The notes under the pieces: generated by a model | Seen by the model: the letters and a program-made list of their open reading frames with translations, nothing else | What the model was told of the DNA's origin: nothing | The model's database searches: none | Shown here: piece by piece, positions 1 to 64,000 of the stretch | Numbering within the stretch: position 1 is the stretch's first letter | Layout of the letters: each line of letters begins with the position of its first letter | Position numbers and translations under genes: made by a program | NCBI GenBank assembly: GCA_963745235.1 | Contig: CAVUXE010000009.1 | Coordinates: 187,402-251,401, forward strand | Source of the DNA: an uncultured Spirochaetota bacterium | GTDB taxonomy: Bacteria; Spirochaetota; Spirochaetia; SZUA-6; Fen-1364 | Reading direction: 5' to 3' | Length of the DNA stretch: 64,000 nucleotides

Positions 1-750
1 AAGAGGGATCTCCGCAATCTCGTCCAGGAAGAGCACGCCGCCTCGCGCCTGGCTGATCTTCCCGCTGAAGTTCTGCGACGCCCCGGTAAAGGCTCCCTTC
101 CTGTACCCGAAAAGCTCGCTCTCGATCAGCGTGTCCGGAACGGCCGGACAGCTGATGCTGACGAACGGCACACTGAAATCCCCCTTCTTCTTCTCCGCTG
201 TTTTTGCATGAATGGCCCGGGCAATGACCTCCTTGCCCGCGCCGCTTTCCCCGAGGATGAGGACCGCGGAGGGGGCGCCGGCCACCTTCTCGACGAGCTC
301 CACGATCTCCCGCATGCCGGCGCTGTGCGCGATGACCCCGGGCACCGGGCACGCCTGGCGAAGAAGGTCGTTCTCCTTTCTCAGGTCTTCGGCTTTGAGC
401 AGCTTGTGCACGACATGGCGGATCACGTCCTTGTTGAACGGCTTCGTGATGAAATCCGCCGCCCCGCCCTTCATGGCCTCAACGGCCTTTTCGATGGATC
501 CGTAGGCCGTTATCATGACCAGCGGGACCTCCCGTCCCGCCTGCTTCAGGTGGCGCAGCAGGGCAAGGCCATCCGCTCCCGGCATCTTGAGGTCGGTTAT
601 GACGAGGTCCAGGTCAGGACCGTCATCTATGGCGGACATGGCCCGCTCCCCGTTTTCCGCCGTCAGGACCTCGTACCCGTCGTCCTCCAGGAGCATCGTG
701 AGCACCGTGCGGACGTTCGGCTCATCGTCTACCACAAGAATCCGCTTCAT
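1..750 (-). CDS. Sigma54-dependent (NtrC-family) response regulator, partial (runs off the window start)
   Basis: Manual minus-strand translation from 750 gives MKRILVVDDE (receiver domain), and near position 100 the AAA+ motif ESELFGYRKGAFTGA; lies downstream of a histidine kinase. Confidence 0.9.
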   Translation of the reverse strand, partial: MKRILVVDDEPNVRTVLTMLLEDDGYEVLTAENGERAMSAIDDGPDLDLVITDLKMPGADGLALLRHLKQAGREVPLVMITAYGSIEKAVEAMKGGAADFITKPFNKDVIRHVVHKLLKAEDLRKENDLLRQACPVPGVIAHSAGMREIVELVEKVAGAPSAVLILGESGAGKEVIARAIHAKTAEKKKGDFSVPFVSISCPAVPDTLIESELFGYRKGAFTGASQNFSGKISQARGGVLFLDEIAEIPL

Positions 751-760
751 GGACCGCCCT

Positions 761-2494
761 TCACAGAAAGATACGGAACGTGGTTCCCCCGCCGGGCGCG
801 GAGCGCACGTCAATGGTGCCTCCATGGCTCTCTATGATGCGGTGCACGATGGAGAGCCCGAGGCCCGTCCCGGATTCCCGGGTGGTGAAGAAGGGGTTGA
901 ACATGTTGCGCTCCGTCTCCTTGTCCATTCCTTCTCCCCAGTCCTGCACCTCCACGCACAGCCTCCCGTCAGTCATTGCCGCCCGGACCTCCACGCACCC
1001 GCCGGCCCGAGATGCCTGGAGCGCGTTGAGGATGAGGTTCGACACCGCCTGGCCGAGAAGGTTACGGTCCAGGGAGAGCTCGGGGAGGCCCTCCGGGACG
1101 CACCGGCGCACCGAGATGCCCTGGAAGCGCTCCAGGGGGAGGCTGTCGAGACAGAAATCAACGACGCTTGCGATTGAGGTCGGTGTCCTGCTGATCTTGC
1201 GCGGACGCGCGAAGTCGAGGAAGTTGGAGACGACGAGGTTGAGGGAGTCCGCCTCGTCGATCATGAGGCTCGTGAGCTTCTGGTACTTCTCCCGATTTTC
1301 CGTCACCGCGTAGTTGTCCCGCAGCATTTCGGCGGACACCTTCATGACGACCAGGGGGTTGCGTATCTGGTGAGCGACGCCGGCGGCCATTTCCCCGAGC
1401 GCCGCGAGCTTCGAGGACAGGGCAAGCTTCTCCCGCAGCTGGGACAGCTCTGTTTCCCGCACGAGCAGCCTGCGGCACATCTCGTCGAACGCGGAGGCAA
1501 GCTGCCCCAGCTCGTCCCGCCATTCCAGCTGGAACGGGGGATTGAAATCCCCTCCAGAGATTCTCGTGATGCCCTGGAGAATGAGCTGGAACCGGCGGGA
1601 GAACGTGCGTCGAAAGAAGGCGAACCCCGACAGAAGCGCAAGGGACAGGATGAGCACGGTGGACACCAGGGAGATGAGGTTGTAGCGGCCAATGAGGCGC
1701 GCCGACTCACTGGTGTCCAGCAGGCAGAAGATCCTGCCGCCCGGAAGGCCCAGCTTTTCCAGCTCCACTGTCCCCACGATGGCCCCGCCGGCCATCATGA
1801 CCTGGCCGTCTCCTCCGGCGCGGTGTCCATAGGCGGCCAATACGTGCTGCACTCTCTTGTCCGTGAGGGAGTCCCCGTGCAGGAAGACGTCCTGGAACTG
1901 GAAGACAATCCCCGCGCCGCTCGTCTTCTCGATGCGGGACACGAAGTCTGCATCCACCCTGAGGCTCAGGGACAGCACGCCAATGATCGCGTCTGCCCGC
2001 CGCACGGGTGACAACACGAAAAGCAGCGTGTCTGATCCAGTCTGCGAGACATAGAGCCGGCTCTCTCCCTTGAAGGCCTGCGCCAACTCCTCGCGGGAGA
2101 GCTGGTCACTCGGGGCGAACTTCTCCGTTGACGCGAAGGGGTAGCCGGGGTCGGTGAAGACGGAGATCGAATCGATTCCCAGGGATTCCCGGAATACCAC
2201 CAGCTCCCTGGCAAGGAGTGTCTTGAGCCCGAAGTCCGTGTACTCGATGGTCTTCTTCTGCCCGGCGATCAGCTCCCCCTTGACCCGCAGGTCCCGAAAC
2301 GTCTCCCCCAGCAGGCTTTCCACTCCCTGGAGCGTGGAGGTCATGCGGGACTTCAGCGAGTCGAGGTTCGTGCGGGAGATGATGGTGGTGAGGATGGCAA
2401 GGGAGACGAAGAACTGGCACAGGACGAGCGCGGCGAAAAAAAGGATCATCTTTCCGGAGAGCTTCATGTCCCGGACACGCTTGATCAGCTTCAC
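761..2494 (-). CDS. Membrane sensor histidine kinase (HAMP-HisKA-HATPase)
   Basis: Two TM segments; H-box AAGVAHQIRNPL; NLILNA, DWGEG, FNPFFTT and GTGLGL boxes. Confidence 0.93.
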   Translation of the reverse strand: MKLIKRVRDMKLSGKMILFFAALVLCQFFVSLAILTTIISRTNLDSLKSRMTSTLQGVESLLGETFRDLRVKGELIAGQKKTIEYTDFGLKTLLARELVVFRESLGIDSISVFTDPGYPFASTEKFAPSDQLSREELAQAFKGESRLYVSQTGSDTLLFVLSPVRRADAIIGVLSLSLRVDADFVSRIEKTSGAGIVFQFQDVFLHGDSLTDKRVQHVLAAYGHRAGGDGQVMMAGGAIVGTVELEKLGLPGGRIFCLLDTSESARLIGRYNLISLVSTVLILSLALLSGFAFFRRTFSRRFQLILQGITRISGGDFNPPFQLEWRDELGQLASAFDEMCRRLLVRETELSQLREKLALSSKLAALGEMAAGVAHQIRNPLVVMKVSAEMLRDNYAVTENREKYQKLTSLMIDEADSLNLVVSNFLDFARPRKISRTPTSIASVVDFCLDSLPLERFQGISVRRCVPEGLPELSLDRNLLGQAVSNLILNALQASRAGGCVEVRAAMTDGRLCVEVQDWGEGMDKETERNMFNPFFTTRESGTGLGLSIVHRIIESHGGTIDVRSAPGGGTTFRIFL

Positions 2495-3735
2495 GGCGCC
2501 GTTCCGGTCACCCTGTCGATCTGCGTCTGCGCTTCCCGCAGGGCCTCAGCCGCCGGGACCTGGCCGCGCAGGGCTTGCGAGATCCAGTGCTGCAGGATTG
2601 CGCTGATCTGCCGGTAGCGCGGATGCACGGGCCTGTACTGGAGGCCGGCAATCTGTCTCTGCTTGATGGACAGGAAGGGGTCCTCTCTCTGCGCTTCCTC
2701 CCGGCCCCAGACTTCTTTCCACACCGGCATGAACTCCAGGTGCCGGGACTGGAAGTCAGGGGAGGCAAGGTACTGGGCGAACTTCCAGGCGGCAGCCTTG
2801 TGAGCGGAGCCGCTGAGCACGGTGAGTCCCTCGAATCCGCAGATGCTGGAGGTGGCCTTCCCGTCACGGGAAACAGACTGGGACACCGGTATGGGGCTCA
2901 CGCGCCAGTCCTTCACTCCCGGCTGGTCATTCTTCATCAAGAGGCGGATCTGGAAGCCCCAGTTCGTGGTGAACATGCAGTCCCCCGCAAGGAAGACTTC
3001 GGAGACGAAGTTTTCCTCCGACTCCAGCGAGTAGGGGCTTGCGAGCCCCTCACCGAGGAGGCCAATCATGAACCCCAGCGCCCGCAGGGCCGGCGGGCTG
3101 TCGCAGTGGATTCTCCCAGCCCCATCCACCAGAGACCCGCCGAAGGCCCCGACGAGCCAGGTGAACTCGCAGGTGAGCACCTCCTGCTGCCGCCAGGAAT
3201 CGAAGAAGGGGTATTTCACCACTCCCGCGGCCTTGGCCCGGCGCGCCAGGCGAACCAGCTCTTCCAGCGTTCGCGGCGGGTCGCGCGCGCCGATGCGTTT
3301 CATGTCGTCCATGTTCGTGTAGAGCATCTGGAAGTCGATGTGGAACGGGACTGCCCACAATCGGTCCCGCCAGGTGAAGGCGGAATAGATCTGGGGCACA
3401 ATGCCGTCCCGCACCTGCTTGTCCACGCCCTGCGGCAGGGGATCGATGATTCCCTTTTCAGCGAAATCCGCCACCCAGATCAGGTCAACCAGGATCACAT
3501 CCAGGTCCGGGACGGTCCGCGCGGCGGATTCCAGGATCAGGTTGTAGCGGTCCTCGTACTCCACGAACACGGGGCTCACCCGGATGCCCGTTGCCTGGTG
3601 GAAGGATTCCGCCCGCTCCACGATGTCCCCCAGGTCGTAGCCGGACTGCTTCATGTAAAGGAACCGTATCTGCTGTCCAGACAGGGGGAACGCGAGAGCG
3701 ATGAGGAGGAGGGAGGCGGCCGGGATCTTTCTCAC
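2491..3735 (-). CDS. Sugar-type extracellular solute-binding protein
   Basis: Signal peptide; SBP family 1 features (DVILVDLIWVADFAEKG, LWAVPF, MLYTN); overlaps the kinase start. Confidence 0.85.
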   Translation of the reverse strand: MRKIPAASLLLIALAFPLSGQQIRFLYMKQSGYDLGDIVERAESFHQATGIRVSPVFVEYEDRYNLILESAARTVPDLDVILVDLIWVADFAEKGIIDPLPQGVDKQVRDGIVPQIYSAFTWRDRLWAVPFHIDFQMLYTNMDDMKRIGARDPPRTLEELVRLARRAKAAGVVKYPFFDSWRQQEVLTCEFTWLVGAFGGSLVDGAGRIHCDSPPALRALGFMIGLLGEGLASPYSLESEENFVSEVFLAGDCMFTTNWGFQIRLLMKNDQPGVKDWRVSPIPVSQSVSRDGKATSSICGFEGLTVLSGSAHKAAAWKFAQYLASPDFQSRHLEFMPVWKEVWGREEAQREDPFLSIKQRQIAGLQYRPVHPRYRQISAILQHWISQALRGQVPAAEALREAQTQIDRVTGTAP

Positions 3736-3811
3736 TGAAAGGACAGTCTACGTCCGCCCGCGCGAGCTGTCAAACATTCTTGACCACCGACGGCAATTTC
3801 CGTAGGCTCCC

Positions 3812-4447
3812 TTGCTTGTGGAACCCTTCGATGTCTCTCTGGAAGCTGCCGCTCTTGTCGTGGTGGACATGCAGAACGATTTCGTTCGCGTCGGGGCGCC
3901 GCTGGAGGTTCCCGACACGCGGATCACAATCGCGCCCATCCAGCGGGTGCTGGAACGGTTCCGCCAGGCGGGGAGGCCTGTCGTCTTTACCCGTTTCATC
4001 GCAACTCCGCGTGAGACGCTGCTGTGGAAGTGGTCTCCGCAGATCTACCCCCCGACCAACTGCTGCCACAGGGGCTTCCGCCGGAGGTATGCGGATATCC
4101 CCTCGGAGCGGGAGTGCATCGCAATCATCGACGAGCTTTCCCCCCGACCGAACGAGTATGTCGTTGACAAGTTCGGCTATGGCGGCTTTTTCCGGACCAA
4201 CCTGGAGGATATCCTGCGCGCGGAGCGGGTGGACACCGCGGCGGTCTGCGGCACGGTGACCCAGATCTGCGTGGAGGAAACGGCTCGAGAGTCTTTCCAC
4301 CTCGGCTTCAAGACCATAGTCCTCTCCGACACCGTGTCCTCTTTCGATCCCGAGCTGCAGCACGCCACGCTGAGGAACTTCGAGATGAAGTTCGGAATGG
4401 TCATGGACTCTTCCCGGTTCCTGGAGCTCACCGCCGCCCGGGATTGA
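3812..4447 (+). CDS. Isochorismatase-family cysteine hydrolase
   Basis: ALVVVDMQNDF, VDKFGYGGF and GTVTQICVEETARE motifs. Confidence 0.9.
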   Translation: MLVEPFDVSLEAAALVVVDMQNDFVRVGAPLEVPDTRITIAPIQRVLERFRQAGRPVVFTRFIATPRETLLWKWSPQIYPPTNCCHRGFRRRYADIPSERECIAIIDELSPRPNEYVVDKFGYGGFFRTNLEDILRAERVDTAAVCGTVTQICVEETARESFHLGFKTIVLSDTVSSFDPELQHATLRNFEMKFGMVMDSSRFLELTAARD

Positions 4448-4512
4448 CCGGCTTCAGAGCTTGCGGATCTCATGCGGGCATGAGGTCGGCGGCCGTCACC
4501 TGCGGGTCGTGC

Positions 4513-5280
4513 TTATCGCACCCGCCCGATCAACCGAAGAAGGCCGTCCAGCAGCGTCAGCGGGTGCGGCGGACATCCCGGGACGAACAGGTCTACGGGC
4601 AGAACTCCTGCAACACCGTTGTACACTTCCGGCAAGTCGATATAAGGTCCGCCTGAAATTGCGCACGCGCCGGAGGCGATGAGGATTTTCGGCTCAGGCA
4701 CGGCCTCCCAGGTCTTTTCGAGCGCCAGCCTCATGTTTTTCGTCACGGGCCCCGTCACGAGCAGTCCGTCAGCGTGGCGAGGGGAAGCGACGAACTGGAT
4801 GCCGAACCTCCCCATGTCCCATCCCACCGTGGTGAGGACATTCGCATCAGCTTCGCAGCCGCTGCACCCTCCCGCGCTCACCTGGCGGAGCCGCAGCGAC
4901 CTTCCCAGCAGGCGCTCGAGATCCCGGCCGAGGGACTCAGCAAGCCTCAGCTTCCGGCCATCCCCGATCAGGAGATCGCGACGCTCGCGCGCGGCAAGTC
5001 GGTAGTCGTTTGTGAAGGAAACCGCGCCGCGCTTGCAGGCCGCCTCGCATTCTCCGCAGAACAGGCACTTGCCCAGGTCGAGCTTCAATCCCGTTCTGCT
5101 GGTGAAAGAGAGGGCTCCCGTCGGGCAGGCTGCAACGCATTCCGAGCAGCCGTCCACGCACCGCGAGGAGTCCAGGACGGGCAGCCCTCGAAAGCGCGCC
5201 GGGAGGGCAGGAGGCTCTCCCCTGGGGAACCGCATGGTTCGATATTTCTGGCGAAATCTCTCTCTGATGATCCGCAACAT
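4513..5280 (-). CDS. Ehr/hydrogenase-4-like small subunit: 2x[4Fe-4S] ferredoxin fused to a NuoB/HycG-like domain
   Basis: Two ferredoxin Cys clusters, GCSGCE, SPRHADGLLVTGPVT, GCPPHP. Confidence 0.9.
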   Translation of the reverse strand: MLRIIRERFRQKYRTMRFPRGEPPALPARFRGLPVLDSSRCVDGCSECVAACPTGALSFTSRTGLKLDLGKCLFCGECEAACKRGAVSFTNDYRLAARERRDLLIGDGRKLRLAESLGRDLERLLGRSLRLRQVSAGGCSGCEADANVLTTVGWDMGRFGIQFVASPRHADGLLVTGPVTKNMRLALEKTWEAVPEPKILIASGACAISGGPYIDLPEVYNGVAGVLPVDLFVPGCPPHPLTLLDGLLRLIGRVR

Positions 5281-5295
5281 ATCCTTGTCCCTGGC

Positions 5296-6824
5296 CTACA
5301 GATCGTGGCCGCAGTACGAAAGGTTGAAGCTCTTGTTGCACAGCGGAAAGTCCGATATGGGCTGCCCGCGCATTGCCAATGCAAGGCCGAACCAGTTCCT
5401 GAAAGACGGGTCAATCACCTTGTACCGGCCGAACCTGCCTTCGCTGTCGGTGATGATGACGTGGCAGATTGCGCCTCGCCATCCTTCCACGAGGCTCACC
5501 CCCAGGGCCCCGCGGGCGGGCCGGGGAGCTGGAGGCGGATGTCGCCTGCGGGCAGCGAGCCCAGCTGGTCCTCGATGAAGGCGAATGACCTCTGCACTTC
5601 CAGCCACCGAACGTACGCCCGGGCAAAGACATCCCCCGTGCGCCACGTGGAGACCGGGACGTGTGAGAAGCGCCAGATGCCGGAGGGCAGGTCGGAGCGG
5701 CAGTCCCGGTCCACGCCGCAGGCGCGCGCGGCGGGCCCGGTGAGACCGATCTCCAGCGCGGTCCGGGGGCTGAGAGCGCCCGTGCCTTCGAACCGGGCAA
5801 GGACGGAGGGCGTGGTCCACAGGAGCCCGCAGGCGCCGGCGGCGTCGCGCGCGCCTGCGCGGATGCGGTCTTTCAGCTCGCCGACCATCCTGTCATCCAC
5901 ATCGAATGCCACGCCGCCCGGCCTGCGCCAGTCCCCTGCCGAACCTGCTCCCGCAGATGAGCGCGCTCATGTTCAGCACGTCGCCGCGGATGCGTCCGCA
6001 CCAGGATGAGGTGGGAAGGAACCCGACGTCCCCCGCAAGCGCTCCGAGGTCCCCCACGTGGTTGGCAATGCGTTCCAGCTCCAGCGCGATTGCCCGCAAG
6101 GCCTGCGCGCGCGGCGGGGCCTCACGGCCGCAGAGGGCTTCCATCGCTTCACAGTGCGCGGTGGCGTGGCCCACCGTGGTGTCCCCGGCAAGGGTCTCCG
6201 CGTAATGGATGGACCTCTTGTCGGGTCCGCCAAGAAGCGCCTGCTCGACCCCCCGATGCTGGTAGCCCAGGGAGATCTCCAGGTGCAGGACGGTCTCACC
6301 GTGGCACTGGAACCGGAAGTGGCCCGGCTCGATTACACCCGCGTGAACAGGGCCCACGGCCACTTCGTGGACTTCCTCCCCCTCCACCCGAAAGAACTGT
6401 GCGTCCCCCGGCTGCGTCCGGCCCGGGCAGCCGCGGCTTCCCGGGCCCCGGACATCGCGGGGGAGAACCTGAGCGGTTTCAGCCAGGGGTGGCCGGGCAC
6501 CGCCAGGTTCCACTGCTCCGCAATCTCCCTCTCGAAGAGGTGGGCCGATGGGCACTCCGGCGTGATGGACGGCCAGGAATCCGTGAGCCGCGCGGAAAGG
6601 GCGCGAAGCGCTCCCTGGGAATGATCGATGAGGACCGCAAACAGTTGAAAGCCGCCGGCGCTCCGTGTCGCGCCGGCGGACGGCTCGGCGAAGAGCGCGG
6701 CAATCTCCGCTCCCTCCTTCACGGCGCCAATCACCCGCTGCCGCAGCTCTTCCACGGGAAGCACGGGGACGCGGGAAACAGGAACGCTTTCTCCGTTGTG
6801 AATGGGGATGGCCGTGGTCTTCAC
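5296..6824 (-). CDS. Ehr large subunit (HycE/NuoCD-like, lacking NiFe ligands); split by about three frameshifts
   Basis: Overlapping ORFs 6333-6824, 5893-6555, 5496-5912 and 5296-5820 give GPVHAGVIEPGHFRF, ELERIANH, VEGWRG and PLCNKSFNLSYCGHDL. Confidence 0.88.
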
Positions 6825-6825
6825 T

Positions 6826-8283
6826 CTAGACCCCCAGGAGCATCACGGCGCGCCACAGCGCCCGGTCAAGGAAGCCGGGGATGAAGATTCCCAGAGCCGC
6901 GGAGGCCGCAAGGAGAGAGAGCGGTGCGACAAGGCTGAGGGCGGGCTCGGGGGCGCGCTCGACCGACTGAGCCCCCTGCGCCGTGCGCACCAGGACGGTT
7001 ATCATTCCGGCGAACACGGCGGCCAGGAGAAGAGAAAAAACGACAACGACCGCCCATGACCCCGACTCAACGGCGGCCCGGAGGATCGCGAGCTCGCTGG
7101 CGAACGCTCCGAAGGGTGGAGCACCCAGGATGGCAAAGAAGCCTGCCACCCAGAGGGCTGCGGTCACGGGGACCGCGCGCAGGGCTCCGCGCACATCTGC
7201 GATCCTCTTGGTGCCATACACCGCGAGTATGTTGCCCGCCAGGAGAAAGAGGGATGCCTTGATGAGGGAGTGGTTTACCGCGTGAAAGAGGGCTGCCCAG
7301 TCTCCCAGGCCGCCGAGCCCCACCCCCACAGCCAGGATCCCCATGTGCTCCACGCTGGAGTAGGCGAGCATGCGCTTGTAGTCGGGCTGGCCGATGATGA
7401 GCCCCGCGGCCACGGCCATGGAGACAAGCCCGAAGACCAGGATGGTGTGCCGGCCGAACTGTCCAAGGCCGGCGGCAGCCGTCACGGAAAGGATGCGCAG
7501 GATGGCCAGAAAGGCGCAGTTCAGGAGAGCTCCAGAGAGGAGGGCGGAGACAACGGACGGCGCTTCGCTGTGAGCGTCCGGAAGCCACGTGTGCATGGGA
7601 GCAAGTCCCATTTTCGTTCCATATCCAACAAGCAGGAGGAGGAAGCCGGCCTTGAGCCACCGGGTGTCCAGCCGGGAGGCGTTCGCCACCAGGCTGCTCA
7701 GCGTCATTGAGGTGAGCCCTCCCGCGGGAATGGACGCGGCGAGGAAGTAGGTGCCCAGAAGCGCGAAGGCGATTCCCACCGAGCAGACCAGCAGGTATTT
7801 CCAGGTCGCCTCCAGGGACCGGTGGTGGCGATGGTAGTGGATGAGCGGGGCGCTTGCCAGCGTCGTCCCTTCGATGGCGACCCACAGGAGGCCGAAGTGC
7901 TGGCTCGTGGTGACAAGCGTCATGGTGGAGAGAAACCCCAGCAGGCACGCGGTGAACAGCGCTTCCGGGGTGTTGTCGAAAAGGAACCCTTCCTCGGGGT
8001 CGGCGCGCGTCGTGCCGCTTTCCCTCTTGAGAAAGCTCACGGCTGAAAGGGAAACAGCAAGGAAGAGAAGGCTCGTGATTCCGAGGAATACCTGTCCGAG
8101 GGCGTCCACCGCAAGCCACGCTCCCAGGGGCGGGAACCAGGCGGGATCTATCCACAGCCAGCAGACCAGCGCGGCGTGTGCCGCGGACACAGAGACCAGG
8201 AGCACGCGGCGAACCCGGTCCGAGCGGATGAGGTACGCGGAGACGGCGGCACAGGCGGGCAGCAGCACGAGGATGAGGATCAT
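6826..8283 (-). CDS. HyfF-like proton-conducting membrane subunit
   Basis: Polytopic; EATWKY, GYGTKMGLAPMHTWLPDAHSEAP, KRMLAYSSVEHMG. Confidence 0.9.
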   Translation of the reverse strand: MILILVLLPACAAVSAYLIRSDRVRRVLLVSVSAAHAALVCWLWIDPAWFPPLGAWLAVDALGQVFLGITSLLFLAVSLSAVSFLKRESGTTRADPEEGFLFDNTPEALFTACLLGFLSTMTLVTTSQHFGLLWVAIEGTTLASAPLIHYHRHHRSLEATWKYLLVCSVGIAFALLGTYFLAASIPAGGLTSMTLSSLVANASRLDTRWLKAGFLLLLVGYGTKMGLAPMHTWLPDAHSEAPSVVSALLSGALLNCAFLAILRILSVTAAAGLGQFGRHTILVFGLVSMAVAAGLIIGQPDYKRMLAYSSVEHMGILAVGVGLGGLGDWAALFHAVNHSLIKASLFLLAGNILAVYGTKRIADVRGALRAVPVTAALWVAGFFAILGAPPFGAFASELAILRAAVESGSWAVVVVFSLLLAAVFAGMITVLVRTAQGAQSVERAPEPALSLVAPLSLLAASAALGIFIPGFLDRALWRAVMLLGV

Positions 8284-8933
8284 TGCGGTGTGTCCTTCAG
8301 GCTGGAGAGTCTTTCGGAATCGATGTGGTCGAACTCCCTGTTGATATGGAAGATCGTGATCCCCATGACGAAGACCGCCACGAACGCATCCAGCAGGGTC
8401 CCCATCTCCACCAGAAGCGGTTCCTGCTCCGCAAGGGCCATGCCGAAGGCGGCAATCCCGTTCTCCATGGCCAGGTACGCGAGGGCCTGCACGATGGCGG
8501 ACCGCCTTCCCACGATCACGAACAGGCCGGTGAGAGCCGTGAACAGGGCGGCGGGGACGAGGAGCACCGGGGTGGCGCCGCCGGGGATGGGAAGGCGAAG
8601 ACCCGTGTACAGGGAGACCGCCAGGAGCACGACGCCGATGAGGAGGGAAGCGGAGTATCCCACCAGGGGCTCCACTTCGCGCCGGGCGTCAACGGAGCGG
8701 ACGGCGCGCAGGAGGAGGATCGGGAAGATGATTCCCTTGAGGCCGAGGCTCGCCCCCGCCTGGAGAAGCAGGCGCCAGAGCGGCGCGTCGATGCGGATGA
8801 CGAGGGGAAGAAGGCCCAGGAGCACGCCCTGCACGGACACGGCCGCGATGCAGGAGAGGAGACGGCTCGAGCCCAGGAGCCAGAGATTGGTGAGCACCAG
8901 GACCACCAGGAACCCTTCCACCCAGACTGTCAT
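8280..8933 (-). CDS. HyfE-like membrane subunit
   Basis: Start MTVWVEGF at 8933; YLAMENGI and EMGTLLD motifs; operon position. Confidence 0.85.
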   Translation of the reverse strand: MTVWVEGFLVVLVLTNLWLLGSSRLLSCIAAVSVQGVLLGLLPLVIRIDAPLWRLLLQAGASLGLKGIIFPILLLRAVRSVDARREVEPLVGYSASLLIGVVLLAVSLYTGLRLPIPGGATPVLLVPAALFTALTGLFVIVGRRSAIVQALAYLAMENGIAAFGMALAEQEPLLVEMGTLLDAFVAVFVMGITIFHINREFDHIDSERLSSLKDTPQ

Positions 8934-8943
8934 CTGCCTCACC

Positions 8944-9853
8944 TCACCAGGGAAAGCGCCAGGGCGAGCGCCGCCATTGCCCCTCCTGCCACCAGCAGCT
9001 GAGGCACGCGGGCCAGGCGCAGCCGGGCGATGAAGGACTCCACACGCCCGGTTGCAATTCCCACGCACAGCATCCCTCCCAGGCCGATGGCACAAGTCCG
9101 CCATCCACATGCCCGGTCCTCGGTCTCAGGATCCCCACGATCAGCCCGCCCAGCGCCCACAGCTTCAGCGTTGAGCCGTACTGGATATAGGCGAGGTCGA
9201 CGCCGCTGTGGTCCAGGACCATCACCTCGTGGATCATCGTGAGCTCCAGGTGCGTCGCCGGATCATCGACGGGGATCCGCGCGTTCTCGCTGAGAAAGAC
9301 GATGAAGACGGCTCCCGCTGCCAGGAGCACGGCGGCGCCTCGGCCTCCGCCGATCCCGGGGCCGGCGAGAACCGCGGCCAGAGAAAGGCTCTGAGCCTTG
9401 CCGGCCAGGGAGGCAAGCGCGAGCAGCAGCGCGGGCTCGGCAAGCGCTGAGAACCACGCCTCCCTGCTTGCCCCCATGCCCTCGAAAGCCGAGCCGGTGT
9501 CCAGGGCGGAAAGGATGGTGAGAAACCGCATGAGCCCGAAAAGGCCGGCAAAGAGGATGAGATCTCCTTCGAAGGAAAGAAGGCTGGCGTCCGCCCCCCA
9601 GGGGAGAACGGCAAGTGCCACCATGGCCGCGGCGCATCCCAGGGCAGGGCCCGCGCGGAACACCCAGGTCGTGGTCCTGCTGTAGACCGAGCCTTTGAGG
9701 AGAAGCTTTGCGATGTCATGGTAGGCCTGGAGGAGGGGCTGTCCGCGCCTCCCCGCGACAACCGCCTTGACCCGGTTTGCAATGCCCGGCACCAGGGGAG
9801 CAAGGACAAGAGGAAAGCGCAAGCTGGAGCACTGAAATGCCCGCCGTGCCCAT
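8944..9853 (-). CDS. HyfC/HycD (NuoH-like) membrane subunit, frameshifted near both ends
   Basis: GRRGQPLLQAYHDIAKLL, FEGMGASRE, ENARIPVDDPATHLELTMIHE. Confidence 0.85.
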
Positions 9854-9855
9854 GC

Positions 9856-11898
9856 CTAGGACAACCTCCAGACCAGGACGGCAAGAAGGGCCGCGGCCAG
9901 GTACAGCACGTAGAGCTGAAGCCTGCCGTGCTGGAGCCACGCCATGCGGGAGAGCGCGGCGCCGGCCCCCTTGAAGACGGGACGGAAGAAGCGCTGCGCA
10001 AAGAGGTCAGGTGTTTCTGAGGCAAAGCTCGCCTCTTTCGGGAAAGGCTCCTCGATGGGGCGCCAGCGGCGCGTTGTCCGCAGGAGCGTGCCGAACATGC
10101 CGGTGAGCGGCTGCGCGAAGGAAGAGGAGGTGTACTGCATGCGGGCATCGGGCTTCACGTACCCGCAATCCCAGGTCCCGGACCGGATGACGGCACGGCC
10201 CCGCTGCAGGAGCACGCGGACAAGGGCCATGGCCCCGCTCAGCGCGGCAACACATAGGGCAGCCAGCACCACGCTTTGCAGCCCGGCCCGGGCGGGCCCG
10301 ACAAGACCGGCCGCTGCCCCCGGCTCCAGGCCGGCCAGGACCCCAACCACGGGAGCAATGAGTGACAGCGCGTAAGGTCCCGCCAGCCCGATTGCGGCGC
10401 ATGCCGCTGCCAGGAAAAGCACGGGAGCGACAAGAGAGACGCCGGCCTCCACCGCTTTCGCTGCTTCGGGAGCGCGCGGCTCGCCCAGGAAGGTGATACC
10501 GAAGGCTTTTGTAAAGCACGCGGCAGCCAGGCCGCCAATCAGGGCAAGCGCGCCGACTACCACCGCTCCAGAGACGGCAAGAGGAATGCCGGGAAGGGCG
10601 AATCCGTGAAAGGCCCCCAGGAAAATCAGGAGCTCACTCACGAAGCCGTTCAAAGGCGGGAGCCCGCTGATTGCGGCGGCTCCAACCAGGAAGCCCAGGC
10701 CGGTGAGAGGCATTCGCCGCAGAAGCCCGCCCAGGCGGTCCATCTCCCGTGTGCCGGTGGCGTGCGTGGCGGCCCCTGCCCCCAGGAACAGAAGACCCTT
10801 GAAGATCGCGTGGTTGAGCACGTGCAGGAGCCCGCCCGCAAAGCCGAGGACCGCCACCACCGGCGCGTTGTAGCTCACGCCAAGGAGCCCGACGCCCAGG
10901 CCCAGGCAGATGATCCCGATGTTTTCCACGCTGTGATAGGCGAGCAGTCTCTTGATGTCGTGCTGGGCCAGCGCAAAGAGCACGCCCACGATCCCGGAGA
11001 CGGCCCCCACCGCAACCAGCGTCCACCCCCACCACGCCACGGGCGCTCCGAGAAATGTCAGTACCCGCAGGATCCCGTAGATCCCCGTCTTGATCATGAC
11101 ACCGCTCATGAGAGCGCTCACGTGGGACGGAGCAGCGGGATGCGCCTCCGGCAGCCAGACGTGCAGCGGGACGATCCCGGCCTTCGTGCCGAAGCCGACA
11201 AGGCTGAGAACAAAGACGATGCCGGAAACGGCGCCGATCCCCGTCCCTGATCCGGCTGCAAACCTGGCGAAGTCCAGCACCGCCCCCTGCTCCTGCCCCG
11301 CAGGGCTGGCCGCGGGAGCACCCGCGCTCCCTGCTGCGCCGAGGATCAGGAACATCACCATGAGGAAGGCGGTGCCGATCTGCGTTGCAACCAGGTAGGT
11401 GATGCCGGCCTGCCGGACTTCTTCTCGTTCGTGCTCGTGCGTCACAAGGAGCCATGAGGAAAGGGACATGATCTCCCAGGCCATGAGGAACAGCACCGCG
11501 TTGCGCGCAAGGACAACGAGCGCCATGCTTGCCGCAAGGACACAGAAAAAGAGCCACGAGGACCCGAGGCTCCTTTCGCGGGAGCCATGCCGCAGGGAGC
11601 CGAACCCGAACACCGCACAGACCGCGGAGAGGCCGTAGATGGGCAGCAGGAAGAAACCGCTCAGCGGATCGAACCCGATGGAAAACGATGCGCCGATTGA
11701 CGTGTTCCAGGGAAGGGAAACCGTCTCCCAGCGGGCATTCAGGAGCGCCGCAATGGTGATGCCCAGACCGATCAGGCTTGCACCAGTAGCTCCCGCCGCG
11801 CCAAGTGCGTGGGAAAGAGCTCCGCGCCGGCCGGCAAGCACGGCGCAGAATCCGACAACCACTAGGAGCGCGGGAGGCAGCAGAGACAGCGGAATCAA
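9856..11898 (-). CDS. HyfB-like proton-conducting membrane subunit
   Basis: GFGTKAGIVPLHVWLPEAHPAAPSHVSALMSG, KRLLAYHSVENIG, TWDCGY, RMQYT. Confidence 0.92.
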   Translation of the reverse strand: MIPLSLLPPALLVVVGFCAVLAGRRGALSHALGAAGATGASLIGLGITIAALLNARWETVSLPWNTSIGASFSIGFDPLSGFFLLPIYGLSAVCAVFGFGSLRHGSRERSLGSSWLFFCVLAASMALVVLARNAVLFLMAWEIMSLSSWLLVTHEHEREEVRQAGITYLVATQIGTAFLMVMFLILGAAGSAGAPAASPAGQEQGAVLDFARFAAGSGTGIGAVSGIVFVLSLVGFGTKAGIVPLHVWLPEAHPAAPSHVSALMSGVMIKTGIYGILRVLTFLGAPVAWWGWTLVAVGAVSGIVGVLFALAQHDIKRLLAYHSVENIGIICLGLGVGLLGVSYNAPVVAVLGFAGGLLHVLNHAIFKGLLFLGAGAATHATGTREMDRLGGLLRRMPLTGLGFLVGAAAISGLPPLNGFVSELLIFLGAFHGFALPGIPLAVSGAVVVGALALIGGLAAACFTKAFGITFLGEPRAPEAAKAVEAGVSLVAPVLFLAAACAAIGLAGPYALSLIAPVVGVLAGLEPGAAAGLVGPARAGLQSVVLAALCVAALSGAMALVRVLLQRGRAVIRSGTWDCGYVKPDARMQYTSSSFAQPLTGMFGTLLRTTRRWRPIEEPFPKEASFASETPDLFAQRFFRPVFKGAGAALSRMAWLQHGRLQLYVLYLAAALLAVLVWRLS

Positions 11899-11899
11899 T

Positions 11900-12601
11900 T
11901 CACACCCCTCCCGACGCGGCTGATCGAGGAGCCGCCGCGAGGTCCACTGCCCCGGCGCCCGCCAGGAGAGCGTCCCGCGTGTGCTGTCCCTCCACGGGTC
12001 CGCGGAACTGGGCCATGCGGAGACCGTAGGTGAGCCGGGAAAGGAGGTGCAGGTGCGCGCGCACAGTGGGGCTCACGAGGGTGAAAAGCGTATGGACGGG
12101 CAGGCCGTCAATTGCCCCGAACTCGATGGGTGTCTCCAGGAAGCACAATGTGATCATGGGTCGTGGGATGTGAAGGACAATCGGGTTACGAACATGGGGG
12201 ATGGCAATCCCGCCGCCGAATCCCGTCGACCCGAGGGATTCCCGCGCAAGGATCACGGAAAGCAGGAACTTCCTGTCCACCTCGTCCGGGAGCCTCATCA
12301 GCTCGACAACCGCAGCCAGCACCTCGGCCTTCGACATCCCGCCCACGCGGTAATGGATCCCGCCGGCCTTGATTGCCTGCTCCAGCCCCGGCAACGGCTC
12401 TTCTTCCCCGCCGCCGTCCCCGAAGATCTCCGGAGACACTCCGACCCTCTTCGCGGTTGCCCATTCAAGGAGCTCCGCTCGGTTGAAGCGGTACAGGTCG
12501 TTCACCCGGTAGGCGGGCAGGTCCCCCTTCTTGATCCAGCGGTAGACGGTTTTCTCGGATACTCCGAGGAGTCTCGCGGCTTCCTTGACGTCGATCTGCA
12601 T
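11900..12601 (-). CDS. Excisionase-type HTH fused to a PTS EIIA (PtsN-like) domain
   Basis: VKEAARLLGVSEKTVYRWI HTH; RESLGSTGFGGGIAIPH EIIA motif; heads the Ehr operon. Confidence 0.88.
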   Translation of the reverse strand: MQIDVKEAARLLGVSEKTVYRWIKKGDLPAYRVNDLYRFNRAELLEWATAKRVGVSPEIFGDGGGEEEPLPGLEQAIKAGGIHYRVGGMSKAEVLAAVVELMRLPDEVDRKFLLSVILARESLGSTGFGGGIAIPHVRNPIVLHIPRPMITLCFLETPIEFGAIDGLPVHTLFTLVSPTVRAHLHLLSRLTYGLRMAQFRGPVEGQHTRDALLAGAGAVDLAAAPRSAASGGV

Positions 12602-12686
12602 TGTATGAGCTTTACGTGTCTCAAGTTGAGACAACGCAGGGATAATGTCCAAAGATGTCAGATCAAGTCAAGGGCCGAGAAGACGA

Positions 12687-13433
12687 CTACTTAGCCTTTC
12701 CCTGGCTCTTCACTGACGCCACCGCCTTCTGGAGCTCAGCCTCATCAGCAAGATAGTAGTGCTTGATTGGCGACAGCCTGTCATCCAGCTCATAGACGAG
12801 GGGAATGCCTGTGGGGATGTCCAGGCCGGCAATGTCCCTGTCCGAGATGGAGTCCAGCATCTTCACCAGGGCGCGAAGGCTGTTGCCGTGCGCCGCGATA
12901 ATGACCTTTTTTCCCTTCTTCAGGGACGGGGCGATGGTGTCATGCCAGTACGGCAGGGCGCGCGCCACGGTGTCCTTGAGGCACTCAGTGAGCGGAAGGT
13001 CCTTTTCCGCCAGGTCGCGGTAACGCGGGTCGTTCGAGGGATGCCGCCGGTCACTCTTCTCCAGCTTCGGAGGAGGAACGTCGTAGCTTCTGCGCCACTC
13101 GTGCACCTGCTCCTCTCCGAACTTCGCCGCGGTCTCAGCCTTGTTCAGGCCCTGCAGCGCGCCGTAGTGGCGCTCGTTCAGCCGCCAGGTGTTGATGACG
13201 GGGATCCACATCAGGTCCATCTCATCCAGGGTCATCCAGAGGGTGCGGATGGCGCGCTTCAGGACCGATGTGTAGGCAAGGTCGAAGACGTACCCGTCAG
13301 CCTTGAGTCTCTGTCCGGCGCTTTTCGCCTCCGCCCTCCCCTTGTCGGAGAGATCCACGTCGGTCCACCCGGTAAACCTGTTTTCCTTGTTCCAGACGCT
13401 TTCACCATGTCGAAGCAATACGAGTCGGATCAT
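12687..13433 (-). CDS. gpmA: 2,3-bisphosphoglycerate-dependent phosphoglycerate mutase
   Basis: [38 protein letters not shown]. Confidence 0.97.
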
Positions 13434-14632
13434 GCGCGTACTATATCGCCCGGCGCGCCGGCCTGCAATTGGGCCGCGAGCTTCAAGACTCCCTCGCGGA
13501 ACACAGGGCCGGGAGTCAGGAGACTGAGAACGAGATGGCTTCCCGACGGGAAGTCGTAGAAATACCCGGGATGCACCACGACGCCATCCCGCTCGATGCA
13601 CCGCACGCAGATCTCCTCATCCGAGACCTCCTCAGGGAGCCTGACTACCGCGTACCAGCCGCCCTCCCGCTTCAGGATCCGGCAGGAGGGGACCACCCTG
13701 AGCGCCTCCTCAAGGGCGCGCTCGTTCTCCTCGAGCCGCTTCAGGATCTGGGCCTGGATTGCCTTCCTCTGACCGAGGATGATCGAAGCCCCGAGCTGGA
13801 CGGGCGTGGACACGGACAGGTAGGCATCAGCTATGAACTCCAGGCCCTCCGCGGCCCTGAGGCGCAGGTCCCGCGGGCCGTTCACGTGGGTCCATGCGAG
13901 CTTCATCTGCGGCAGGCCGACGATCTTGGAGAGCCCGTTCAGGACAAAGGTCAGCGCCCCGTTTTCCCCGGCAGCGCTGGAGACTCTGGTGGCATCCGCG
14001 CCGCGGCCGTAATCGCTGAACACCTCGTCCACGATGAGCGCCAGGTCGAACCTCCGGCAAAGCTCAGTGATCCCCGCAAGCTCGTCCTTTTTCAGGAATG
14101 CGCCGGTGGGGTTGTTGGGGCTGACCACCACGATTGCCCGCGTCCGGTTGCTGATGGTGTTCGCAAGGCGCTCCAGGTCAACCATCCACCCCCGCCTGTC
14201 GTCGTAGAGGCTCCGATAGGGAACAAGTCGCACCGCCTCCAGCGTGGTCAGGACTTCCAGGAGCGGGTATCCGGGCACCGGGACAAGGATCTCATCTCCC
14301 GGGTCGGTCAGCAGCTTGAACAGGTACCCGTAGGCTTCACTGGTGCCCGAGGCAAGGACCAGGAAGTCCGGGTCCACTGCAACATCGCGTTCGCTGTAGT
14401 ACAGGGAGACAGCTTTGCGCGCGGCCAGGAGCCCCTGGGGGTGAGGCTCATAGAGCATGGCGCCCGGCTGGACAAGCGCCCCGGAAATAGCGGCCTGGTC
14501 GTAGAGGATTGCGCTCCGCGTGGGGTTTGACTCCGTGAGGTCCAGGAGCGCCGCGCCGGCCTTCCTCCTGCGCTCCAGGGCCTGGGTGAGCCTGTTCGTG
14601 GTCGTGTTTTTCGAAATTCGATTGGAAAACAT
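13430..14632 (-). CDS. PLP-dependent class I/II aminotransferase
   Basis: [26 protein letters not shown] (PLP lysine). Confidence 0.92.
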
Positions 14633-14708
14633 TGCGCGGTTTGCCCGCTCGGGCGAAGCCCGGAGCGCTCAGGAGGCGCCCCGGGCTTTGGGTTTCAGGT
14701 GTTTGTGC

Positions 14709-15721
14709 TTAGAACTGGATCCGGGCGTTCACCATCCCGGCAAAGGATCCGCTCAGGAACTCGTACTCGGCCCCCAGGCCGATTTTCAGGATGAAGAGAT
14801 TGAACGAGAAGCCGCCGAAAACCCGGGTCGCGAACCCGTTTGCCCCCGCGGTGACGGCGAAGGTCTGGTTTGCGGTGGTGTAGTTCGTGCCGAGCGCGGA
14901 GTTCATCTGGTTGAGCTGCGTCTGGGTGGGCGCTACACCGTTGAGAAGGATTGCGGACTGCATGCCGCCGCCGGCATTCGATATACCAAACGACGCGCCG
15001 AGCCCGATATACGGCGTTATGATGAACAGCGACTTGCTGAGCTGAACCTTGAGATCGATCACGTTGGAGTTCCAGAAAAAGTTGAGCGAGGGATTCTGGA
15101 ACTGAATGTTGTATGTGCTCCCTCCGAAGGAAACGCTTTGAATGGTCGGGTTTCCGTTCAGGACCTGCGGGATGGAAACGTTGCCTCTCATGTACGTGTA
15201 TCCGATCCCCACGGAGATGCCGGGCGCAAATCCGCTGTCCTTGACGAGCGCGTACCGGACGTCGCCGCCCAGGAGGAGGTAGTCAGCGGAAAAGTTGTTG
15301 ATGTTCAGCGAGTTGGGCGATATGTAGCTGAACTTCAATCCGATATCGAAGGGCAGAATGAAGCCACCGATTCTCAAATCTATGGTATACGCGGGAACCG
15401 GTATTCCCAGGTTCTGCAGGAAGCTGAGGTTCGAGGGAATGTTCGGTGCGCCTCCCCCTGGAAAGTGCTGATTGCCCCTTTTATCGCCGAGTAGGGGAGA
15501 GTCGCGGCTCCTACAGTCAGCCCGAGGCCGAAATGCGGGAATTGCCCGATGTAAGCATCGGACCAGTTCAGTCCCACGGAAGTCTCCAGGGGGAGGGCAC
15601 TGGCGGTGCCGCTGGCGAAACCTTGAATTGCGCTCTGGAAAGCGGCAAAACTGGGGATGTTCTGTGCGAAAAGGGAACCGCCAACGACCACCAGCACCGC
15701 TACGAGGAGAAGCCTTTTCAT
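14709..15721 (-). CDS. Probable outer-membrane beta-barrel protein, frameshifted
   Basis: Signal peptide in the 15380-15721 fragment; amphipathic beta strands and a C-terminal Phe (VNARIQF) in the 14709-15377 fragment. Confidence 0.6.
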
Positions 15722-15769
15722 CTCTTTCCTCCTGACCCTCTGAAGGATACCTCAGCGGCAGCTTTTTTC

Positions 15770-16339
15770 CTATTGTTGCAGCTTCAGCCGTACGGAGCTC
15801 CGAAAGAAATGGCGTTCGGTCAGGTCCTTCCGCTGCCCCATTGCGAAGATGAGATCGAGGTGGCTTTGCCCCGAACTGATGTACGCGGCCGACCTCAGCG
15901 CGATCTCCAGCGTGGTCTTTCCGTCAGCCTCTTTCATGGCGTACGCGACTACCGTGGAGGGCACATCCCCGTAGACATCCCCGTGAGTGTGGGCTGTTCC
16001 CGTCTGGGGTTTGAGCCGGACCGTCCCGTCCGGCTCGATGACCCCCATGAAGATGGTCGCGCCGTCCATTTTCAGCGAACCAAGGCCAACCGCCACCCAG
16101 CCCGTCGTATGTGCGACAACCCCGAGGTACAGGGTGTCGACGGAGCGGTTTGCGTACAGCTTCAGGAAGCCGTAGTCATGGGAGTAGCTGTACTCATCTT
16201 CATGGACCACGCCGTCAACAGTCGTCGCGATCGAGCTAACGAGCAGCGGTTGCTGCTCCTCCCCCAGGCCGGCTCCCCCCAGGGCAAGAACCACCGCGGC
16301 AAGGAAAGCCGTTCTTCGAAGGGTTTGCCATGCTTTCAT
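15770..16339 (-). CDS. Secreted DOMON-domain protein
   Basis: Signal peptide; TTGWVAVGLG..MDGATIFMG DOMON signature. Confidence 0.75.
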   Translation of the reverse strand: MKAWQTLRRTAFLAAVVLALGGAGLGEEQQPLLVSSIATTVDGVVHEDEYSYSHDYGFLKLYANRSVDTLYLGVVAHTTGWVAVGLGSLKMDGATIFMGVIEPDGTVRLKPQTGTAHTHGDVYGDVPSTVVAYAMKEADGKTTLEIALRSAAYISSGQSHLDLIFAMGQRKDLTERHFFRSSVRLKLQQ

Positions 16340-16352
16340 CGTCTGAATCCTC

Positions 16353-17672
16353 ATGAAACAATACAGAATTGCGATGCCCGCGGCGTTGTGCGTCTTTGCG
16401 CTTGCCGGCGCAAACCTCCTGTGGTCCCAGGCCGGGCCGGTTGCTGAGTCACAGCCCCCCGCGCCTCTGCTTGCCACTCCGTGGTATCAGACGCGAGTCA
16501 TGGGAGACCGCATCCTTGACCAGGTCCTTCTCTTCTACCTGGCAGAGGTCTGGCAGGGAAGCTCGGACGTCGGTGAGGTCCTGGATACCGCAAGCAGGAT
16601 CCGTTCGGAGGATGAATACAGCTGGACACGGGAATGGCAAAAGACCGCGGAAAGGCTCAGGCTGCTGGCCAGCACCAGCGAGCAGGCCGGCCACTCCTTC
16701 AGCGCAGGGCAGGCCTATCTCAGGGCGGCCACCTATTACCGCGCCTCGCTGCACAGGTATCCAACGCCCTCGGACCCGGCAGTCCGGGAGATGAGCGCGC
16801 TGGAGGCGGCATGCTTCACAAAGGCCCTCCGTCTGCTTCGGATCCCGGCGCAGCCCGTGAGGATTCCCTACGAGGGAACGACGCTTCCCGGGTACTTCTT
16901 TCGCTCCCCGGGTGCCGCAAAGAGGGCACCGGTGGTGATCGTGCACCAGGGGCGGGACGCATGGGCGGAAGACTGCCTGTATATCGCCCAGGAGGCGATG
17001 CGCCGCGGCTACCATGCTCTGCTCTTCGACGGCCCGGGCATGGGACAGACCCTCAGGCTGCAGGGGCTCGCCTTCCGTCCTGACTGGGAGAAGGTCATAA
17101 CGCCCGTGGTGGACTTCGTGATCAGGGCTCCCGGCGTGGACCCCCGGCGGATCGCGTTGATGGGGCTCAGCATGGGCGGCGCTCTGGCTCCCCGGGCCGC
17201 GGCTTTCGAGAAGCGCCTGAAGCTCCTGATCTGCGATCCAGGAGTATACGAGTGGTCGCGCATCTACACGGATTTCCTCTCGCACGGAAACCCGGAGCTT
17301 GCCGAGATGCCGCGCAAGGACCCGGGGCGCTTCAACGCCCTGATCGAGCAGGCCGCCCGGGCGGATCCCGTCATCAGGTGGGGCATGGTGGACAGCATGT
17401 GGAAACACGGCGCGCGGAGTCCCGCGGAACTCCTCATCGCCATGGAGCAATACACGAACAAGGGCTTCGCGGAAAAGATCACCGCCCGGACGCTCGTGGT
17501 CGACGGCGAGGAGGAAGAGTTCGGCCAGGCCCGGGAGCTCTTTGATGCTTTGCGCTGTCCAAAGGACTACCTCCTTTTCACCCGGGAAGAGACGGCTCCC
17601 CTTCACGTGCAGGTCGGCGCTCTTGCGGTCTCCAGCCAGCGCATTTTCGACTGGATTGACGACTCCATCTGA
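16353..17672 (+). CDS. Secreted alpha/beta hydrolase (FrsA/peptidase S9-like)
   Basis: IPYEGTTLPGYF, FDGPGMG, GLSMGG nucleophile elbow. Confidence 0.88.
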   Translation: MKQYRIAMPAALCVFALAGANLLWSQAGPVAESQPPAPLLATPWYQTRVMGDRILDQVLLFYLAEVWQGSSDVGEVLDTASRIRSEDEYSWTREWQKTAERLRLLASTSEQAGHSFSAGQAYLRAATYYRASLHRYPTPSDPAVREMSALEAACFTKALRLLRIPAQPVRIPYEGTTLPGYFFRSPGAAKRAPVVIVHQGRDAWAEDCLYIAQEAMRRGYHALLFDGPGMGQTLRLQGLAFRPDWEKVITPVVDFVIRAPGVDPRRIALMGLSMGGALAPRAAAFEKRLKLLICDPGVYEWSRIYTDFLSHGNPELAEMPRKDPGRFNALIEQAARADPVIRWGMVDSMWKHGARSPAELLIAMEQYTNKGFAEKITARTLVVDGEEEEFGQARELFDALRCPKDYLLFTREETAPLHVQVGALAVSSQRIFDWIDDSI

Positions 17673-17725
17673 AGGGGCACCGCGAATCATGGCGTGCCGG
17701 GGAATGCAGGGTCCGAGGCTGGGTA

Positions 17726-17754
17726 TTGACAGATTTCAATCGTGAGTTTATTCT
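17726..17754 (+). promoter_or_regulatory. Sigma70-type promoter of the hyd maturation operon
   Basis: TTGACA (17726-31), 17 bp spacer, TATTCT (17749-54). Confidence 0.75.
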
Positions 17755-17760
17755 CGATTC

Positions 17761-17845
17761 ATACCTGCGGTAAGGAGCTTCTCTGAAGCCAAGGGTCGCT
17801 GAATCAAAGCGCCTGCCTGTCCTCATCGCGGACGGGCTTTTTTTT
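17761..17845 (+). promoter_or_regulatory. Structured 5' leader ending in an intrinsic terminator (attenuator or riboswitch candidate)
   Basis: Hairpins gcttc/gaagc and cgct/agcg, then terminator gcctgtcc/ggacgggc plus T8 (17815-17845), between the promoter and the first gene. Confidence 0.6.
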
Positions 17846-17923
17846 GGCGCGCCGCCTGAAAAGCCGCTTCCGCGCAGCACGACCTTCCGACCCTCCCTTA
17901 CCCGCCAGCAAGGAGACCATGCC

Positions 17924-18175
17924 ATGGAACAGAGAGCGGTCGGAGTCGTTGCGGTCATCGTGAAACAAAGGGCCACGGGAGCGCCGGAAGTGAACGAGGT
18001 GCTCACGCAGTTCGGAGACATCATCCTGGGGAGAATGGGCCTGCCCTACGCCGCGCGGGACCTGAACATCATCACGCTGATCGTGGATGCCACAACGGAC
18101 CAGATCGGTTCCCTCACGGGGAAGCTGGGAATGATCAGGGACGTCACGGTCAAGTCCACCCTGGCGCGGATCTGA
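17924..18175 (+). CDS. TM1266-family iron-only hydrogenase system regulator
   Basis: 83 aa ACT-like protein with VNEVL, IILGRMGLPY and SLTGKLG; directly upstream of hydG. Confidence 0.88.
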   Translation: MEQRAVGVVAVIVKQRATGAPEVNEVLTQFGDIILGRMGLPYAARDLNIITLIVDATTDQIGSLTGKLGMIRDVTVKSTLARI

Positions 18176-18186
18176 GGGAGAGAGAC

Positions 18187-19692
18187 ATGCAGCACATGAC
18201 AACCCTGGAGCGGCGCTGGAAAGACAGCGTGATCAAGACTGATCAGATCAGCAGGTACCTTCATGATGGAAGGGATTTCATCGACGATGCTCTCATCGAG
18301 ACGCTCCTTGTGCGCGGACGAGACCCTGACCCCGCGTTGGTCCGTGGCACCATCGCGAAGGCCCTTTCCATCGAGACACTCCTCCCCGAGGAGACCTCTG
18401 CCCTCCTGAACGTGACGGACCCCGGTCTGTGGGAGGAGATCTTCGATGCAGCCGCACGGGTCAAGAACGCCGTCTATGACAACAGGGTGGTGACCTTCGC
18501 CCCGCTGTACTGCGCCAACCGGTGCGTCAACCGCTGCGTGTACTGCGGCTTTCGGGCGGACAACGGCGCGGTGCAGCGCCGGGTCCTGTCCTTCGAGGAA
18601 ATAGAGCGCGAAGCGCGGGTCCTTGCCGGGGAGCTGGGTCACAAGCGGATCGTTGCGGTCTACGGCGAGCATCCTTCCACGGGCGCCGACTATATTGCGG
18701 AAAGCATCCGGCGCATCTACTCGGTGAAGGTCCCCGTCCGCAAGGGTCGCGGTGAAATCCGCCGGGTGAACATCAACGCGGCCCCCCTGTCGATCGAAGA
18801 CCTCGTGACGATCCAGGAGGCCGGCATCGGGACCTACCAGGTCTTCCAGGAGACCTATCATCACGAGACATACCGGGGCGTGCACCCGGCGGGGACCGTG
18901 AAAGGCGACTTCGGGTGGAGGCTGTACGCGCTGCATCGGGCCATGGAGGCCGGTATTGATGACGTTGCGATCGGCGCCCTCTTCGGCCTGTACGACTGGA
19001 AGTTCGAGGTCATGGGCATGCTGTTCCACGCCCGGGACCTGGAAGGGCGCTTCGGAATAGGCCCTCACACGGTTTCCGTGCCCCGCATCGAGCCCGCCGT
19101 GAACACGGGCTTCGGCTGGCTGACTCACAAGGTCACGGACACGGATTTCAAGAGGTTGATTGCCGTTCTTCGCCTCAGCATCCCCTACGCGGGCCTCATC
19201 GTCACGTGCCGTGAAAGCCCCGAGCTGCTGCGGGACGTGATCCCCATGTGCACGCAGCGTGACGCCTCCAGCCGTATTGGCATCGGCGCATACAGCGACG
19301 AAGGGGGGGACCAGCAGGAGAGAAAACAGCAGTTTCTCCTCGGGGACACGCGGTCCCTGGACGAGGTCATTCGGGAGCTGGCTTCCCTGGGCTACATCAC
19401 CTCATTCTGCACGGCAGGTTATCGCTGCGGCCGGACCGGCAAGAACATCATGAACCTCCTGCGCACGGGGAAGGAGGGGTGCTTCTGCAAGCTGAACGCT
19501 GTCCTCACGTTCCAGGAATGGCTTGAGGATTTTGCGTCACCCGAAACACGGCGCATCGGAGAGGCGATCATCCAGAAGGAGATGGAGGAGATCAAGGCGA
19601 GGGAGCCCGTGGATTTCACTCCCGCAATCGTTCGCACGCTTACGGACTACCACGGCCGCATCAAGTCCGGTGAGCGGGACCTCTGCTTCTGA
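18187..19692 (+). CDS. hydG: [FeFe]-hydrogenase H-cluster radical SAM maturase HydG
   Basis: FAPLY..N.CVNRCVYCGF, YQVFQETY, GPHTVSVPRIEPA and C-terminal CX5CX19C. Confidence 0.95.
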   Translation: MQHMTTLERRWKDSVIKTDQISRYLHDGRDFIDDALIETLLVRGRDPDPALVRGTIAKALSIETLLPEETSALLNVTDPGLWEEIFDAAARVKNAVYDNRVVTFAPLYCANRCVNRCVYCGFRADNGAVQRRVLSFEEIEREARVLAGELGHKRIVAVYGEHPSTGADYIAESIRRIYSVKVPVRKGRGEIRRVNINAAPLSIEDLVTIQEAGIGTYQVFQETYHHETYRGVHPAGTVKGDFGWRLYALHRAMEAGIDDVAIGALFGLYDWKFEVMGMLFHARDLEGRFGIGPHTVSVPRIEPAVNTGFGWLTHKVTDTDFKRLIAVLRLSIPYAGLIVTCRESPELLRDVIPMCTQRDASSRIGIGAYSDEGGDQQERKQQFLLGDTRSLDEVIRELASLGYITSFCTAGYRCGRTGKNIMNLLRTGKEGCFCKLNAVLTFQEWLEDFASPETRRIGEAIIQKEMEEIKAREPVDFTPAIVRTLTDYHGRIKSGERDLCF

Positions 19693-19707
19693 GGGCGGGA
19701 CCCTCGA

Positions 19708-21105
19708 ATGGACCATCGAACAGAAAAGGACCTCCTGGGAAACGTTCAAGTCCCCGCGCCGGCATACTGGGGCGCCCATACAGAGAGGGCCCGGGCAAAC
19801 TTCCCCTTTACCGGCTACCGCGTGCATCCCGACATGCTGCGGGCGTATGCGCTCGTGAAGAAAGCGTGCTGCCTCGCCAACGTGGAGCTGGGCCTCATGG
19901 CCGCAGAAAAGGGCGCGGCTGTCATCCAGGCATGTGAGGAGATTGCAGCCGGAGGGTTCGCTGACCAGTTTCCCGTCGACGCCTTGCAGGGCGGAGCGGG
20001 CACCTCGACGAACATGAACGTGAACGAGGTGATTGCCAACAGGGCAATCGAGATCCTCGGCGGAGCGCGGGGAGAGTACTCGCGCGTGCATCCCATCGAG
20101 GACGTCAATCTCAACCAGTCCACCAACGACACCTACCCCACGGCCCTCAAGGTGAGCGCAATCACGGGCCTGCGCAGGCTCAGCGAAGCCATCGCCGGCC
20201 TGCAGGGCGCGTTCCAGGAAAAAGAAAGGCAGTTTGCGGCCATCGTGACCATCGGCAGGACCGAGCTCCAGGAAGCAGTCCCCATCACCCTGGGGGCCGA
20301 GTTCTCGGGCTTCGCCGAGGCGGTGAGCCGCGACAGGTGGAGGACCTTCAAGTGCGAAGAGCGCCTGCGCGTGGTCAACATCGGCGGCACTGCCGTGGGC
20401 ACCGGCATCAGCGCGCCCCGAAGCTACATCTTCCTCGTGATCGAGCGCCTGCGGGATGTCACGGGCATGGGGCTTGCCCGGGGGGAGAACCTCCTTGACC
20501 AGACCGCCAACGCGGACTGCTTTGTCGAGGTCTCGGGGATCCTCAAGGCGCATGCGGCCAGCCTGGTGAAGATCTGCAGCGACCTGCGCCTCCTGAGTCT
20601 CCTGGGGGAGGTGCGGGTGCCCGGCGCGCAGGCAGGCTCTTCCATCATGCCGGGGAAGGTGAACCCCGTCCTGCTGGAAGCCGGCATCCAGGCCGGAATG
20701 AAGGTCATGGCCAACGATGCGCTGATTGCGGACGCCTGCTCACGCGGCAGTCTTCAGATCAACGAGTTCCTGCCCCTGGTCAGCTTCGCCCTGCACGAGT
20801 CCCTGGACCTCCTGGCCCGGGTTGACGTCCGGCTGGCCGCGCACATCCGGGGATTCGAGGCGGATGAAACGCGCTGCCGCGCGTTTTTCGAAAGGAGCCC
20901 CATGATCATCACTGCCCTTCTTCCGCACATCGGTTACGACAAGGCCACGGAGCTGGTTCAGCAGTTCGCAGCATCCGCAGAGGAAAACGTAGTGGCGTTC
21001 CTCCGCGGGAAGCTGGGAGATGATCTGGTAGCGTCCGTATTCAGCGCGCGGAACCTGGTCGCGCTGGGGTACAAGGACACTGAGATCAAGGGCGGCACGG
21101 CATGA
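19708..21105 (+). CDS. aspA: Aspartate ammonia-lyase-family protein
   Basis: QGGAGTSTNMNVNEVIAN, NQSTND, GSSIMPGKVNP signature. Confidence 0.88.
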   Translation: MDHRTEKDLLGNVQVPAPAYWGAHTERARANFPFTGYRVHPDMLRAYALVKKACCLANVELGLMAAEKGAAVIQACEEIAAGGFADQFPVDALQGGAGTSTNMNVNEVIANRAIEILGGARGEYSRVHPIEDVNLNQSTNDTYPTALKVSAITGLRRLSEAIAGLQGAFQEKERQFAAIVTIGRTELQEAVPITLGAEFSGFAEAVSRDRWRTFKCEERLRVVNIGGTAVGTGISAPRSYIFLVIERLRDVTGMGLARGENLLDQTANADCFVEVSGILKAHAASLVKICSDLRLLSLLGEVRVPGAQAGSSIMPGKVNPVLLEAGIQAGMKVMANDALIADACSRGSLQINEFLPLVSFALHESLDLLARVDVRLAAHIRGFEADETRCRAFFERSPMIITALLPHIGYDKATELVQQFAASAEENVVAFLRGKLGDDLVASVFSARNLVALGYKDTEIKGGTA

Positions 21106-22394
21106 CGCAGGCGCCCAAATCTCTTCGGCTGCACATTGGCCTCTTCGGCAGGACCAATGTCGGCAAGTCCAGCTTCCTGAACATGATTGCGGGCCAGGAC
21201 GTTGCCATCGTCTCCCCCCTGCCGGGCACCACGACGGATGTCGTGGAAAAACCGATGGAGCTTCTGCCCCTTGGGCCCGTCGTCTTCCTCGACACGGCCG
21301 GGATGGACGACTCCTCGCAGCTTGCCGCGCTTCGCGTCGCGCGCGCCAGGAAGATCTTCGACCGCGCGGACGTGGTCCTGCTTATCCTGGAGCCGGGCAC
21401 CTGGACAAGCTACGAGGAGGACATCCTTTCCCAGGCTGAGGCCCGGAAAGCCCCCGTGATCTTCGTCATCAACAAGACCGACATTCGCGACCCCTCCCCG
21501 GAGTTTCTCGAAATGCTCCAGGGAAGATCTCCCCGGGTGGTTGCGTGCTCCAGCATCCGCGCGGCAGGACGGGAGGCGTGCCTCATCCAGCTCAAGCAGT
21601 ACCTCCTTGATGTCTGCCCGGAGGAGTTCCTGGCACCGCCGCCCCTGATCGGGGACCTTCTTTCCGCGGGAAAGGGAGTGGGTCTGGCCGTGCTCGTTGT
21701 CCCCATCGACCTGCAGGCTCCGCGCGGGCGCCTCATCCTGCCCCAGGTCCAGACCATCCGCGACACCCTGGACTGTGACGCGGCTGTGGCGGTGGTGAAG
21801 GAGCGGGAGTACGCCGCGTTCCTGCAGCAGCTGCGCGCGCCGCCTGACATCGCCGTCTGCGATTCCCAGGTGGTCCTCAAGATGACGGGAGATACTCCCC
21901 GCGAGGTGCCGTGCACGACGTTTTCCATTCTCTTTGCCCGCAACAAGGGAGACCTCGTGGAGCTGGCGCGCGGCGCCGCGGTCCTCACTGACATCAGGCC
22001 TGAGGACCGCATCCTCATTTCGGAGGCGTGCAGCCACCATGCCATCGAGGACGACATCGGCCGGGTGAAGATCCCCCGGTGGCTGCGCCAGTACGTCGGG
22101 GCGGACGTGCACATCGACACGTGCGCGGGAAGGGACTACCCGGACAACCTGTCGCAGTACCGGCTGGTCATCCACTGCGGCGGGTGCATGCTCACCCGCA
22201 GGGAGATGCTCTCCCGCATCGCAAGGGCCCGGCAGGCGGGGGTGGCCATCACGAACTATGGCGTGGCAATATCCGTCCTTCAGGGCGTGATCGAACGGAC
22301 CCTTTCTCCTTTCCCCGCGGCGCTGGATGCATTCACGCGGGAAAAGCGCCGCCTGGAGGGCAGGGCGCAGCCCGCCCTGGCGCGAGAGAGATGA
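21102..22394 (+). CDS. hydF: [FeFe]-hydrogenase maturation GTPase HydF
   Basis: GRTNVGKSS, DTAG, NKTD, EACSHH and HCGGC. Confidence 0.96.
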   Translation: MTQAPKSLRLHIGLFGRTNVGKSSFLNMIAGQDVAIVSPLPGTTTDVVEKPMELLPLGPVVFLDTAGMDDSSQLAALRVARARKIFDRADVVLLILEPGTWTSYEEDILSQAEARKAPVIFVINKTDIRDPSPEFLEMLQGRSPRVVACSSIRAAGREACLIQLKQYLLDVCPEEFLAPPPLIGDLLSAGKGVGLAVLVVPIDLQAPRGRLILPQVQTIRDTLDCDAAVAVVKEREYAAFLQQLRAPPDIAVCDSQVVLKMTGDTPREVPCTTFSILFARNKGDLVELARGAAVLTDIRPEDRILISEACSHHAIEDDIGRVKIPRWLRQYVGADVHIDTCAGRDYPDNLSQYRLVIHCGGCMLTRREMLSRIARARQAGVAITNYGVAISVLQGVIERTLSPFPAALDAFTREKRRLEGRAQPALARER

Positions 22395-23464
22395 GCGTGC
22401 AGACAGTGAAGGAGACCCTGGCGCGAGTGGCGGCCGCGCCGAGCCCTGATGTCGAAGACCTCAGGTACCTCCTCGCCCGGGAGGCCGATGCGGAGGTTCA
22501 GCCGATACTGGATGCCGCTGACAGGACCAGGCGGCAGTTCATGGGAAACGGAATCCTCCTCCGCGGAATTGTCGAGTTTTCAAGCTTCTGCCGCAACACC
22601 TGCTTCTACTGCGGCCTTCACGCGGGAAACACGCGCATCACACGGTACAGGATGAGCGCGGAGGAGGTCCTCGAAAGCGTTCGAAGAATCTCATCCCAGG
22701 GAGTTCAGACGGTGGTCCTTCAGTCCGGGGAGGATGACGGCCTGGACCCCGCGTGGCTCGCGCAGGTTGTGCGGGACGTGAAGAAGCGTTTTGGCATTGC
22801 CGTGACGCTTTCCGTCGGAGAGCGGCCGCGGGAAGACTATGCGCTGTGGCGGGAGGCCGGCGCTGACAGATACCTCCTGAAGATCGAGTCGTCTGACACG
22901 GACTTGTATGAATCCCTGCACGCGGGACGCAGGCTCGAGACAAGGCTTCGCTGCATCTTCGACCTCACGACGCTCGGTTACCAGGTCGGCTGCGGCATCA
23001 TGGTTGGGCTCCCCGGCCAGAGCCTGCGGCACATCGCGGGGGACATCCTTTTTTTTGCCGAAAGGCGGTTCGACATGATCGGCATTGGGCCGTTCATTCC
23101 TCACCCTGAAACGAAGCTGCGCGGCCTGCCGCCGGGCAGCGTCCCGCTGACACTGAGGACAGTCGCCCTCACGAGGATCGTCACGAAGGCTGCCCACCTC
23201 CCGGCCACAACGGCCCTGGGGAGCATGGGCCGCGACTATCGCCTGGATGGCCTCAGGGCAGGCGCGAATGTCCTGATGCCGAACTTCACTCCCGTGGAAT
23301 ACAAGACGCTCTACGAGATCTATCCCGGCAAGAGGTGCGTGAGCGAGCCGACGGGCGCGTGCGCCCTGTGCATGGAGGGGCTTGCCGAGGGCATTGGCCG
23401 GATAATCGACTATTCCCGCGGGGATTCCCTGGTAACGCAAACCGTCACGCCAGAGCGCCCATAG
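22391..23464 (+). CDS. hydE: [FeFe]-hydrogenase radical SAM maturase HydE
   Basis: ATG at 22391; CRNTCFYC, GIGPFIPHP, PATTAL, YEIYPGK. Confidence 0.94.
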   Translation: MSVQTVKETLARVAAAPSPDVEDLRYLLAREADAEVQPILDAADRTRRQFMGNGILLRGIVEFSSFCRNTCFYCGLHAGNTRITRYRMSAEEVLESVRRISSQGVQTVVLQSGEDDGLDPAWLAQVVRDVKKRFGIAVTLSVGERPREDYALWREAGADRYLLKIESSDTDLYESLHAGRRLETRLRCIFDLTTLGYQVGCGIMVGLPGQSLRHIAGDILFFAERRFDMIGIGPFIPHPETKLRGLPPGSVPLTLRTVALTRIVTKAAHLPATTALGSMGRDYRLDGLRAGANVLMPNFTPVEYKTLYEIYPGKRCVSEPTGACALCMEGLAEGIGRIIDYSRGDSLVTQTVTPERP

Positions 23465-23565
23465 AAGGCACGACACTTCTCCTGGCTCCCGAAACTGGGC
23501 AGCCTCAGTTTGACTCAGTTTGACCCGACCGTTGGACAATGTGTTATCTTACCCGAGGAGGTGCC

Positions 23566-24567
23566 ATGGAATATCGCCGTCTTGGGAGCGCGGGGCTGAA
23601 GGTGAGCCTGCTGTCACTCGGCTCGTGGGTCACGTACGGAAAGCAGGTCGATGTGAGCGCCGCCGAAGCGCTCATGAAGGCCGCCTGGGACATCCGGGGT
23701 GAACTTCTTCGACAACGCGGAGGCCTACGAAGGCGGGCAAGTCCGAAGAGATCATGGGCGCCGCGCTGAAAAAGCTCGGCTGGCGACGGGCCAGCTACAT
23801 CGTGTCCACGAAGATCTTCTTCGGCATGCACGACGGGGTGAACGAGAGGCAGACTCTCAACCGGAAGAAGCTGCGGGAGGGAATTGACGGCGCGCTGAAG
23901 CGCTTCGGGCTGGACTACATCGACCTCGTGTTCTGCCACCGCCCCGACCCGAATACCCCGGTCGAGGAGACGGTCTGGTCCATGCACATGATGGTGGAAA
24001 CCGGCAAGGCCCTGTACTGGGGAACCTCCGAATGGAGCGGCGGACGAGCTTCGGGAGGCGTGGGCAATTGCGGAGAAGCACCACCTGCACAAGCCGCAGA
24101 TGGAGCAGCCCCAGTACAACCTGTTCGTCCGGCACAAGGTGGAGCAGAATTATGCGCGCCTGTATTCGGGCATCGGCCTTGGTCTCACCACCTGGAGCCC
24201 GCTCGCCTCAGGCATCCTGACCGGCAAGTACAACTCAGGCGTTCCCAAGGATTCGCGGCTGGCGCTCCCGGGCTACGAGTGGCTTCGCAAGTCAGCAGTG
24301 ACTCCGGAAAGGATCGAAGCGGTGAAGAAGCTGGAGCCGATTGCGAAGGAGATGGGGGCCAGCCTGGCCCAGCTGTCTCTTGCCTGGTGCGCGCACAATC
24401 CGAACGTGAGCACCGTCATCACGGGCGCAAGCAGGCCCGAGCAGGTGAAAGAGAACATGAAGGCCCTGGACATCCTCCCCAGGCTCACCCCGGATGTGTT
24501 GAAGAGGATGGACGAGGCGGTGGCGGGAGTCACGGACCTGCATCCGACCTGGGGGCCGCCGAGCTAG
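23566..24567 (+). CDS. Aldo/keto reductase (Kv-beta-like), frameshifted
   Basis: [34 protein letters not shown] and [13 protein letters not shown] spread across frames. Confidence 0.88.
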
Positions 24568-24624
24568 GTCGCGAAGGCCGAGCTGGTTAGGGGGGGCCGA
24601 GCCAGGCTGGAGAGCCACCCCGGG

Positions 24625-27561
24625 TCAGAGGGCGGGGTCCCCCGGCGTCTTCCGCACCAGCTCGGAAACCCGGCGCAGGAGCTCTTCCGGCTGGAAGGGC
24701 TTGGGAAGGAAGGGGAGCGAAGCCCCCGCCATGCTCGCTGTCAGGCGGTCGTCCTCGGTATACCCCGACATGTACAGCACGGGCAGGCCTTGCCTGGTGC
24801 GCGACAGCCGCTCCCCCATCTCCAGCCCGCCCATCCCTCCCGGCATGACGACATCCGTAACGACCACATCGATTGCGGCAGAACCTTCAGCAATCAGGAG
24901 GGCGTCCTGAGCCGAGGATGCGGTGAGGACTCTGTATCCTCCCTGTTCCAGGAGCCTGCGGGTCAGCAGCCGTACGTCGGCCTCGTCTTCCACCAGGAGC
25001 ACTGTTCCCGATCCCGCCGGGACGTCACGTGCGCCTTCCTGCTTCTCCGCGCACGAGTTGTCCTTCGGAGCGCGCGGGATCCAGATGGTGAACGTGCTTC
25101 CCTGCCCGGGTGCGCTGTCCACCCTGATCCTTCCGCCCGTCTGCGTGATGATCCCGTAAACGATTGAAAGGCCGAGCCCCGTTCCCTTTCCGTGCTCTTT
25201 CGTTGTGAAGAAAGGTTCGAACAGGTGCAGCCGAACATCCTCTGACATCCCGGCCCCGGTGTCCTGGACGCACAGCACCGCATACGCGCCCGGCGGCAGG
25301 TCCACCGGGACGGCAGGACAGTCGGCGTCCTGGCAGGACTGTTGCATGTCAACCTCCGCGGCCTGCAGGACCAGCCGCCCGCCGTCCGGCATGGCGTCAC
25401 GGGCGTTGACCGCGAGGTTGATGATCACCTGCTCCAGCTGGTAGGGGTCTGCGAGCACGCACACCGGGGCCCGCGTCAGGCGCACCTCCAGCTCCACGTC
25501 CTCCCCGAGGAGCGGGCGCAGGAGCGTTTCCGCGCCCGCAACCACGGCGTTCAAGTCCATGACAGACGCCTGGGTGATCTGCTTGCGGCTGAAAGCGAGG
25601 AGGCGTCCCGTGAGGCCGGCCGCGCGCTTGATGGTGCTCTTGATTTCCTCCAGGTCAGACAGTGCAAGGGAGTTGCCCGCCACGGACTCCGTAAGAAGGC
25701 TCGCGTATCCCGAAATGACCGTGAGAAGGTTGTTGAAGTCGTGCGCAATGCCGCCTGCCAGTCTCCCGATTGCCTCCATCTTCTGCGAGTGCAAGAGTTG
25801 CTCCTGGGCCCGGCTGAGCTGCTGGAGGCTGCTCTGCAGGTCCTGCACGAGCCGCGCCTTGCGCATGGCAGCGGCAGTCTGGAACGCGAAAGCCCGAAAC
25901 ATCGGGATGTCCTCTGCTCCCAGGTTTTCACCGCGGACGCACAGCAGTCCGATGAGCTCATCCATGGCGGAAAGCGGGGAGAAGATTGCCCGGCGGGAAT
26001 CTTTTCGCGCGCGGGAGCGCAAGGACTCCAGAGGCGGAAGGGACCTGACCATGGGCTGGTCCAGCTCCAGGGACAGCGTCACCTGCCTCTGCAGGGCTTC
26101 CGCCAGGGTGGGAACGCCGTCCAGGTCGTACCATGTCGCATCTTTTCCCCCGGCCGCAATCTCCACCCCTCCGCTTTCGCTGCTGCGGCAGGCCAGGGAG
26201 AGCCTCTTCCCGGTGGGGTCGGAAATGAAAATGGCGCAGGACAGTCCAAGGGCGGTGAGCTCACGGATCGCAATCGGGAAGATCTCAACGGGGTTGAGGG
26301 CCTGCTCCATGGCAAGGGCCGCCGCGTTCAGGGAGTGGAGGAAACGCTCCGTGCGCTGACGCGCGATGAGCTCCCGACGAAGCTTTTCGTAGAGGCGGGC
26401 GTTCTCGATGGAGCTGGAAAGCTGGTCCGCAACCGTCTGCTGGGCGGCCACGTCCGCGCCCCCGAAGGCTCGCAGGCTCGGGCTCTGGATGTCCAGCACG
26501 CCGATCACTTCCCGTCCCCGCCGGATCGGAACGGCCATCTCGGAGCGCGTGCTGACCGCCGCGGACATTGAGGCGTACCGGGGCTCCTTTTCCACGTCCG
26601 CCACGCACAGGGGCTGCCCCGTGGCGGCTACCCAGCCGCAGATTCCCTCCACGCCGATCTTCAGGCGGAACTTCCCCGCAAAGGAGTGGATCAGCGGCAT
26701 GGAAGACGCGCGGAGCACCAGCTCATCACCTTCGATCAGCAGGACGGCCACCGTCGAATAGGCGAAAGAGTCCTTGATGAGGTCAACCGCCTCCATGAGC
26801 AGCTCCTCCAGCTCGAGGATGGCGGTGGTCCGGCGCCCTACGCGCGCAATCAGGGCCTGGCGATGCGATCTTTCCTGCAGGTGGGCGGTGAGCTCACGCA
26901 GCGGGTTGAACAGCTGCCGCCTCATGATACCCCTGCCAAGGATGCCCACGCAGACTGCGGTGGTGATGGACATGACAGGCACCATGACGGCGGTGAAAGA
27001 GCCGACCAGGTATCCGGCCAGGAGCGCCAGAACGCTGACACTGATGAAAGCCTCCGTCACGCGCGAGCGGTGCCGGAAGATCAGAAGCAGGCAGGACGCG
27101 AGCAGCGCCGCGGGAAGCGCGCCTTCCCAGTATCCGAGCTTCGAAAGAAGGAATCGCGTGATCCCCGAGGTCTCGAGCCAGGGGTGATACACGATCTTCC
27201 CGGAGAAAAGGAACGGTCCAAGAGCAGCCAGCAGGGCAAGCGCCGCCGACGCCACCGCCAGGGGCCAGCCCTTTCCGAGCTTCAGGTAGCGGGCCACGAA
27301 AAGGAAGAGAAACGGGATCATGATGAACAGGCATGCGGCGGCAAGCTGGAGGAGTAGCTCGGGATTGCCCGCGTGGTAGAACAGGGACAGGCGGAGGAGC
27401 AGCGCGAAAGCGCAATGGGCGCCGGCAAAGAGAACGAAACCGCAAAAGCTGCGGTTGAGAGGCTTGCGCAGCCCCGCCGCCCCCACCGCGACTGCAAGAG
27501 TTGCGGAGAGGAGAGTGGACAGCCCGAGGGCTGCAATGTCCAGCGCGAGAAGGGCAGGCAT
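24625..27561 (-). CDS. Membrane hybrid histidine kinase (TM-GAF-GAF-HisKA-HATPase-REC)
   Basis: QKMEAIGRLAGGIAHDFNNLL, NLAVNARDAM, C-terminal receiver TDVVMPG. Confidence 0.93.
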   Translation of the reverse strand: MPALLALDIAALGLSTLLSATLAVAVGAAGLRKPLNRSFCGFVLFAGAHCAFALLLRLSLFYHAGNPELLLQLAAACLFIMIPFLFLFVARYLKLGKGWPLAVASAALALLAALGPFLFSGKIVYHPWLETSGITRFLLSKLGYWEGALPAALLASCLLLIFRHRSRVTEAFISVSVLALLAGYLVGSFTAVMVPVMSITTAVCVGILGRGIMRRQLFNPLRELTAHLQERSHRQALIARVGRRTTAILELEELLMEAVDLIKDSFAYSTVAVLLIEGDELVLRASSMPLIHSFAGKFRLKIGVEGICGWVAATGQPLCVADVEKEPRYASMSAAVSTRSEMAVPIRRGREVIGVLDIQSPSLRAFGGADVAAQQTVADQLSSSIENARLYEKLRRELIARQRTERFLHSLNAAALAMEQALNPVEIFPIAIRELTALGLSCAIFISDPTGKRLSLACRSSESGGVEIAAGGKDATWYDLDGVPTLAEALQRQVTLSLELDQPMVRSLPPLESLRSRARKDSRRAIFSPLSAMDELIGLLCVRGENLGAEDIPMFRAFAFQTAAAMRKARLVQDLQSSLQQLSRAQEQLLHSQKMEAIGRLAGGIAHDFNNLLTVISGYASLLTESVAGNSLALSDLEEIKSTIKRAAGLTGRLLAFSRKQITQASVMDLNAVVAGAETLLRPLLGEDVELEVRLTRAPVCVLADPYQLEQVIINLAVNARDAMPDGGRLVLQAAEVDMQQSCQDADCPAVPVDLPPGAYAVLCVQDTGAGMSEDVRLHLFEPFFTTKEHGKGTGLGLSIVYGIITQTGGRIRVDSAPGQGSTFTIWIPRAPKDNSCAEKQEGARDVPAGSGTVLLVEDEADVRLLTRRLLEQGGYRVLTASSAQDALLIAEGSAAIDVVVTDVVMPGGMGGLEMGERLSRTRQGLPVLYMSGYTEDDRLTASMAGASLPFLPKPFQPEELLRRVSELVRKTPGDPAL

Positions 27562-27611
27562 GATCCGGGAAACTTTCCTCGCTTACTGACCGGCGTCCCG
27601 CGGATCCGGGC

Positions 27612-28106
27612 TCATCCGGTCTGGTCTCCCAATCTCCTCCCCATTATATCGTGAATATCTATGGCAATTACAGAGGTCCGCGACAGTGATGAGGGCTTGT
27701 ACGCGAAGCTGTCCGCCCCCCCGCGTGCGGCGTAATGGCGCATGATGAGGTCAAGGCCGTGCAGTTTTTCCGCCTCATCCCGGAGGATTCTCGCGATGCC
27801 GCTCCCGACAACGCTCTGGGAGCGCACGGAGAAGTCGCAGGCCGTCTCCCCTTCCACGATCTGCACCCCGGCGACCGCGGTGAATCCCACCCGGGCATCC
27901 GCCCGCAGCAGATCGATCTTGGTGCCGCCCGGAGCGCTGTGAACATACAGCGTGCCTTCCTCGTATCCAAAAAACATTGGCACGGCGTACGGGGCGGGCT
28001 CCCTGTGGATAACGAGGAAAAGGACGCTGGACTGGTCGAGAATTCCTGCGATATCCGCCGGGTCGCTCACCGTCTCATGCAAAGCGTTCTTCGCTCCCAT
28101 CCTCAT
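27612..28106 (-). CDS. Pyridoxamine 5'-phosphate oxidase-like (NimA) flavin-binding protein
   Basis: PYAVPMFFGY, YVHSAPGGTKIDLL, SVVGSG; start uncertain. Confidence 0.8.
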   Translation of the reverse strand: MRMGAKNALHETVSDPADIAGILDQSSVLFLVIHREPAPYAVPMFFGYEEGTLYVHSAPGGTKIDLLRADARVGFTAVAGVQIVEGETACDFSVRSQSVVGSGIARILRDEAEKLHGLDLIMRHYAARGGADSFAYKPSSLSRTSVIAIDIHDIMGRRLGDQTG

Positions 28107-29040
28107 CAAGGAGCAGGCCGTCCAGCCTGCGGAGCGTCGTAAAGTAGTCCCGGTCCTCGAAGCGGCCTCCGAAATGGAACAGGCCCGCAAACCGCCGGGG
28201 CAAGGCGTTGTAGACTGCCCTCGAAATCGAGACGCATCCGGGGCGTGTGGATTTCTTTTCCAGGTGCGCCGCGAAGTTGATGACGTCCGAGACGATCTTT
28301 CCCGTCTCGGGGTTGAACCGGATCCTCCCCGCGTCTATCCCGAGGCGAAGGGAGATATCCGCGGGCCAGTCCGCTGCCGCGGTGAGGTTGAAAACGGGAA
28401 TGGCCGTCTGGACCTCAATGGAGAACCTCACCGCCCTGCGCGCGCCATCCTTGAGAGCGAAGGCAATGATGCCGCCGTCCCCCGCCCAGGACCACACGCG
28501 GCCGTCAGTGGCTGCAAGCTTGTCCCGCAGAAAGCTCCAGAGGTTGAAGTACAGCCTCTCCATCTTCTTGAGGCCATACTTGCGGACCAGGACGGAGCTG
28601 TTGGCGATGTCGAGGCTGATCACCGCGGTATCGTACTCGCGCCCCTCCTTGAGGCACCCCCAGTTGGCAAGCTCGCCCGGATCCTTGCATGAGCTGAGGA
28701 TCCTGCGCGTCTTGAAATCGTAGCGGATCCCGGTTTTCAGGAGCTTGCCGAGAAACCGTTCCAGTCCGTCCACCCGCACGGCGCGGCCATGCACCACGCC
28801 GTCATCCACCTCCACCACCAGCTTGAGAAGCGCCTGCAGCTCACCACCTTGATCACAACGCTCCACCAGGAGCTTTGCGCTCTTGCGCGATGAGAGAGAG
28901 ATGTGATTCTTTGTCCCCGCGGCTTCGTTCGAATCGAAGCTTCCCAGAACGAGCTTTCCGAGCTCATTGACCTCGTCGGTCTTGAAATTTGACGCGATGA
29001 GCTCCACCAGATCGTTGCGCAGTGCTGGTTCCAGCACCAT
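28075..29040 (-). CDS. Class III nucleotide cyclase-like protein with an unrecognised N-terminal domain
   Basis: SLDIANSS, WAGDG, LRLGIDAG, SDVINFAAHLE. Confidence 0.75.
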   Translation of the reverse strand: MVLEPALRNDLVELIASNFKTDEVNELGKLVLGSFDSNEAAGTKNHISLSSRKSAKLLVERCDQGGELQALLKLVVEVDDGVVHGRAVRVDGLERFLGKLLKTGIRYDFKTRRILSSCKDPGELANWGCLKEGREYDTAVISLDIANSSVLVRKYGLKKMERLYFNLWSFLRDKLAATDGRVWSWAGDGGIIAFALKDGARRAVRFSIEVQTAIPVFNLTAAADWPADISLRLGIDAGRIRFNPETGKIVSDVINFAAHLEKKSTRPGCVSISRAVYNALPRRFAGLFHFGGRFEDRDYFTTLRRLDGLLLDEDGSEERFA

Positions 29041-29153
29041 TCCCGTCACCTCGAAGATAATTTCGCTACATGTTGTATCCTGGCAATGGCCGACTTATTA
29101 TGTAAGAAATTGAAGAGAATTCATCAAAACATGGATACCCTTGGTTGTCAAGA

Positions 29154-30377
29154 ATGACCACGCTGTTCGATAACGCGAGGCTTGTTCTTCCCGACCGCGT
29201 CGTTTCGGGCTCACTCGGCGTGGAGGGAGCGCTGATCAGCGAAGTCCGCGAAGGGGCCCACGCCGCGCCGGCGGGAAGCCGTGTCATCAACGCAGACGGC
29301 CTGTACCTTTCTCCGGGGTTCGTGGACATCCACACGCACGGCGCGGGTGGGGCTGATTTCATGGACGGCACCGAGGAGGCCGTGCTCACGGCCTGCCGGA
29401 CTCACCTTCGCCATGGAACAACGACCATCGTTCCGACCACTCTCACCAGCACATTCACGGAGCTGCGCTCCATCCTCGAAGTCGTGGGACGAGTGCGCCG
29501 CGGCCAGGGCCTGCCCCCGGGCGCCGCGAGTCCCGCGATATTCGACGATCTGCCCGAAATTCTCGGCGTGCATGTCGAAGGTCCCTACTTTTCCCCGGAG
29601 CAGAGAGGCGCACAGGACCCTCGATTCCTCAAGGACCCGGATCCCGAGGAATACGCGAGGGTCCTGGACGCGTGTCCCTGGATCGTGCGATGGACCGTTG
29701 CCCCAGAGCTGCCAGGGGCTCTCCCCATGGGAAGGGAGCTTGCGCGCCGGGGAATCGTCGCGTCCATCGGGCATTCCAACGCCGTCTACGAACAGGTGAC
29801 AGAGGCGTGCCGCAACGGCTACACGCTCGTGACACACCTGTACAACGGGATGTCGCGACTGGTGCGCAAGGATGCGATCATGCATCCGGGAGTCGCTGAG
29901 AGCGCCCTTGTCCTGGACGAGCTTGCCGTGGAGGTGATTGCAGATGGCATGCACCTGCCCCCCGCGCTTCTGGAGCTGACATTCAAGGTGAAAGGACCGG
30001 ACAGAATCTGCCTGGTGACGGACTCCATGCGCGCCGCCGGCCAGGAGGTGAAAGAGAGCATCCTGGGAAGCCTCTCAAGCGGCAGGCGGGTGATTGTTGA
30101 TGACGGCGTGGCCTGGCTTCCCGACAGGTCCTTCTTTGCGGGAAGCGTCGCAACCGCGGACCGGCTTGTGCGTACCATGAGCCGCGTGCGGGGGGTCTCT
30201 CTCCCGGATGCCGTTCGCATGATGACTCTCACCCCGGCCCGGGTCATGGGGGTGCACGCGCGCAAGGGAACCCTCTGGGCCGGAAAGGACGCCGACATTG
30301 TCCTGTTCGACGACGACCTCAGGATCCGGCTCGTGATGGCTCGGGGGAGAATAATCGTGGACGAGCTTACAGCTTGA
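29154..30377 (+). CDS. nagA: N-acetylglucosamine-6-phosphate deacetylase
   Basis: PGFVDIHTHG, GVHVEGPY, THLYNGM, IADGMH, VTDSM. Confidence 0.92.
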   Translation: MTTLFDNARLVLPDRVVSGSLGVEGALISEVREGAHAAPAGSRVINADGLYLSPGFVDIHTHGAGGADFMDGTEEAVLTACRTHLRHGTTTIVPTTLTSTFTELRSILEVVGRVRRGQGLPPGAASPAIFDDLPEILGVHVEGPYFSPEQRGAQDPRFLKDPDPEEYARVLDACPWIVRWTVAPELPGALPMGRELARRGIVASIGHSNAVYEQVTEACRNGYTLVTHLYNGMSRLVRKDAIMHPGVAESALVLDELAVEVIADGMHLPPALLELTFKVKGPDRICLVTDSMRAAGQEVKESILGSLSSGRRVIVDDGVAWLPDRSFFAGSVATADRLVRTMSRVRGVSLPDAVRMMTLTPARVMGVHARKGTLWAGKDADIVLFDDDLRIRLVMARGRIIVDELTA

Positions 30378-31422
30378 CTTTGACCGGGTGACCGCTCTCG
30401 GAAGACTCCACGCTCGCTTCCAGGTACGCCTGCACCTTGGCTCCGTTTCTGAAATCCGAAGCATCGTCCTTCCCCGTTCGGATGCACGTGATGAACCGTT
30501 CGTACTGCGTCGGCGTCCGCCCGCTTTTGACCACTCGCCATTGGGCCGCGCGGGCCGCTTTCCTTCCTTTCACGAGGCGGTAGCCGGAAGGGTCACGATC
30601 CAGGTCCACTTCCACCGCGCCATCGTCCCCGTACACGCGCACGCGAAGGCTGTTCTGGTGGCCTGGTGCCCAGCGCGTGGCATGCACCGTGCCGATCCCG
30701 CCGGTTTCCAGTTCGATGGTGGAGACGAAGCTGTCGTTGGCATCCAGCACGTAGGGCCCGATCCGGTTTCCCTTCACGCCTTTGGGGAATGTCCGCAGGA
30801 GGCAGGAGATCCGGCGGATGTCGCCGCAGAGAAGCCCCACAAGGTCGTAGATGTGGCAGCCGATGTCGCCAAGGGTCCCCGCGCTGCCATGGCGGGTGGA
30901 CAGCCTCCACGTGAAGGAAGGCTTGGTGCGCCAGTCCCCCCAGGCGTCCTGCGCGAGCCAGCTCTGCAGGTAGCTCGCCTCAACGTGCATGATCCTGCCG
31001 ATCCCGCCGGACCTGAGGAGGTCCGCCGCCGCTTGCGCGCCCGAGGAGTTGCGGTAGCTGAAATTGACCATCCCGATGGTCTTGCGCCGGGCCGCCGCGT
31101 CCCGCATCCTGCGCGCGTCCGCGAGCGTGGTGGCAAGGGGCTTCTCGCATAGAACGGCTGCTCCCCTGGCAATTGCCGCAAGGGTGATGGGGGCATGCAT
31201 GATGTCCGTCGTGACGTTGGCTACCCCGTCCAGCTGTTCCTTTTCAAGGAGCTCGCTGGAGTCCGTGTACCACCGGGGGATCTTCCATGCGCGGGCAAAC
31301 GCGCGCGCCTTGTCCGCGTCGATGTCGCAGCACGCCGCAAGCGTCACGCCCCGCATGGCCCCGAAGCTGCGCGCGTGCGCTCCCGCCATGTTGCCCGTCC
31401 CGATGATGCCCAGCTGGATCAT
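30367..31422 (-). CDS. Gfo/Idh/MocA oxidoreductase
   Basis: GIIGTGNMA, LCEKPLA, GTLGDIGCHIYD. Confidence 0.92.
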   Translation of the reverse strand: MIQLGIIGTGNMAGAHARSFGAMRGVTLAACCDIDADKARAFARAWKIPRWYTDSSELLEKEQLDGVANVTTDIMHAPITLAAIARGAAVLCEKPLATTLADARRMRDAAARRKTIGMVNFSYRNSSGAQAAADLLRSGGIGRIMHVEASYLQSWLAQDAWGDWRTKPSFTWRLSTRHGSAGTLGDIGCHIYDLVGLLCGDIRRISCLLRTFPKGVKGNRIGPYVLDANDSFVSTIELETGGIGTVHATRWAPGHQNSLRVRVYGDDGAVEVDLDRDPSGYRLVKGRKAARAAQWRVVKSGRTPTQYERFITCIRTGKDDASDFRNGAKVQAYLEASVESSESGHPVKVKL

Positions 31423-31441
31423 GGGGGAGACTGTAGCGGAG

Positions 31442-31771
31442 CTATACCTGCCAGTCCAGCACGTACTTCCCGTCGAAGTCCGTGAACCCGCCGACCACGA
31501 TGGTGATGAAGTCTATGACGACCCAGATCCCGAAGCCTCCGGCGGTGATGAGCATCAGGACGCCCGTCCCCACCTTGCCGACGTAGAAACGATGGACGCC
31601 AAGCCACCCCAGGAAAATGCAGAACAGGAGGGTCGCCAGCCGGCTCTTCGGGCTTACCGTCTTGTCGCTGCGAAAGCCAGGGGCCATGCCGGGCGAGCGC
31701 ACCGGGTGCCCGCAGTTGGGGCAGTACACGGCCTGGTTCGAAAGCTCTTTGCCGCAGTTCACGCAGAACAT
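31442..31771 (-). CDS. Zinc-ribbon plus TM2-domain protein
   Basis: CVNC..CPNC; FLGWLGVHRFYVGK. Confidence 0.88.
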   Translation of the reverse strand: MFCVNCGKELSNQAVYCPNCGHPVRSPGMAPGFRSDKTVSPKSRLATLLFCIFLGWLGVHRFYVGKVGTGVLMLITAGGFGIWVVIDFITIVVGGFTDFDGKYVLDWQV

Positions 31772-31820
31772 GATGGTCACCTCCGCTCCCCATTCAACAC
31801 CGACGGGAGCGCACAGCGTT

Positions 31821-33018
31821 CTAGTAGTCGTACTTCTTTGCGATGGCCACCAGCAGCTCGTCCATCTTCAGGAAGATGCTCACCAGCTCGGGATCGAACT
31901 TCTTGCCGGCCTGGTAGCGCATGTAGCGAAGCGCGTGCTCCTGCCGCCAGCCCTTCTTGTAGGCCCGCTGCGAGACAAGGGCGTCGTAGACGTCCGCGAT
32001 GGTGACTACCCGCGCGGAAAGGGGAATCTCCGTGCCCCGCTTGCCCGGCCCCATGTAGATCTTGGGCGCGTAGATGTTGTCGATGCGGCCGGGGTACCCC
32101 GTGCCATCCCAGTTCTCGTGGTGGTTGAGCGCCACCTCCGCGGACATGTAGTCCCAGAATGAGGTGGTGCGGCGTGAACAGGCGGGCGCCGCGGACGGTG
32201 TGCTCCCGCATGATGAGCGTCTCGTCATAGGTGAGGCCGCCCGGCTTTTTCAGGATGATGTCGCTCACGGCGATCTTGCCCACGTCGTGAAGGATGGCCG
32301 CGGTGCGAAGCACGTCGCGCACTTTGCGGATCTCCCGGGGGGAAATGCCCCGACGATGGGCCCACTTCTCGTACAGCTCCACCGCGTAGGCGCCGACCCG
32401 CTTTGCGTGCTGGCTCGTTTCGTAGGGGTCGCGCAGCTCCGCGAGCTCCACCATGCGCAGCACCATCTCCCGGGACAGTCGCGCCTTCTCGATGGCATCC
32501 GCCGCGTTCAGGGCGAACTGCGATATGAACAGCTCGTCCTGGACCGAGAAGGCAACGACCTCTCCCTTCTCGTTCTTCGCGTTGATGAGCTGGAGGACCC
32601 CCACGATCTCGTTGTCCCGGGTCTTCAGGGGCACGCAGAGGATGGAGGCCGTGCGGTAGCTCGTCTTCTGATCGAAGGCCGGGTTGAACGTGTACGAGAC
32701 GCTGCTCTGGATGTGGTAGACGTCGTCGATGAGGATCGTTTCCCCGGTCTTGGCCACGTACCCGGCCAGGGAGCTCTTGTCGATGGCCAGCGCGGCGCCG
32801 CTGGGGATGTACTTGTCCTTTGTCTCCCCGCGGAAAAGGGTGTCGTTCTGCACGAAGCTGAAGTACAGGTAGCCCCGGGCGGCCAGGTAGATGGTGCCGG
32901 CGTCCGCGTTCACGAACTGCCGCGCCTCGGTGAGCACCCTCTCCAGCAACGAGTCGAGGTCCCTGATTGAATAGAGGGTTTCGATGGTGCGGAACAACTT
33001 CAAGCTATCGCGCTTCAT
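31821..33018 (-). CDS. GAF plus HD-GYP phosphodiesterase, frameshifted near 32170
   Basis: LHDVGK in the upstream frame; HHENWDGTGYP and ADVYDAL in the downstream frame. Confidence 0.88.
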
Positions 33019-33058
33019 GGGGCGTAATTCACTAGTATAGTAACAAAGAGGCTCACCC

Positions 33059-33751
33059 TCAAGTCTGAGGTGAGAAAAGGAAGGTTCGCAGGTCCTCTAT
33101 GCGGGAGAAGTAGGCAACGGCGTTCGCCCTCATGTAGCTTTCGATCTCCGGCACCCTGTGGCTCCACCCGGCGGCCGCGGCCGGCACGCCGGTGGCGCGG
33201 GACATGAGGATCCCCGGCTTCAGGTCGTCAAGGATCAGGGCCTGCGAAGGGGCGCAGCCCAGTTGACGCAGGGCCTCCTGGACCGGCCAGGGGCTTGGCT
33301 TGCGCCGGTTCTCGTCGTGGTCCCAGCCGAAGACGAGGTCAGGAAGGAAGGGCGGATCCTGCGCGGCCCGGTAGTGGCCCTGGATGACATCCTTCTCGGA
33401 ATGCGAGATCACGACCACTTTCCCGCCGTCATCCCGGTAATCCTCCAGCAGCTCGATGAAGCCCGGGAAGAAAGGCGGGGTGCGGCTCGTCGTCCATCTC
33501 CGCCAGATCACGAACTCCTGGGCCAGCTCGTCACGGGTCATCTTCAGCTCCCCGACCAGGTAGTCCATGATGCCGTGGAAATTGTGCAGGAGGAACTGCT
33601 CCTGCGAGGGCGGCCTTCGCCCTGGGCGCAGGGTGGCAAGCGCCTCCAGGTGGGCGGGGTAATGAACCACCGACATGCTGTCAACGGCAGTGTCATCATG
33701 GTCCACCAGGAGACATGCGTAGCGAAGGGCGATTGCGCTTGGAGACCCCAT
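33059..33751 (-). CDS. HAD-family hydrolase
   Basis: DHDDT motif I, KPSP, ILDD. Confidence 0.82.
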   Translation of the reverse strand: MGSPSAIALRYACLLVDHDDTAVDSMSVVHYPAHLEALATLRPGRRPPSQEQFLLHNFHGIMDYLVGELKMTRDELAQEFVIWRRWTTSRTPPFFPGFIELLEDYRDDGGKVVVISHSEKDVIQGHYRAAQDPPFLPDLVFGWDHDENRRKPSPWPVQEALRQLGCAPSQALILDDLKPGILMSRATGVPAAAAGWSHRVPEIESYMRANAVAYFSRIEDLRTFLFSPQT

Positions 33752-33767
33752 TCCGTATATTATAGCC

Positions 33768-34712
33768 ATGCCAAGGGAAAAAGTCGCTCGCGCCCTCCTG
33801 TCCTGCGCAGGTATCTTTCTCCTTGTGGCACTCACCTCCTGCACCAGCCTTGCAGTGCGGGCAGTGGCGGGAGTCCTCTCCGGAGGAGGGGAGAGCAACG
33901 TCTTCTCCACGGATGATGATACCGAGCTGGTCCGTGATGCGCTTCCCTTTGCGCTGAAGACCTACGAGGCGCTCCTCCAGGCGGACCCTGAGAATGCGCA
34001 GCTAGCCCTGGCCACCGCACAGGCGTTTGCCGGCTACACGTTCGCGTTCGTCGAGATACCCGCGGACGAGCTTCCCGTGGACCGCGTGGACGACCAGCTG
34101 GCCATGCATAACCGGGCCAGGAAGCTGTTCCTTCGCGCCCGTGACTACGCCCTCAAGGGCCTGGAAGTCCGGCGTCACGGATTCCGCGCCGCGCTGGAGA
34201 CCAAAGGTCCCGAAGCCGCGCTGAAGCTGGCACGGCCGGAAGACATCGACTACCTCTACTGGGCCGGGGCCGCCTGGCTGGGGGCGTTCAGCGCGGAGCC
34301 GTTCGATTTCTCCCTGATCGTCACGCTTCCGCGGGCCACGGCGCTGCTCGCGCAGGTGCAGGCGTGGAACGATTCCTACGGCAACGGCGCGGTGCATGAG
34401 ATCTTCATTTCGTACTACGCCTCGGCGCCCGTTGACCTCGGGGGAAGCGAGGAGAAGGCGCGGGCGGAGTTCGCGCGCGCCGTGGAGCTTTCACGCGGTC
34501 ACTCGGCCGGCCCGTACGTCGCCCTGGCCTCTTCCCTCAGCATCAAGACGCAGAACGAGGCGGAGTTCCGGGATCTCCTTGCCAAGGCCCTTGCCGTTGA
34601 CGTGAATGCCGTCCCTTCCCAGAGGCTCACCAACACCATCAACCAGCAAAAAGCCCGCTGGATGCTTGACCACATTGATAGATTCTTCCTGGAAGGACAG
34701 GACGGCCAATGA
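33768..34712 (+). CDS. TRAP-associated TatT lipoprotein
   Basis: Lipobox LTSC; DTELVRDALPFALKTYE; upstream of dctP. Confidence 0.85.
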   Translation: MPREKVARALLSCAGIFLLVALTSCTSLAVRAVAGVLSGGGESNVFSTDDDTELVRDALPFALKTYEALLQADPENAQLALATAQAFAGYTFAFVEIPADELPVDRVDDQLAMHNRARKLFLRARDYALKGLEVRRHGFRAALETKGPEAALKLARPEDIDYLYWAGAAWLGAFSAEPFDFSLIVTLPRATALLAQVQAWNDSYGNGAVHEIFISYYASAPVDLGGSEEKARAEFARAVELSRGHSAGPYVALASSLSIKTQNEAEFRDLLAKALAVDVNAVPSQRLTNTINQQKARWMLDHIDRFFLEGQDGQ

Positions 34713-35713
34713 AAGCGCCTCGACTATTGATTGTCATTCTTCTCCTTGCCGCCGGTTACGCCGCTGCAGGGGCCCTCACCATCAAGCTGGGGACCCTCGC
34801 GCCCATCGGCTCGCCGTGGGAAATAGGGCTTCGCCGGATTGCTGCGGATTGGGACAGGATCTCCGGCGGCACGGTGACCCTGCGGATCTACGCCGGGGGA
34901 ATAGCCGGAGACGAGCCGGACATGGTGCGCAAGATGCGCATCGGCACCTTGAACGCGGCCGGGATCACCGTGAGCGGACTGCAGGGAATCTTCAAGGGAT
35001 TCAAGACTCTCAGCTACCCTCTTCTGGTAAGGAATGACGACGAGCTCTCCGACGTGCTGGACCACATGAAGCCGTTCTTCGAGCAGGAACTGGAAAAGCG
35101 GGGGTTCCACGCCGTCATGTGGTCTCCGGGAGGGTGGGTCTACATTTTCTCCCGCCGGCCTGTCGTGTACCCGCAGGACCTCAAGAGCCAGAAGCTCTGG
35201 GTGTGGTCGGATGATCCTGACGAGGTCCAGGCCTACCAGCGGGCCGGCTTCCAGACAGTGTCCCTTGCGGTCACGGACCTCATGATTTCCCTCCAGGGCG
35301 GGATGATAGATGCTCTGGTCACCAGCCCGCTCCTTGCCGCCTCCAACCAGTGGTTCGGCATTGTCAACAACATGAGCACCATCAAGCTGGGCCCCCTGTG
35401 GGGCGCCACTCTTGTCACCGAGAAGACCTGGTCGGAGGTCCCGGCGGATCTGCGCCCGAAGCTGATGGAAGCGGCGCAGAAGGTCGCCGACTCCCTGGCC
35501 CCTGACCTGGCCAAAGCAGACGACCAGGCCATCGCGATCATGAAGAAATACGGCCTGACCATCAACAAAGTCCCCCCGAAAGCGGAGGCAGAATGGGCGG
35601 ATCTCCTGGACAAGACTTTCTCCGGGCTCGTCGGGACGACATACGATAAGACAAGCTACGACATGGCCGTCAAGTACCTGAATGAATACCTCGCAGCCCA
35701 CCCCCGACCCTAG
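34709..35713 (+). CDS. dctP: TRAP substrate-binding protein DctP (TatP-type)
   Basis: IKLGTLAPIGSPW, YAGGIAGDE, RKMRIG. Confidence 0.88.
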   Translation: MKAPRLLIVILLLAAGYAAAGALTIKLGTLAPIGSPWEIGLRRIAADWDRISGGTVTLRIYAGGIAGDEPDMVRKMRIGTLNAAGITVSGLQGIFKGFKTLSYPLLVRNDDELSDVLDHMKPFFEQELEKRGFHAVMWSPGGWVYIFSRRPVVYPQDLKSQKLWVWSDDPDEVQAYQRAGFQTVSLAVTDLMISLQGGMIDALVTSPLLAASNQWFGIVNNMSTIKLGPLWGATLVTEKTWSEVPADLRPKLMEAAQKVADSLAPDLAKADDQAIAIMKKYGLTINKVPPKAEAEWADLLDKTFSGLVGTTYDKTSYDMAVKYLNEYLAAHPRP

Positions 35714-37588
35714 GACGGTGGACCGCGGGGGCAGGAGGACTCTCGCCCGCGCAGAGGACGTTTTTTCGGTCGTCCTCATTGGCCTCATGGCAATCCTTTC
35801 CCTCACGCCGGTGGTGTCGCGGCTCTTCCTGGTGGCGGACATCAGAGGGTCCACCGACTACATCCGGCAGCTGGTCCTCTGGATCGCCTTCGCCGGGGGC
35901 GCCATCACCTCCCGAGAGGGACGCCATCTCGCGCTGAGCTTCGGGTATGACGCGTTGGGCGCCAGGACAAAAGAATGGGTGAGGGCGGTCACCTCGCTGA
36001 TCGACGTCCTGTTCCTGACGATCCTGACCCTCGCCAGTCTCTCTTTCTCCCTGGTGGGGTTCGACCCGTCTGCGATGGTGGGGATCATACCCTCCTGGAT
36101 TCTCTCCCTCGTCATGCCTGCCGGTTTCCTGGTCATGATGGCGCGCGCCATCCGCGGCTCCGCCGAACGCCCCGTTCTGCGATGGATCGCCGCGGCGGGG
36201 ATCCTGCCGGGACTGGCCTTCGGGCTTGCGCCCCTCTCCAATCTCCTGGCATCTGCCGGCGCACTAGGACAGGCAAGCGCCGCGGCGCAGGCGGCTCTTG
36301 CTCCGGCCCTGGGAGCGCTCTTCCTGCCCCTGATCCTGCTGCTGGTGGTGTCCACGGTGCTTGGCAGCCCCATCTACATCCTCCTGGGGGGCCTGGCTGT
36401 CCTCTTCTTCTTCCACTCCGGCGGCGCGCTGGAGGCGGTGCCCAACGAAGGGTACGTGATGCTCTCCGGACCGCTGATCCCCGCGATCCCGCTCTTCACG
36501 CTCGCCGGCTTCATCATCTCTGAAAGCAAGGCGGGGGAGAGGCTGGTGCGGCTTTTCCGCGCGGTCCTGGGCTGGCTTCCCGGCGGGGCCACGATCATGA
36601 GCGTCCTCATCTGCGCTTTCCTGACAACCTTCACGGGGGCTTCCGGCGTGACCATCCTTGCCGCCGGCGGCCTCCTCATGTACATCCTCAACCAGGACGG
36701 GTATCGGACCCGGTTTTCAGCGGGGCTTTTGACCGCATCCGGAAGCGTCGGGCTTCTCTTCCCGCCGAGCCTCCCCGTGATTCTCTATGGGGTCATTGCG
36801 CAGGTGAACATCAAGGAGCTGTACGCCGGGGGAATTCTCCCGGCCTTTTCATGGTCCTGACCCTTGCGGTCATGGGGGTGATCGAGTCCACGCGGCACAA
36901 GGCCCCGCGCACCCCCTTCACGCTGAAGGAGGCTCTCCCCGCCCTGCGGGACACGGTCTTCGAGATCCTCCTGCCCATCCTGATCCTCTTCCTCTTCCTG
37001 CGCGGGATCATGACGCTGGTGGAGACCGCCGCGTTCTCCGTGGTGTACGCGTTCGTGGTGGAGGTGATCATTCACAGGGATATCAAGCTTCGGAATATCC
37101 CCTCCGTCTTTCTCAAGAGCGTCGTGATCATGGGCGGGGTGCTCGTCATTCTCTGGACCGCGAACGGGCTTTCCTACTACCTGGTTGACGCGCAGCTTCC
37201 CACGCGCATGGTGCACTGGATGCACGCCACAATCGGCTCGAAAATCGTGTTCCTGCTCCTGGTGAACCTGGTGCTCCTGGTGGTGGGGTCGTTCCTGGAA
37301 ATCTATTCTTCCATCACGATTGTGGCGCCCCTCATTGTGCCCCTGGGCGTGGCGTACGGGGTCAATCCCCTCCACCTGGGGATCATCTTCCTTGCAAACA
37401 TGGAGCTGGGCTACCTGATGCCGCCGGTGGGGCTCAACCTCTTCCTGTCCTCGTACCGCTTCGAGAGGCCCCTGGCCACCCTGTACCGCGATGTGCTTCC
37501 GTTCCTTCTGGTGCTTCTTGCGGCTGTGCTGGTCATCACCTATGTGCCGTGGCTGACCTCCGCGCTTCGTCCGCTCGTGAAGTTCTAG
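35682..37588 (+). CDS. Fused TRAP DctQ-DctM permease, frameshifted near 36850
   Basis: AIPLFTLAG, GSVGLLFPPS, NMELGYLMPPVGLNLF; start uncertain. Confidence 0.85.
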
Positions 37589-37613
37589 CCCGGGGGACGC
37601 GCTGTTCCGGGAA

Positions 37614-37862
37614 TCAGGTCATGTCGATGGGAGAACGCTCCGCGTTGTGCGGGTCGCGCTCCCCGTTGAGGAAGTAGAAGCTCGTGCGGATGCGTGTCCC
37701 GTTTTTCACGGAGATGCGGCCATCCTTCAGCCAATGGTGGATGGTGCGCTGGTTTCTCTGGAACATCCGCGCGAGGTCCGCCGGGGACATCTCGTATTCC
37801 CTGCTGATCCATCTCAGCATCGACTGCGGGGTCTTCTCGCGCATACTCCACTCCTCGTTCAT
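37614..37862 (-). CDS. Small putative HTH protein
   Basis: SPADLARMFQRNQRTIHHWLK HTH-like segment; RBS upstream. Confidence 0.55.
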   Translation of the reverse strand: MNEEWSMREKTPQSMLRWISREYEMSPADLARMFQRNQRTIHHWLKDGRISVKNGTRIRTSFYFLNGERDPHNAERSPIDMT

Positions 37863-37994
37863 CTCCCTGTCCTCCGGGCTTCCCGCGCCCGCCTCTCTTT
37901 CCTAGTATCGGAGGTGTTTTCAGGCGACTCAACACCGACTGGCAGCACTGGCAGTCGTGATTCTTTCGGAGTACAATCAGCGGTGGCACATTCC

Positions 37995-39308
37995 ATGAAG
38001 TTGTGTGGGACCCTTTCCCTCCTGCTGCTCATCGTTTCCTCGTTCCAGCTCCCTGCGCAGAGCCGCACCGTGACGGTGTTGACCCTGGATGGCCCCATAG
38101 ATCCCATCAGCGCCCGCTACGTCCAGCGGGGCCTGGAGCAGGCGGCGCGGGACGGGGCATCCCTGGCCGTCATCCAGATGGACACACCGGGCGGCCTCTC
38201 CGTGTCCATGGACCAGATCGTGGCCAGGATGCTCGCATCTCCCGTGCCCGTCGCGGTGTACGTCTGGCCGGAAGGCGCCCGCGCCGCCTCCGCGGGGGTC
38301 TTCATCGCAATGGCCGCGCAGATTGCAGCCATGGCGCCGGGGACTCACATCGGGGCCGCCCATCCCGTCACCTCCGGGGGCGGCGACATTCCGGGGACCA
38401 TGGGAGAAAAAGTCCTGAATGATACTCTTGCCAAGCTGAAATCCCTGGCGCAGCTTCGCCATCGCAATGTCGCCTGGGCCGAACAGGCCGTGCGCCGAAG
38501 CATGTCCCTCACTGAATCCGAGGCGGTTGCCAGGGGGATAGTGGACTTTTCAGCCCGCGATCTGGATGACCTTCTGCGGCAGGCGGATGGCCGCACCGTG
38601 GACACGCCTCACGGCACCGAGGTGCTTCACACGGCGGGTGCCCTGGAACGGCCCTTTGCCATGAGCTTCATCGACAGGTTTCTCGGCTTCCTGGTGAACC
38701 CCGACATCGCCTACATCCTCCTCATCATCGGGATGTTCGGCATCATCTTCGAGCTGTCGCACCCGGGGCTCGTGGCGCCGGGAATCGCCGGGGGCATTGC
38801 CCTCCTCCTCTCCTTCATTTCCTTCGGAAGCCTTCCGACGAACCTGGGGGGAGTCCTCTTCATCGTGCTTGCCATCGTGCTCTTCATCCTGGACATCAAG
38901 CTGCCCACCCACGGCGTGCTGACAGCAGGGGGAATAGTCTCTTTCGTGCTCGGCTCTTTCCTGCTCTTCCCGCCCTGGCGCGCGCCGCAGCTGCCCACGG
39001 TCCCGAACGTCCGGGTCTCTCCGGCAATCATCGTGGTCATGACCGTCCTGGTCACTTCATTCTTCCTTTTCATCGTATCCAAGGGCCTCCTTGCGCAGAG
39101 GAGGAGGCCGAGCTTCGGCACGGAGTCACTTCCCGGAGCCCGGGGCGTCGCTCTCACGGAGATTGCGCCAGTCGGGCAGGTGCACAGCATGGGCGAGCAG
39201 TGGAGCGCCCGTTCTGTGGAAGGTCCCATCCACGCAGGCGAAAACGTCGAGGTGGTCGGCCGCGAGGGATTGAGTCTCCTCGTGCGCCGAAGTCCGCCCG
39301 GCCCCTAG
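37995..39308 (+). CDS. NfeD-family membrane-bound ClpP-class protease
   Basis: DTPGG, AASAG, IGAAHP, C-terminal OB fold GEQWSARS. Confidence 0.92.
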   Translation: MKLCGTLSLLLLIVSSFQLPAQSRTVTVLTLDGPIDPISARYVQRGLEQAARDGASLAVIQMDTPGGLSVSMDQIVARMLASPVPVAVYVWPEGARAASAGVFIAMAAQIAAMAPGTHIGAAHPVTSGGGDIPGTMGEKVLNDTLAKLKSLAQLRHRNVAWAEQAVRRSMSLTESEAVARGIVDFSARDLDDLLRQADGRTVDTPHGTEVLHTAGALERPFAMSFIDRFLGFLVNPDIAYILLIIGMFGIIFELSHPGLVAPGIAGGIALLLSFISFGSLPTNLGGVLFIVLAIVLFILDIKLPTHGVLTAGGIVSFVLGSFLLFPPWRAPQLPTVPNVRVSPAIIVVMTVLVTSFFLFIVSKGLLAQRRRPSFGTESLPGARGVALTEIAPVGQVHSMGEQWSARSVEGPIHAGENVEVVGREGLSLLVRRSPPGP

Positions 39309-39318
39309 GAGGAGCCTC

Positions 39319-40188
39319 ATGAGTTATCTTCTCACCGCTGTCATCATCATCCTGGTCATCATCATCCTGTCCGCGTCCATCAAGGTGGTGCGGGAGTACC
39401 AGCGCCTGGTGGTGTTCCGGCTCGGCCGCAGCGTCGGCGCGCGCGGCCCCGGCCTCGTATTCCTGATCCCCATCGTGGACAAGCCGGTGTGGACGGACCT
39501 GCGCGAGCTGTACCTGGAGATCCCCAGCCAGACCTGCATCACCAAGGACAACGCGCCCATCGACATCGACTTCCTGATCTACTGGCGCGTCATGGACCCG
39601 AGCCTGTCCGTCATCCAGGTGGCCAACTTCGCCGGGGCAAGCCAGGGAATCGCCACCACCACGCTGCGCGCGGTGATCGGCGACATCCCGCTGGACGACG
39701 TCCTGGCCAAGCGGGAGGAGATCAACCGCGTCCTGCGAACCAAGCTGGACGAGGTGACCGAGCGCTGGGGCGTCAAGGTGACCAGCGTGGAGATCCGGGA
39801 GATCGTGCCGCCCAAGGACATCCAGGACGCCATGAACCGCCAGATGTCCGCGGAGCGCAACAAGCGCGCCATGGTCATCGAGAGCGAAGGAAAGCGGCAG
39901 TCCGCAATCCTCGTGGCGGAGGGAGAGAAGCAGTCGGCCATCCTCAAGGCGGAGGGGGACCGGCAGGCCGCCATCCTGCGGGCCGAAGGTTTTGCACTTG
40001 CCCTGGAGAAGATCTTCGGCACGGCAAAGACAGTGGATTCCAAGACCATGATGCTCCAGTACTTCGACACGCTGAAGCAGATGGGCACGGGCGCGGCCAC
40101 CAAGTTCATCTTCCCCATGGAGTTCGTGAACATGCTGAAGCCGCTCGCTGGCCTGGCCGAAGAGGTGACGAAGAAGGCGGGCGGGTAG
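39319..40188 (+). CDS. SPFH/stomatin-like protein
   Basis: EYQRLVVFRLG, ITKDN, TTLRAVIG, WGVKVTSVEI. Confidence 0.94.
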   Translation: MSYLLTAVIIILVIIILSASIKVVREYQRLVVFRLGRSVGARGPGLVFLIPIVDKPVWTDLRELYLEIPSQTCITKDNAPIDIDFLIYWRVMDPSLSVIQVANFAGASQGIATTTLRAVIGDIPLDDVLAKREEINRVLRTKLDEVTERWGVKVTSVEIREIVPPKDIQDAMNRQMSAERNKRAMVIESEGKRQSAILVAEGEKQSAILKAEGDRQAAILRAEGFALALEKIFGTAKTVDSKTMMLQYFDTLKQMGTGAATKFIFPMEFVNMLKPLAGLAEEVTKKAGG

Positions 40189-40345
40189 CCAGGGCGCAGT
40201 CCGCCCAGGCCTTCGACTCCGTCGGGACACAGGCCGCTCCCGTCCGCTTCTTGTGACTATCCGCGGTTCGCGTTAGGATTCAAGCACACAGCACAAGGAC
40301 AATCCCACGGCTTCGCCGTGGGAGGGGCGGGGGAGGGAAGGCGCA

Positions 40346-40907
40346 ATGGCAGAGCTCCTGAGATGCAAATCCTGCGGCTACATCGTGGAGGCAGGCCGGG
40401 TCGGCGAGGTTTGCCCCGCGTGCGGCGTACCCCGCAAGATGATGGAACCGTGGAAGGATCCGTTGTCCCAGCGACGCAGGTTTCTCCTTGGCCTGGACCT
40501 GCATCCCATTGTGGATCACTTCTCGGTCTCATTCTCTGCGTGCGCCGTGGTTGTCGCCCTGTTCCTGCTTCTTTTCCCAGGGTTCTCCGGAAGGGCCTGC
40601 CGGAAACATCGCGCGGGTATTCATCGGTGTTCTGCCCCTGGCCGTCGTTGCCTCTTACCTTTCCGGCCTGTACGACGGGAAGCTCAGGTTCCGCAAGACT
40701 TCCACACCGGTCCTCCGCAGAAAGAAGCTGCTGGGGATCTTCTTCTTCGTCTTTGCGGCCGGGGCCGCTGCGCTCACCTTCGCTTTCGATCCGTTCCAGC
40801 CGTGGGTGCGAGCCGGGAACGTCGTCCTGGAGGCTGCCGGAGTTGTGTGCGCATTCCTCCTTGGGAGGACCGGGAAGGATCTGCTGAACGCCCTCTTCCC
40901 CGGCTGA
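40346..40907 (+). CDS. Rubredoxin-like domain fused to a membrane domain, frameshifted near 40590
   Basis: CKSCGY..CPACG followed by HPIVDHF and four hydrophobic helices. Confidence 0.7.
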
Positions 40908-40911
40908 ACAA

Positions 40912-40939
40912 GAAGGGCCGCCCGGGAGGGAGGCCCTTC
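40912..40939. terminator. Hairpin between convergent genes
   Basis: gaagggcc...ggcccttc stem. Confidence 0.5.
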
Positions 40940-40959
40940 GGGTCTGGTGAGAAGCGCAG

Positions 40960-41529
40960 CTACTTTTTCAAGGCAGCAATCGCGTCCGCGATCATCTTCT
41001 CTCCATCAGCTACCTGAGCCTGGATTGCGGTCGCCTTCTGCAGCGCAGTTGAAAAGCTGCCTGCGTCCAGGTCCTTCTGCGCATCCGCGAGCGCAACCTT
41101 TGCATCCTGCAGCTGCCTGGCGAAGGTGCCGAAGTTGAGCTTCAATCCCTTGACCTTCTTTGCGGCCGCCAGTTTCTGCGCGGCGTCCGGCAAAGCGCTC
41201 TTCAGAGATTCAATCAGGGTGGTTGCATCTGCCTGGGCCTTTTCCTTGCCCTTGGCTGAGTCGTTGACAGCAGTTTCCGCGGCTGCCTTTGCCTCGATTG
41301 CCAGGCTCTTTACCTTGTCGTAGTGCTTTGCTTCCAGCTCAGTCTGCATCTGTGCCAGCTTGTCCTGGGCCGTCTTCAGGGTATCCGCCGCGTATGCGAC
41401 GATATCCGCGTTCTGGGCCGCGGTCGCGACAGCGGCCTTTGCCGCGTCGATGTCTGCCTGCGGCGGCTTTGCGCACGCGCCGAGGGCCGCGATAAGGACC
41501 ACTGGGATAAGCACTTTCAGGAAACGCAT
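40960..41529 (-). CDS. Alanine-rich coiled-coil lipoprotein (DUF4398-like)
   Basis: Lipobox LGAC-AKPP; helical Ala/Lys-rich body. Confidence 0.75.
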   Translation of the reverse strand: MRFLKVLIPVVLIAALGACAKPPQADIDAAKAAVATAAQNADIVAYAADTLKTAQDKLAQMQTELEAKHYDKVKSLAIEAKAAAETAVNDSAKGKEKAQADATTLIESLKSALPDAAQKLAAAKKVKGLKLNFGTFARQLQDAKVALADAQKDLDAGSFSTALQKATAIQAQVADGEKMIADAIAALKK

Positions 41530-41822
41530 TTGTACAAACCTCCGGACATGAAAACACACCTCGTCGGCACCCGGGCATCAACGATGCTCGTTCTCCATGG
41601 GTAGCGTGGGTACCATGGCGTGTTTACGCATGGTGAACCACTTTCAGAAATGTCTGTCAAGCAAGGTGGGGTCTTGACAAAGAGACCGCCTTTCTCCTCT
41701 CCCGTCTTTCTCTGCCATGTTTACCGCGTGCAGAACTTCGGTAAGCGCGCGACAAACCGCAACTTTTAGAGACCGCATACCCCATGCCATGATGCGTGAA
41801 TCCGGATTGGAGGAGGAGCATC

Positions 41823-42164
41823 ATGGAGCAGGAGATCAACGTCACATCGGTCAGGCGAGAGCAGTTTTGGCAGGAGCATATGACGGCGTGGAAAGCAAGC
41901 GGCCTGAAGCAGATGCAGTACTGCCGTGAGCATCAACTTTCCAAGCATGCCTTCGTGTACTGGAAACTGAAGCTTCTGGGAAAAGATCCCCCGCCGGCCA
42001 CGCTTGTTCCCGTCAGTGCCCATCAGTTGCGGCATCTACGCGGCCAGGGTGGCTCGGCGCAAATACGGCTTGTTGTTGGAGAACGTTATCACGTTGAAAT
42101 ACAGCCCGGATTCAACGCGCAGACCCTGCAGGAGATCCTGGGGGTCCTGGAACGTTTGGCATGA
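41823..42164 (+). CDS. tnpA: IS66 TnpA
   Basis: W...WKASGLKQMQYCREHQLS..F.YW. Confidence 0.88.
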   Translation: MEQEINVTSVRREQFWQEHMTAWKASGLKQMQYCREHQLSKHAFVYWKLKLLGKDPPPATLVPVSAHQLRHLRGQGGSAQIRLVVGERYHVEIQPGFNAQTLQEILGVLERLA

Positions 42165-42508
42165 TGCGAATGGATCGCGCCGCGAAGGTCTATCTGGCGG
42201 TAGGGGCCACCGATTTACGCAAGGCGATCAACGGGTTGTCGATACTGGCACAGCAGCAAATGGGACAGGACCCGTTCGGGGGCGGGTATTTCGCATTCAG
42301 CAATAAAGGGCGTAATCGGATCAAGGTTCTGTATTGGGACCGCAATGGGTTCTGTCTCTGGCAGAAACGCTTGGAGCGGGATCGGTTCCGATGGCCAAAG
42401 AACGCGGCGGAGGTGATGGAGCTCGACGGCCGACAGCTGGAATGGTTGCTGGCGGGACTGGATGTAAGGGAAGCACACGCAGAAGTGAAATATTCTCGGG
42501 TAATTTGA
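42161..42508 (+). CDS. tnpB: IS66 TnpB accessory protein
   Basis: TDLRKAINGL, KVLYWDRNGFCLWQKRLE. Confidence 0.95.
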   Translation: MMRMDRAAKVYLAVGATDLRKAINGLSILAQQQMGQDPFGGGYFAFSNKGRNRIKVLYWDRNGFCLWQKRLERDRFRWPKNAAEVMELDGRQLEWLLAGLDVREAHAEVKYSRVI

Positions 42509-42561
42509 GAAAAGTACTTGACCTCCGGGATTTGGACAATGCTACGCATGTGCCCGTGGCG

Positions 42562-43959
42562 ATGACGATGAAGATTGCTGAATTGCCCACGGATGTGAAG
42601 GAACTTCATCATCTGGTCATCGAGCAAAACAAGAAGATACAATTTCTGGAAGAAGAATTGCGCCTTGCCAAGGCGTATCGTTTCGGCCGTTCGGCTGATC
42701 GTGAGATTGAAGACAGGCAGGCACGGCTTTTCAACGAGGCAGAAGACGGAGCAGGACAGAAAAGCGCGCAGTCTCCAAGTGAGCCCCCGATCACCGTGGC
42801 AGCTCACAATAGAAAGAAAGCCGGCCGACGCGCACTGCCGGCGAACCTTCCTCGCGAAGAGATCGTTCACGACCTCCCCGAAGAGCAGAAGGTGTGTGCC
42901 TGCGGGGCTGTGATGAAGCGCATGGGGGAAGAAGTCAACGAACAATTGGAGGTGATCCCCGCCCAGGCGAAGGTCATCCGCCATGTGCGACCCAAGTATG
43001 CATGTCGGGTCTGCCAGGGGGTAGACACCGAGGGTGGTGCGGTGAAGATCGCCCCGCCGGCTGAGCAGTTGATCCCCAAGAGCATCGCCACCCCGGGACT
43101 GCTTGCGTTCTTAATGGTGAACAAGTTTGCTGATGCACTGCCATTTTACCGTCAGGAAAAGATATTCGCCCGCATGGGGGTGGAGCTTTCTCGTACCACG
43201 ATGTGCAGTTGGGCGATGGAGGTGGCCGATCGGTTGAGTCCGCTTCTGCAGTTAATGCGGGATCAGATCCGAGCCGGCCCGTACGTGCAGATCGATGAGA
43301 CGCCGCTTCAGGTATTGGAGGATCCTGGGAGCACCAGCCAGATGTGGGTGTATAGGGGCGGCCAGCCGCATGCACCGACTATTTTCTACGCCTACCATCC
43401 TTCGCGCAGTGGAGACGTGCCATTCGAGTTCCTCAACGGGTATCGGGGATGGGTGCAGACCGACGGGTATGCGGGCTATGACAAATTGGGCAACTGCGAA
43501 GGGGTGGTGATGCTGGGCTGCTGGGCTCATGCTCGACGCAAGTTCGTTGATGTGACCAAGGCAGCCTCGATGGGCTCGGCGGCACATGAGGCGATTGAAT
43601 ACATCCGAAAGCTGTATGCGGTGGAAGCTGATGCTGAGCAGCGTTCACTGGATGAGACACAAAGAGCGGAACTGCGCCGTTCAAAAACGTTGCCGATGCT
43701 GGATGAGTTTCACGGATGGCTGATGAAGCTTCAGGACCAGACACCGCCACAAGGACTGTTGGGCAAGGCGGTCAACTACACCCTTGGACAGTGGGATCGA
43801 CTGGAACGCTATGTCCAGCATGGCATGCTTCGTCCCGACAACAATCTGGCGGAGAACGCCATTCGACCGTTCGTAATTGGAAGAAAGAATTGGCTTTTCA
43901 GTGTGACATCCCGCGGGGCGCAGGCGAGCGCAGCACTCTACAGTGTCATCGAGTCAGCC
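42562..43959 (+). pseudogene. tnpC: IS66 transposase TnpC, 5' part (interrupted after YSVIESA)
   Basis: IDETP, TDGYAGY, CWAHARRKF, DNNLAENAIRP, GRKNWLF. Confidence 0.92.
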
Positions 43960-43979
43960 CTATGCTGAGTTCGGCATAG

Positions 43980-44069
43980 GGCTGACTATGCCGAGCCGCC
44001 AACTATGCCGAGTGGAACCCATTCGGACTGACTTTTGGCGGGTATGATCGTCCCGCGCTCGGCATAGCC
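43980..44069. repeat. RIT left 90-bp inverted repeat
   Basis: Exact reverse complement of 47280-47369; contains ctatgccgag boxes. Confidence 0.95.
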
Positions 44070-44076
44070 AGGCAGG

Positions 44077-45081
44077 TTACAGCGCTCGAAGAAACGCGAG
44101 AAGCTGATCGGGTGGACGGTAGCGGGTCGAGGAAGTACGTCTTGTGGGTGCCACTTTGGCCAAGGCTGCCTCCTTCAGGGCTAAGTTTGCTTCGAGATAA
44201 ACCTGCGTGGTTTCGACGGATTCATGCCCCAACCAGAGGGCGATCACGGAGGTGTCCACACCTGCGCTCAAGAGTTCCATGGCGGCCGTGTGTCTGAGCA
44301 CGTGCGGTGAGATCCGTTTCTGCCTGAGGGAAGGACACCGCAGGCGTGCGGCAGCAGCATGTTTGTTCAGCAGGTACTGGATGGCATCAGGACTGAGTCT
44401 TTCACCGTGGCTCGAAGGGAAGAGAGGCTGGGAGTCCTGTGCAGGAAGCTCTTCGAGCCACGCTCGCAGTGTCGCCGTGCAATGCCGGGTCAGCGGTGTG
44501 CATCGCTCTTTGCGTCCCTTGCCGACGCACCGAACGTGTGCCCCTTTGCCCAGCGTGATGGCCTCACGGTTGATGCTCGCCAACTCGGAGAGACGGAGCC
44601 CGGTCTGAACGGCAAAGAGCAGCAGAGCGTGGTCACGGCGTCCGATCCAAGTGCTCTTGTCTGGTGCGGCAATCAGGGCCTCGATCTCCGGTCGAGTAAG
44701 AAACGGAATCAGTGCGCGCGTGTGCCGTTTCGCTGGTATGGCCAGTACACGTTGGATGTGAGCGCTGTGCGCCGGCTCCTCGTAGGCGGCAAAGTGGAAG
44801 AACGAGCGGATGGCAGTCAGACGGAGGTTTCGTGTCCGGGCTGTGACAGAACGCCGTTTTTCGAGGTCATCGAGGAACGCACTGACCATGGGCGCGTCGA
44901 TGTCCCCAAGCGAGAGGCTCGACGGTTGCTTATGCAATCGAAGCTCTGCGAATCGGAACAGCAAGCGGAACGTATCCCGGTAGGAGGCGATGGTGTGAGG
45001 GCTGACTCGGCGTTGATTCATGAGCCGCTCCACAAAGAAGCGTTCGATCAGAGCCGACATGAGGGGGCTGGTGGAGTTCAT
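44077..45081 (-). CDS. Tyrosine recombinase RitC
   Basis: TGLRLSEL, GKGRKER, HVLRH, LGHES..TTQVY. Confidence 0.93.
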   Translation of the reverse strand: MNSTSPLMSALIERFFVERLMNQRRVSPHTIASYRDTFRLLFRFAELRLHKQPSSLSLGDIDAPMVSAFLDDLEKRRSVTARTRNLRLTAIRSFFHFAAYEEPAHSAHIQRVLAIPAKRHTRALIPFLTRPEIEALIAAPDKSTWIGRRDHALLLFAVQTGLRLSELASINREAITLGKGAHVRCVGKGRKERCTPLTRHCTATLRAWLEELPAQDSQPLFPSSHGERLSPDAIQYLLNKHAAAARLRCPSLRQKRISPHVLRHTAAMELLSAGVDTSVIALWLGHESVETTQVYLEANLALKEAALAKVAPTRRTSSTRYRPPDQLLAFLRAL

Positions 45082-46004
45082 TGTGGCCTCCCCCAGGAGT
45101 CCTCCAGTTTTTGGACTGCATGGCCCATGAGTTCAGGACAGGCCGACAAGTACCAGTACGTGTCCCGCACACAGCTGTGCCCCATATAGGTCGATAGCAC
45201 CGGGAGAAGGAGATCCACATTGCGGCCCTGGCGGTACCACCGCACGAGCGTTTCGACGGCGAAGCGGTGGCGGAAGTCGTGTAGGCGGGGTCCAACAGGG
45301 GCTTGAGGGTCTCGAAGGCCGATCTGGCGGGAGAGCCTCAGAAACACCCGGTAGACGTACTGGGGCAAGAGCTTACCGCCACGTTCAGCGACGAGGAAGT
45401 AAGGACTCCGTGGCGGACAGAGCAGCCTGTCACGGCGATCGGCATAATGAACCAAGACACGCAGCGAACTCGGGTGGATCGGCACCAAACGCGTCTTGCC
45501 GAACTTCGTTGCGCGAATGGTCAGCACGCCCTCTTTCAGGTCGGCATCCTCAGAACGGAGCGCCAGTGCCTCGCCCAGTCTGAGCCCACTGACGGCGAGC
45601 AGGCCAAACAGACAGTGATAGGTCCATGGGCGCAGGCCATCGGTCGGAGTCAGGGCGAGCGTGGCCTCCAGAAGGGCTCGAACCTCTTGCTTCGTATAGA
45701 GATAGGGTTTTGCTCGAGAGAGCCCCGGGAGCATACCCGTTGGTGGGACTTCGGTTCGTGGATCGACGCTTTGCAGGTAGCGGGCGAAACCGCGAACGTC
45801 TGTTAGACGCAACGTCCAGGTCGAATGCCGGCCTTGGGGTTGAGTTGCCCACTCCAGGGCAAGCTTGCGCGTGATGAACGCTGCATCTCGTGTCCGCATG
45901 AAGCGAACGAAATCCGTCAGTCGCTCCTCTTGATGGTGGAACTTGTAGCCAAACCCACGGCGCATGGCGACGTAGGATCGAAGGGCCGATGCGAGTACGT
46001 TCAT
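45078..46004 (-). CDS. Tyrosine recombinase RitB
   Basis: SGLRLGEA, TKFGKTR, HDFRHRFA, YMGH...TYWYL. Confidence 0.93.
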   Translation of the reverse strand: MNVLASALRSYVAMRRGFGYKFHHQEERLTDFVRFMRTRDAAFITRKLALEWATQPQGRHSTWTLRLTDVRGFARYLQSVDPRTEVPPTGMLPGLSRAKPYLYTKQEVRALLEATLALTPTDGLRPWTYHCLFGLLAVSGLRLGEALALRSEDADLKEGVLTIRATKFGKTRLVPIHPSSLRVLVHYADRRDRLLCPPRSPYFLVAERGGKLLPQYVYRVFLRLSRQIGLRDPQAPVGPRLHDFRHRFAVETLVRWYRQGRNVDLLLPVLSTYMGHSCVRDTYWYLSACPELMGHAVQKLEDSWGRPQ

Positions 46005-47240
46005 CGCGTCCCTCCCGGCCACGGCTGTGCGAGGCTCCGCAGGGACGCAAGATCCACCTTCGCGTAGATACGGGTCGTGTCGTGCTTCTGGTGGCGAAGG
46101 ACTTGGCCAATCTCGGTGAGGGATGCCCCGGCTCTCAGAAGCCGAGTTGCCAAGCTATGACGGAAAAGGTGGGCCCCGCGGTGGGCGACCCGTTCTACGC
46201 CGGCCCGCCTGAGAGCCGCCTTGGCTACCTGCGAGATCATCGAGGAGGATGTGAACCCCCGGTGCGGCGCCAGGTGACGGAGGAATACATGACGACAACT
46301 GCAACGAGGCCGACCATGCTGCAGGTAGTCCGCGATAGCAGCCCCGACCTCCATGGGCAACGGCATTGTCGCGCTGCGACCGCCCTTGCCATGGACAGTC
46401 AGTCGTCCTGATCCCCAATCGATGTCCTCCAAGCACAACAGACGAATCTCGTTCGCCCGTAATCCGATGCGAGCGAGCAACAGCAGGATCGCATAGTCCC
46501 GGCGCCCCACCGGCTGGCTGCGGTCACTTCCGGCTGAGAACATTCTCGATCTCTGTCGCCTCGAGGAACGACGGCAGCGTTGCCAATCGCCACCTCCTGA
46601 TCGTTGGTACGCTGCCGGTCATGTCCAAGCAGACGTCACCGCGGTACTGCAGGTAGCGAAGCAAGGATCGAAGGGTCCAGCACATCATCTGAGCTGACCG
46701 AGGACTCTGATCGTTGACGTGCCGTTCGACGAACCGTGTGACGTCTGTGGCTTCCAAGCGTGATAGGGAGCCCTCGGCATCCGCGCATTCCTTCAAGAAC
46801 AGGCGGACGATTCGCCGGTGACGGATGGCGGACACTCGGGCGAGCCCACATTCTCGACGTAGGTGCTCGAGGAAAGCCTCCTCTTGCTGTTCCAGAGGTC
46901 CCAGAGGCGCAGGATGAGGGGGAAGGATTACGTGCGCTTCTCTCAGAACCGAAAGAAGCCTTAGAAGCGCAGGCCGGTCACCCCCAAGCGGACATCGGTA
47001 TCGGGCACGGAACCTCTGGTAGGCATCCACGGTTCGCTCATCGATGTCGTGGAGATCCAGATCACGGCGAGCGAGCCAGTGGCTGAAATCACAGACAACA
47101 GCCAGATTCCTCCATGCACTTTGCCGGCTGTGGCCTTCCTCAAGAAGTCGATCCGCGAACAGGTCGACGTGAGGACCGAGCGGCCCCTCGCGCATCCGTC
47201 GCAGTTTAATAGGAAAAACGAAGTAAGCGTCTATACCCAT
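46001..47240 (-). CDS. Tyrosine recombinase RitA, frameshifted near 46530
   Basis: GPLGPHVD N-terminus; GLRANEI, HLFRHSLAT, LRH....TRIY. Confidence 0.88.
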
Positions 47241-47279
47241 GTTCTCTCCTCCGCCACAAACGTGGTAGAGAGAACATCA

Positions 47280-47369
47280 GGCTATGCCGAGCGCGGGACG
47301 ATCATACCCGCCAAAAGTCAGTCCGAATGGGTTCCACTCGGCATAGTTGGCGGCTCGGCATAGTCAGCC
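47280..47369. repeat. RIT right 90-bp inverted repeat
   Basis: Exact reverse complement of 43980-44069. Confidence 0.95.
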
Positions 47370-47507
47370 AAAGCAAACCGCCACGAGCCCTACTGGTATC
47401 TGCGGTTTTTGTTTGAAGGATTGATTTCAGCCAGGACTGCCGAACAATTTGCCGCCCTGCTTCCTCAGAACATCGATCCCAAGACGCTCCGGCCCGTCGC
47501 AAAGTAG
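47370..47507 (+). pseudogene. tnpC: IS66 TnpC 3' part
   Basis: KANRHEPYWYLRFLFE...ALLP* continues ESA in frame once the RIT is removed. Confidence 0.9.
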
Positions 47508-47711
47508 CAGGCGGTTTCTCGGGCGCTTACGAACTTCGGGTAGAATGCCGTCACCCCGCTGCCCCGGTGGGCAGCATGTTTCGGCGGCGCTCACCGCTCC
47601 CTCGACTCACTGCCAGGGCTGCCCTCGATTTTCGGACGGGGCTCCTTGGGGGGGAGTCATGCGCTCAGGGGCTGGCGCGATTCGCTTGAAATGCTGTTTC
47701 CCGCTTCTGCA

Positions 47712-47777
47712 CTACAGTACGTCAACCGGGCTCGTAACGCCCAGCTTGTTCCTGGACGCAACGTGCGTGTAGATCAT
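47712..47777 (-). pseudogene. intI: Displaced 3' end of the integron integrase, carrying the catalytic Tyr
   Basis: Minus-strand translation MIYTHVASRNKLGVTSPVDVL*, the typical IntI C-terminus. Confidence 0.9.
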
Positions 47778-49050
47778 CGTCTGGGCTTGATAATCCTATG
47801 TCAGATAACCCGTCGCCTGGCTAGCTACGACGAAGGGTTATGATCACGTTCCCGCGTCGACGTGGGGGAGCACTACCGCCGCATTAAACCGCGACCCTTT
47901 GCTCCTTCAAGGACCGGTGACCCCAACAATTGCAATGCCAAGAAGGCCGGACCCCGCGGCAAACGGTGAACCACCTATCGTGGAAAGTGCGCCGGTGCTT
48001 GCGTTGATCTTGTAGGCAGATATGCTATTTCCTGACTGGTTTGTAACGTAGAGGAACTTCCCAGTTGGGTCTACCGCGATTGAATCGGGTCCCTTCCCCG
48101 CAGTGAACGGAGAACCGCCTATTGCAGAGAGTGCGCCGGTGCTCGGATTGATGATGTAGGCAGAGATGTTTGCGCTGCCATTGTTTGCAACGTAGAGGAA
48201 CTTGCCTGTCGGGTCTACAGCAACAGAATAAGGGCCCGACCCGGCCTTGAAGGGCGTTCCGCTTATAGCTGACAGCACTCCGCTGCTTGAGTTAATCCTG
48301 TAGGCGAAGATGTTGCCGCCACCGTAGTTCGTGACGTACAGGAACTTGCCTATTGGATCGACAACGACACCTTCGGGGTATGGCCCTCCGGCAGGGAAAG
48401 GTGAGCCCCTTATCGCAGAGAGCGCCCCGGTGCTGGGCATGATCGTGTACGCCGAGACTCTACCGCTATAATTGTTTTCGACGTAGAGGAACTTTCCCTT
48501 CGGATGTACCGTCATCATTGTGGGGTTCATCCCTGAAGGGAAGGGCGATCCATTCACCGCTGTAAGACTTCCGCCGCTCGGGTTGATTGCGTACGCAGAC
48601 ACGCTCTTGTAAGCGCCATTCGTGATGTAGAGGAACTTCCCCGTTGGCTCTGCGACGATACCATTTGGGCCTGACACTGCGAAAGGCGAGCCGTTTACTG
48701 CCGTAAGCGCCCCGGTGTTGGGGTCAATCATGTAGGCAGACACGCAGGCGCTCACCGTGTTTGTAACGTAGAGGAAGTACCGTTTTGTCTGTGCATCCGT
48801 CGAAGCCGCCATGAGGACCGCAAGAACCGCTACTACGACAATTCCCTTTTTCACTTTATTTTCCTCCTTGGCACCTTGTCATCTGCGCGACCAACGCCGA
48901 CTCGCGCTCATTTCACTTTGGGCTGTAGATGCCTTCGGAAGCTGTATTGAACTCAGCCAGTTACGATTGTACTATGGCCTTTGTTATCTGCAATATGCCA
49001 GCCATGATCTATTGATTCCGATCCCATGGTGTGCCACCCGCTCCACAGCT
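47778..49050. mobile_element. 1.27-kb transposase-less insertion within intI
   Basis: Removing it and one AT copy (47776-77 or 49051-52) restores LGHADVSTT-MIYTH in frame. Confidence 0.8.
47907..48854 (-). CDS. Secreted lactonase-like beta-propeller repeat protein
   Basis: Signal peptide; about six repeats of DPTGKFLYV.N......SAY.IN.STGAL..I.GSPF. Confidence 0.88.
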   Translation of the reverse strand: MKKGIVVVAVLAVLMAASTDAQTKRYFLYVTNTVSACVSAYMIDPNTGALTAVNGSPFAVSGPNGIVAEPTGKFLYITNGAYKSVSAYAINPSGGSLTAVNGSPFPSGMNPTMMTVHPKGKFLYVENNYSGRVSAYTIMPSTGALSAIRGSPFPAGGPYPEGVVVDPIGKFLYVTNYGGGNIFAYRINSSSGVLSAISGTPFKAGSGPYSVAVDPTGKFLYVANNGSANISAYIINPSTGALSAIGGSPFTAGKGPDSIAVDPTGKFLYVTNQSGNSISAYKINASTGALSTIGGSPFAAGSGLLGIAIVGVTGP

Positions 49051-50336
49051 ATGGTGGTCGACACATCCGCGTGTCCGAGCAACTCCTGAATGGTCCGTAT
49101 GTCGTACCCGCGTTCAATCAAGTGCGTCGCGAAGCTGTGCCGCAGCGTGTGAATGCTTGCGTGTTTCGGGATGCCCGCCGCGCGCAACGCATCCCGAAAC
49201 GCCTTCTGGAGTGTCGTCGGATACACATGAAAGCGCCGAACCGTCCGCGACATCGGATCCATAGACAGATTCCCTGACGGGAAGACCCAATACCAGCCCC
49301 ACTCGCGACTTGCATTCGAGAACTTCCTGCCCAATGCGCCGGGGATGGCTACTCCGTCCACGCCCTTCTTTTGATCCTGGTTGTAGAGGGCGTTGACTTT
49401 CAACAGGTGATGACGAATCTCCTCGGTGATCTTTTCCGGCAGGACCGTCTCCCGGTCCTTGTTCCCCTTTCCCGCTCTGATAGTCAGGCAGTTTCTTTCG
49501 AAGTCGATGTCTTTCACGCGCAGGGTGAGACATTCTTCCAATCTCAGACCGCCCCCATAGATCAGGCGGACCATAAGAAGATAGGTCCCCTGCATGCCAG
49601 AGAAAACTCTTGAAATCTCCTGCCTGGTGAGCACGACAGGGAGCCTCTTGGGGACCCGAGACGGCACAACCGTGGACAGGCCGTTGATCTCTATTCCCAG
49701 GATGTTGCGGTAGAGGAAAAGGATGGCATTGAACGCGAGCCTCTGGGTTGCTGCCGCGACACTCTTTTCCACGGCAAGGAAGGAAAGAAAGCTCTTCAAG
49801 TCCTGCTCCGAAAGATCGTTGCATGTCTTCGATCCAAGAAAGGACCTGAACTGCCGCATCCAGGAAAGGTACGCCTTCTCCGTCCTGAGCGAGAGATGCT
49901 TCAGCCGCATGAGCTGCACCAACTCCTGTTCGAGGCGGCTCCAACTCGAAAACAGCCGTCTGCGCACTTGCGTGGCCCTCGCGTTCTTTGCGTCAACCCG
50001 AGGCTGGTCACCGGCCGCGGGCCCCGGGCGGAAACTGTGAGGGTCGAATCGCTGCGCCTCGCAGCCAGCGGTCGCTTCGTACCGGATCTCGCGAGCCTTC
50101 GGATCGCCGCACCGCGCCCTGTAGTAGGAGTACAGTTGCAGAGCTCTCTGTGCCTGCTGGACCTGCCATTTCGGGTAGCTTCCAGCGAGCCAACGCAGGA
50201 AGTAGGCCAAGGACTGATTGTCGACCGTCTCCCGCTTGGTAATACTTCGGTATGTACTTGCCCAAAGGTGGTACACCTGGCGAAGAGGTTGCTCAACCCT
50301 GTTGTGCTCGGCCAGAAAGTCTGCAAACGACTGCAT
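49051..50336 (-). pseudogene. intI: Integron integrase IntI, 5' part (interrupted)
   Basis: GGGLRLEEC, GKGNKDR, IntI-specific insertion EWGWYWVFPS, HTLRHSFATHL, LGHADVSTT; divergent from attI and the cassettes. Confidence 0.93.
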
Positions 50337-50469
50337 AACTCACCCACCTTCTGTATTAGGCACCTGCTCCATAACAAGACGTGGGAGATTGCTGTGCTGC
50401 TTGCAGGGGGAGCAGAAACCGCTCTGGAGCCCCCGCCGCCTAACACGCCCGACCAGGGCCTTATAGACA

Positions 50470-50492
50470 ACTCGCTAATATGGTTGTTACAC
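50470..50492 (+). other. attI recombination site (core G|TTACAC at 50486)
   Basis: Identity between cassette 1 and its copy (cassette 9) begins exactly at gttacac; no attC upstream. Confidence 0.8.
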
Positions 50493-51158
50493 GCACGCAA
50501 ATTGTTCTGAGAAAGCCCCCGTGGTTGGAGTATTGTTTGCTGGCTTGAGATTTTGAAAGTTGGGCGGAGAACGGGCCGGCAGGGATTTCCTATCAAAGAA
50601 GGCTGGTGGTGATTGCTTCAAGGCAGTTCGCCGCCGAAGGCTTGGCTGATCGAAGTGGTACTTGATGACGCAGACAAGCAGGGGCGATAGCTGAGTTACA
50701 CTACGCACCGGCCCTTCGGACCAGCACAGGTTCGCTGGAAGCAGGTGGCGATTGCTTCAAGGCAACTGGCTTGCGAAGGTTTGGTTGATCGTAACGGTAT
50801 CTGAAGAGGCAACAGAGTGTGGAGATAGATGGGTTCCATACGGTCTGGTCCAAAGGGCCGGCAGGGATCGATTGCAACAAGGGAGTCCGCCGCGGAGGGT
50901 TGGCTGATTGTAGAGGTGCTTGAAGGCGCAGACAAGCAGAGGAGATAGCTGGGCTCCACCACGAACCGGCCCGTGAAGAGAAGATTCGTAGTGCTGGCGA
51001 CCTTTCCACACCATGCTGCAGGAAGAAGGCACCCAGCACTAGGCGTCCGTGTAACAAATCGTTGAAGCCGACCCCTTAACGGCTGCCTTATACTGAGGCA
51101 CAGGTTTGGTAAGAGCCGCCGCCGCTGGGCTGATGCGGCGGGGCGGCTTAACTCTATG
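50487..51158 (+). other. Cassette 1: gene-less cassette with three degenerate tandem repeats
   Basis: No sense-strand ORF of 60 aa or more; about 99% identical to 57356-58026. Confidence 0.8.
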
Positions 51159-51164
51159 TTATGA
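51049..51164 (+). other. attC1
   Basis: gtgtaac...gttgaagccgacccc...ggggcggcttaac...gttatga. Confidence 0.9.
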
Positions 51165-51309
51165 CCACTCAAGATCGGTCCTTGGCGTTTGTGAGTCTTT
51201 TCAAGCGGCGGAGGGGACGGGCGTCAGGCATCCCTGCCTGACTAACCCGCCCCTCCGGCAAGTCTTTGGGCTCTCCACGACTTGGTTGCAAACGCACCGT
51301 CGCATTCGC

Positions 51310-51339
51310 TTGACGAAGGTTAACAAATAAGTGAACCTT
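51310..51339 (+). promoter_or_regulatory. Toxin-antitoxin promoter/operator
   Basis: TTGACG followed by the imperfect palindrome aaggttaac-aaataa-gtgaacctt just before the ATG. Confidence 0.5.
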
Positions 51340-51343
51340 AACC

Positions 51344-51703
51344 ATGGGACGGTCGCTCGTCTTCTACAAGACTGAGAAAGGACAGTGTCCGGTAGTCAAG
51401 TTCCTTGATTCTTTACCCTCAAAGGCCGCCCAGAAAGTGACGTGGGTACTGAAGCTGCTCCAAGAACTGGACGCAGTTCCTGGGCAGTACTTCAAGAAGC
51501 TGACTGCGAGCGACGAGATATGGGAGTGTCGCGTCGTCTTCGGTGGAAACACTTATCGGATCCTGGGCTTCTTTCACGGGAGAGACCGGTTGGTTCTGAC
51601 CCATGGTTTCATGAAGAAGACGCCGAAAACGCCTATTGAAGAAATCAGGCAAGCCGAACGGCTAAAGGCTGATCACATAGGGAGGCACGGACGTGCGGGA
51701 TGA
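51344..51703 (+). CDS. RelE/ParE-family (gp49-like) toxin, cassette 2
   Basis: FY.T.KG.CPV..FL, IWECR, LVLTHGFMKKT.KTP..EI. Confidence 0.9.
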   Translation: MGRSLVFYKTEKGQCPVVKFLDSLPSKAAQKVTWVLKLLQELDAVPGQYFKKLTASDEIWECRVVFGGNTYRILGFFHGRDRLVLTHGFMKKTPKTPIEEIRQAERLKADHIGRHGRAG

Positions 51704-51972
51704 TCTTAGACAAATACATAACCCAGCGGAAGAAAAGCGACAAGCGCTTCGCAAAGGGATTCGATGCTGGCTACCAAGAGTTCAAGATAGGCTACCTTCT
51801 CCGCAGTGCTCGACAGAAGAGCGGCGTCACTCAGGACGAACTTGCACGGCGGCTCCGGACGTCAAAGAGCGCAATTTCTAGAATTGAAAACCATGCTGAG
51901 GACATTCGGGTATCGACCCTCAAGAAGGTAGCGGAGGCACTCGGCAAGGAGCTGCGGATAGCCATCTCATGA
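51700..51972 (+). CDS. Xre HTH antitoxin, cassette 2
   Basis: TQDELARRLRTSKSAISRIEN; overlaps the toxin stop; start possibly frameshifted. Confidence 0.88.
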   Translation: MILDKYITQRKKSDKRFAKGFDAGYQEFKIGYLLRSARQKSGVTQDELARRLRTSKSAISRIENHAEDIRVSTLKKVAEALGKELRIAIS

Positions 51973-52097
51973 GGATCCTGGGTGCGCTTCCTCGCGGCGA
52001 ATGACGGCGGTGAACACGCCCTCGCCTTCCTTGGCTCGGGCGCCTGAATCCTCAGAGTGGCTCGCTGTACTGGTAGGGCCAGTCTGAACGGGAGTAG

Positions 52098-52213
52098 TCA
52101 TAACAAGTCGTTGAAGCCGACCCCTACACGGCCGGCTTGTAGTGGGGCACAGGATTGGGAAAAGCCGTCGCGGCCGGGTTGATGCGGCGGGGCGGCTTAA
52201 CTCTATGTTAGAT
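52098..52213 (+). other. attC2
   Basis: tcataac...gttagat; same family as attC1. Confidence 0.9.
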
Positions 52214-52303
52214 TGTTCTGTGGTTCTTTCGTGTACCGCTTTGCATGAACATGAGGAACCTGATATTTTGTCAAATTCTGTAAGGGACGGGATCCGCCGC
52301 TAG

Positions 52304-52789
52304 ATGCTATCACTGCAAGAGACTGAACCAGACTTTCCCGCAGATGGGGATGATTTGTATGGCAGTCGACGAAGGGGGAACCTTGTGAACTTCTATTTTC
52401 TTCTCGCGGGCATATTTCTGATATTCTTTTCAGCGGTACATGCCGTTTTCGGAGAACTGACAGTCTTCCGTCCTATCTTTCAAACTAACATCGATTCCTT
52501 GCTGAAGATAAGCGTCTATATTCCTTGGCACCAACTAACATTCGTGCTGCTCCTGTCGGGTATTGTACAATTAGCCGCGGCCTTTCGGCCAAGACTGAAG
52601 GCCTTACCGCCGTTCATTCTTGCGATCTTACTCGGCAACATTGTCATCTTTGTTGCTATCGCGGTGTTCCAAAGAAATTGGTATGTCTTGCAGAACTCAA
52701 TCCCTCAGTACGTACTGTTTGCGATCATTCTGGTATTCACTGTGCTGGGCATTCGGAGACATGCAGTTCAACCGAAAGCAGAATCCTAA
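52304..52789 (+). CDS. Hypothetical four-TM membrane protein, cassette 3
   Basis: Hydrophobic ORF between attC2 and attC3; real start may be GTG at 52385. Confidence 0.7.
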   Translation: MLSLQETEPDFPADGDDLYGSRRRGNLVNFYFLLAGIFLIFFSAVHAVFGELTVFRPIFQTNIDSLLKISVYIPWHQLTFVLLLSGIVQLAAAFRPRLKALPPFILAILLGNIVIFVAIAVFQRNWYVLQNSIPQYVLFAIILVFTVLGIRRHAVQPKAES

Positions 52790-52992
52790 GAGACAAAGTG
52801 CGAACCATTGGTCCAAATAAGGTGGAAAAAGGCAATGTGGCAGGTGGGGGTAAAGGCGGCCGAGGAGAAGACTGCACAGTGGTAACTGGGGCGCGCACAA
52901 AAATGGGAAAGGGTGTGCTTGCGGCATATACATTACATAGGTCAGAACGCACTGCACTAACAACATCATGGAGACAATTGACATCGGGAACA

Positions 52993-53108
52993 ATCTAACA
53001 AATCGTTGCAGTTGTCGCCTGGAAGGCTGTCCGGATCGGCGAATGCAGTTCGGAAATCGATCCATGGCCGATGTTGATGCGGCGGCGCAACTGAACTCTA
53101 TGTTAGAG
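52993..53108 (+). other. attC3
   Basis: atctaac...gttgcagttgtcgcc...ggcgcaactgaac...gttagag. Confidence 0.9.
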
Positions 53109-53158
53109 CGCTTTAGAAAAAGGGCTTTGCACGTAGACGTTGTTGCCCGTAATAGTCC

Positions 53159-53187
53159 TTGACAATAGTATCGGTAAGTGTTAGTAT
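53159..53187 (+). promoter_or_regulatory. higBA promoter
   Basis: TTGACA, 17 bp, TAGTAT, ending 5 bp before the ATG (probably a leaderless mRNA). Confidence 0.7.
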
Positions 53188-53192
53188 ATCCT

Positions 53193-53477
53193 ATGATTCG
53201 TTCTTTCGGAACGAAGGACACAGCCAGCATTTGGCTTGGTATCCAAATCAAACGGTATCCGAAGGAACTGCAGGCGCTTGCCAGGCGGAAGTTGCGTATG
53301 CTCAACAACGCAACGGAATTGATAGACCTTATACTACCGCCTGGTAATAGACTGGAAATGCTCAAAGGGGACAGGAAGGGCCAGCACAGCATACGGATCA
53401 ATGACAGAGTCCGGATCTGTTTCGTTTGGAAGGATGGTGATTGCCATGAAGTCGAAATCATCGACTATCACTCATAA
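53193..53477 (+). CDS. higB: HigB toxin, cassette 4
   Basis: MIRSF, PPGNRLEMLKGDRKGQHSIRIND, VEIIDYH. Confidence 0.93.
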   Translation: MIRSFGTKDTASIWLGIQIKRYPKELQALARRKLRMLNNATELIDLILPPGNRLEMLKGDRKGQHSIRINDRVRICFVWKDGDCHEVEIIDYHS

Positions 53478-53796
53478 AAGGATAGCTGTCGGGAGGCTCC
53501 CGAATATCCACCCAGGGGAAGTACTACAAGAAGAATTTCTTAAGCCTATGGGAATTAGTGCCTATAAACTTGCAAAAGAGACAAACCTCTCGCAGACGCG
53601 AATTTCTGAAATTATTCATCGTCGCAGGGGCATCACTGCTGAAACAGCGCTACGATTTTCTAAGTTTTTCGGGAACACCGCAGAATTCTGGCTTGGTCTG
53701 CAAAATGACTACGATCTTGAAGAGAATAGACTTTCTCTAAGGAAGGAACTGGAAGCAATAAGAAGTATGGCCGAACTGAAAGCCGCAAATGGCTGA
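53446..53796 (+). CDS. higA: HigA antitoxin, cassette 4
   Basis: IHPGEVLQEEFLKP, ITAETALR, FWLGLQ; start uncertain. Confidence 0.9.
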   Translation: MKSKSSTITHKRIAVGRLPNIHPGEVLQEEFLKPMGISAYKLAKETNLSQTRISEIIHRRRGITAETALRFSKFFGNTAEFWLGLQNDYDLEENRLSLRKELEAIRSMAELKAANG

Positions 53797-53853
53797 AACA
53801 GAGGCTCTGACAAAGGCGATGTTCACCGAATAATGAAAAACAAAAGGGAAGCG

Positions 53854-53969
53854 CTCTAACAAGTCGTTGCAGTTGTCCCCTAAAAGGCCGCCTGGAACGG
53901 CGAATGCAGTCTGGCAATTCCGCTTAGTGTAGTGTTGATGCGGCGGGGCAACTGAACTCTATGTTACAT
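53854..53969 (+). other. attC4
   Basis: ctctaac...gttacat. Confidence 0.9.
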
Positions 53970-54544
53970 CTCCCGAGGTCTCATCGGGGACAAAAGCGTT
54001 CGTCCCTTTCTGAAGATTGCTCTGGGAAGTGTTGGCGTCCTGAAAGCGAATGGCGCGGGTTTTCTCTTTGGGGGCTACTATGGTTTGGCTGGCGCTTCAG
54101 TGGTACATGCCGAAAAGGGTGGCTGCGGAAGGGGCGGTTTGTAGATTCCATTCGCTGAGAACCCGCACCTGGTAGGAGAAAGTGCTGCAAGGAGAGAGAT
54201 CGTTGGGATGGGCGGGAAGAGGGCTGGCGTGATGATAATGGCGGGGCAAGGGTTGGGTAAGGAAGAGTTGCCAAAGGCACAAACAACAGCCATCGGCGGG
54301 AGTCGACGAGCAGGTGCAGTGCAGAAGTGACCCGGGGATATTCTAGAGGCTACGCCGACAGAGGAGATGAAGGGACGGTTGATGCGGTGAAAGAAGCAGT
54401 GAGGAATCGGCCCCGCCGCCGTGTCGGGGGAGATGTAACAAGTCGTTGAAGCCGACCCCTTAGCTTACGCGCGGAAAGTGGAACTCACGTTCCGTAGGAA
54501 GGGTCGCCGCTGGGCGCAGGTCGGCGGGGCGGCTTAACTCTGTG
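53964..54544 (+). other. Cassette 5: gene-less, purine-rich cassette
   Basis: Bounded by attC4 and attC5; no convincing ORF. Confidence 0.7.
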
Positions 54545-54550
54545 TTATAT
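54433..54550 (+). other. attC5
   Basis: atgtaac...gttatat. Confidence 0.88.
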
Positions 54551-54580
54551 GGCGGTAAATTGGTTAAGGAGGCGTGGTAG

Positions 54581-55219
54581 GTGGAAGCGCGAAAAGCAAT
54601 GCACGCAAAAAGGCTCCAAGATGCTCTCTCGCAGATTCCTTCGCTGCTATCTGACGACGTCAACGTCTTTTCCAGTGAGTTTGAAACCTGGCAAGAACGC
54701 ACATTGCAGAGCCTGTCAGAGTTGTTCCAAAAGGACGGTGGATACACTCGTCGCTTCACTGTCCTAAGATTCTGGCACGCGAGAGTTTCGATTGGCCGTG
54801 GTCATACGTGGACCGGTGACGATCAAGAATTGTATGAATCCGACATGAAGTTGGCAAAGCAGATACTGATTGATGCTCTTGAGGAGCTACAACTCGTTCC
54901 CGAACCAAGCGCTCCCTACAAGGCGCCCCCGGCAACCGTGCCGCAGGTGGTCCTCAATGTGACGAATGTGCTATCCCAAATGACTGATATCAAGATCGAA
55001 AATGTCATCAACAGGATAGATTCTTTGCCCATGACGCCGGTCGAAAAGGAACAGGTCAAAAAGGCCGCAATCGACCTCAATGAAGAAGCGAACGGCCCGC
55101 AGCGCTGGCCTGTCCTGGCCAAACTTGTGGATGCTGTAAGAAGCATTGGGGCCGTTGCCTACAAAGAGGTTGCTATTCCTCTACTGCTGGAAATGCTAAA
55201 GAAGCAGGCAGGCCTATAG
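54581..55219 (+). CDS. Hypothetical protein, cassette 6
   Basis: RBS aaggagg; ORF fills the cassette. Confidence 0.75.
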   Translation: MEARKAMHAKRLQDALSQIPSLLSDDVNVFSSEFETWQERTLQSLSELFQKDGGYTRRFTVLRFWHARVSIGRGHTWTGDDQELYESDMKLAKQILIDALEELQLVPEPSAPYKAPPATVPQVVLNVTNVLSQMTDIKIENVINRIDSLPMTPVEKEQVKKAAIDLNEEANGPQRWPVLAKLVDAVRSIGAVAYKEVAIPLLLEMLKKQAGL

Positions 55220-55278
55220 CAGGCAATTGACGCCTGGGGAAACGCTGGTAAGTTCCAACGGTATTCTGAAAGGCCGCC

Positions 55279-55396
55279 ATATAACAAATCGTTGCAGTCA
55301 TGACCGCCGAGATTCAGCCTGTTTAGAAGGAACGCCGTCTGACGAACCGCTACCTGATCGTCTGATTCGGGGCGGCAACTGAACTCTATGTTAGAA
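55279..55396 (+). other. attC6
   Basis: atataac...gttagaa. Confidence 0.88.
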
Positions 55397-55450
55397 CGCC
55401 ATATTCTTGCTGAATAGGGCCTCCAGTATGTTTCGGAAGGAAGTTGCGTC

Positions 55451-56316
55451 TTGGACATAAAATGGCCCCAGTCCACAAACAAGGGCACCGCTCTTCTCAA
55501 GCTGGTGCATCAGTTTGACCCAAGACGCATTCTCATTGACGAGTATGTGGGCTGGTTTTTCGACCACCATACAATCGAAACCGCCGCGAAAATGTTACCT
55601 GACAAGGTCTCCGTCAGCAAGGAAGAAGATAAGGAGTTTTCGCGAATTGCTTACTACTATTCCATTCTCCGAGAGATATATATCGATGAATGGATCAGTT
55701 CCTCTATCAGATCTGGGTGTCGACAGCTTCTCCTCCTTGGTGCAGGCTACGATACTGAGGTTTCTACGACTGCCGGTGATTGCTGACCGTTTCGTTGATA
55801 CCTACGAAGTCGATCTTCCTAAAGCCATTGCGGATAAAATCGCAACTCTAGGAAGCTCATCTCGATCTTCTACCGAACGGACTTCATTTTGTTCCCCTTG
55901 ATTTCAATCGAGATAGCTTGGCCGTGATCACAGAGCATGGATTCAATCCCTTTGTCCCGACCTCGTACGTCTGGCAAGGGGTTAGCTACTATCTACCCCG
56001 GAAGTCGGTCATGGAAGTACTGGATTTCATTCAACGACATATGTCGCAAGGGTCAACCCTTGTGTTTGACTGTTGTTCTGTATTCATGACGTATGTAAAT
56101 AGCAAAGTACCTGGCATAAGGGTTCAGATTGAAAGGCTTAAGAAGATCAACGAACCGTACCTATTTGGAATAGAATCTACCGAGCTTAAACAACTGCTCG
56201 CTGAGAAAGGGTTCAAAGACATACGCATTCAAACGCAAGCGGAATTGGAACACTTGATAATGAAAATCAGAACTCTCCCAGAGAATATGTGGTACGTTGT
56301 CACGGCGACGGCATGA
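55451..56316 (+). CDS. Leucine-carboxyl-methyltransferase-like SAM-dependent methyltransferase, cassette 7, frameshifted
   Basis: QLLLLGAGYDT, YEVDLP, WQGVSYYL and EPYLFG spread over three frames. Confidence 0.8.
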
Positions 56317-56327
56317 ACGATATGGCG

Positions 56328-56443
56328 TTCTAACAAGTCGTTGAAGCCGACCCCTTAACGTCCGGCTTGTAGTGGGGCACAGGATTGGAAAAAGCCGTCG
56401 CGGCCGGGTTGATGCGGCGGGGCGGCTTAACTCTATGTTATGC
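56328..56443 (+). other. attC7
   Basis: ttctaac...gttatgc. Confidence 0.9.
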
Positions 56444-56539
56444 CTCTCCAACCTTGGCGGCCCACAGGTTTGAAAGCGTCGTCAGTTCAGAGCGGTGCGC
56501 GCAGACAACCAGTGGGTGATACATATGTCAGACGCCCGC

Positions 56540-56579
56540 TTGACAGATGCCAACGGTCGTATTACACTCCGTAATACGA
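56540..56579 (+). promoter_or_regulatory. vapBC promoter with palindromic operator
   Basis: TTGACA, 17 bp, TACACT; tcgtattac-actcc-gtaatacga overlaps the -10 box. Confidence 0.75.
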
Positions 56580-56583
56580 GGAG

Positions 56584-56838
56584 ATGCTTATGCTGTCTGT
56601 ACGACTGCCAGGAGAACTTGAAAAGAAGGTGAAGCAAATCGCCACCACGGAAGGACGCACCAAGACCGAGATTATCCGCACTGCTTTGGAAGCGTACGTC
56701 AAATCAAAGGACCAAACAGAGTCCGCCTATAACCTTGGCAAAAATCTGTTTGGAAGGCATGGATCAGGCCATGGTGACCTATCGACCGGCTATAAGATCA
56801 AAGTGAAAGAGCGTATCCGTGCAAAGCGCACTCATTGA
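56584..56838 (+). CDS. CopG/RHH antitoxin, cassette 8
   Basis: SVRLPGELE...TKTEIIRTAL; G.HGSG.GDLS. Confidence 0.85.
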   Translation: MLMLSVRLPGELEKKVKQIATTEGRTKTEIIRTALEAYVKSKDQTESAYNLGKNLFGRHGSGHGDLSTGYKIKVKERIRAKRTH

Positions 56839-57232
56839 CGCAGGCCCGCTGATTGCTCTGTTCGATAGGGATGATAAGTACCATCATAGGGTGCGGGAGT
56901 TCTTAGCACATAATAGAAAGACACTCATCACTACCTGGACTGTGCTTACCGAAACGTGTCACATGCTAGATTTCAGTGTTGATGCTCAATTGGATTTCTT
57001 GGAATGGGCATATCGCGGCGGCCTCCGAATCCATGAATTAGGTAACATTGATCTGGAAAGAGTAGTCGCTCTAACAAAAAAGTACCGAGATCGCCCTATG
57101 GATCTTTCGGATGCTAGCCTGATTGTGACATCGGAGCTTTTGGGCATAGGTCAGATCATCACGATTGACAGAGACTTTGAGATCTACCGGAAAGCAGACA
57201 AGAAGCGACTAGAAAACATCTTGTTCAGATAG
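56819..57232 (+). CDS. vapC: PIN-domain VapC toxin, cassette 8
   Basis: LIDAGPLIALF, VLTE, MDLSDASL, ITIDRDF. Confidence 0.92.
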   Translation: MQSALIDAGPLIALFDRDDKYHHRVREFLAHNRKTLITTWTVLTETCHMLDFSVDAQLDFLEWAYRGGLRIHELGNIDLERVVALTKKYRDRPMDLSDASLIVTSELLGIGQIITIDRDFEIYRKADKKRLENILFR

Positions 57233-57245
57233 AAAACTTGGAGAG

Positions 57246-57361
57246 GCATAACAAGTCGTTGAAGCCGACCCCTTAACGTCCGGCTTGTAGTGGGGCACAG
57301 GATTGGAAAAAGCCGTCGCGGCCGGGTTGATGCGGCGGGGCGGCTTAACTCTATGTTACAC
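57246..57361 (+). other. attC8
   Basis: gcataac...gttacac; interior identical to attC7. Confidence 0.9.
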
Positions 57362-58026
57362 GCACGCAAATTGTTCTGAGAAAGCCCCGTGGTTGGAGTA
57401 TTGTTTGCTGGCTTGAGATTTTGAAAGTTGGGCGGAGAACGGGCCGGCAGGGATTTCCTATCAAAGAAGGCTGGTGGTGATTGCTTCAAGGCAGTTCGCC
57501 GCCGAAGGCTTGGCTGATCGAAGTGGTACTTGATGACGCAGACAAGCAGGGGCGATAGCTGAGTTACACTACGCACCTGCCCCTCGGACCAGCACAGGTT
57601 CGCTGGAAGCAGGTGGCGATTGCTTCAAGGCAACTGGCTTGCGAAGGTTTGATTGATCGTAACGGTATCTGAAGAGGCAACAGAGTGTGGAGATAGATGG
57701 GTTCCATACGGTCTGGTCCAAAGGGCCGGGAGGGATCGATTGCAACAAGGGAGTCCGCCGCGGAGGGTTGGCTGATTGTAGAGGTGCTTGAAGGCGCAGA
57801 CAAGCAGAGGAGATAGCTGGGCTCCACCACGAACCGGCCCGTGAGGAGAAGATTCGTAGTGCTGGCGACCTTTCCACACCATGCTGCAGGAAGAAGGCAC
57901 CCAGCACTAGGCGTCCGTGTAACAAATCGTTGAAGCCGACCCCTTAACGGCTGCCTTATACTGAGGCACAGGTTTGGTAAGAGCCGCCGCCGCTGGGTTG
58001 ATGCGGCGGGGCGGCTTAACTCTATG
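57356..58026 (+). repeat. Cassette 9: second copy of gene-less cassette 1
   Basis: Direct alignment to 50487-51158 with about 7 differences. Confidence 0.93.
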
Positions 58027-58032
58027 TTAGAT
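57917..58032 (+). other. attC9
   Basis: gtgtaac...gttagat; copy of attC1. Confidence 0.9.
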
Positions 58033-58153
58033 CTCTTCAGGAAGCCTCAACCGTGAAATCGTCTCTTGATTCGGTGAGCAGGTATGCTCCCTACTATCTC
58101 TATGTCGTATGCATGAAATCATTGCCTTTTCTTAAGCCCGAGGCGGCTTTCCC

Positions 58154-58744
58154 ATGTCAAGAAAAGCGAAGATTGTGCCGCGACTAGACGCCAAAGGGAT
58201 ACGCGAACTGCCGCACGGTCAACTGATCGCTATCCTGCGTGCTGCTGATGCACTTATCATGATGGGTGGCAGGACACTACTTTCGCGGATACTGAAGGGT
58301 TCGCGCGAAAGGAAGGTTCTGGACCTCAAATTGGATTTATGTCCAAGCTATGGGTACTATCGTGAACTACCGTACCCCGATATCATGAAACGAATTGATT
58401 GGACAATTACGAAAGGGTATCTATCCATCGACTATTTGGGTCGACTCCCGGTATTAACTTTCACTGCCGCCGGATGGAAAATAGAGCGAAACACCTACTC
58501 AGACGAACTATTAATGAAACTAACGCAAATAGCGACTGGATCTGTTCAAACAGCAGACATACAATTTCTAAAGGACAAGGACCGCTCTCTCATCTTGATG
58601 CTTCTAGAGAAGATAGAAGCTGGCAAGGATGAAAGGCTTCTTTCTGTTTTGGAAGAATGGCGCAAAATAGACTACAAGAAAGTTCAAACCCGCATATCCG
58701 AAGTTATTCAGTCGCTCGAATCACAAAAGGAAAATGCTGAGTGA
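58154..58744 (+). CDS. RQC (winged-helix) domain protein, cassette 10
   Basis: AILRAAD.LI..GGRTLLSRILKGS, CPSYG, IDWTI.KGYL. Confidence 0.78.
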   Translation: MSRKAKIVPRLDAKGIRELPHGQLIAILRAADALIMMGGRTLLSRILKGSRERKVLDLKLDLCPSYGYYRELPYPDIMKRIDWTITKGYLSIDYLGRLPVLTFTAAGWKIERNTYSDELLMKLTQIATGSVQTADIQFLKDKDRSLILMLLEKIEAGKDERLLSVLEEWRKIDYKKVQTRISEVIQSLESQKENAE

Positions 58745-58822
58745 ACGGACCGCGATGGGCAAGAGCTGATGCAGCCGGAGGTAGCAATTGTACGGGACAG
58801 ATCTCGGTTTACACGGGAAGAG

Positions 58823-58938
58823 ATCTAACAAATCGTTGCAGTTGTCCCCTGGGAAGCCGCATGGAACGGCGGATGCAGCCTGGTAATTCCATGTAGTGCT
58901 GGGTTGATGCGGCGGGGCAACTGAACTCTATGTTATGC
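58823..58938 (+). other. attC10
   Basis: atctaac...gttatgc. Confidence 0.9.
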
Positions 58939-58981
58939 GTTCTCAAGGAGGCCGAGTACGCGGGCAAAAAGTGTTGGAAAG

Positions 58982-59791
58982 GTGCTGCTCCAGACTCTGG
59001 TTCCAGCGGCTCTGGTCCTGGCATTGCTGGTCGCCCTCTTCCAGACGGCGCCATTTCACCTCAATCCCTTCAAGGTCGGGCTCAATCGGTTTGATTTCGA
59101 AAGGTGCGTGGTTTACTCTAGCGGCTCAGCTGGCAAGTTCGACTACAAGACCATTCCAATGATCATGTCGCGCAACGAGGTCTTGCATGGACTGCGTTAC
59201 AATTCCGAAGTCCAGATAATCCTCTGCGAACGGCAATCTGATCTAAACAAGTACTTGCCGCTTCTCGATGCACCCGACAGGAGAAATGCGGTTGCCTTTG
59301 CAGCATGGCCAAATACGATCTACGTCACACGGAAATTGGAACAAGAATACGGCACAAGCCAGAAACCGCTAGCTCATGAATTGTCGCACATCCTTTTGAT
59401 CCAAAACTACGGAATCGTAAAGACGACACTTCTTTGGAAACGACAGGAGTGGATTCCTGAAGGATTTGCAACCTATCTTTCTGGCTTTCCCGACTACTTC
59501 CCTGAAGAACAACTACTGCAAAGAGCAAAGGCGGATGGAATAGATATGGCCAACGGTCGCCTATTTGGGACGAGACAAGCGGCGGACTTACAACTACCAA
59601 TTCGCTTTATGATATATCGTGGTTTCGTCGCATACCTGTTTCAGGGCAATCCTTCCACAGTTGTCATAATGTTCCTCAAAAAAGCGTGTGACGACCCGTT
59701 GCACGTTGAAGCCGTCTTTCAGAAGGTCTTCCATAAATCACTGGAAGATTCCGTGAAAGCATTCTGGCATAGAGTGCAGGAAAACGCATAA
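58982..59791 (+). CDS. Membrane-anchored HExxH zinc-metallopeptidase-like protein, cassette 11
   Basis: N-terminal hydrophobic helix; LAHELSH and WIPEGFATY (gluzincin pattern). Confidence 0.72.
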   Translation: MLLQTLVPAALVLALLVALFQTAPFHLNPFKVGLNRFDFERCVVYSSGSAGKFDYKTIPMIMSRNEVLHGLRYNSEVQIILCERQSDLNKYLPLLDAPDRRNAVAFAAWPNTIYVTRKLEQEYGTSQKPLAHELSHILLIQNYGIVKTTLLWKRQEWIPEGFATYLSGFPDYFPEEQLLQRAKADGIDMANGRLFGTRQAADLQLPIRFMIYRGFVAYLFQGNPSTVVIMFLKKACDDPLHVEAVFQKVFHKSLEDSVKAFWHRVQENA

Positions 59792-59815
59792 CAAATCGTT
59801 GGAGTTGTCGCCTTA

Positions 59816-60925
59816 TTGAGGCTCGCCAAATTTCCGGACAAGGAATTTCTTTTGTGGCATAATATTCTCTATGGAGAGGGGAAAAAAGAGGCTCGAGAAG
59901 TTGCGGAAACGCCGCCAGAAAGCGGTCGTCCTTTTCGAGCAGGGTGAGCGGCAGTGCAGCGTCGCTCAGCATTTGCGGGTCAGTCGCCAAAGCGTGAGCG
60001 AGTGGTGGCTGGCATGGCACAACGGGGATACAAAGGCGTTGAACGGCGCAACGCGGGCTGGCAGAAAGCCCCGATTGGACGAGGAACAATTGGCGCTGGT
60101 GGAGAAGGAACTTCTTCGTGGGGCTACCGCCCATGGATGGGAAACAGAGTTGTGGTCGCTGCCCCGCGTAGCGAAGCTCATCAATAGCGTCACCGGGGTG
60201 AGCTATCACCCTGGTCATGTGTGGAAAATCTTGCGTCAGATGAATTGGAGTCTGCAACGACCGACGCTGAGGGCCAAGGAACGAGATGAGGAAAAGATCC
60301 GTCAGTGGAAGATTCGGACCTGGGAAGAGCAAAAAAAAACTCCAAAATCTTCCGTGCATGGGTAGTTTTCCTCGATGAAAGTGGCCTTTCTCAGAAACCT
60401 CCCGTGAGACGGACTTGGGCGCCGCGAGGCAAGACACCCGTGCTTCGGCATTGCTTCAATTGGAAGAAGCTGTCCATCTGCTCGGCGATCGGCTACCGAT
60501 GGGACGGGAAGCAGTGTCGGTTATTCTTTCGCATTGTTCCCGACAGCTATGACTCCGAAAAGCTCATAGATTTTGTTTCCCAGCTTCGCAGAGAGTTCCA
60601 TGGCAGGAAAGTCATCCTTATCTGGGACGGCCTGCCGGCCCACCGCAGCCGCCTGATGACTGAGTATCTGACGCAGCAGAGCAAATGGTTGACAGTGGTA
60701 CGCCTACCTCCCTATGCCCCTGAGCTGAACCCCGTCGAGGGAGTCTGGGGGAACATAGAGGGGCAGGAACTCGCAAACCGATGCTCGGATGATCTGGGAG
60801 GAATGGTAAAGGGAGTGCGTGATGGCTTTACCCGCGTCCGTTCCCAAAGCTGGCTCCCGCTTTCCTTTCTAAAACACGCGGGACTTTCCTTTGGCTAAAC
60901 CGTCATCATTTTATGCGAGGCTCAA
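59816..60925 (+). mobile_element. IS630-family insertion sequence
   Basis: TA duplication (59814-15, 60926-27); IRs ttgaggctcgc and gcgaggctcaa. Confidence 0.92.
59871..60898 (+). CDS. IS630 transposase in two ORFs joined by a probable -1 frameshift at A9 (60331-39)
   Basis: HTH ORF followed by DDE ORF: FLDESG, IWDGLPAH, LPPYAPELNPVE. Confidence 0.9.
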
Positions 60926-61117
60926 TAAGTGGTCTCCTGGTTCGATGGAGTGTCGTCGTTGTGATTCGCTTCGCGCTGGTGATTCGGCGGCGCAACTCAA
61001 CTCTATGTTATGTGGTTCTATGGGCCGATCCGCAGGGTAATCCCTCGCGTTTCCCGGCGCCTTGGCGCATAGCCCTTCCCAGATGTGCACTCGTCGTGTA
61101 CAAGAAGGCGTCAGACG

Positions 61118-61873
61118 ATGGACAGCGAAGTTTCCCTATCCCAGCTCGAATCCACGGCCAACCTCGTCCATTTCCAGACGACCGACTATCTGGCCAAGGT
61201 GGTGAAAGACAAGACTCTGTTCTTCCAGAATGTGCGTCGGTATGGACACGAAGTCAACGTCTTGGCGGTAGACGAATTCTACTCGACTGAAACCATTGGC
61301 GTGTTCTGCTTCAGCAACGACATGCGAGCCGTATTTGATGCAGACATGTGGCACACGTACGCCTCCAAAGGTCTCGGCAAGTCAGTGTGCATCGGGTTCT
61401 GGGAAGCCGGCGCAGAAGCCGTCGCAAACTCAAGCGGAACTCTGGCACAGGCACTGGAGCTTTCGAGGGCCAATCACCGTCTCTACGTCAACAATCACCA
61501 TGAGATGTCAGAACAGGCCTATATCGCCCAGGCAGCATACCTCGATCCATCGAGACTCGACGAGTACCGGGCGTTGCCCCTGTGCACACCTGAAGGGCTT
61601 CGTACTGCAACAGAGGTTGCATTGCTCACTCTGGAACCGCTCTCTCTTCGCAAAGAATACGAACAAAGATTCGTCATCCTGGATTGTCCAGACACCAAAG
61701 ATATCCGCTTCCCTTCAAGGTTTCTGCGGAAGGCGAAGCTGCTCGTCCTTGGCCCGGACATGAACGACCACGAGGCATTGGGCATTGTCCAGGAGTACAG
61801 TGGGCACATTGGCAGAATCTGGCGGGCATCGTCAGATCAAGGCAAGATCACTATCTGCAGGCTTTTGAATTGA
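61118..61873 (+). CDS. DUF2971-like protein, cassette 12
   Basis: VFCFS..MWHTYA...VCIGF and KEYEQRF resemble DUF2971. Confidence 0.6.
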   Translation: MDSEVSLSQLESTANLVHFQTTDYLAKVVKDKTLFFQNVRRYGHEVNVLAVDEFYSTETIGVFCFSNDMRAVFDADMWHTYASKGLGKSVCIGFWEAGAEAVANSSGTLAQALELSRANHRLYVNNHHEMSEQAYIAQAAYLDPSRLDEYRALPLCTPEGLRTATEVALLTLEPLSLRKEYEQRFVILDCPDTKDIRFPSRFLRKAKLLVLGPDMNDHEALGIVQEYSGHIGRIWRASSDQGKITICRLLN

Positions 61874-61882
61874 CGGAGAACC

Positions 61883-62005
61883 ACATAACAAATCGTTGCA
61901 GTTGTCGCCTTGAGTGCGTCTTTGATTCGGCACGAGACAGTCCGGAGATCGGCAGGATGGCTTCGCATTTCTGATGCGGCGGCGCAACTGAACTCTATGT
62001 TATGC
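61883..62005 (+). other. attC12
   Basis: acataac...gttatgc. Confidence 0.88.
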
Positions 62006-62063
62006 CCAATTGGGCTTGCTTTCGTTCGCGCAAAACCTGACGCTGACGCTGAGGGGCGACTCC

Positions 62064-62840
62064 ATGGACGAAACAGCAGTGCGGCCGATCGAAACGCGCA
62101 TACTCGAAGCACTATCCTACTACGGAAGGGCAGACCTCGCTCAACTCCTTGGACGGTCACGCTACGAACTTGACATCTCATCAACCTACGGCCGTGCCTA
62201 TAGCGCCTACCGGACAACTATTCAGATGTACTGGGACATTCGAACTCACGAACGCATATTGACGCTATCCGACCCCGACAAAGAGGACGTCTATAAGGCC
62301 TTCCAGGTCGTGCATCCGTTGCAGAGTGGTGGGCTGGACATCTGCTGGATAGAATCGTTCGTCGATCCGAGTATCCCCATACCAACGCCAACCGGGGTCA
62401 CCACCAAACTCAGCAGCATAGATCTTGCCTTCATTTCTGAACAAATCAACAAGTGCGACACCAAGTTGGCTGTCGCGGACTATGAGGGTGCATTGACCAA
62501 CGCAAGAAGCCTTCTTGAGGCGACCCTAAAGCACATCCTTGATCAGGCCGGGGAGACATACGAGGCGTCCGATGACCTCGTCAAGCTTTACCGAAAGGCC
62601 GCTGTCCTTCTTAAGATGAATCCGGCGGACTATGCAAACGACTCGTTCAAGAAGATCCTTTCCGGCTTTTTCGGCATTGTTCAGGGTGTTTCAGAAACGC
62701 GGAATGCCTTTTCCGACGCACATGGGAGAACGGCAAAGCACAAGTACAAGCTCGAAGCCCGTCATGCCAAACTTGTGGTAGACGCAGTGAAAACCGTGGC
62801 GGAATTTACATTCAGGTCGTTCACCGAGCGCGCCCAGTGA
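62064..62840 (+). CDS. Abortive-infection family protein (Abi_C domain), cassette 13
   Basis: GALTNARSLLEATLKHIL, ILSG, RNAFSDAHG, HAKLVVD. Confidence 0.85.
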   Translation: MDETAVRPIETRILEALSYYGRADLAQLLGRSRYELDISSTYGRAYSAYRTTIQMYWDIRTHERILTLSDPDKEDVYKAFQVVHPLQSGGLDICWIESFVDPSIPIPTPTGVTTKLSSIDLAFISEQINKCDTKLAVADYEGALTNARSLLEATLKHILDQAGETYEASDDLVKLYRKAAVLLKMNPADYANDSFKKILSGFFGIVQGVSETRNAFSDAHGRTAKHKYKLEARHAKLVVDAVKTVAEFTFRSFTERAQ

Positions 62841-62851
62841 AATGGAATTGG

Positions 62852-62967
62852 GCATAACAAATCGTTGGAGTTGTCGCCTTAGGTGGTCTCCCGGTTCGAA
62901 GGAATGTCGTTACTGTGGTTCGCTTCGCGCTGGTGATTCGGCGGCGCAACTGAACTCTATGTTATGA
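62852..62967 (+). other. attC13
   Basis: gcataac...gttatga. Confidence 0.9.
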
Positions 62968-63092
62968 CGCAGGGACCAGGGGGCGCGCGAGGATGACCGG
63001 TTTCGTAGTACGTCAGACTGCAGGCCAAGGTGTGCTCTTTGGCGTCTGCATGATTCGAGGTCTATCGCAGTGTATACAAAAGGGGTGATCGA

Positions 63093-63795
63093 GTGGGTAG
63101 AAGCAATAGGAACGTTGAGTTCATCAACCAACTGATGCACGTGAGTGGTCACAGCAGGCTGACAGCATTCGCCAAGGCGGCCGGGCAAAGTGTCCAGAAT
63201 ATGTCCTCCTACCTGTCAGGGACAAAGACGCCTGGTTCAAGAGTACTGGCAAGTGTGTTGAAACATCTATACGGAGGTAGACATCCGAACGTCGAGTTCT
63301 TCAACGTGCTATTTCAGATAAGCGGGTATCCGACGAAGGCCTCCTTTGCAAAAGCATGCGGGTTGAGCTCGCCGAATGCGACATCGTATCTGAACGGGAC
63401 CAAGATCCCCAAGGCGCGGGCACTGGCAAGGGCACTGCAAGATCTCTACGGGTGGCCGGTAAAGAGGTTGGCAGAGATACAACCCTTGCCAGCGAATCTG
63501 AACCAACTACCTAAGGAACCTGGAGTCTATGTGCTGTATGACTCAGGAATGAACGTTCTCTACGTAGGCAAGGCAAAGCATTTTGATTCAGAAATAAGGC
63601 AGACTCTCGGTCGGAGGGTGCCGACCAATCTCAGACTGGGCCCGACCTTGAAGAACCAGAAGCCGCGTTTGGGTCGCCTTGCGACACTGCATTCGCTTTA
63701 CAAATCAAGAATCCGAGGTGCTGCACAAAATTGAAAGTCTGATTCTCAGAATCATCAGTAATCAGAGCCACAACACCAACATTGGTCATTTCTAA
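63093..63795 (+). CDS. Tandem-HTH plus GIY-YIG nuclease, cassette 14; C-terminus frameshifted near 63700
   Basis: Two ~57-aa repeats; PGVYVLYD..VLYVGKA; the shifted frame supplies HKIESLILRIISNQSHN. Confidence 0.78.
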
Positions 63796-63805
63796 GCCCG
63801 CTGCG

Positions 63806-63922
63806 TCATAACAAATCGTTGCAGTTGTCGCCTTAGGACCTCTTCTGTTATGAGGTAGCTTCGTCCTAATCTCGGTGCAGGGCTGGGCTGATGCGGCGGC
63901 GCAACTGAACTCTATGTTATGC
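63806..63922 (+). other. attC14
   Basis: tcataac...gttatgc. Confidence 0.9.
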
Positions 63923-64000
63923 CTCTCCAACCTTGGCGGCCCACAGGTTTGAAAGCGTCGTCAGTTCAGAGCGGTGCGCGCAGACAACCAGTGGGTGATA
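63917..64000 (+). repeat. Start of cassette 15, a second copy of vapBC cassette 8 (truncated by the window end)
   Basis: Identical to 56438-56521. Confidence 0.9.

Follow-up and report, generated by a model that had tools for sequence, protein, structure and literature searches.

An integron integrase gene interrupted just before its catalytic tyrosine, at a nucleotide where integrase genes are recurrently broken

Cassette capture is driven by integron integrases, and little is known of how they are switched off in nature. A window of 64,000 nucleotides from an uncultured Spirochaetota bacterium raises this question directly: its integrase gene (intI) lies in two pieces with unrelated DNA between them. 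What is this DNA, how did it enter, and are other integrase genes broken in the same way? The intI body (49053–50336, minus strand) has 428 codons and a C-terminal end reading LGHADVSTT. The minus-strand open reading frame (ORF) at 48984–50336 reads ...IQELLGHADVSTT and then IAVERVAHHGIGINRSWLAYCR before its stop codon. Its product is an integron integrase by TIGR02249 (372.4 bits versus a cut-off of 265) and also matches PF00589 and PF13495, but it leaves the family after ...STT, so that the C-terminal Tyr of IYTH, which belongs to the IntI catalytic set, is missing. The displaced 3' tail, MIYTHVASRNKLGVTSPVDVL with its stop codon, is the reverse complement of 47712–47777 (minus strand), bears the catalytic-Tyr motif and lies 1,275 bp away from the body. 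It occurs once in the assembly, is identical in the intact alleles P0002 and P0121–P0124, and restores the intI reading frame exactly. On the plus strand the junctions read gtagatcAT/cgtctggg and cacagctAT/ggtggtcgac (here and below, a slash within a sequence marks the junction or crossover point), with AT at each and no target base lost or gained. Tyrosine-recombinase chemistry requires the nucleophilic Tyr; since the split cuts off the tail that bears it, the IntI encoded here is, as judged by motif alignment, not catalytic. No second full-length intI was found in the assembly (85.7% complete). The preliminary description had placed the split before the catalytic tyrosine with AT at both junctions and had held the gene unable to shuffle cassettes; the body and tail coordinates bear out the former, and the loss of the Tyr-bearing tail supports the latter. 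For the window taken alone, this in practice means an integron frozen and a secreted beta-propeller gene gained.

The rest of the platform is that of an integron, with a divergent attI and an array bounded by attC sites. The attI region (50337–50486) extends to the G/TTAC crossover, which is also where identity with a second intI copy on contig C5 ends (at 50491). The cassette array (50487–64000, plus strand) runs to the contig end and has attC sites of about 120 nt (..TAACAARTCGTTG....CTCTATGTTA); attC-like repeats built as ..TAACAA....CTCTATGTTA number at least 12. Its first cassette (50485–51161) is repeated at 57354–58029. Cassette contents annotated by Pfam included toxin-antitoxin types (Gp49/HTH and PIN), Abi_C and an IS630-like insertion, and no resistance genes were seen among them. 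In the genome we located resident IS91-like elements (with an integrase gene), an IS630-like element, and IS200-type and IS110-type genes.

The 1,275-bp insert occupies 47778–49052 on the minus strand (47776–49050 is equally valid owing to the common AT). It carries one gene (47907–48854, minus strand), with a GTG start and an AAGGAGG ribosome-binding site, for a 7-bladed, secreted-type beta-propeller protein of the lactonase family (315 aa; PF10282 Lactonase, E 9e-43) whose N-terminus is signal-peptide-like. Internal 144-nt repeats correspond to the propeller blades. Protein family searches detected no recombinase or transposase in the insert, in agreement with the earlier view of its coding content, and Rfam intron and RNA families gave no match at E<=1 in 44000–56000 or in C5 1–8600. 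A putative sigma-70 promoter (48966–48993, minus strand; TTGCAG, 16 nt, TACAAT) precedes the gene; the same boxes are retained in a chromosomal homologue, L027, and we infer from sequence that they function as a promoter. Downstream of the ORF, 27–30 nt inside the tail-side end, lies an imperfect hairpin (47805–47841; ATAACCCGTCG...CGAAGGGTTAT) that has CATAAC/GTTAT boxes, spans only about 42 nt and is possibly a terminator. The insert is single copy in the genome. Its core resembles an ordinary gene of the chromosome, sharing about 80% DNA identity with a homologue that sits in a housekeeping context, and about 81 nt (5') and 129 nt (3') lie outside the region homologous to L027. We considered and rejected the possibility that the insert is itself a gene cassette: it starts with ATAGCT and ends with CAGACG, with no attC R' G at the junction.

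We found the insertion to be real and polymorphic. An assembly artefact or chimeric contig might be suspected in a 104-contig, MAG-like assembly with 5.9% contamination, but independent contigs and proteins from other runs span both junctions and the tail restores the frame exactly, which leaves this explanation a negligible probability. The left junction is crossed by a 331-nt contig of run X1 (47532–47862, 1 mismatch), and for the right junction the Logan-assembled protein P0125 has the same 22-residue read-through; the misassembly that had been raised as a possible refutation is thus not what these independent assemblies indicate. The empty site, proposed earlier as a check, was present in one soil run, where an X2 contig joins 47775 to 49051 and skips 1,275 nt, with 2 bases that fit either side. 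It could equally well be the ancestral allele as a product of the reversible switch suggested earlier. A weak joint from 47781 to 49123 (side 18–21 nt) and the parts of the stretch without contig cover were left out of the evidence. Intact relatives were found as well. Four 449-aa alleles (P0121–P0124) are about 99% identical with an identical tail; the pattern ...DVSTTMIYTHVA(T/S)(R/K)NKLGV.SP.D.L. matched in 9 of 11 relatives' loci, and one of the two missed, L014, is intact; and of the 31 strong matches (E<=1e-100) obtained across the order, 30 reached residue 447–449 of 449.

The same nucleotide is a recurrent breakpoint in integrase genes. The second intI copy on contig C5, 99.7% identical over 1,443 nt, breaks there (...ACCACCAT/ACTTAACG) and continues into unrelated DNA, and about nine further sequences were found at the same spot among metagenome IntI proteins and other genomes. 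Among 226 proteins collected, 11 read TT/I... and three read TTM... into unrelated sequence, and 204 were intact; of 120 cluster representatives, which were not chosen for breaks, three were broken at the site. The sequences that follow the break are distinct. At the protein level they comprise IAVERV in the window, the family of C5, ILYESAI and IINESLI, as well as IPL.., IPYGFLV, MILSNILCPT and MVCEQILCPT, and MIKRTL, to which the DNA junctions L122, L131 and L135 are added. At least four IntI lineages, 55–60% identical to one another, contain members of the ILYESAI/IINESLI/ILNE*LI family. All five DNA junctions read AT/A (three came from a search restricted to ATH), and in each of the five the gene that follows has the orientation of the integrase gene. 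In P0167, the IntI sequence continues after ...STTM as a serine recombinase (PF00239, 40 bits), which has 62% identity over 143 residues to residues 9–151 of a 543-aa Resolvase + Recombinase protein; therefore, a large serine recombinase (LSR) gene starts about 75 nt past the junction on the same strand. L131 and L135 have short integrase fragments that end at the site. All cases other than the window are known by the body-side junction only and derive mainly from one IntI clade.

Wider surveys added no cases. Further breaks at the site were absent from the 42 genomes with intI in a phylum-level sample of 401, from 30 of the 31 strong order-level matches and from 80 viral-contig loci, in which three long matches were neighbouring second integrases; a pattern scan of viral contigs gave no match. 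A degenerate scan for the C5-type terminus returned one chance match only, and a search of the own genome and of 92 genomes of the order revealed no additional copy of its 94 nt. Beside this terminus lies a primase-like replicon with homologues in two genomes of the genus, outside intI, and the homology ends 94 nt before the junction. The P0127 read-through had no tblastn match, and no conserved or significant fold was detected at the target in 10 intact relatives. Part of the recurrence could reflect spread by homologous recombination in the conserved intI 3' part rather than new insertions.

How did the insert enter? We tentatively favor, at somewhat less than even likelihood, an attB-like hot spot. 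The site in integron-integrase genes would lie where the TT codons give way to those of MIYTH, at the phosphodiester that follows ...ACN ACN AT. There, a 1,275-bp DNA, circular or excised and bearing a whole transcription unit (promoter, gene for the secreted beta-propeller, hairpin), would be recombined conservatively into intI through a 2-bp (AT) crossover, mediated by an enzyme supplied in trans, for which an LSR would be the best candidate. IntI would thereby lose its nucleophilic tyrosine, the cassette array would be frozen, and a new gene would be gained in the same orientation as intI. Observed directly are a clean and polymorphic insertion, repeated breakage at this site and, in another intI, an LSR gene next to it; we infer that an LSR-type enzyme made the window insertion and that the insert arrived as a circle. 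Serine recombinases exchange strands at a 2-bp central dinucleotide. AT is the sole identity at the two junctions, whose flanks are otherwise unrelated, as in LSR elements, and the assembly encodes five Recombinase-domain proteins. A gene with Resolvase and Recombinase domains is lacking in the window insert and present in the P0167/P0228 insert at the same site.

Several observations count against an attB/LSR origin. AT is a palindromic dinucleotide, of the kind that natural LSR sites usually avoid, the core of the insert is of native chromosomal type, and a tblastn search of this assembly gave no homologue of the P0167 recombinase. The one-sided record of the other cases, their concentration mainly in one IntI clade and their absence from the wider surveys weigh in the same direction, as do the insert ends. 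Searches for further copies of them covered the own genome (blastn, word size 9), 25 family genomes and 80 metagenome loci whose proteins include relatives of the insert protein, and found none, the matches being limited to ORF paralogues (64–71% identical) and a conserved signal-peptide/RBS stretch (75–86%). No dyad symmetry of the ends was detected, and no likeness to the target arms, between this insert's two ends or between the ends of the five inserts. Terminal inverted or direct repeats were also not found, the remaining repeats being those of the propeller and short chance pairs. With no terminal repeats, a common sequence of only 2 bp (AT) and a single copy, the insert is not of the insertion sequence or MITE kind. 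The preliminary description had proposed a non-autonomous, site-specific element. Site specificity is well supported, given that the same nucleotide breaks the second intI copy and is followed by unrelated sequences, and the expected splitting of other intI genes at this codon was found (the C5 copy, metagenome IntI proteins and other genomes). The notion of a defined element is not supported, considering that the ends are unique, lack terminal repeats and are unlike those of other inserts; the longer relatives with the same ends that had been anticipated did not appear in the genomes and loci searched.

The main rival to the attB reading is end-joining capture, which we consider unlikely but well within consideration. 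Here the site would suffer repeated breaks, as when a site-specific recombinase or nuclease cleaves it abortively, and a stray chromosomal fragment would be ligated in by Ku/LigD-type non-homologous or microhomology-mediated joining, AT being a filled-in 2-nt stagger or a microhomology. A Ku gene in the assembly, a single-copy insert with unique ends that resembles an ordinary chromosomal transcription unit, and inserted DNAs unrelated to each other and to the target are all consistent with this model. However, it does not readily account for a target kept perfectly at both junctions, for AT/A at all five DNA junctions (three from the ATH-restricted search) or for the like gene orientation in all five cases. 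In addition, one end family in at least four lineages and one insert with its own integrase point to dedicated elements, not random filler.

Two other mechanisms involve mobile DNA. A non-autonomous transposable element, with short cis-acting ends flanking a captured host gene and a transposase encoded elsewhere (HUH/rolling-circle type inserting between A and T, or a 2-bp-duplicating transposase), appears improbable. It would suit the approximately 81 and 129 nt that lie outside the L027-homologous region, the subterminal hairpin, a plus-strand block 5'-TC...TA-3' placed between A and T, and the L131 and L135 integrase fragments, whose ends at the site are what flank capture would produce; IS91-family Y2 and IS200-type Y1 transposases are present in the genome. 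Nevertheless, the insert is without terminal repeats, neither end has a second copy in any of the three data sets searched, and the resident IS91-like (TTGTAC...CCTAAT) and IS630-like (TA/TTGAGGC) ends are unlike those of the insert. Less probable still is insertion by IntI itself of a cassette at a secondary (attG-type) site in its own gene. IntI can insert cassettes outside att sites (Loot et al., preprint 10.1101/2022.09.11.507474), and the insert has one ORF and a hairpin whose CATAAC...GTTAT boxes are like the R''/R' boxes of the array. Yet attG, as described there, needs 5'-G/WT, whereas the site here is C/AT on either strand; the hairpin measures about 42 nt versus about 120 nt for local attC sites and lies inside the end rather than at the junction; and the TTRRRY start is absent from the insert.

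If the attB-like hot spot is real, a single nucleotide serving different mobile DNAs would provide a specific and possibly reversible way of disabling integrons, in which one mobile system parasitises the catalytic motif of another, and it would point to a ready-made attB/LSR pair in environmental bacteria. A broader proposal, which we regard as rather doubtful, is that the codon boundary preceding the catalytic tyrosine of IntI, and perhaps that of other tyrosine recombinases, is the homing target of a guild of mobile DNAs. This guild would comprise LSR-bearing elements, the conserved-terminus family and recombinase-less single-gene inserts. Such 'integrase-killing' DNAs would freeze arrays, place cargo under read-through from the intI promoter and be removable by a cognate integrase plus directionality factor.

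LSR elements are known to integrate inside conserved genes, for example at phage and ICE attB sites and as Bacillus skin/SPbeta-type intervening elements. In the case here, too, a coding sequence is interrupted precisely at one dinucleotide, the target is duplicated by no more than 2 bp, the cargo is heterogeneous and, in one insert at the site, an LSR gene lies beside the junction; the case differs in that the window insert lacks a recombinase and recognisable attP arms and in that the gene hit codes for the integrase of a different genetic element. PLE satellites of Vibrio cholerae use an LSR to integrate into integron attC repeats, which parallels the proposed landing of a mobile element in part of an integron via a serine integrase. 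In contrast to PLE, the target here is the intI coding sequence, so that the integron enzyme is destroyed, and the hosts are environmental and, to judge from how the closest homologues are named, apparently Spirochaetia-like. In SSV-type archaeal integrases the gene is partitioned on integration, the element's own int holding attP and the N and C parts flanking the element outward. There too a site-specific event divides a tyrosine-recombinase gene into an N and a C part and traps the system, but here foreign DNA lies between the two parts. The degenerate intI genes of sedentary chromosomal integrons (e.g. PMC2426708) are described as carrying scattered frameshifts, stops and IS hits, and share with our case an inactivated integrase beside a large array; a single-nucleotide hot spot common to them was not found in the literature covered. 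Finally, although the G/WT rule is unmet and no attC lies at the junction, the window insert is similar to attG insertion by IntI (10.1101/2022.09.11.507474) in being a recombinase-less, single-gene insert placed outside attI and attC.

The window is the final 64 kb of contig C9 in the source assembly (104 contigs, 85.7% complete, 5.9% contamination) and encodes an integron integrase on its minus strand at 48984–50336, with matches to TIGR02249 (integron integrase; 372 bits, cut-off 265), PF00589 and PF13495. Its translation reads ...IQELLGHADVSTT and then continues into 22 unrelated residues, and the displaced tail with the catalytic tyrosine, MIYTHVASRNKLGVTSPVDVL followed by a stop, lies on the reverse complement at 47712–47777. 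In 9 of 11 loci from relatives of the same genus, the sequence is ...DVSTTMIYTHVA(T/S)(R/K)NKLGV.SP.D.L., as scored by a regular expression that missed the other two, one of which is intact. Four database alleles (P0121–P0124; 449 aa, ~99% identical) have exactly the tail found at 47712–47777. On the plus strand, the junctions are ...gatcAT^cgtctg... and ...cagctAT^ggtggtc (caret, point of break). A block of exactly 1,275 bp therefore splits intI; AT stands at each junction and every target base is kept, which bears out the preliminary description of a gene split before its tyrosine with AT at each junction.

We compared contigs from four public soil or sediment sequencing runs with 43500–51500. 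In one run (X1), a 331-nt contig crossed the left junction (47532–47862) with 1 mismatch, and P0125, a Logan-assembled protein, showed the same read-through over the right junction. An empty site, for which read mapping had been proposed, was found in a second run (X2), where a 286-nt contig joined 47775 to 49051, skipping 1,275 nt; two bases fit either side, and there were no mismatches over 47576–47775. The X1 contig and P0125 span the two junctions and exclude an assembly artefact, so that misassembly, named at the outset as what would overturn the finding, is contradicted. The empty site may be the ancestral allele, and therefore the X2 contig does not demonstrate excision.

The only ORF of the insert (47907–48854, same strand as intI) has a signal-peptide-like start and belongs to the 7-bladed lactonase beta-propeller family (PF10282, E 9e-43). 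Family profile searches of the insert gave no transposase or recombinase match, in agreement with the earlier claim of a secreted beta-propeller protein free of such enzymes. The best relative found was a metagenome gene (~80% DNA and 70% protein identity) located amid housekeeping genes, e.g., a SpoU-type methylase. Homology covered the ORF plus ~117 nt of sequence before it, where TTGCAG-16 nt-TACAAT boxes lie, but left ~81 nt at the 5' end of the insert and ~129 nt at its 3' end unmatched; the 3' part has an imperfect hairpin (47805–47841). The insert had no terminal repeats and no Rfam match, and its ends had no copy in its own genome, 25 genomes of the family or 80 metagenome loci. On these features the block is not recognizable as an insertion sequence, a MITE, an intron or a cassette; the local attC sites measure ~120 nt and are located at cassette junctions. 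The signal-peptide/RBS stretch at the ORF start (48784–48872) keeps 75–86% DNA identity across the genus, where it opens many otherwise different genes, a pattern that suggests a common secretion leader module.

The same codon boundary is broken elsewhere, as the preliminary description had proposed to check. Of the 120 best cluster representatives in a public protein collection, three (P0001, P0016 and P0024) break directly after ...DVSTT. Among 226 proteins (cluster members plus a second targeted search, a set enriched by the choice of clusters that gives no frequency), 11 run as TT^I... and 3 as TTM... into unrelated sequence, and 204 are intact. The read-through IAVERV.. is that of the window's insert. 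ILYESAI, ILYESTI, IINESLI and, on contig C5 of the source assembly, ILNE-stop-LI-stop form one end family, which occurs in at least four IntI lineages mutually only 55–60% identical. IPLISL../IPLTFT.., IPYGFLV, MILSNILCPT../MVCEQILCPT.. and MIKRTL.. are separate sequences. A pattern scan of DNA junctions (one genome per species) gave 43 matches, of which three were further junctions and the rest mostly natural TTI(I)YTH variants or small frameshifts. In L122, a deltaproteobacterial intI runs on into a perfect 18-bp hairpin and then a gene for a secreted trypsin-like protease. The other two are integrase fragments, one of ~40 nt after ftsX in a Vicinamibacterales genome and one of ~90 nt, from a different integrase family, after ridA in a Lachnospiraceae genome. 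Both stop exactly at that codon boundary, then read ATA, and are flanked by unrelated host genes; possibly they are remnants of att sites or captured flanking DNA. AT^A was present at all five DNA junctions, three of which were picked up by a scan limited to ATH, and the next gene was co-oriented with the integrase gene in all five. Except for the window's case, the known junction is the body-side one alone. No recurrent break was seen at any other intI position in the proteins compared. Recurrence of the end family could partly reflect homologous exchange of the conserved intI 3' part as opposed to new insertions. The hot spot is uncommon, since no break was found in the 42 genomes with intI among 401 sampled from the phylum, 30 of 31 strong order-level matches or 80 viral-contig loci.

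Contig C5 carries a second intI body and attI, 99.7% identical over 1,443 nt from the same break nucleotide up to the attI crossover. The break reads ...GTCGACCACC AT^ACTTAACGAATAG..., unrelated DNA, and this copy has an additional 1-nt frameshift. Past 94 nt from the break, C5 changes to DNA of lower GC content, where two 47-nt direct repeats (6719–6765 and 6963–7009) lie upstream of a gene for a 538-aa protein (5016–6632), which an ESM-Atlas lead suggests is an AEP/RepB-primase-like replication protein. This region resembles a replicon of plasmid type; homologues (89% and 55% protein identity) are present outside intI in two genomes of the genus, one adjoined by ssb. The assembly has a single tail, in frame with neither intI copy, and no further full-length intI was found in it at 85.7% completeness; cassette shuffling therefore needs an enzyme from elsewhere.

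Cassettes encode toxin-antitoxin, Abi and unknown genes, with no resistance gene noted among them. The first cassette after attI (50485–51161) recurs in the array at 57354–58029 (99% identical), and the C5 integron has a different first cassette behind an identical attI. An IS630-family element (HTH and DDE_3; 59816–60928) with ends TTGAGGCTCGC...GCGAGGCTCAA and a TA duplication lies within an attC site, and contig C44 has a 99% copy. A 3.4-kb element at 43980–47369, bounded by perfect 90-bp terminal inverted repeats and carrying three tyrosine-recombinase genes in tandem (one frameshifted at ~46536), resembles a "recombinase in trio" (RIT) and splits an IS66-family transposase gene (42334–43968, resuming at 47380–47507); contigs of three runs (X2, X3 and X8) show its empty site, joining 43951/43954 to 47362/47365. 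A 2.6-kb IS91-family element is present in two copies with 90% identity (C8:41047–43613 and C31:10091–12683); in each, a tyrosine-recombinase gene precedes that of the Y2 transposase, and the end is a hairpin and then CCTAAT.

In P0167, a metagenome protein, IntI ...STTM continues into the catalytic domain of a serine recombinase (PF00239, 40 bits, cut-off 23), which over 143 residues shares 62% identity with residues 9–151 of a 543-aa large serine recombinase (LSR) with Resolvase and Recombinase domains. This places the start of the recombinase gene ~75 nt past the junction, on the same strand. Judged from this protein, at least one insert family at the site carries its own serine integrase. 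Serine recombinases swap strands at a 2-bp central dinucleotide with no need of further identity, and AT at the window's two junctions is that signature. Our tentative reading, held at somewhat less than even odds, is that the intI site may serve as an attB-like hot spot, where conservative recombination with a crossover of 2 bp would have brought in the 1,275-bp block; the enzyme would have acted in trans and is most plausibly an LSR. Against it, neither attP-like symmetry nor likeness to other ends was detected in the insert, no relative of the P0167 enzyme was found in the source assembly (which has five Recombinase-domain genes), and AT is palindromic, a type of dinucleotide that natural LSR sites usually avoid. 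The site specificity first proposed is upheld by breaks at the same site elsewhere; the non-autonomous element is not upheld by the insert's ends, which have no other copy where searched.

Capture of a stray chromosomal fragment by end joining at a recurrent break, the main rival, is unlikely, perhaps a one-in-several chance: a Ku gene in the assembly and the insert's native look fit it, whereas the perfect junctions, recurring end family and common gene orientation fit less well. A true non-autonomous transposon appears rather improbable; the genome encodes Y2 and Y1 transposases, yet no sequence with the insert's ends was found, including the resident IS91-like and IS630-like ends. No description of such a site was found among the literature listings and abstracts searched. 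IntI-mediated insertion at attG, a secondary site outside att sites, is very improbable here: according to the preprint of Loot et al. (10.1101/2022.09.11.507474), attG requires G^WT, and the intI site is C^AT.
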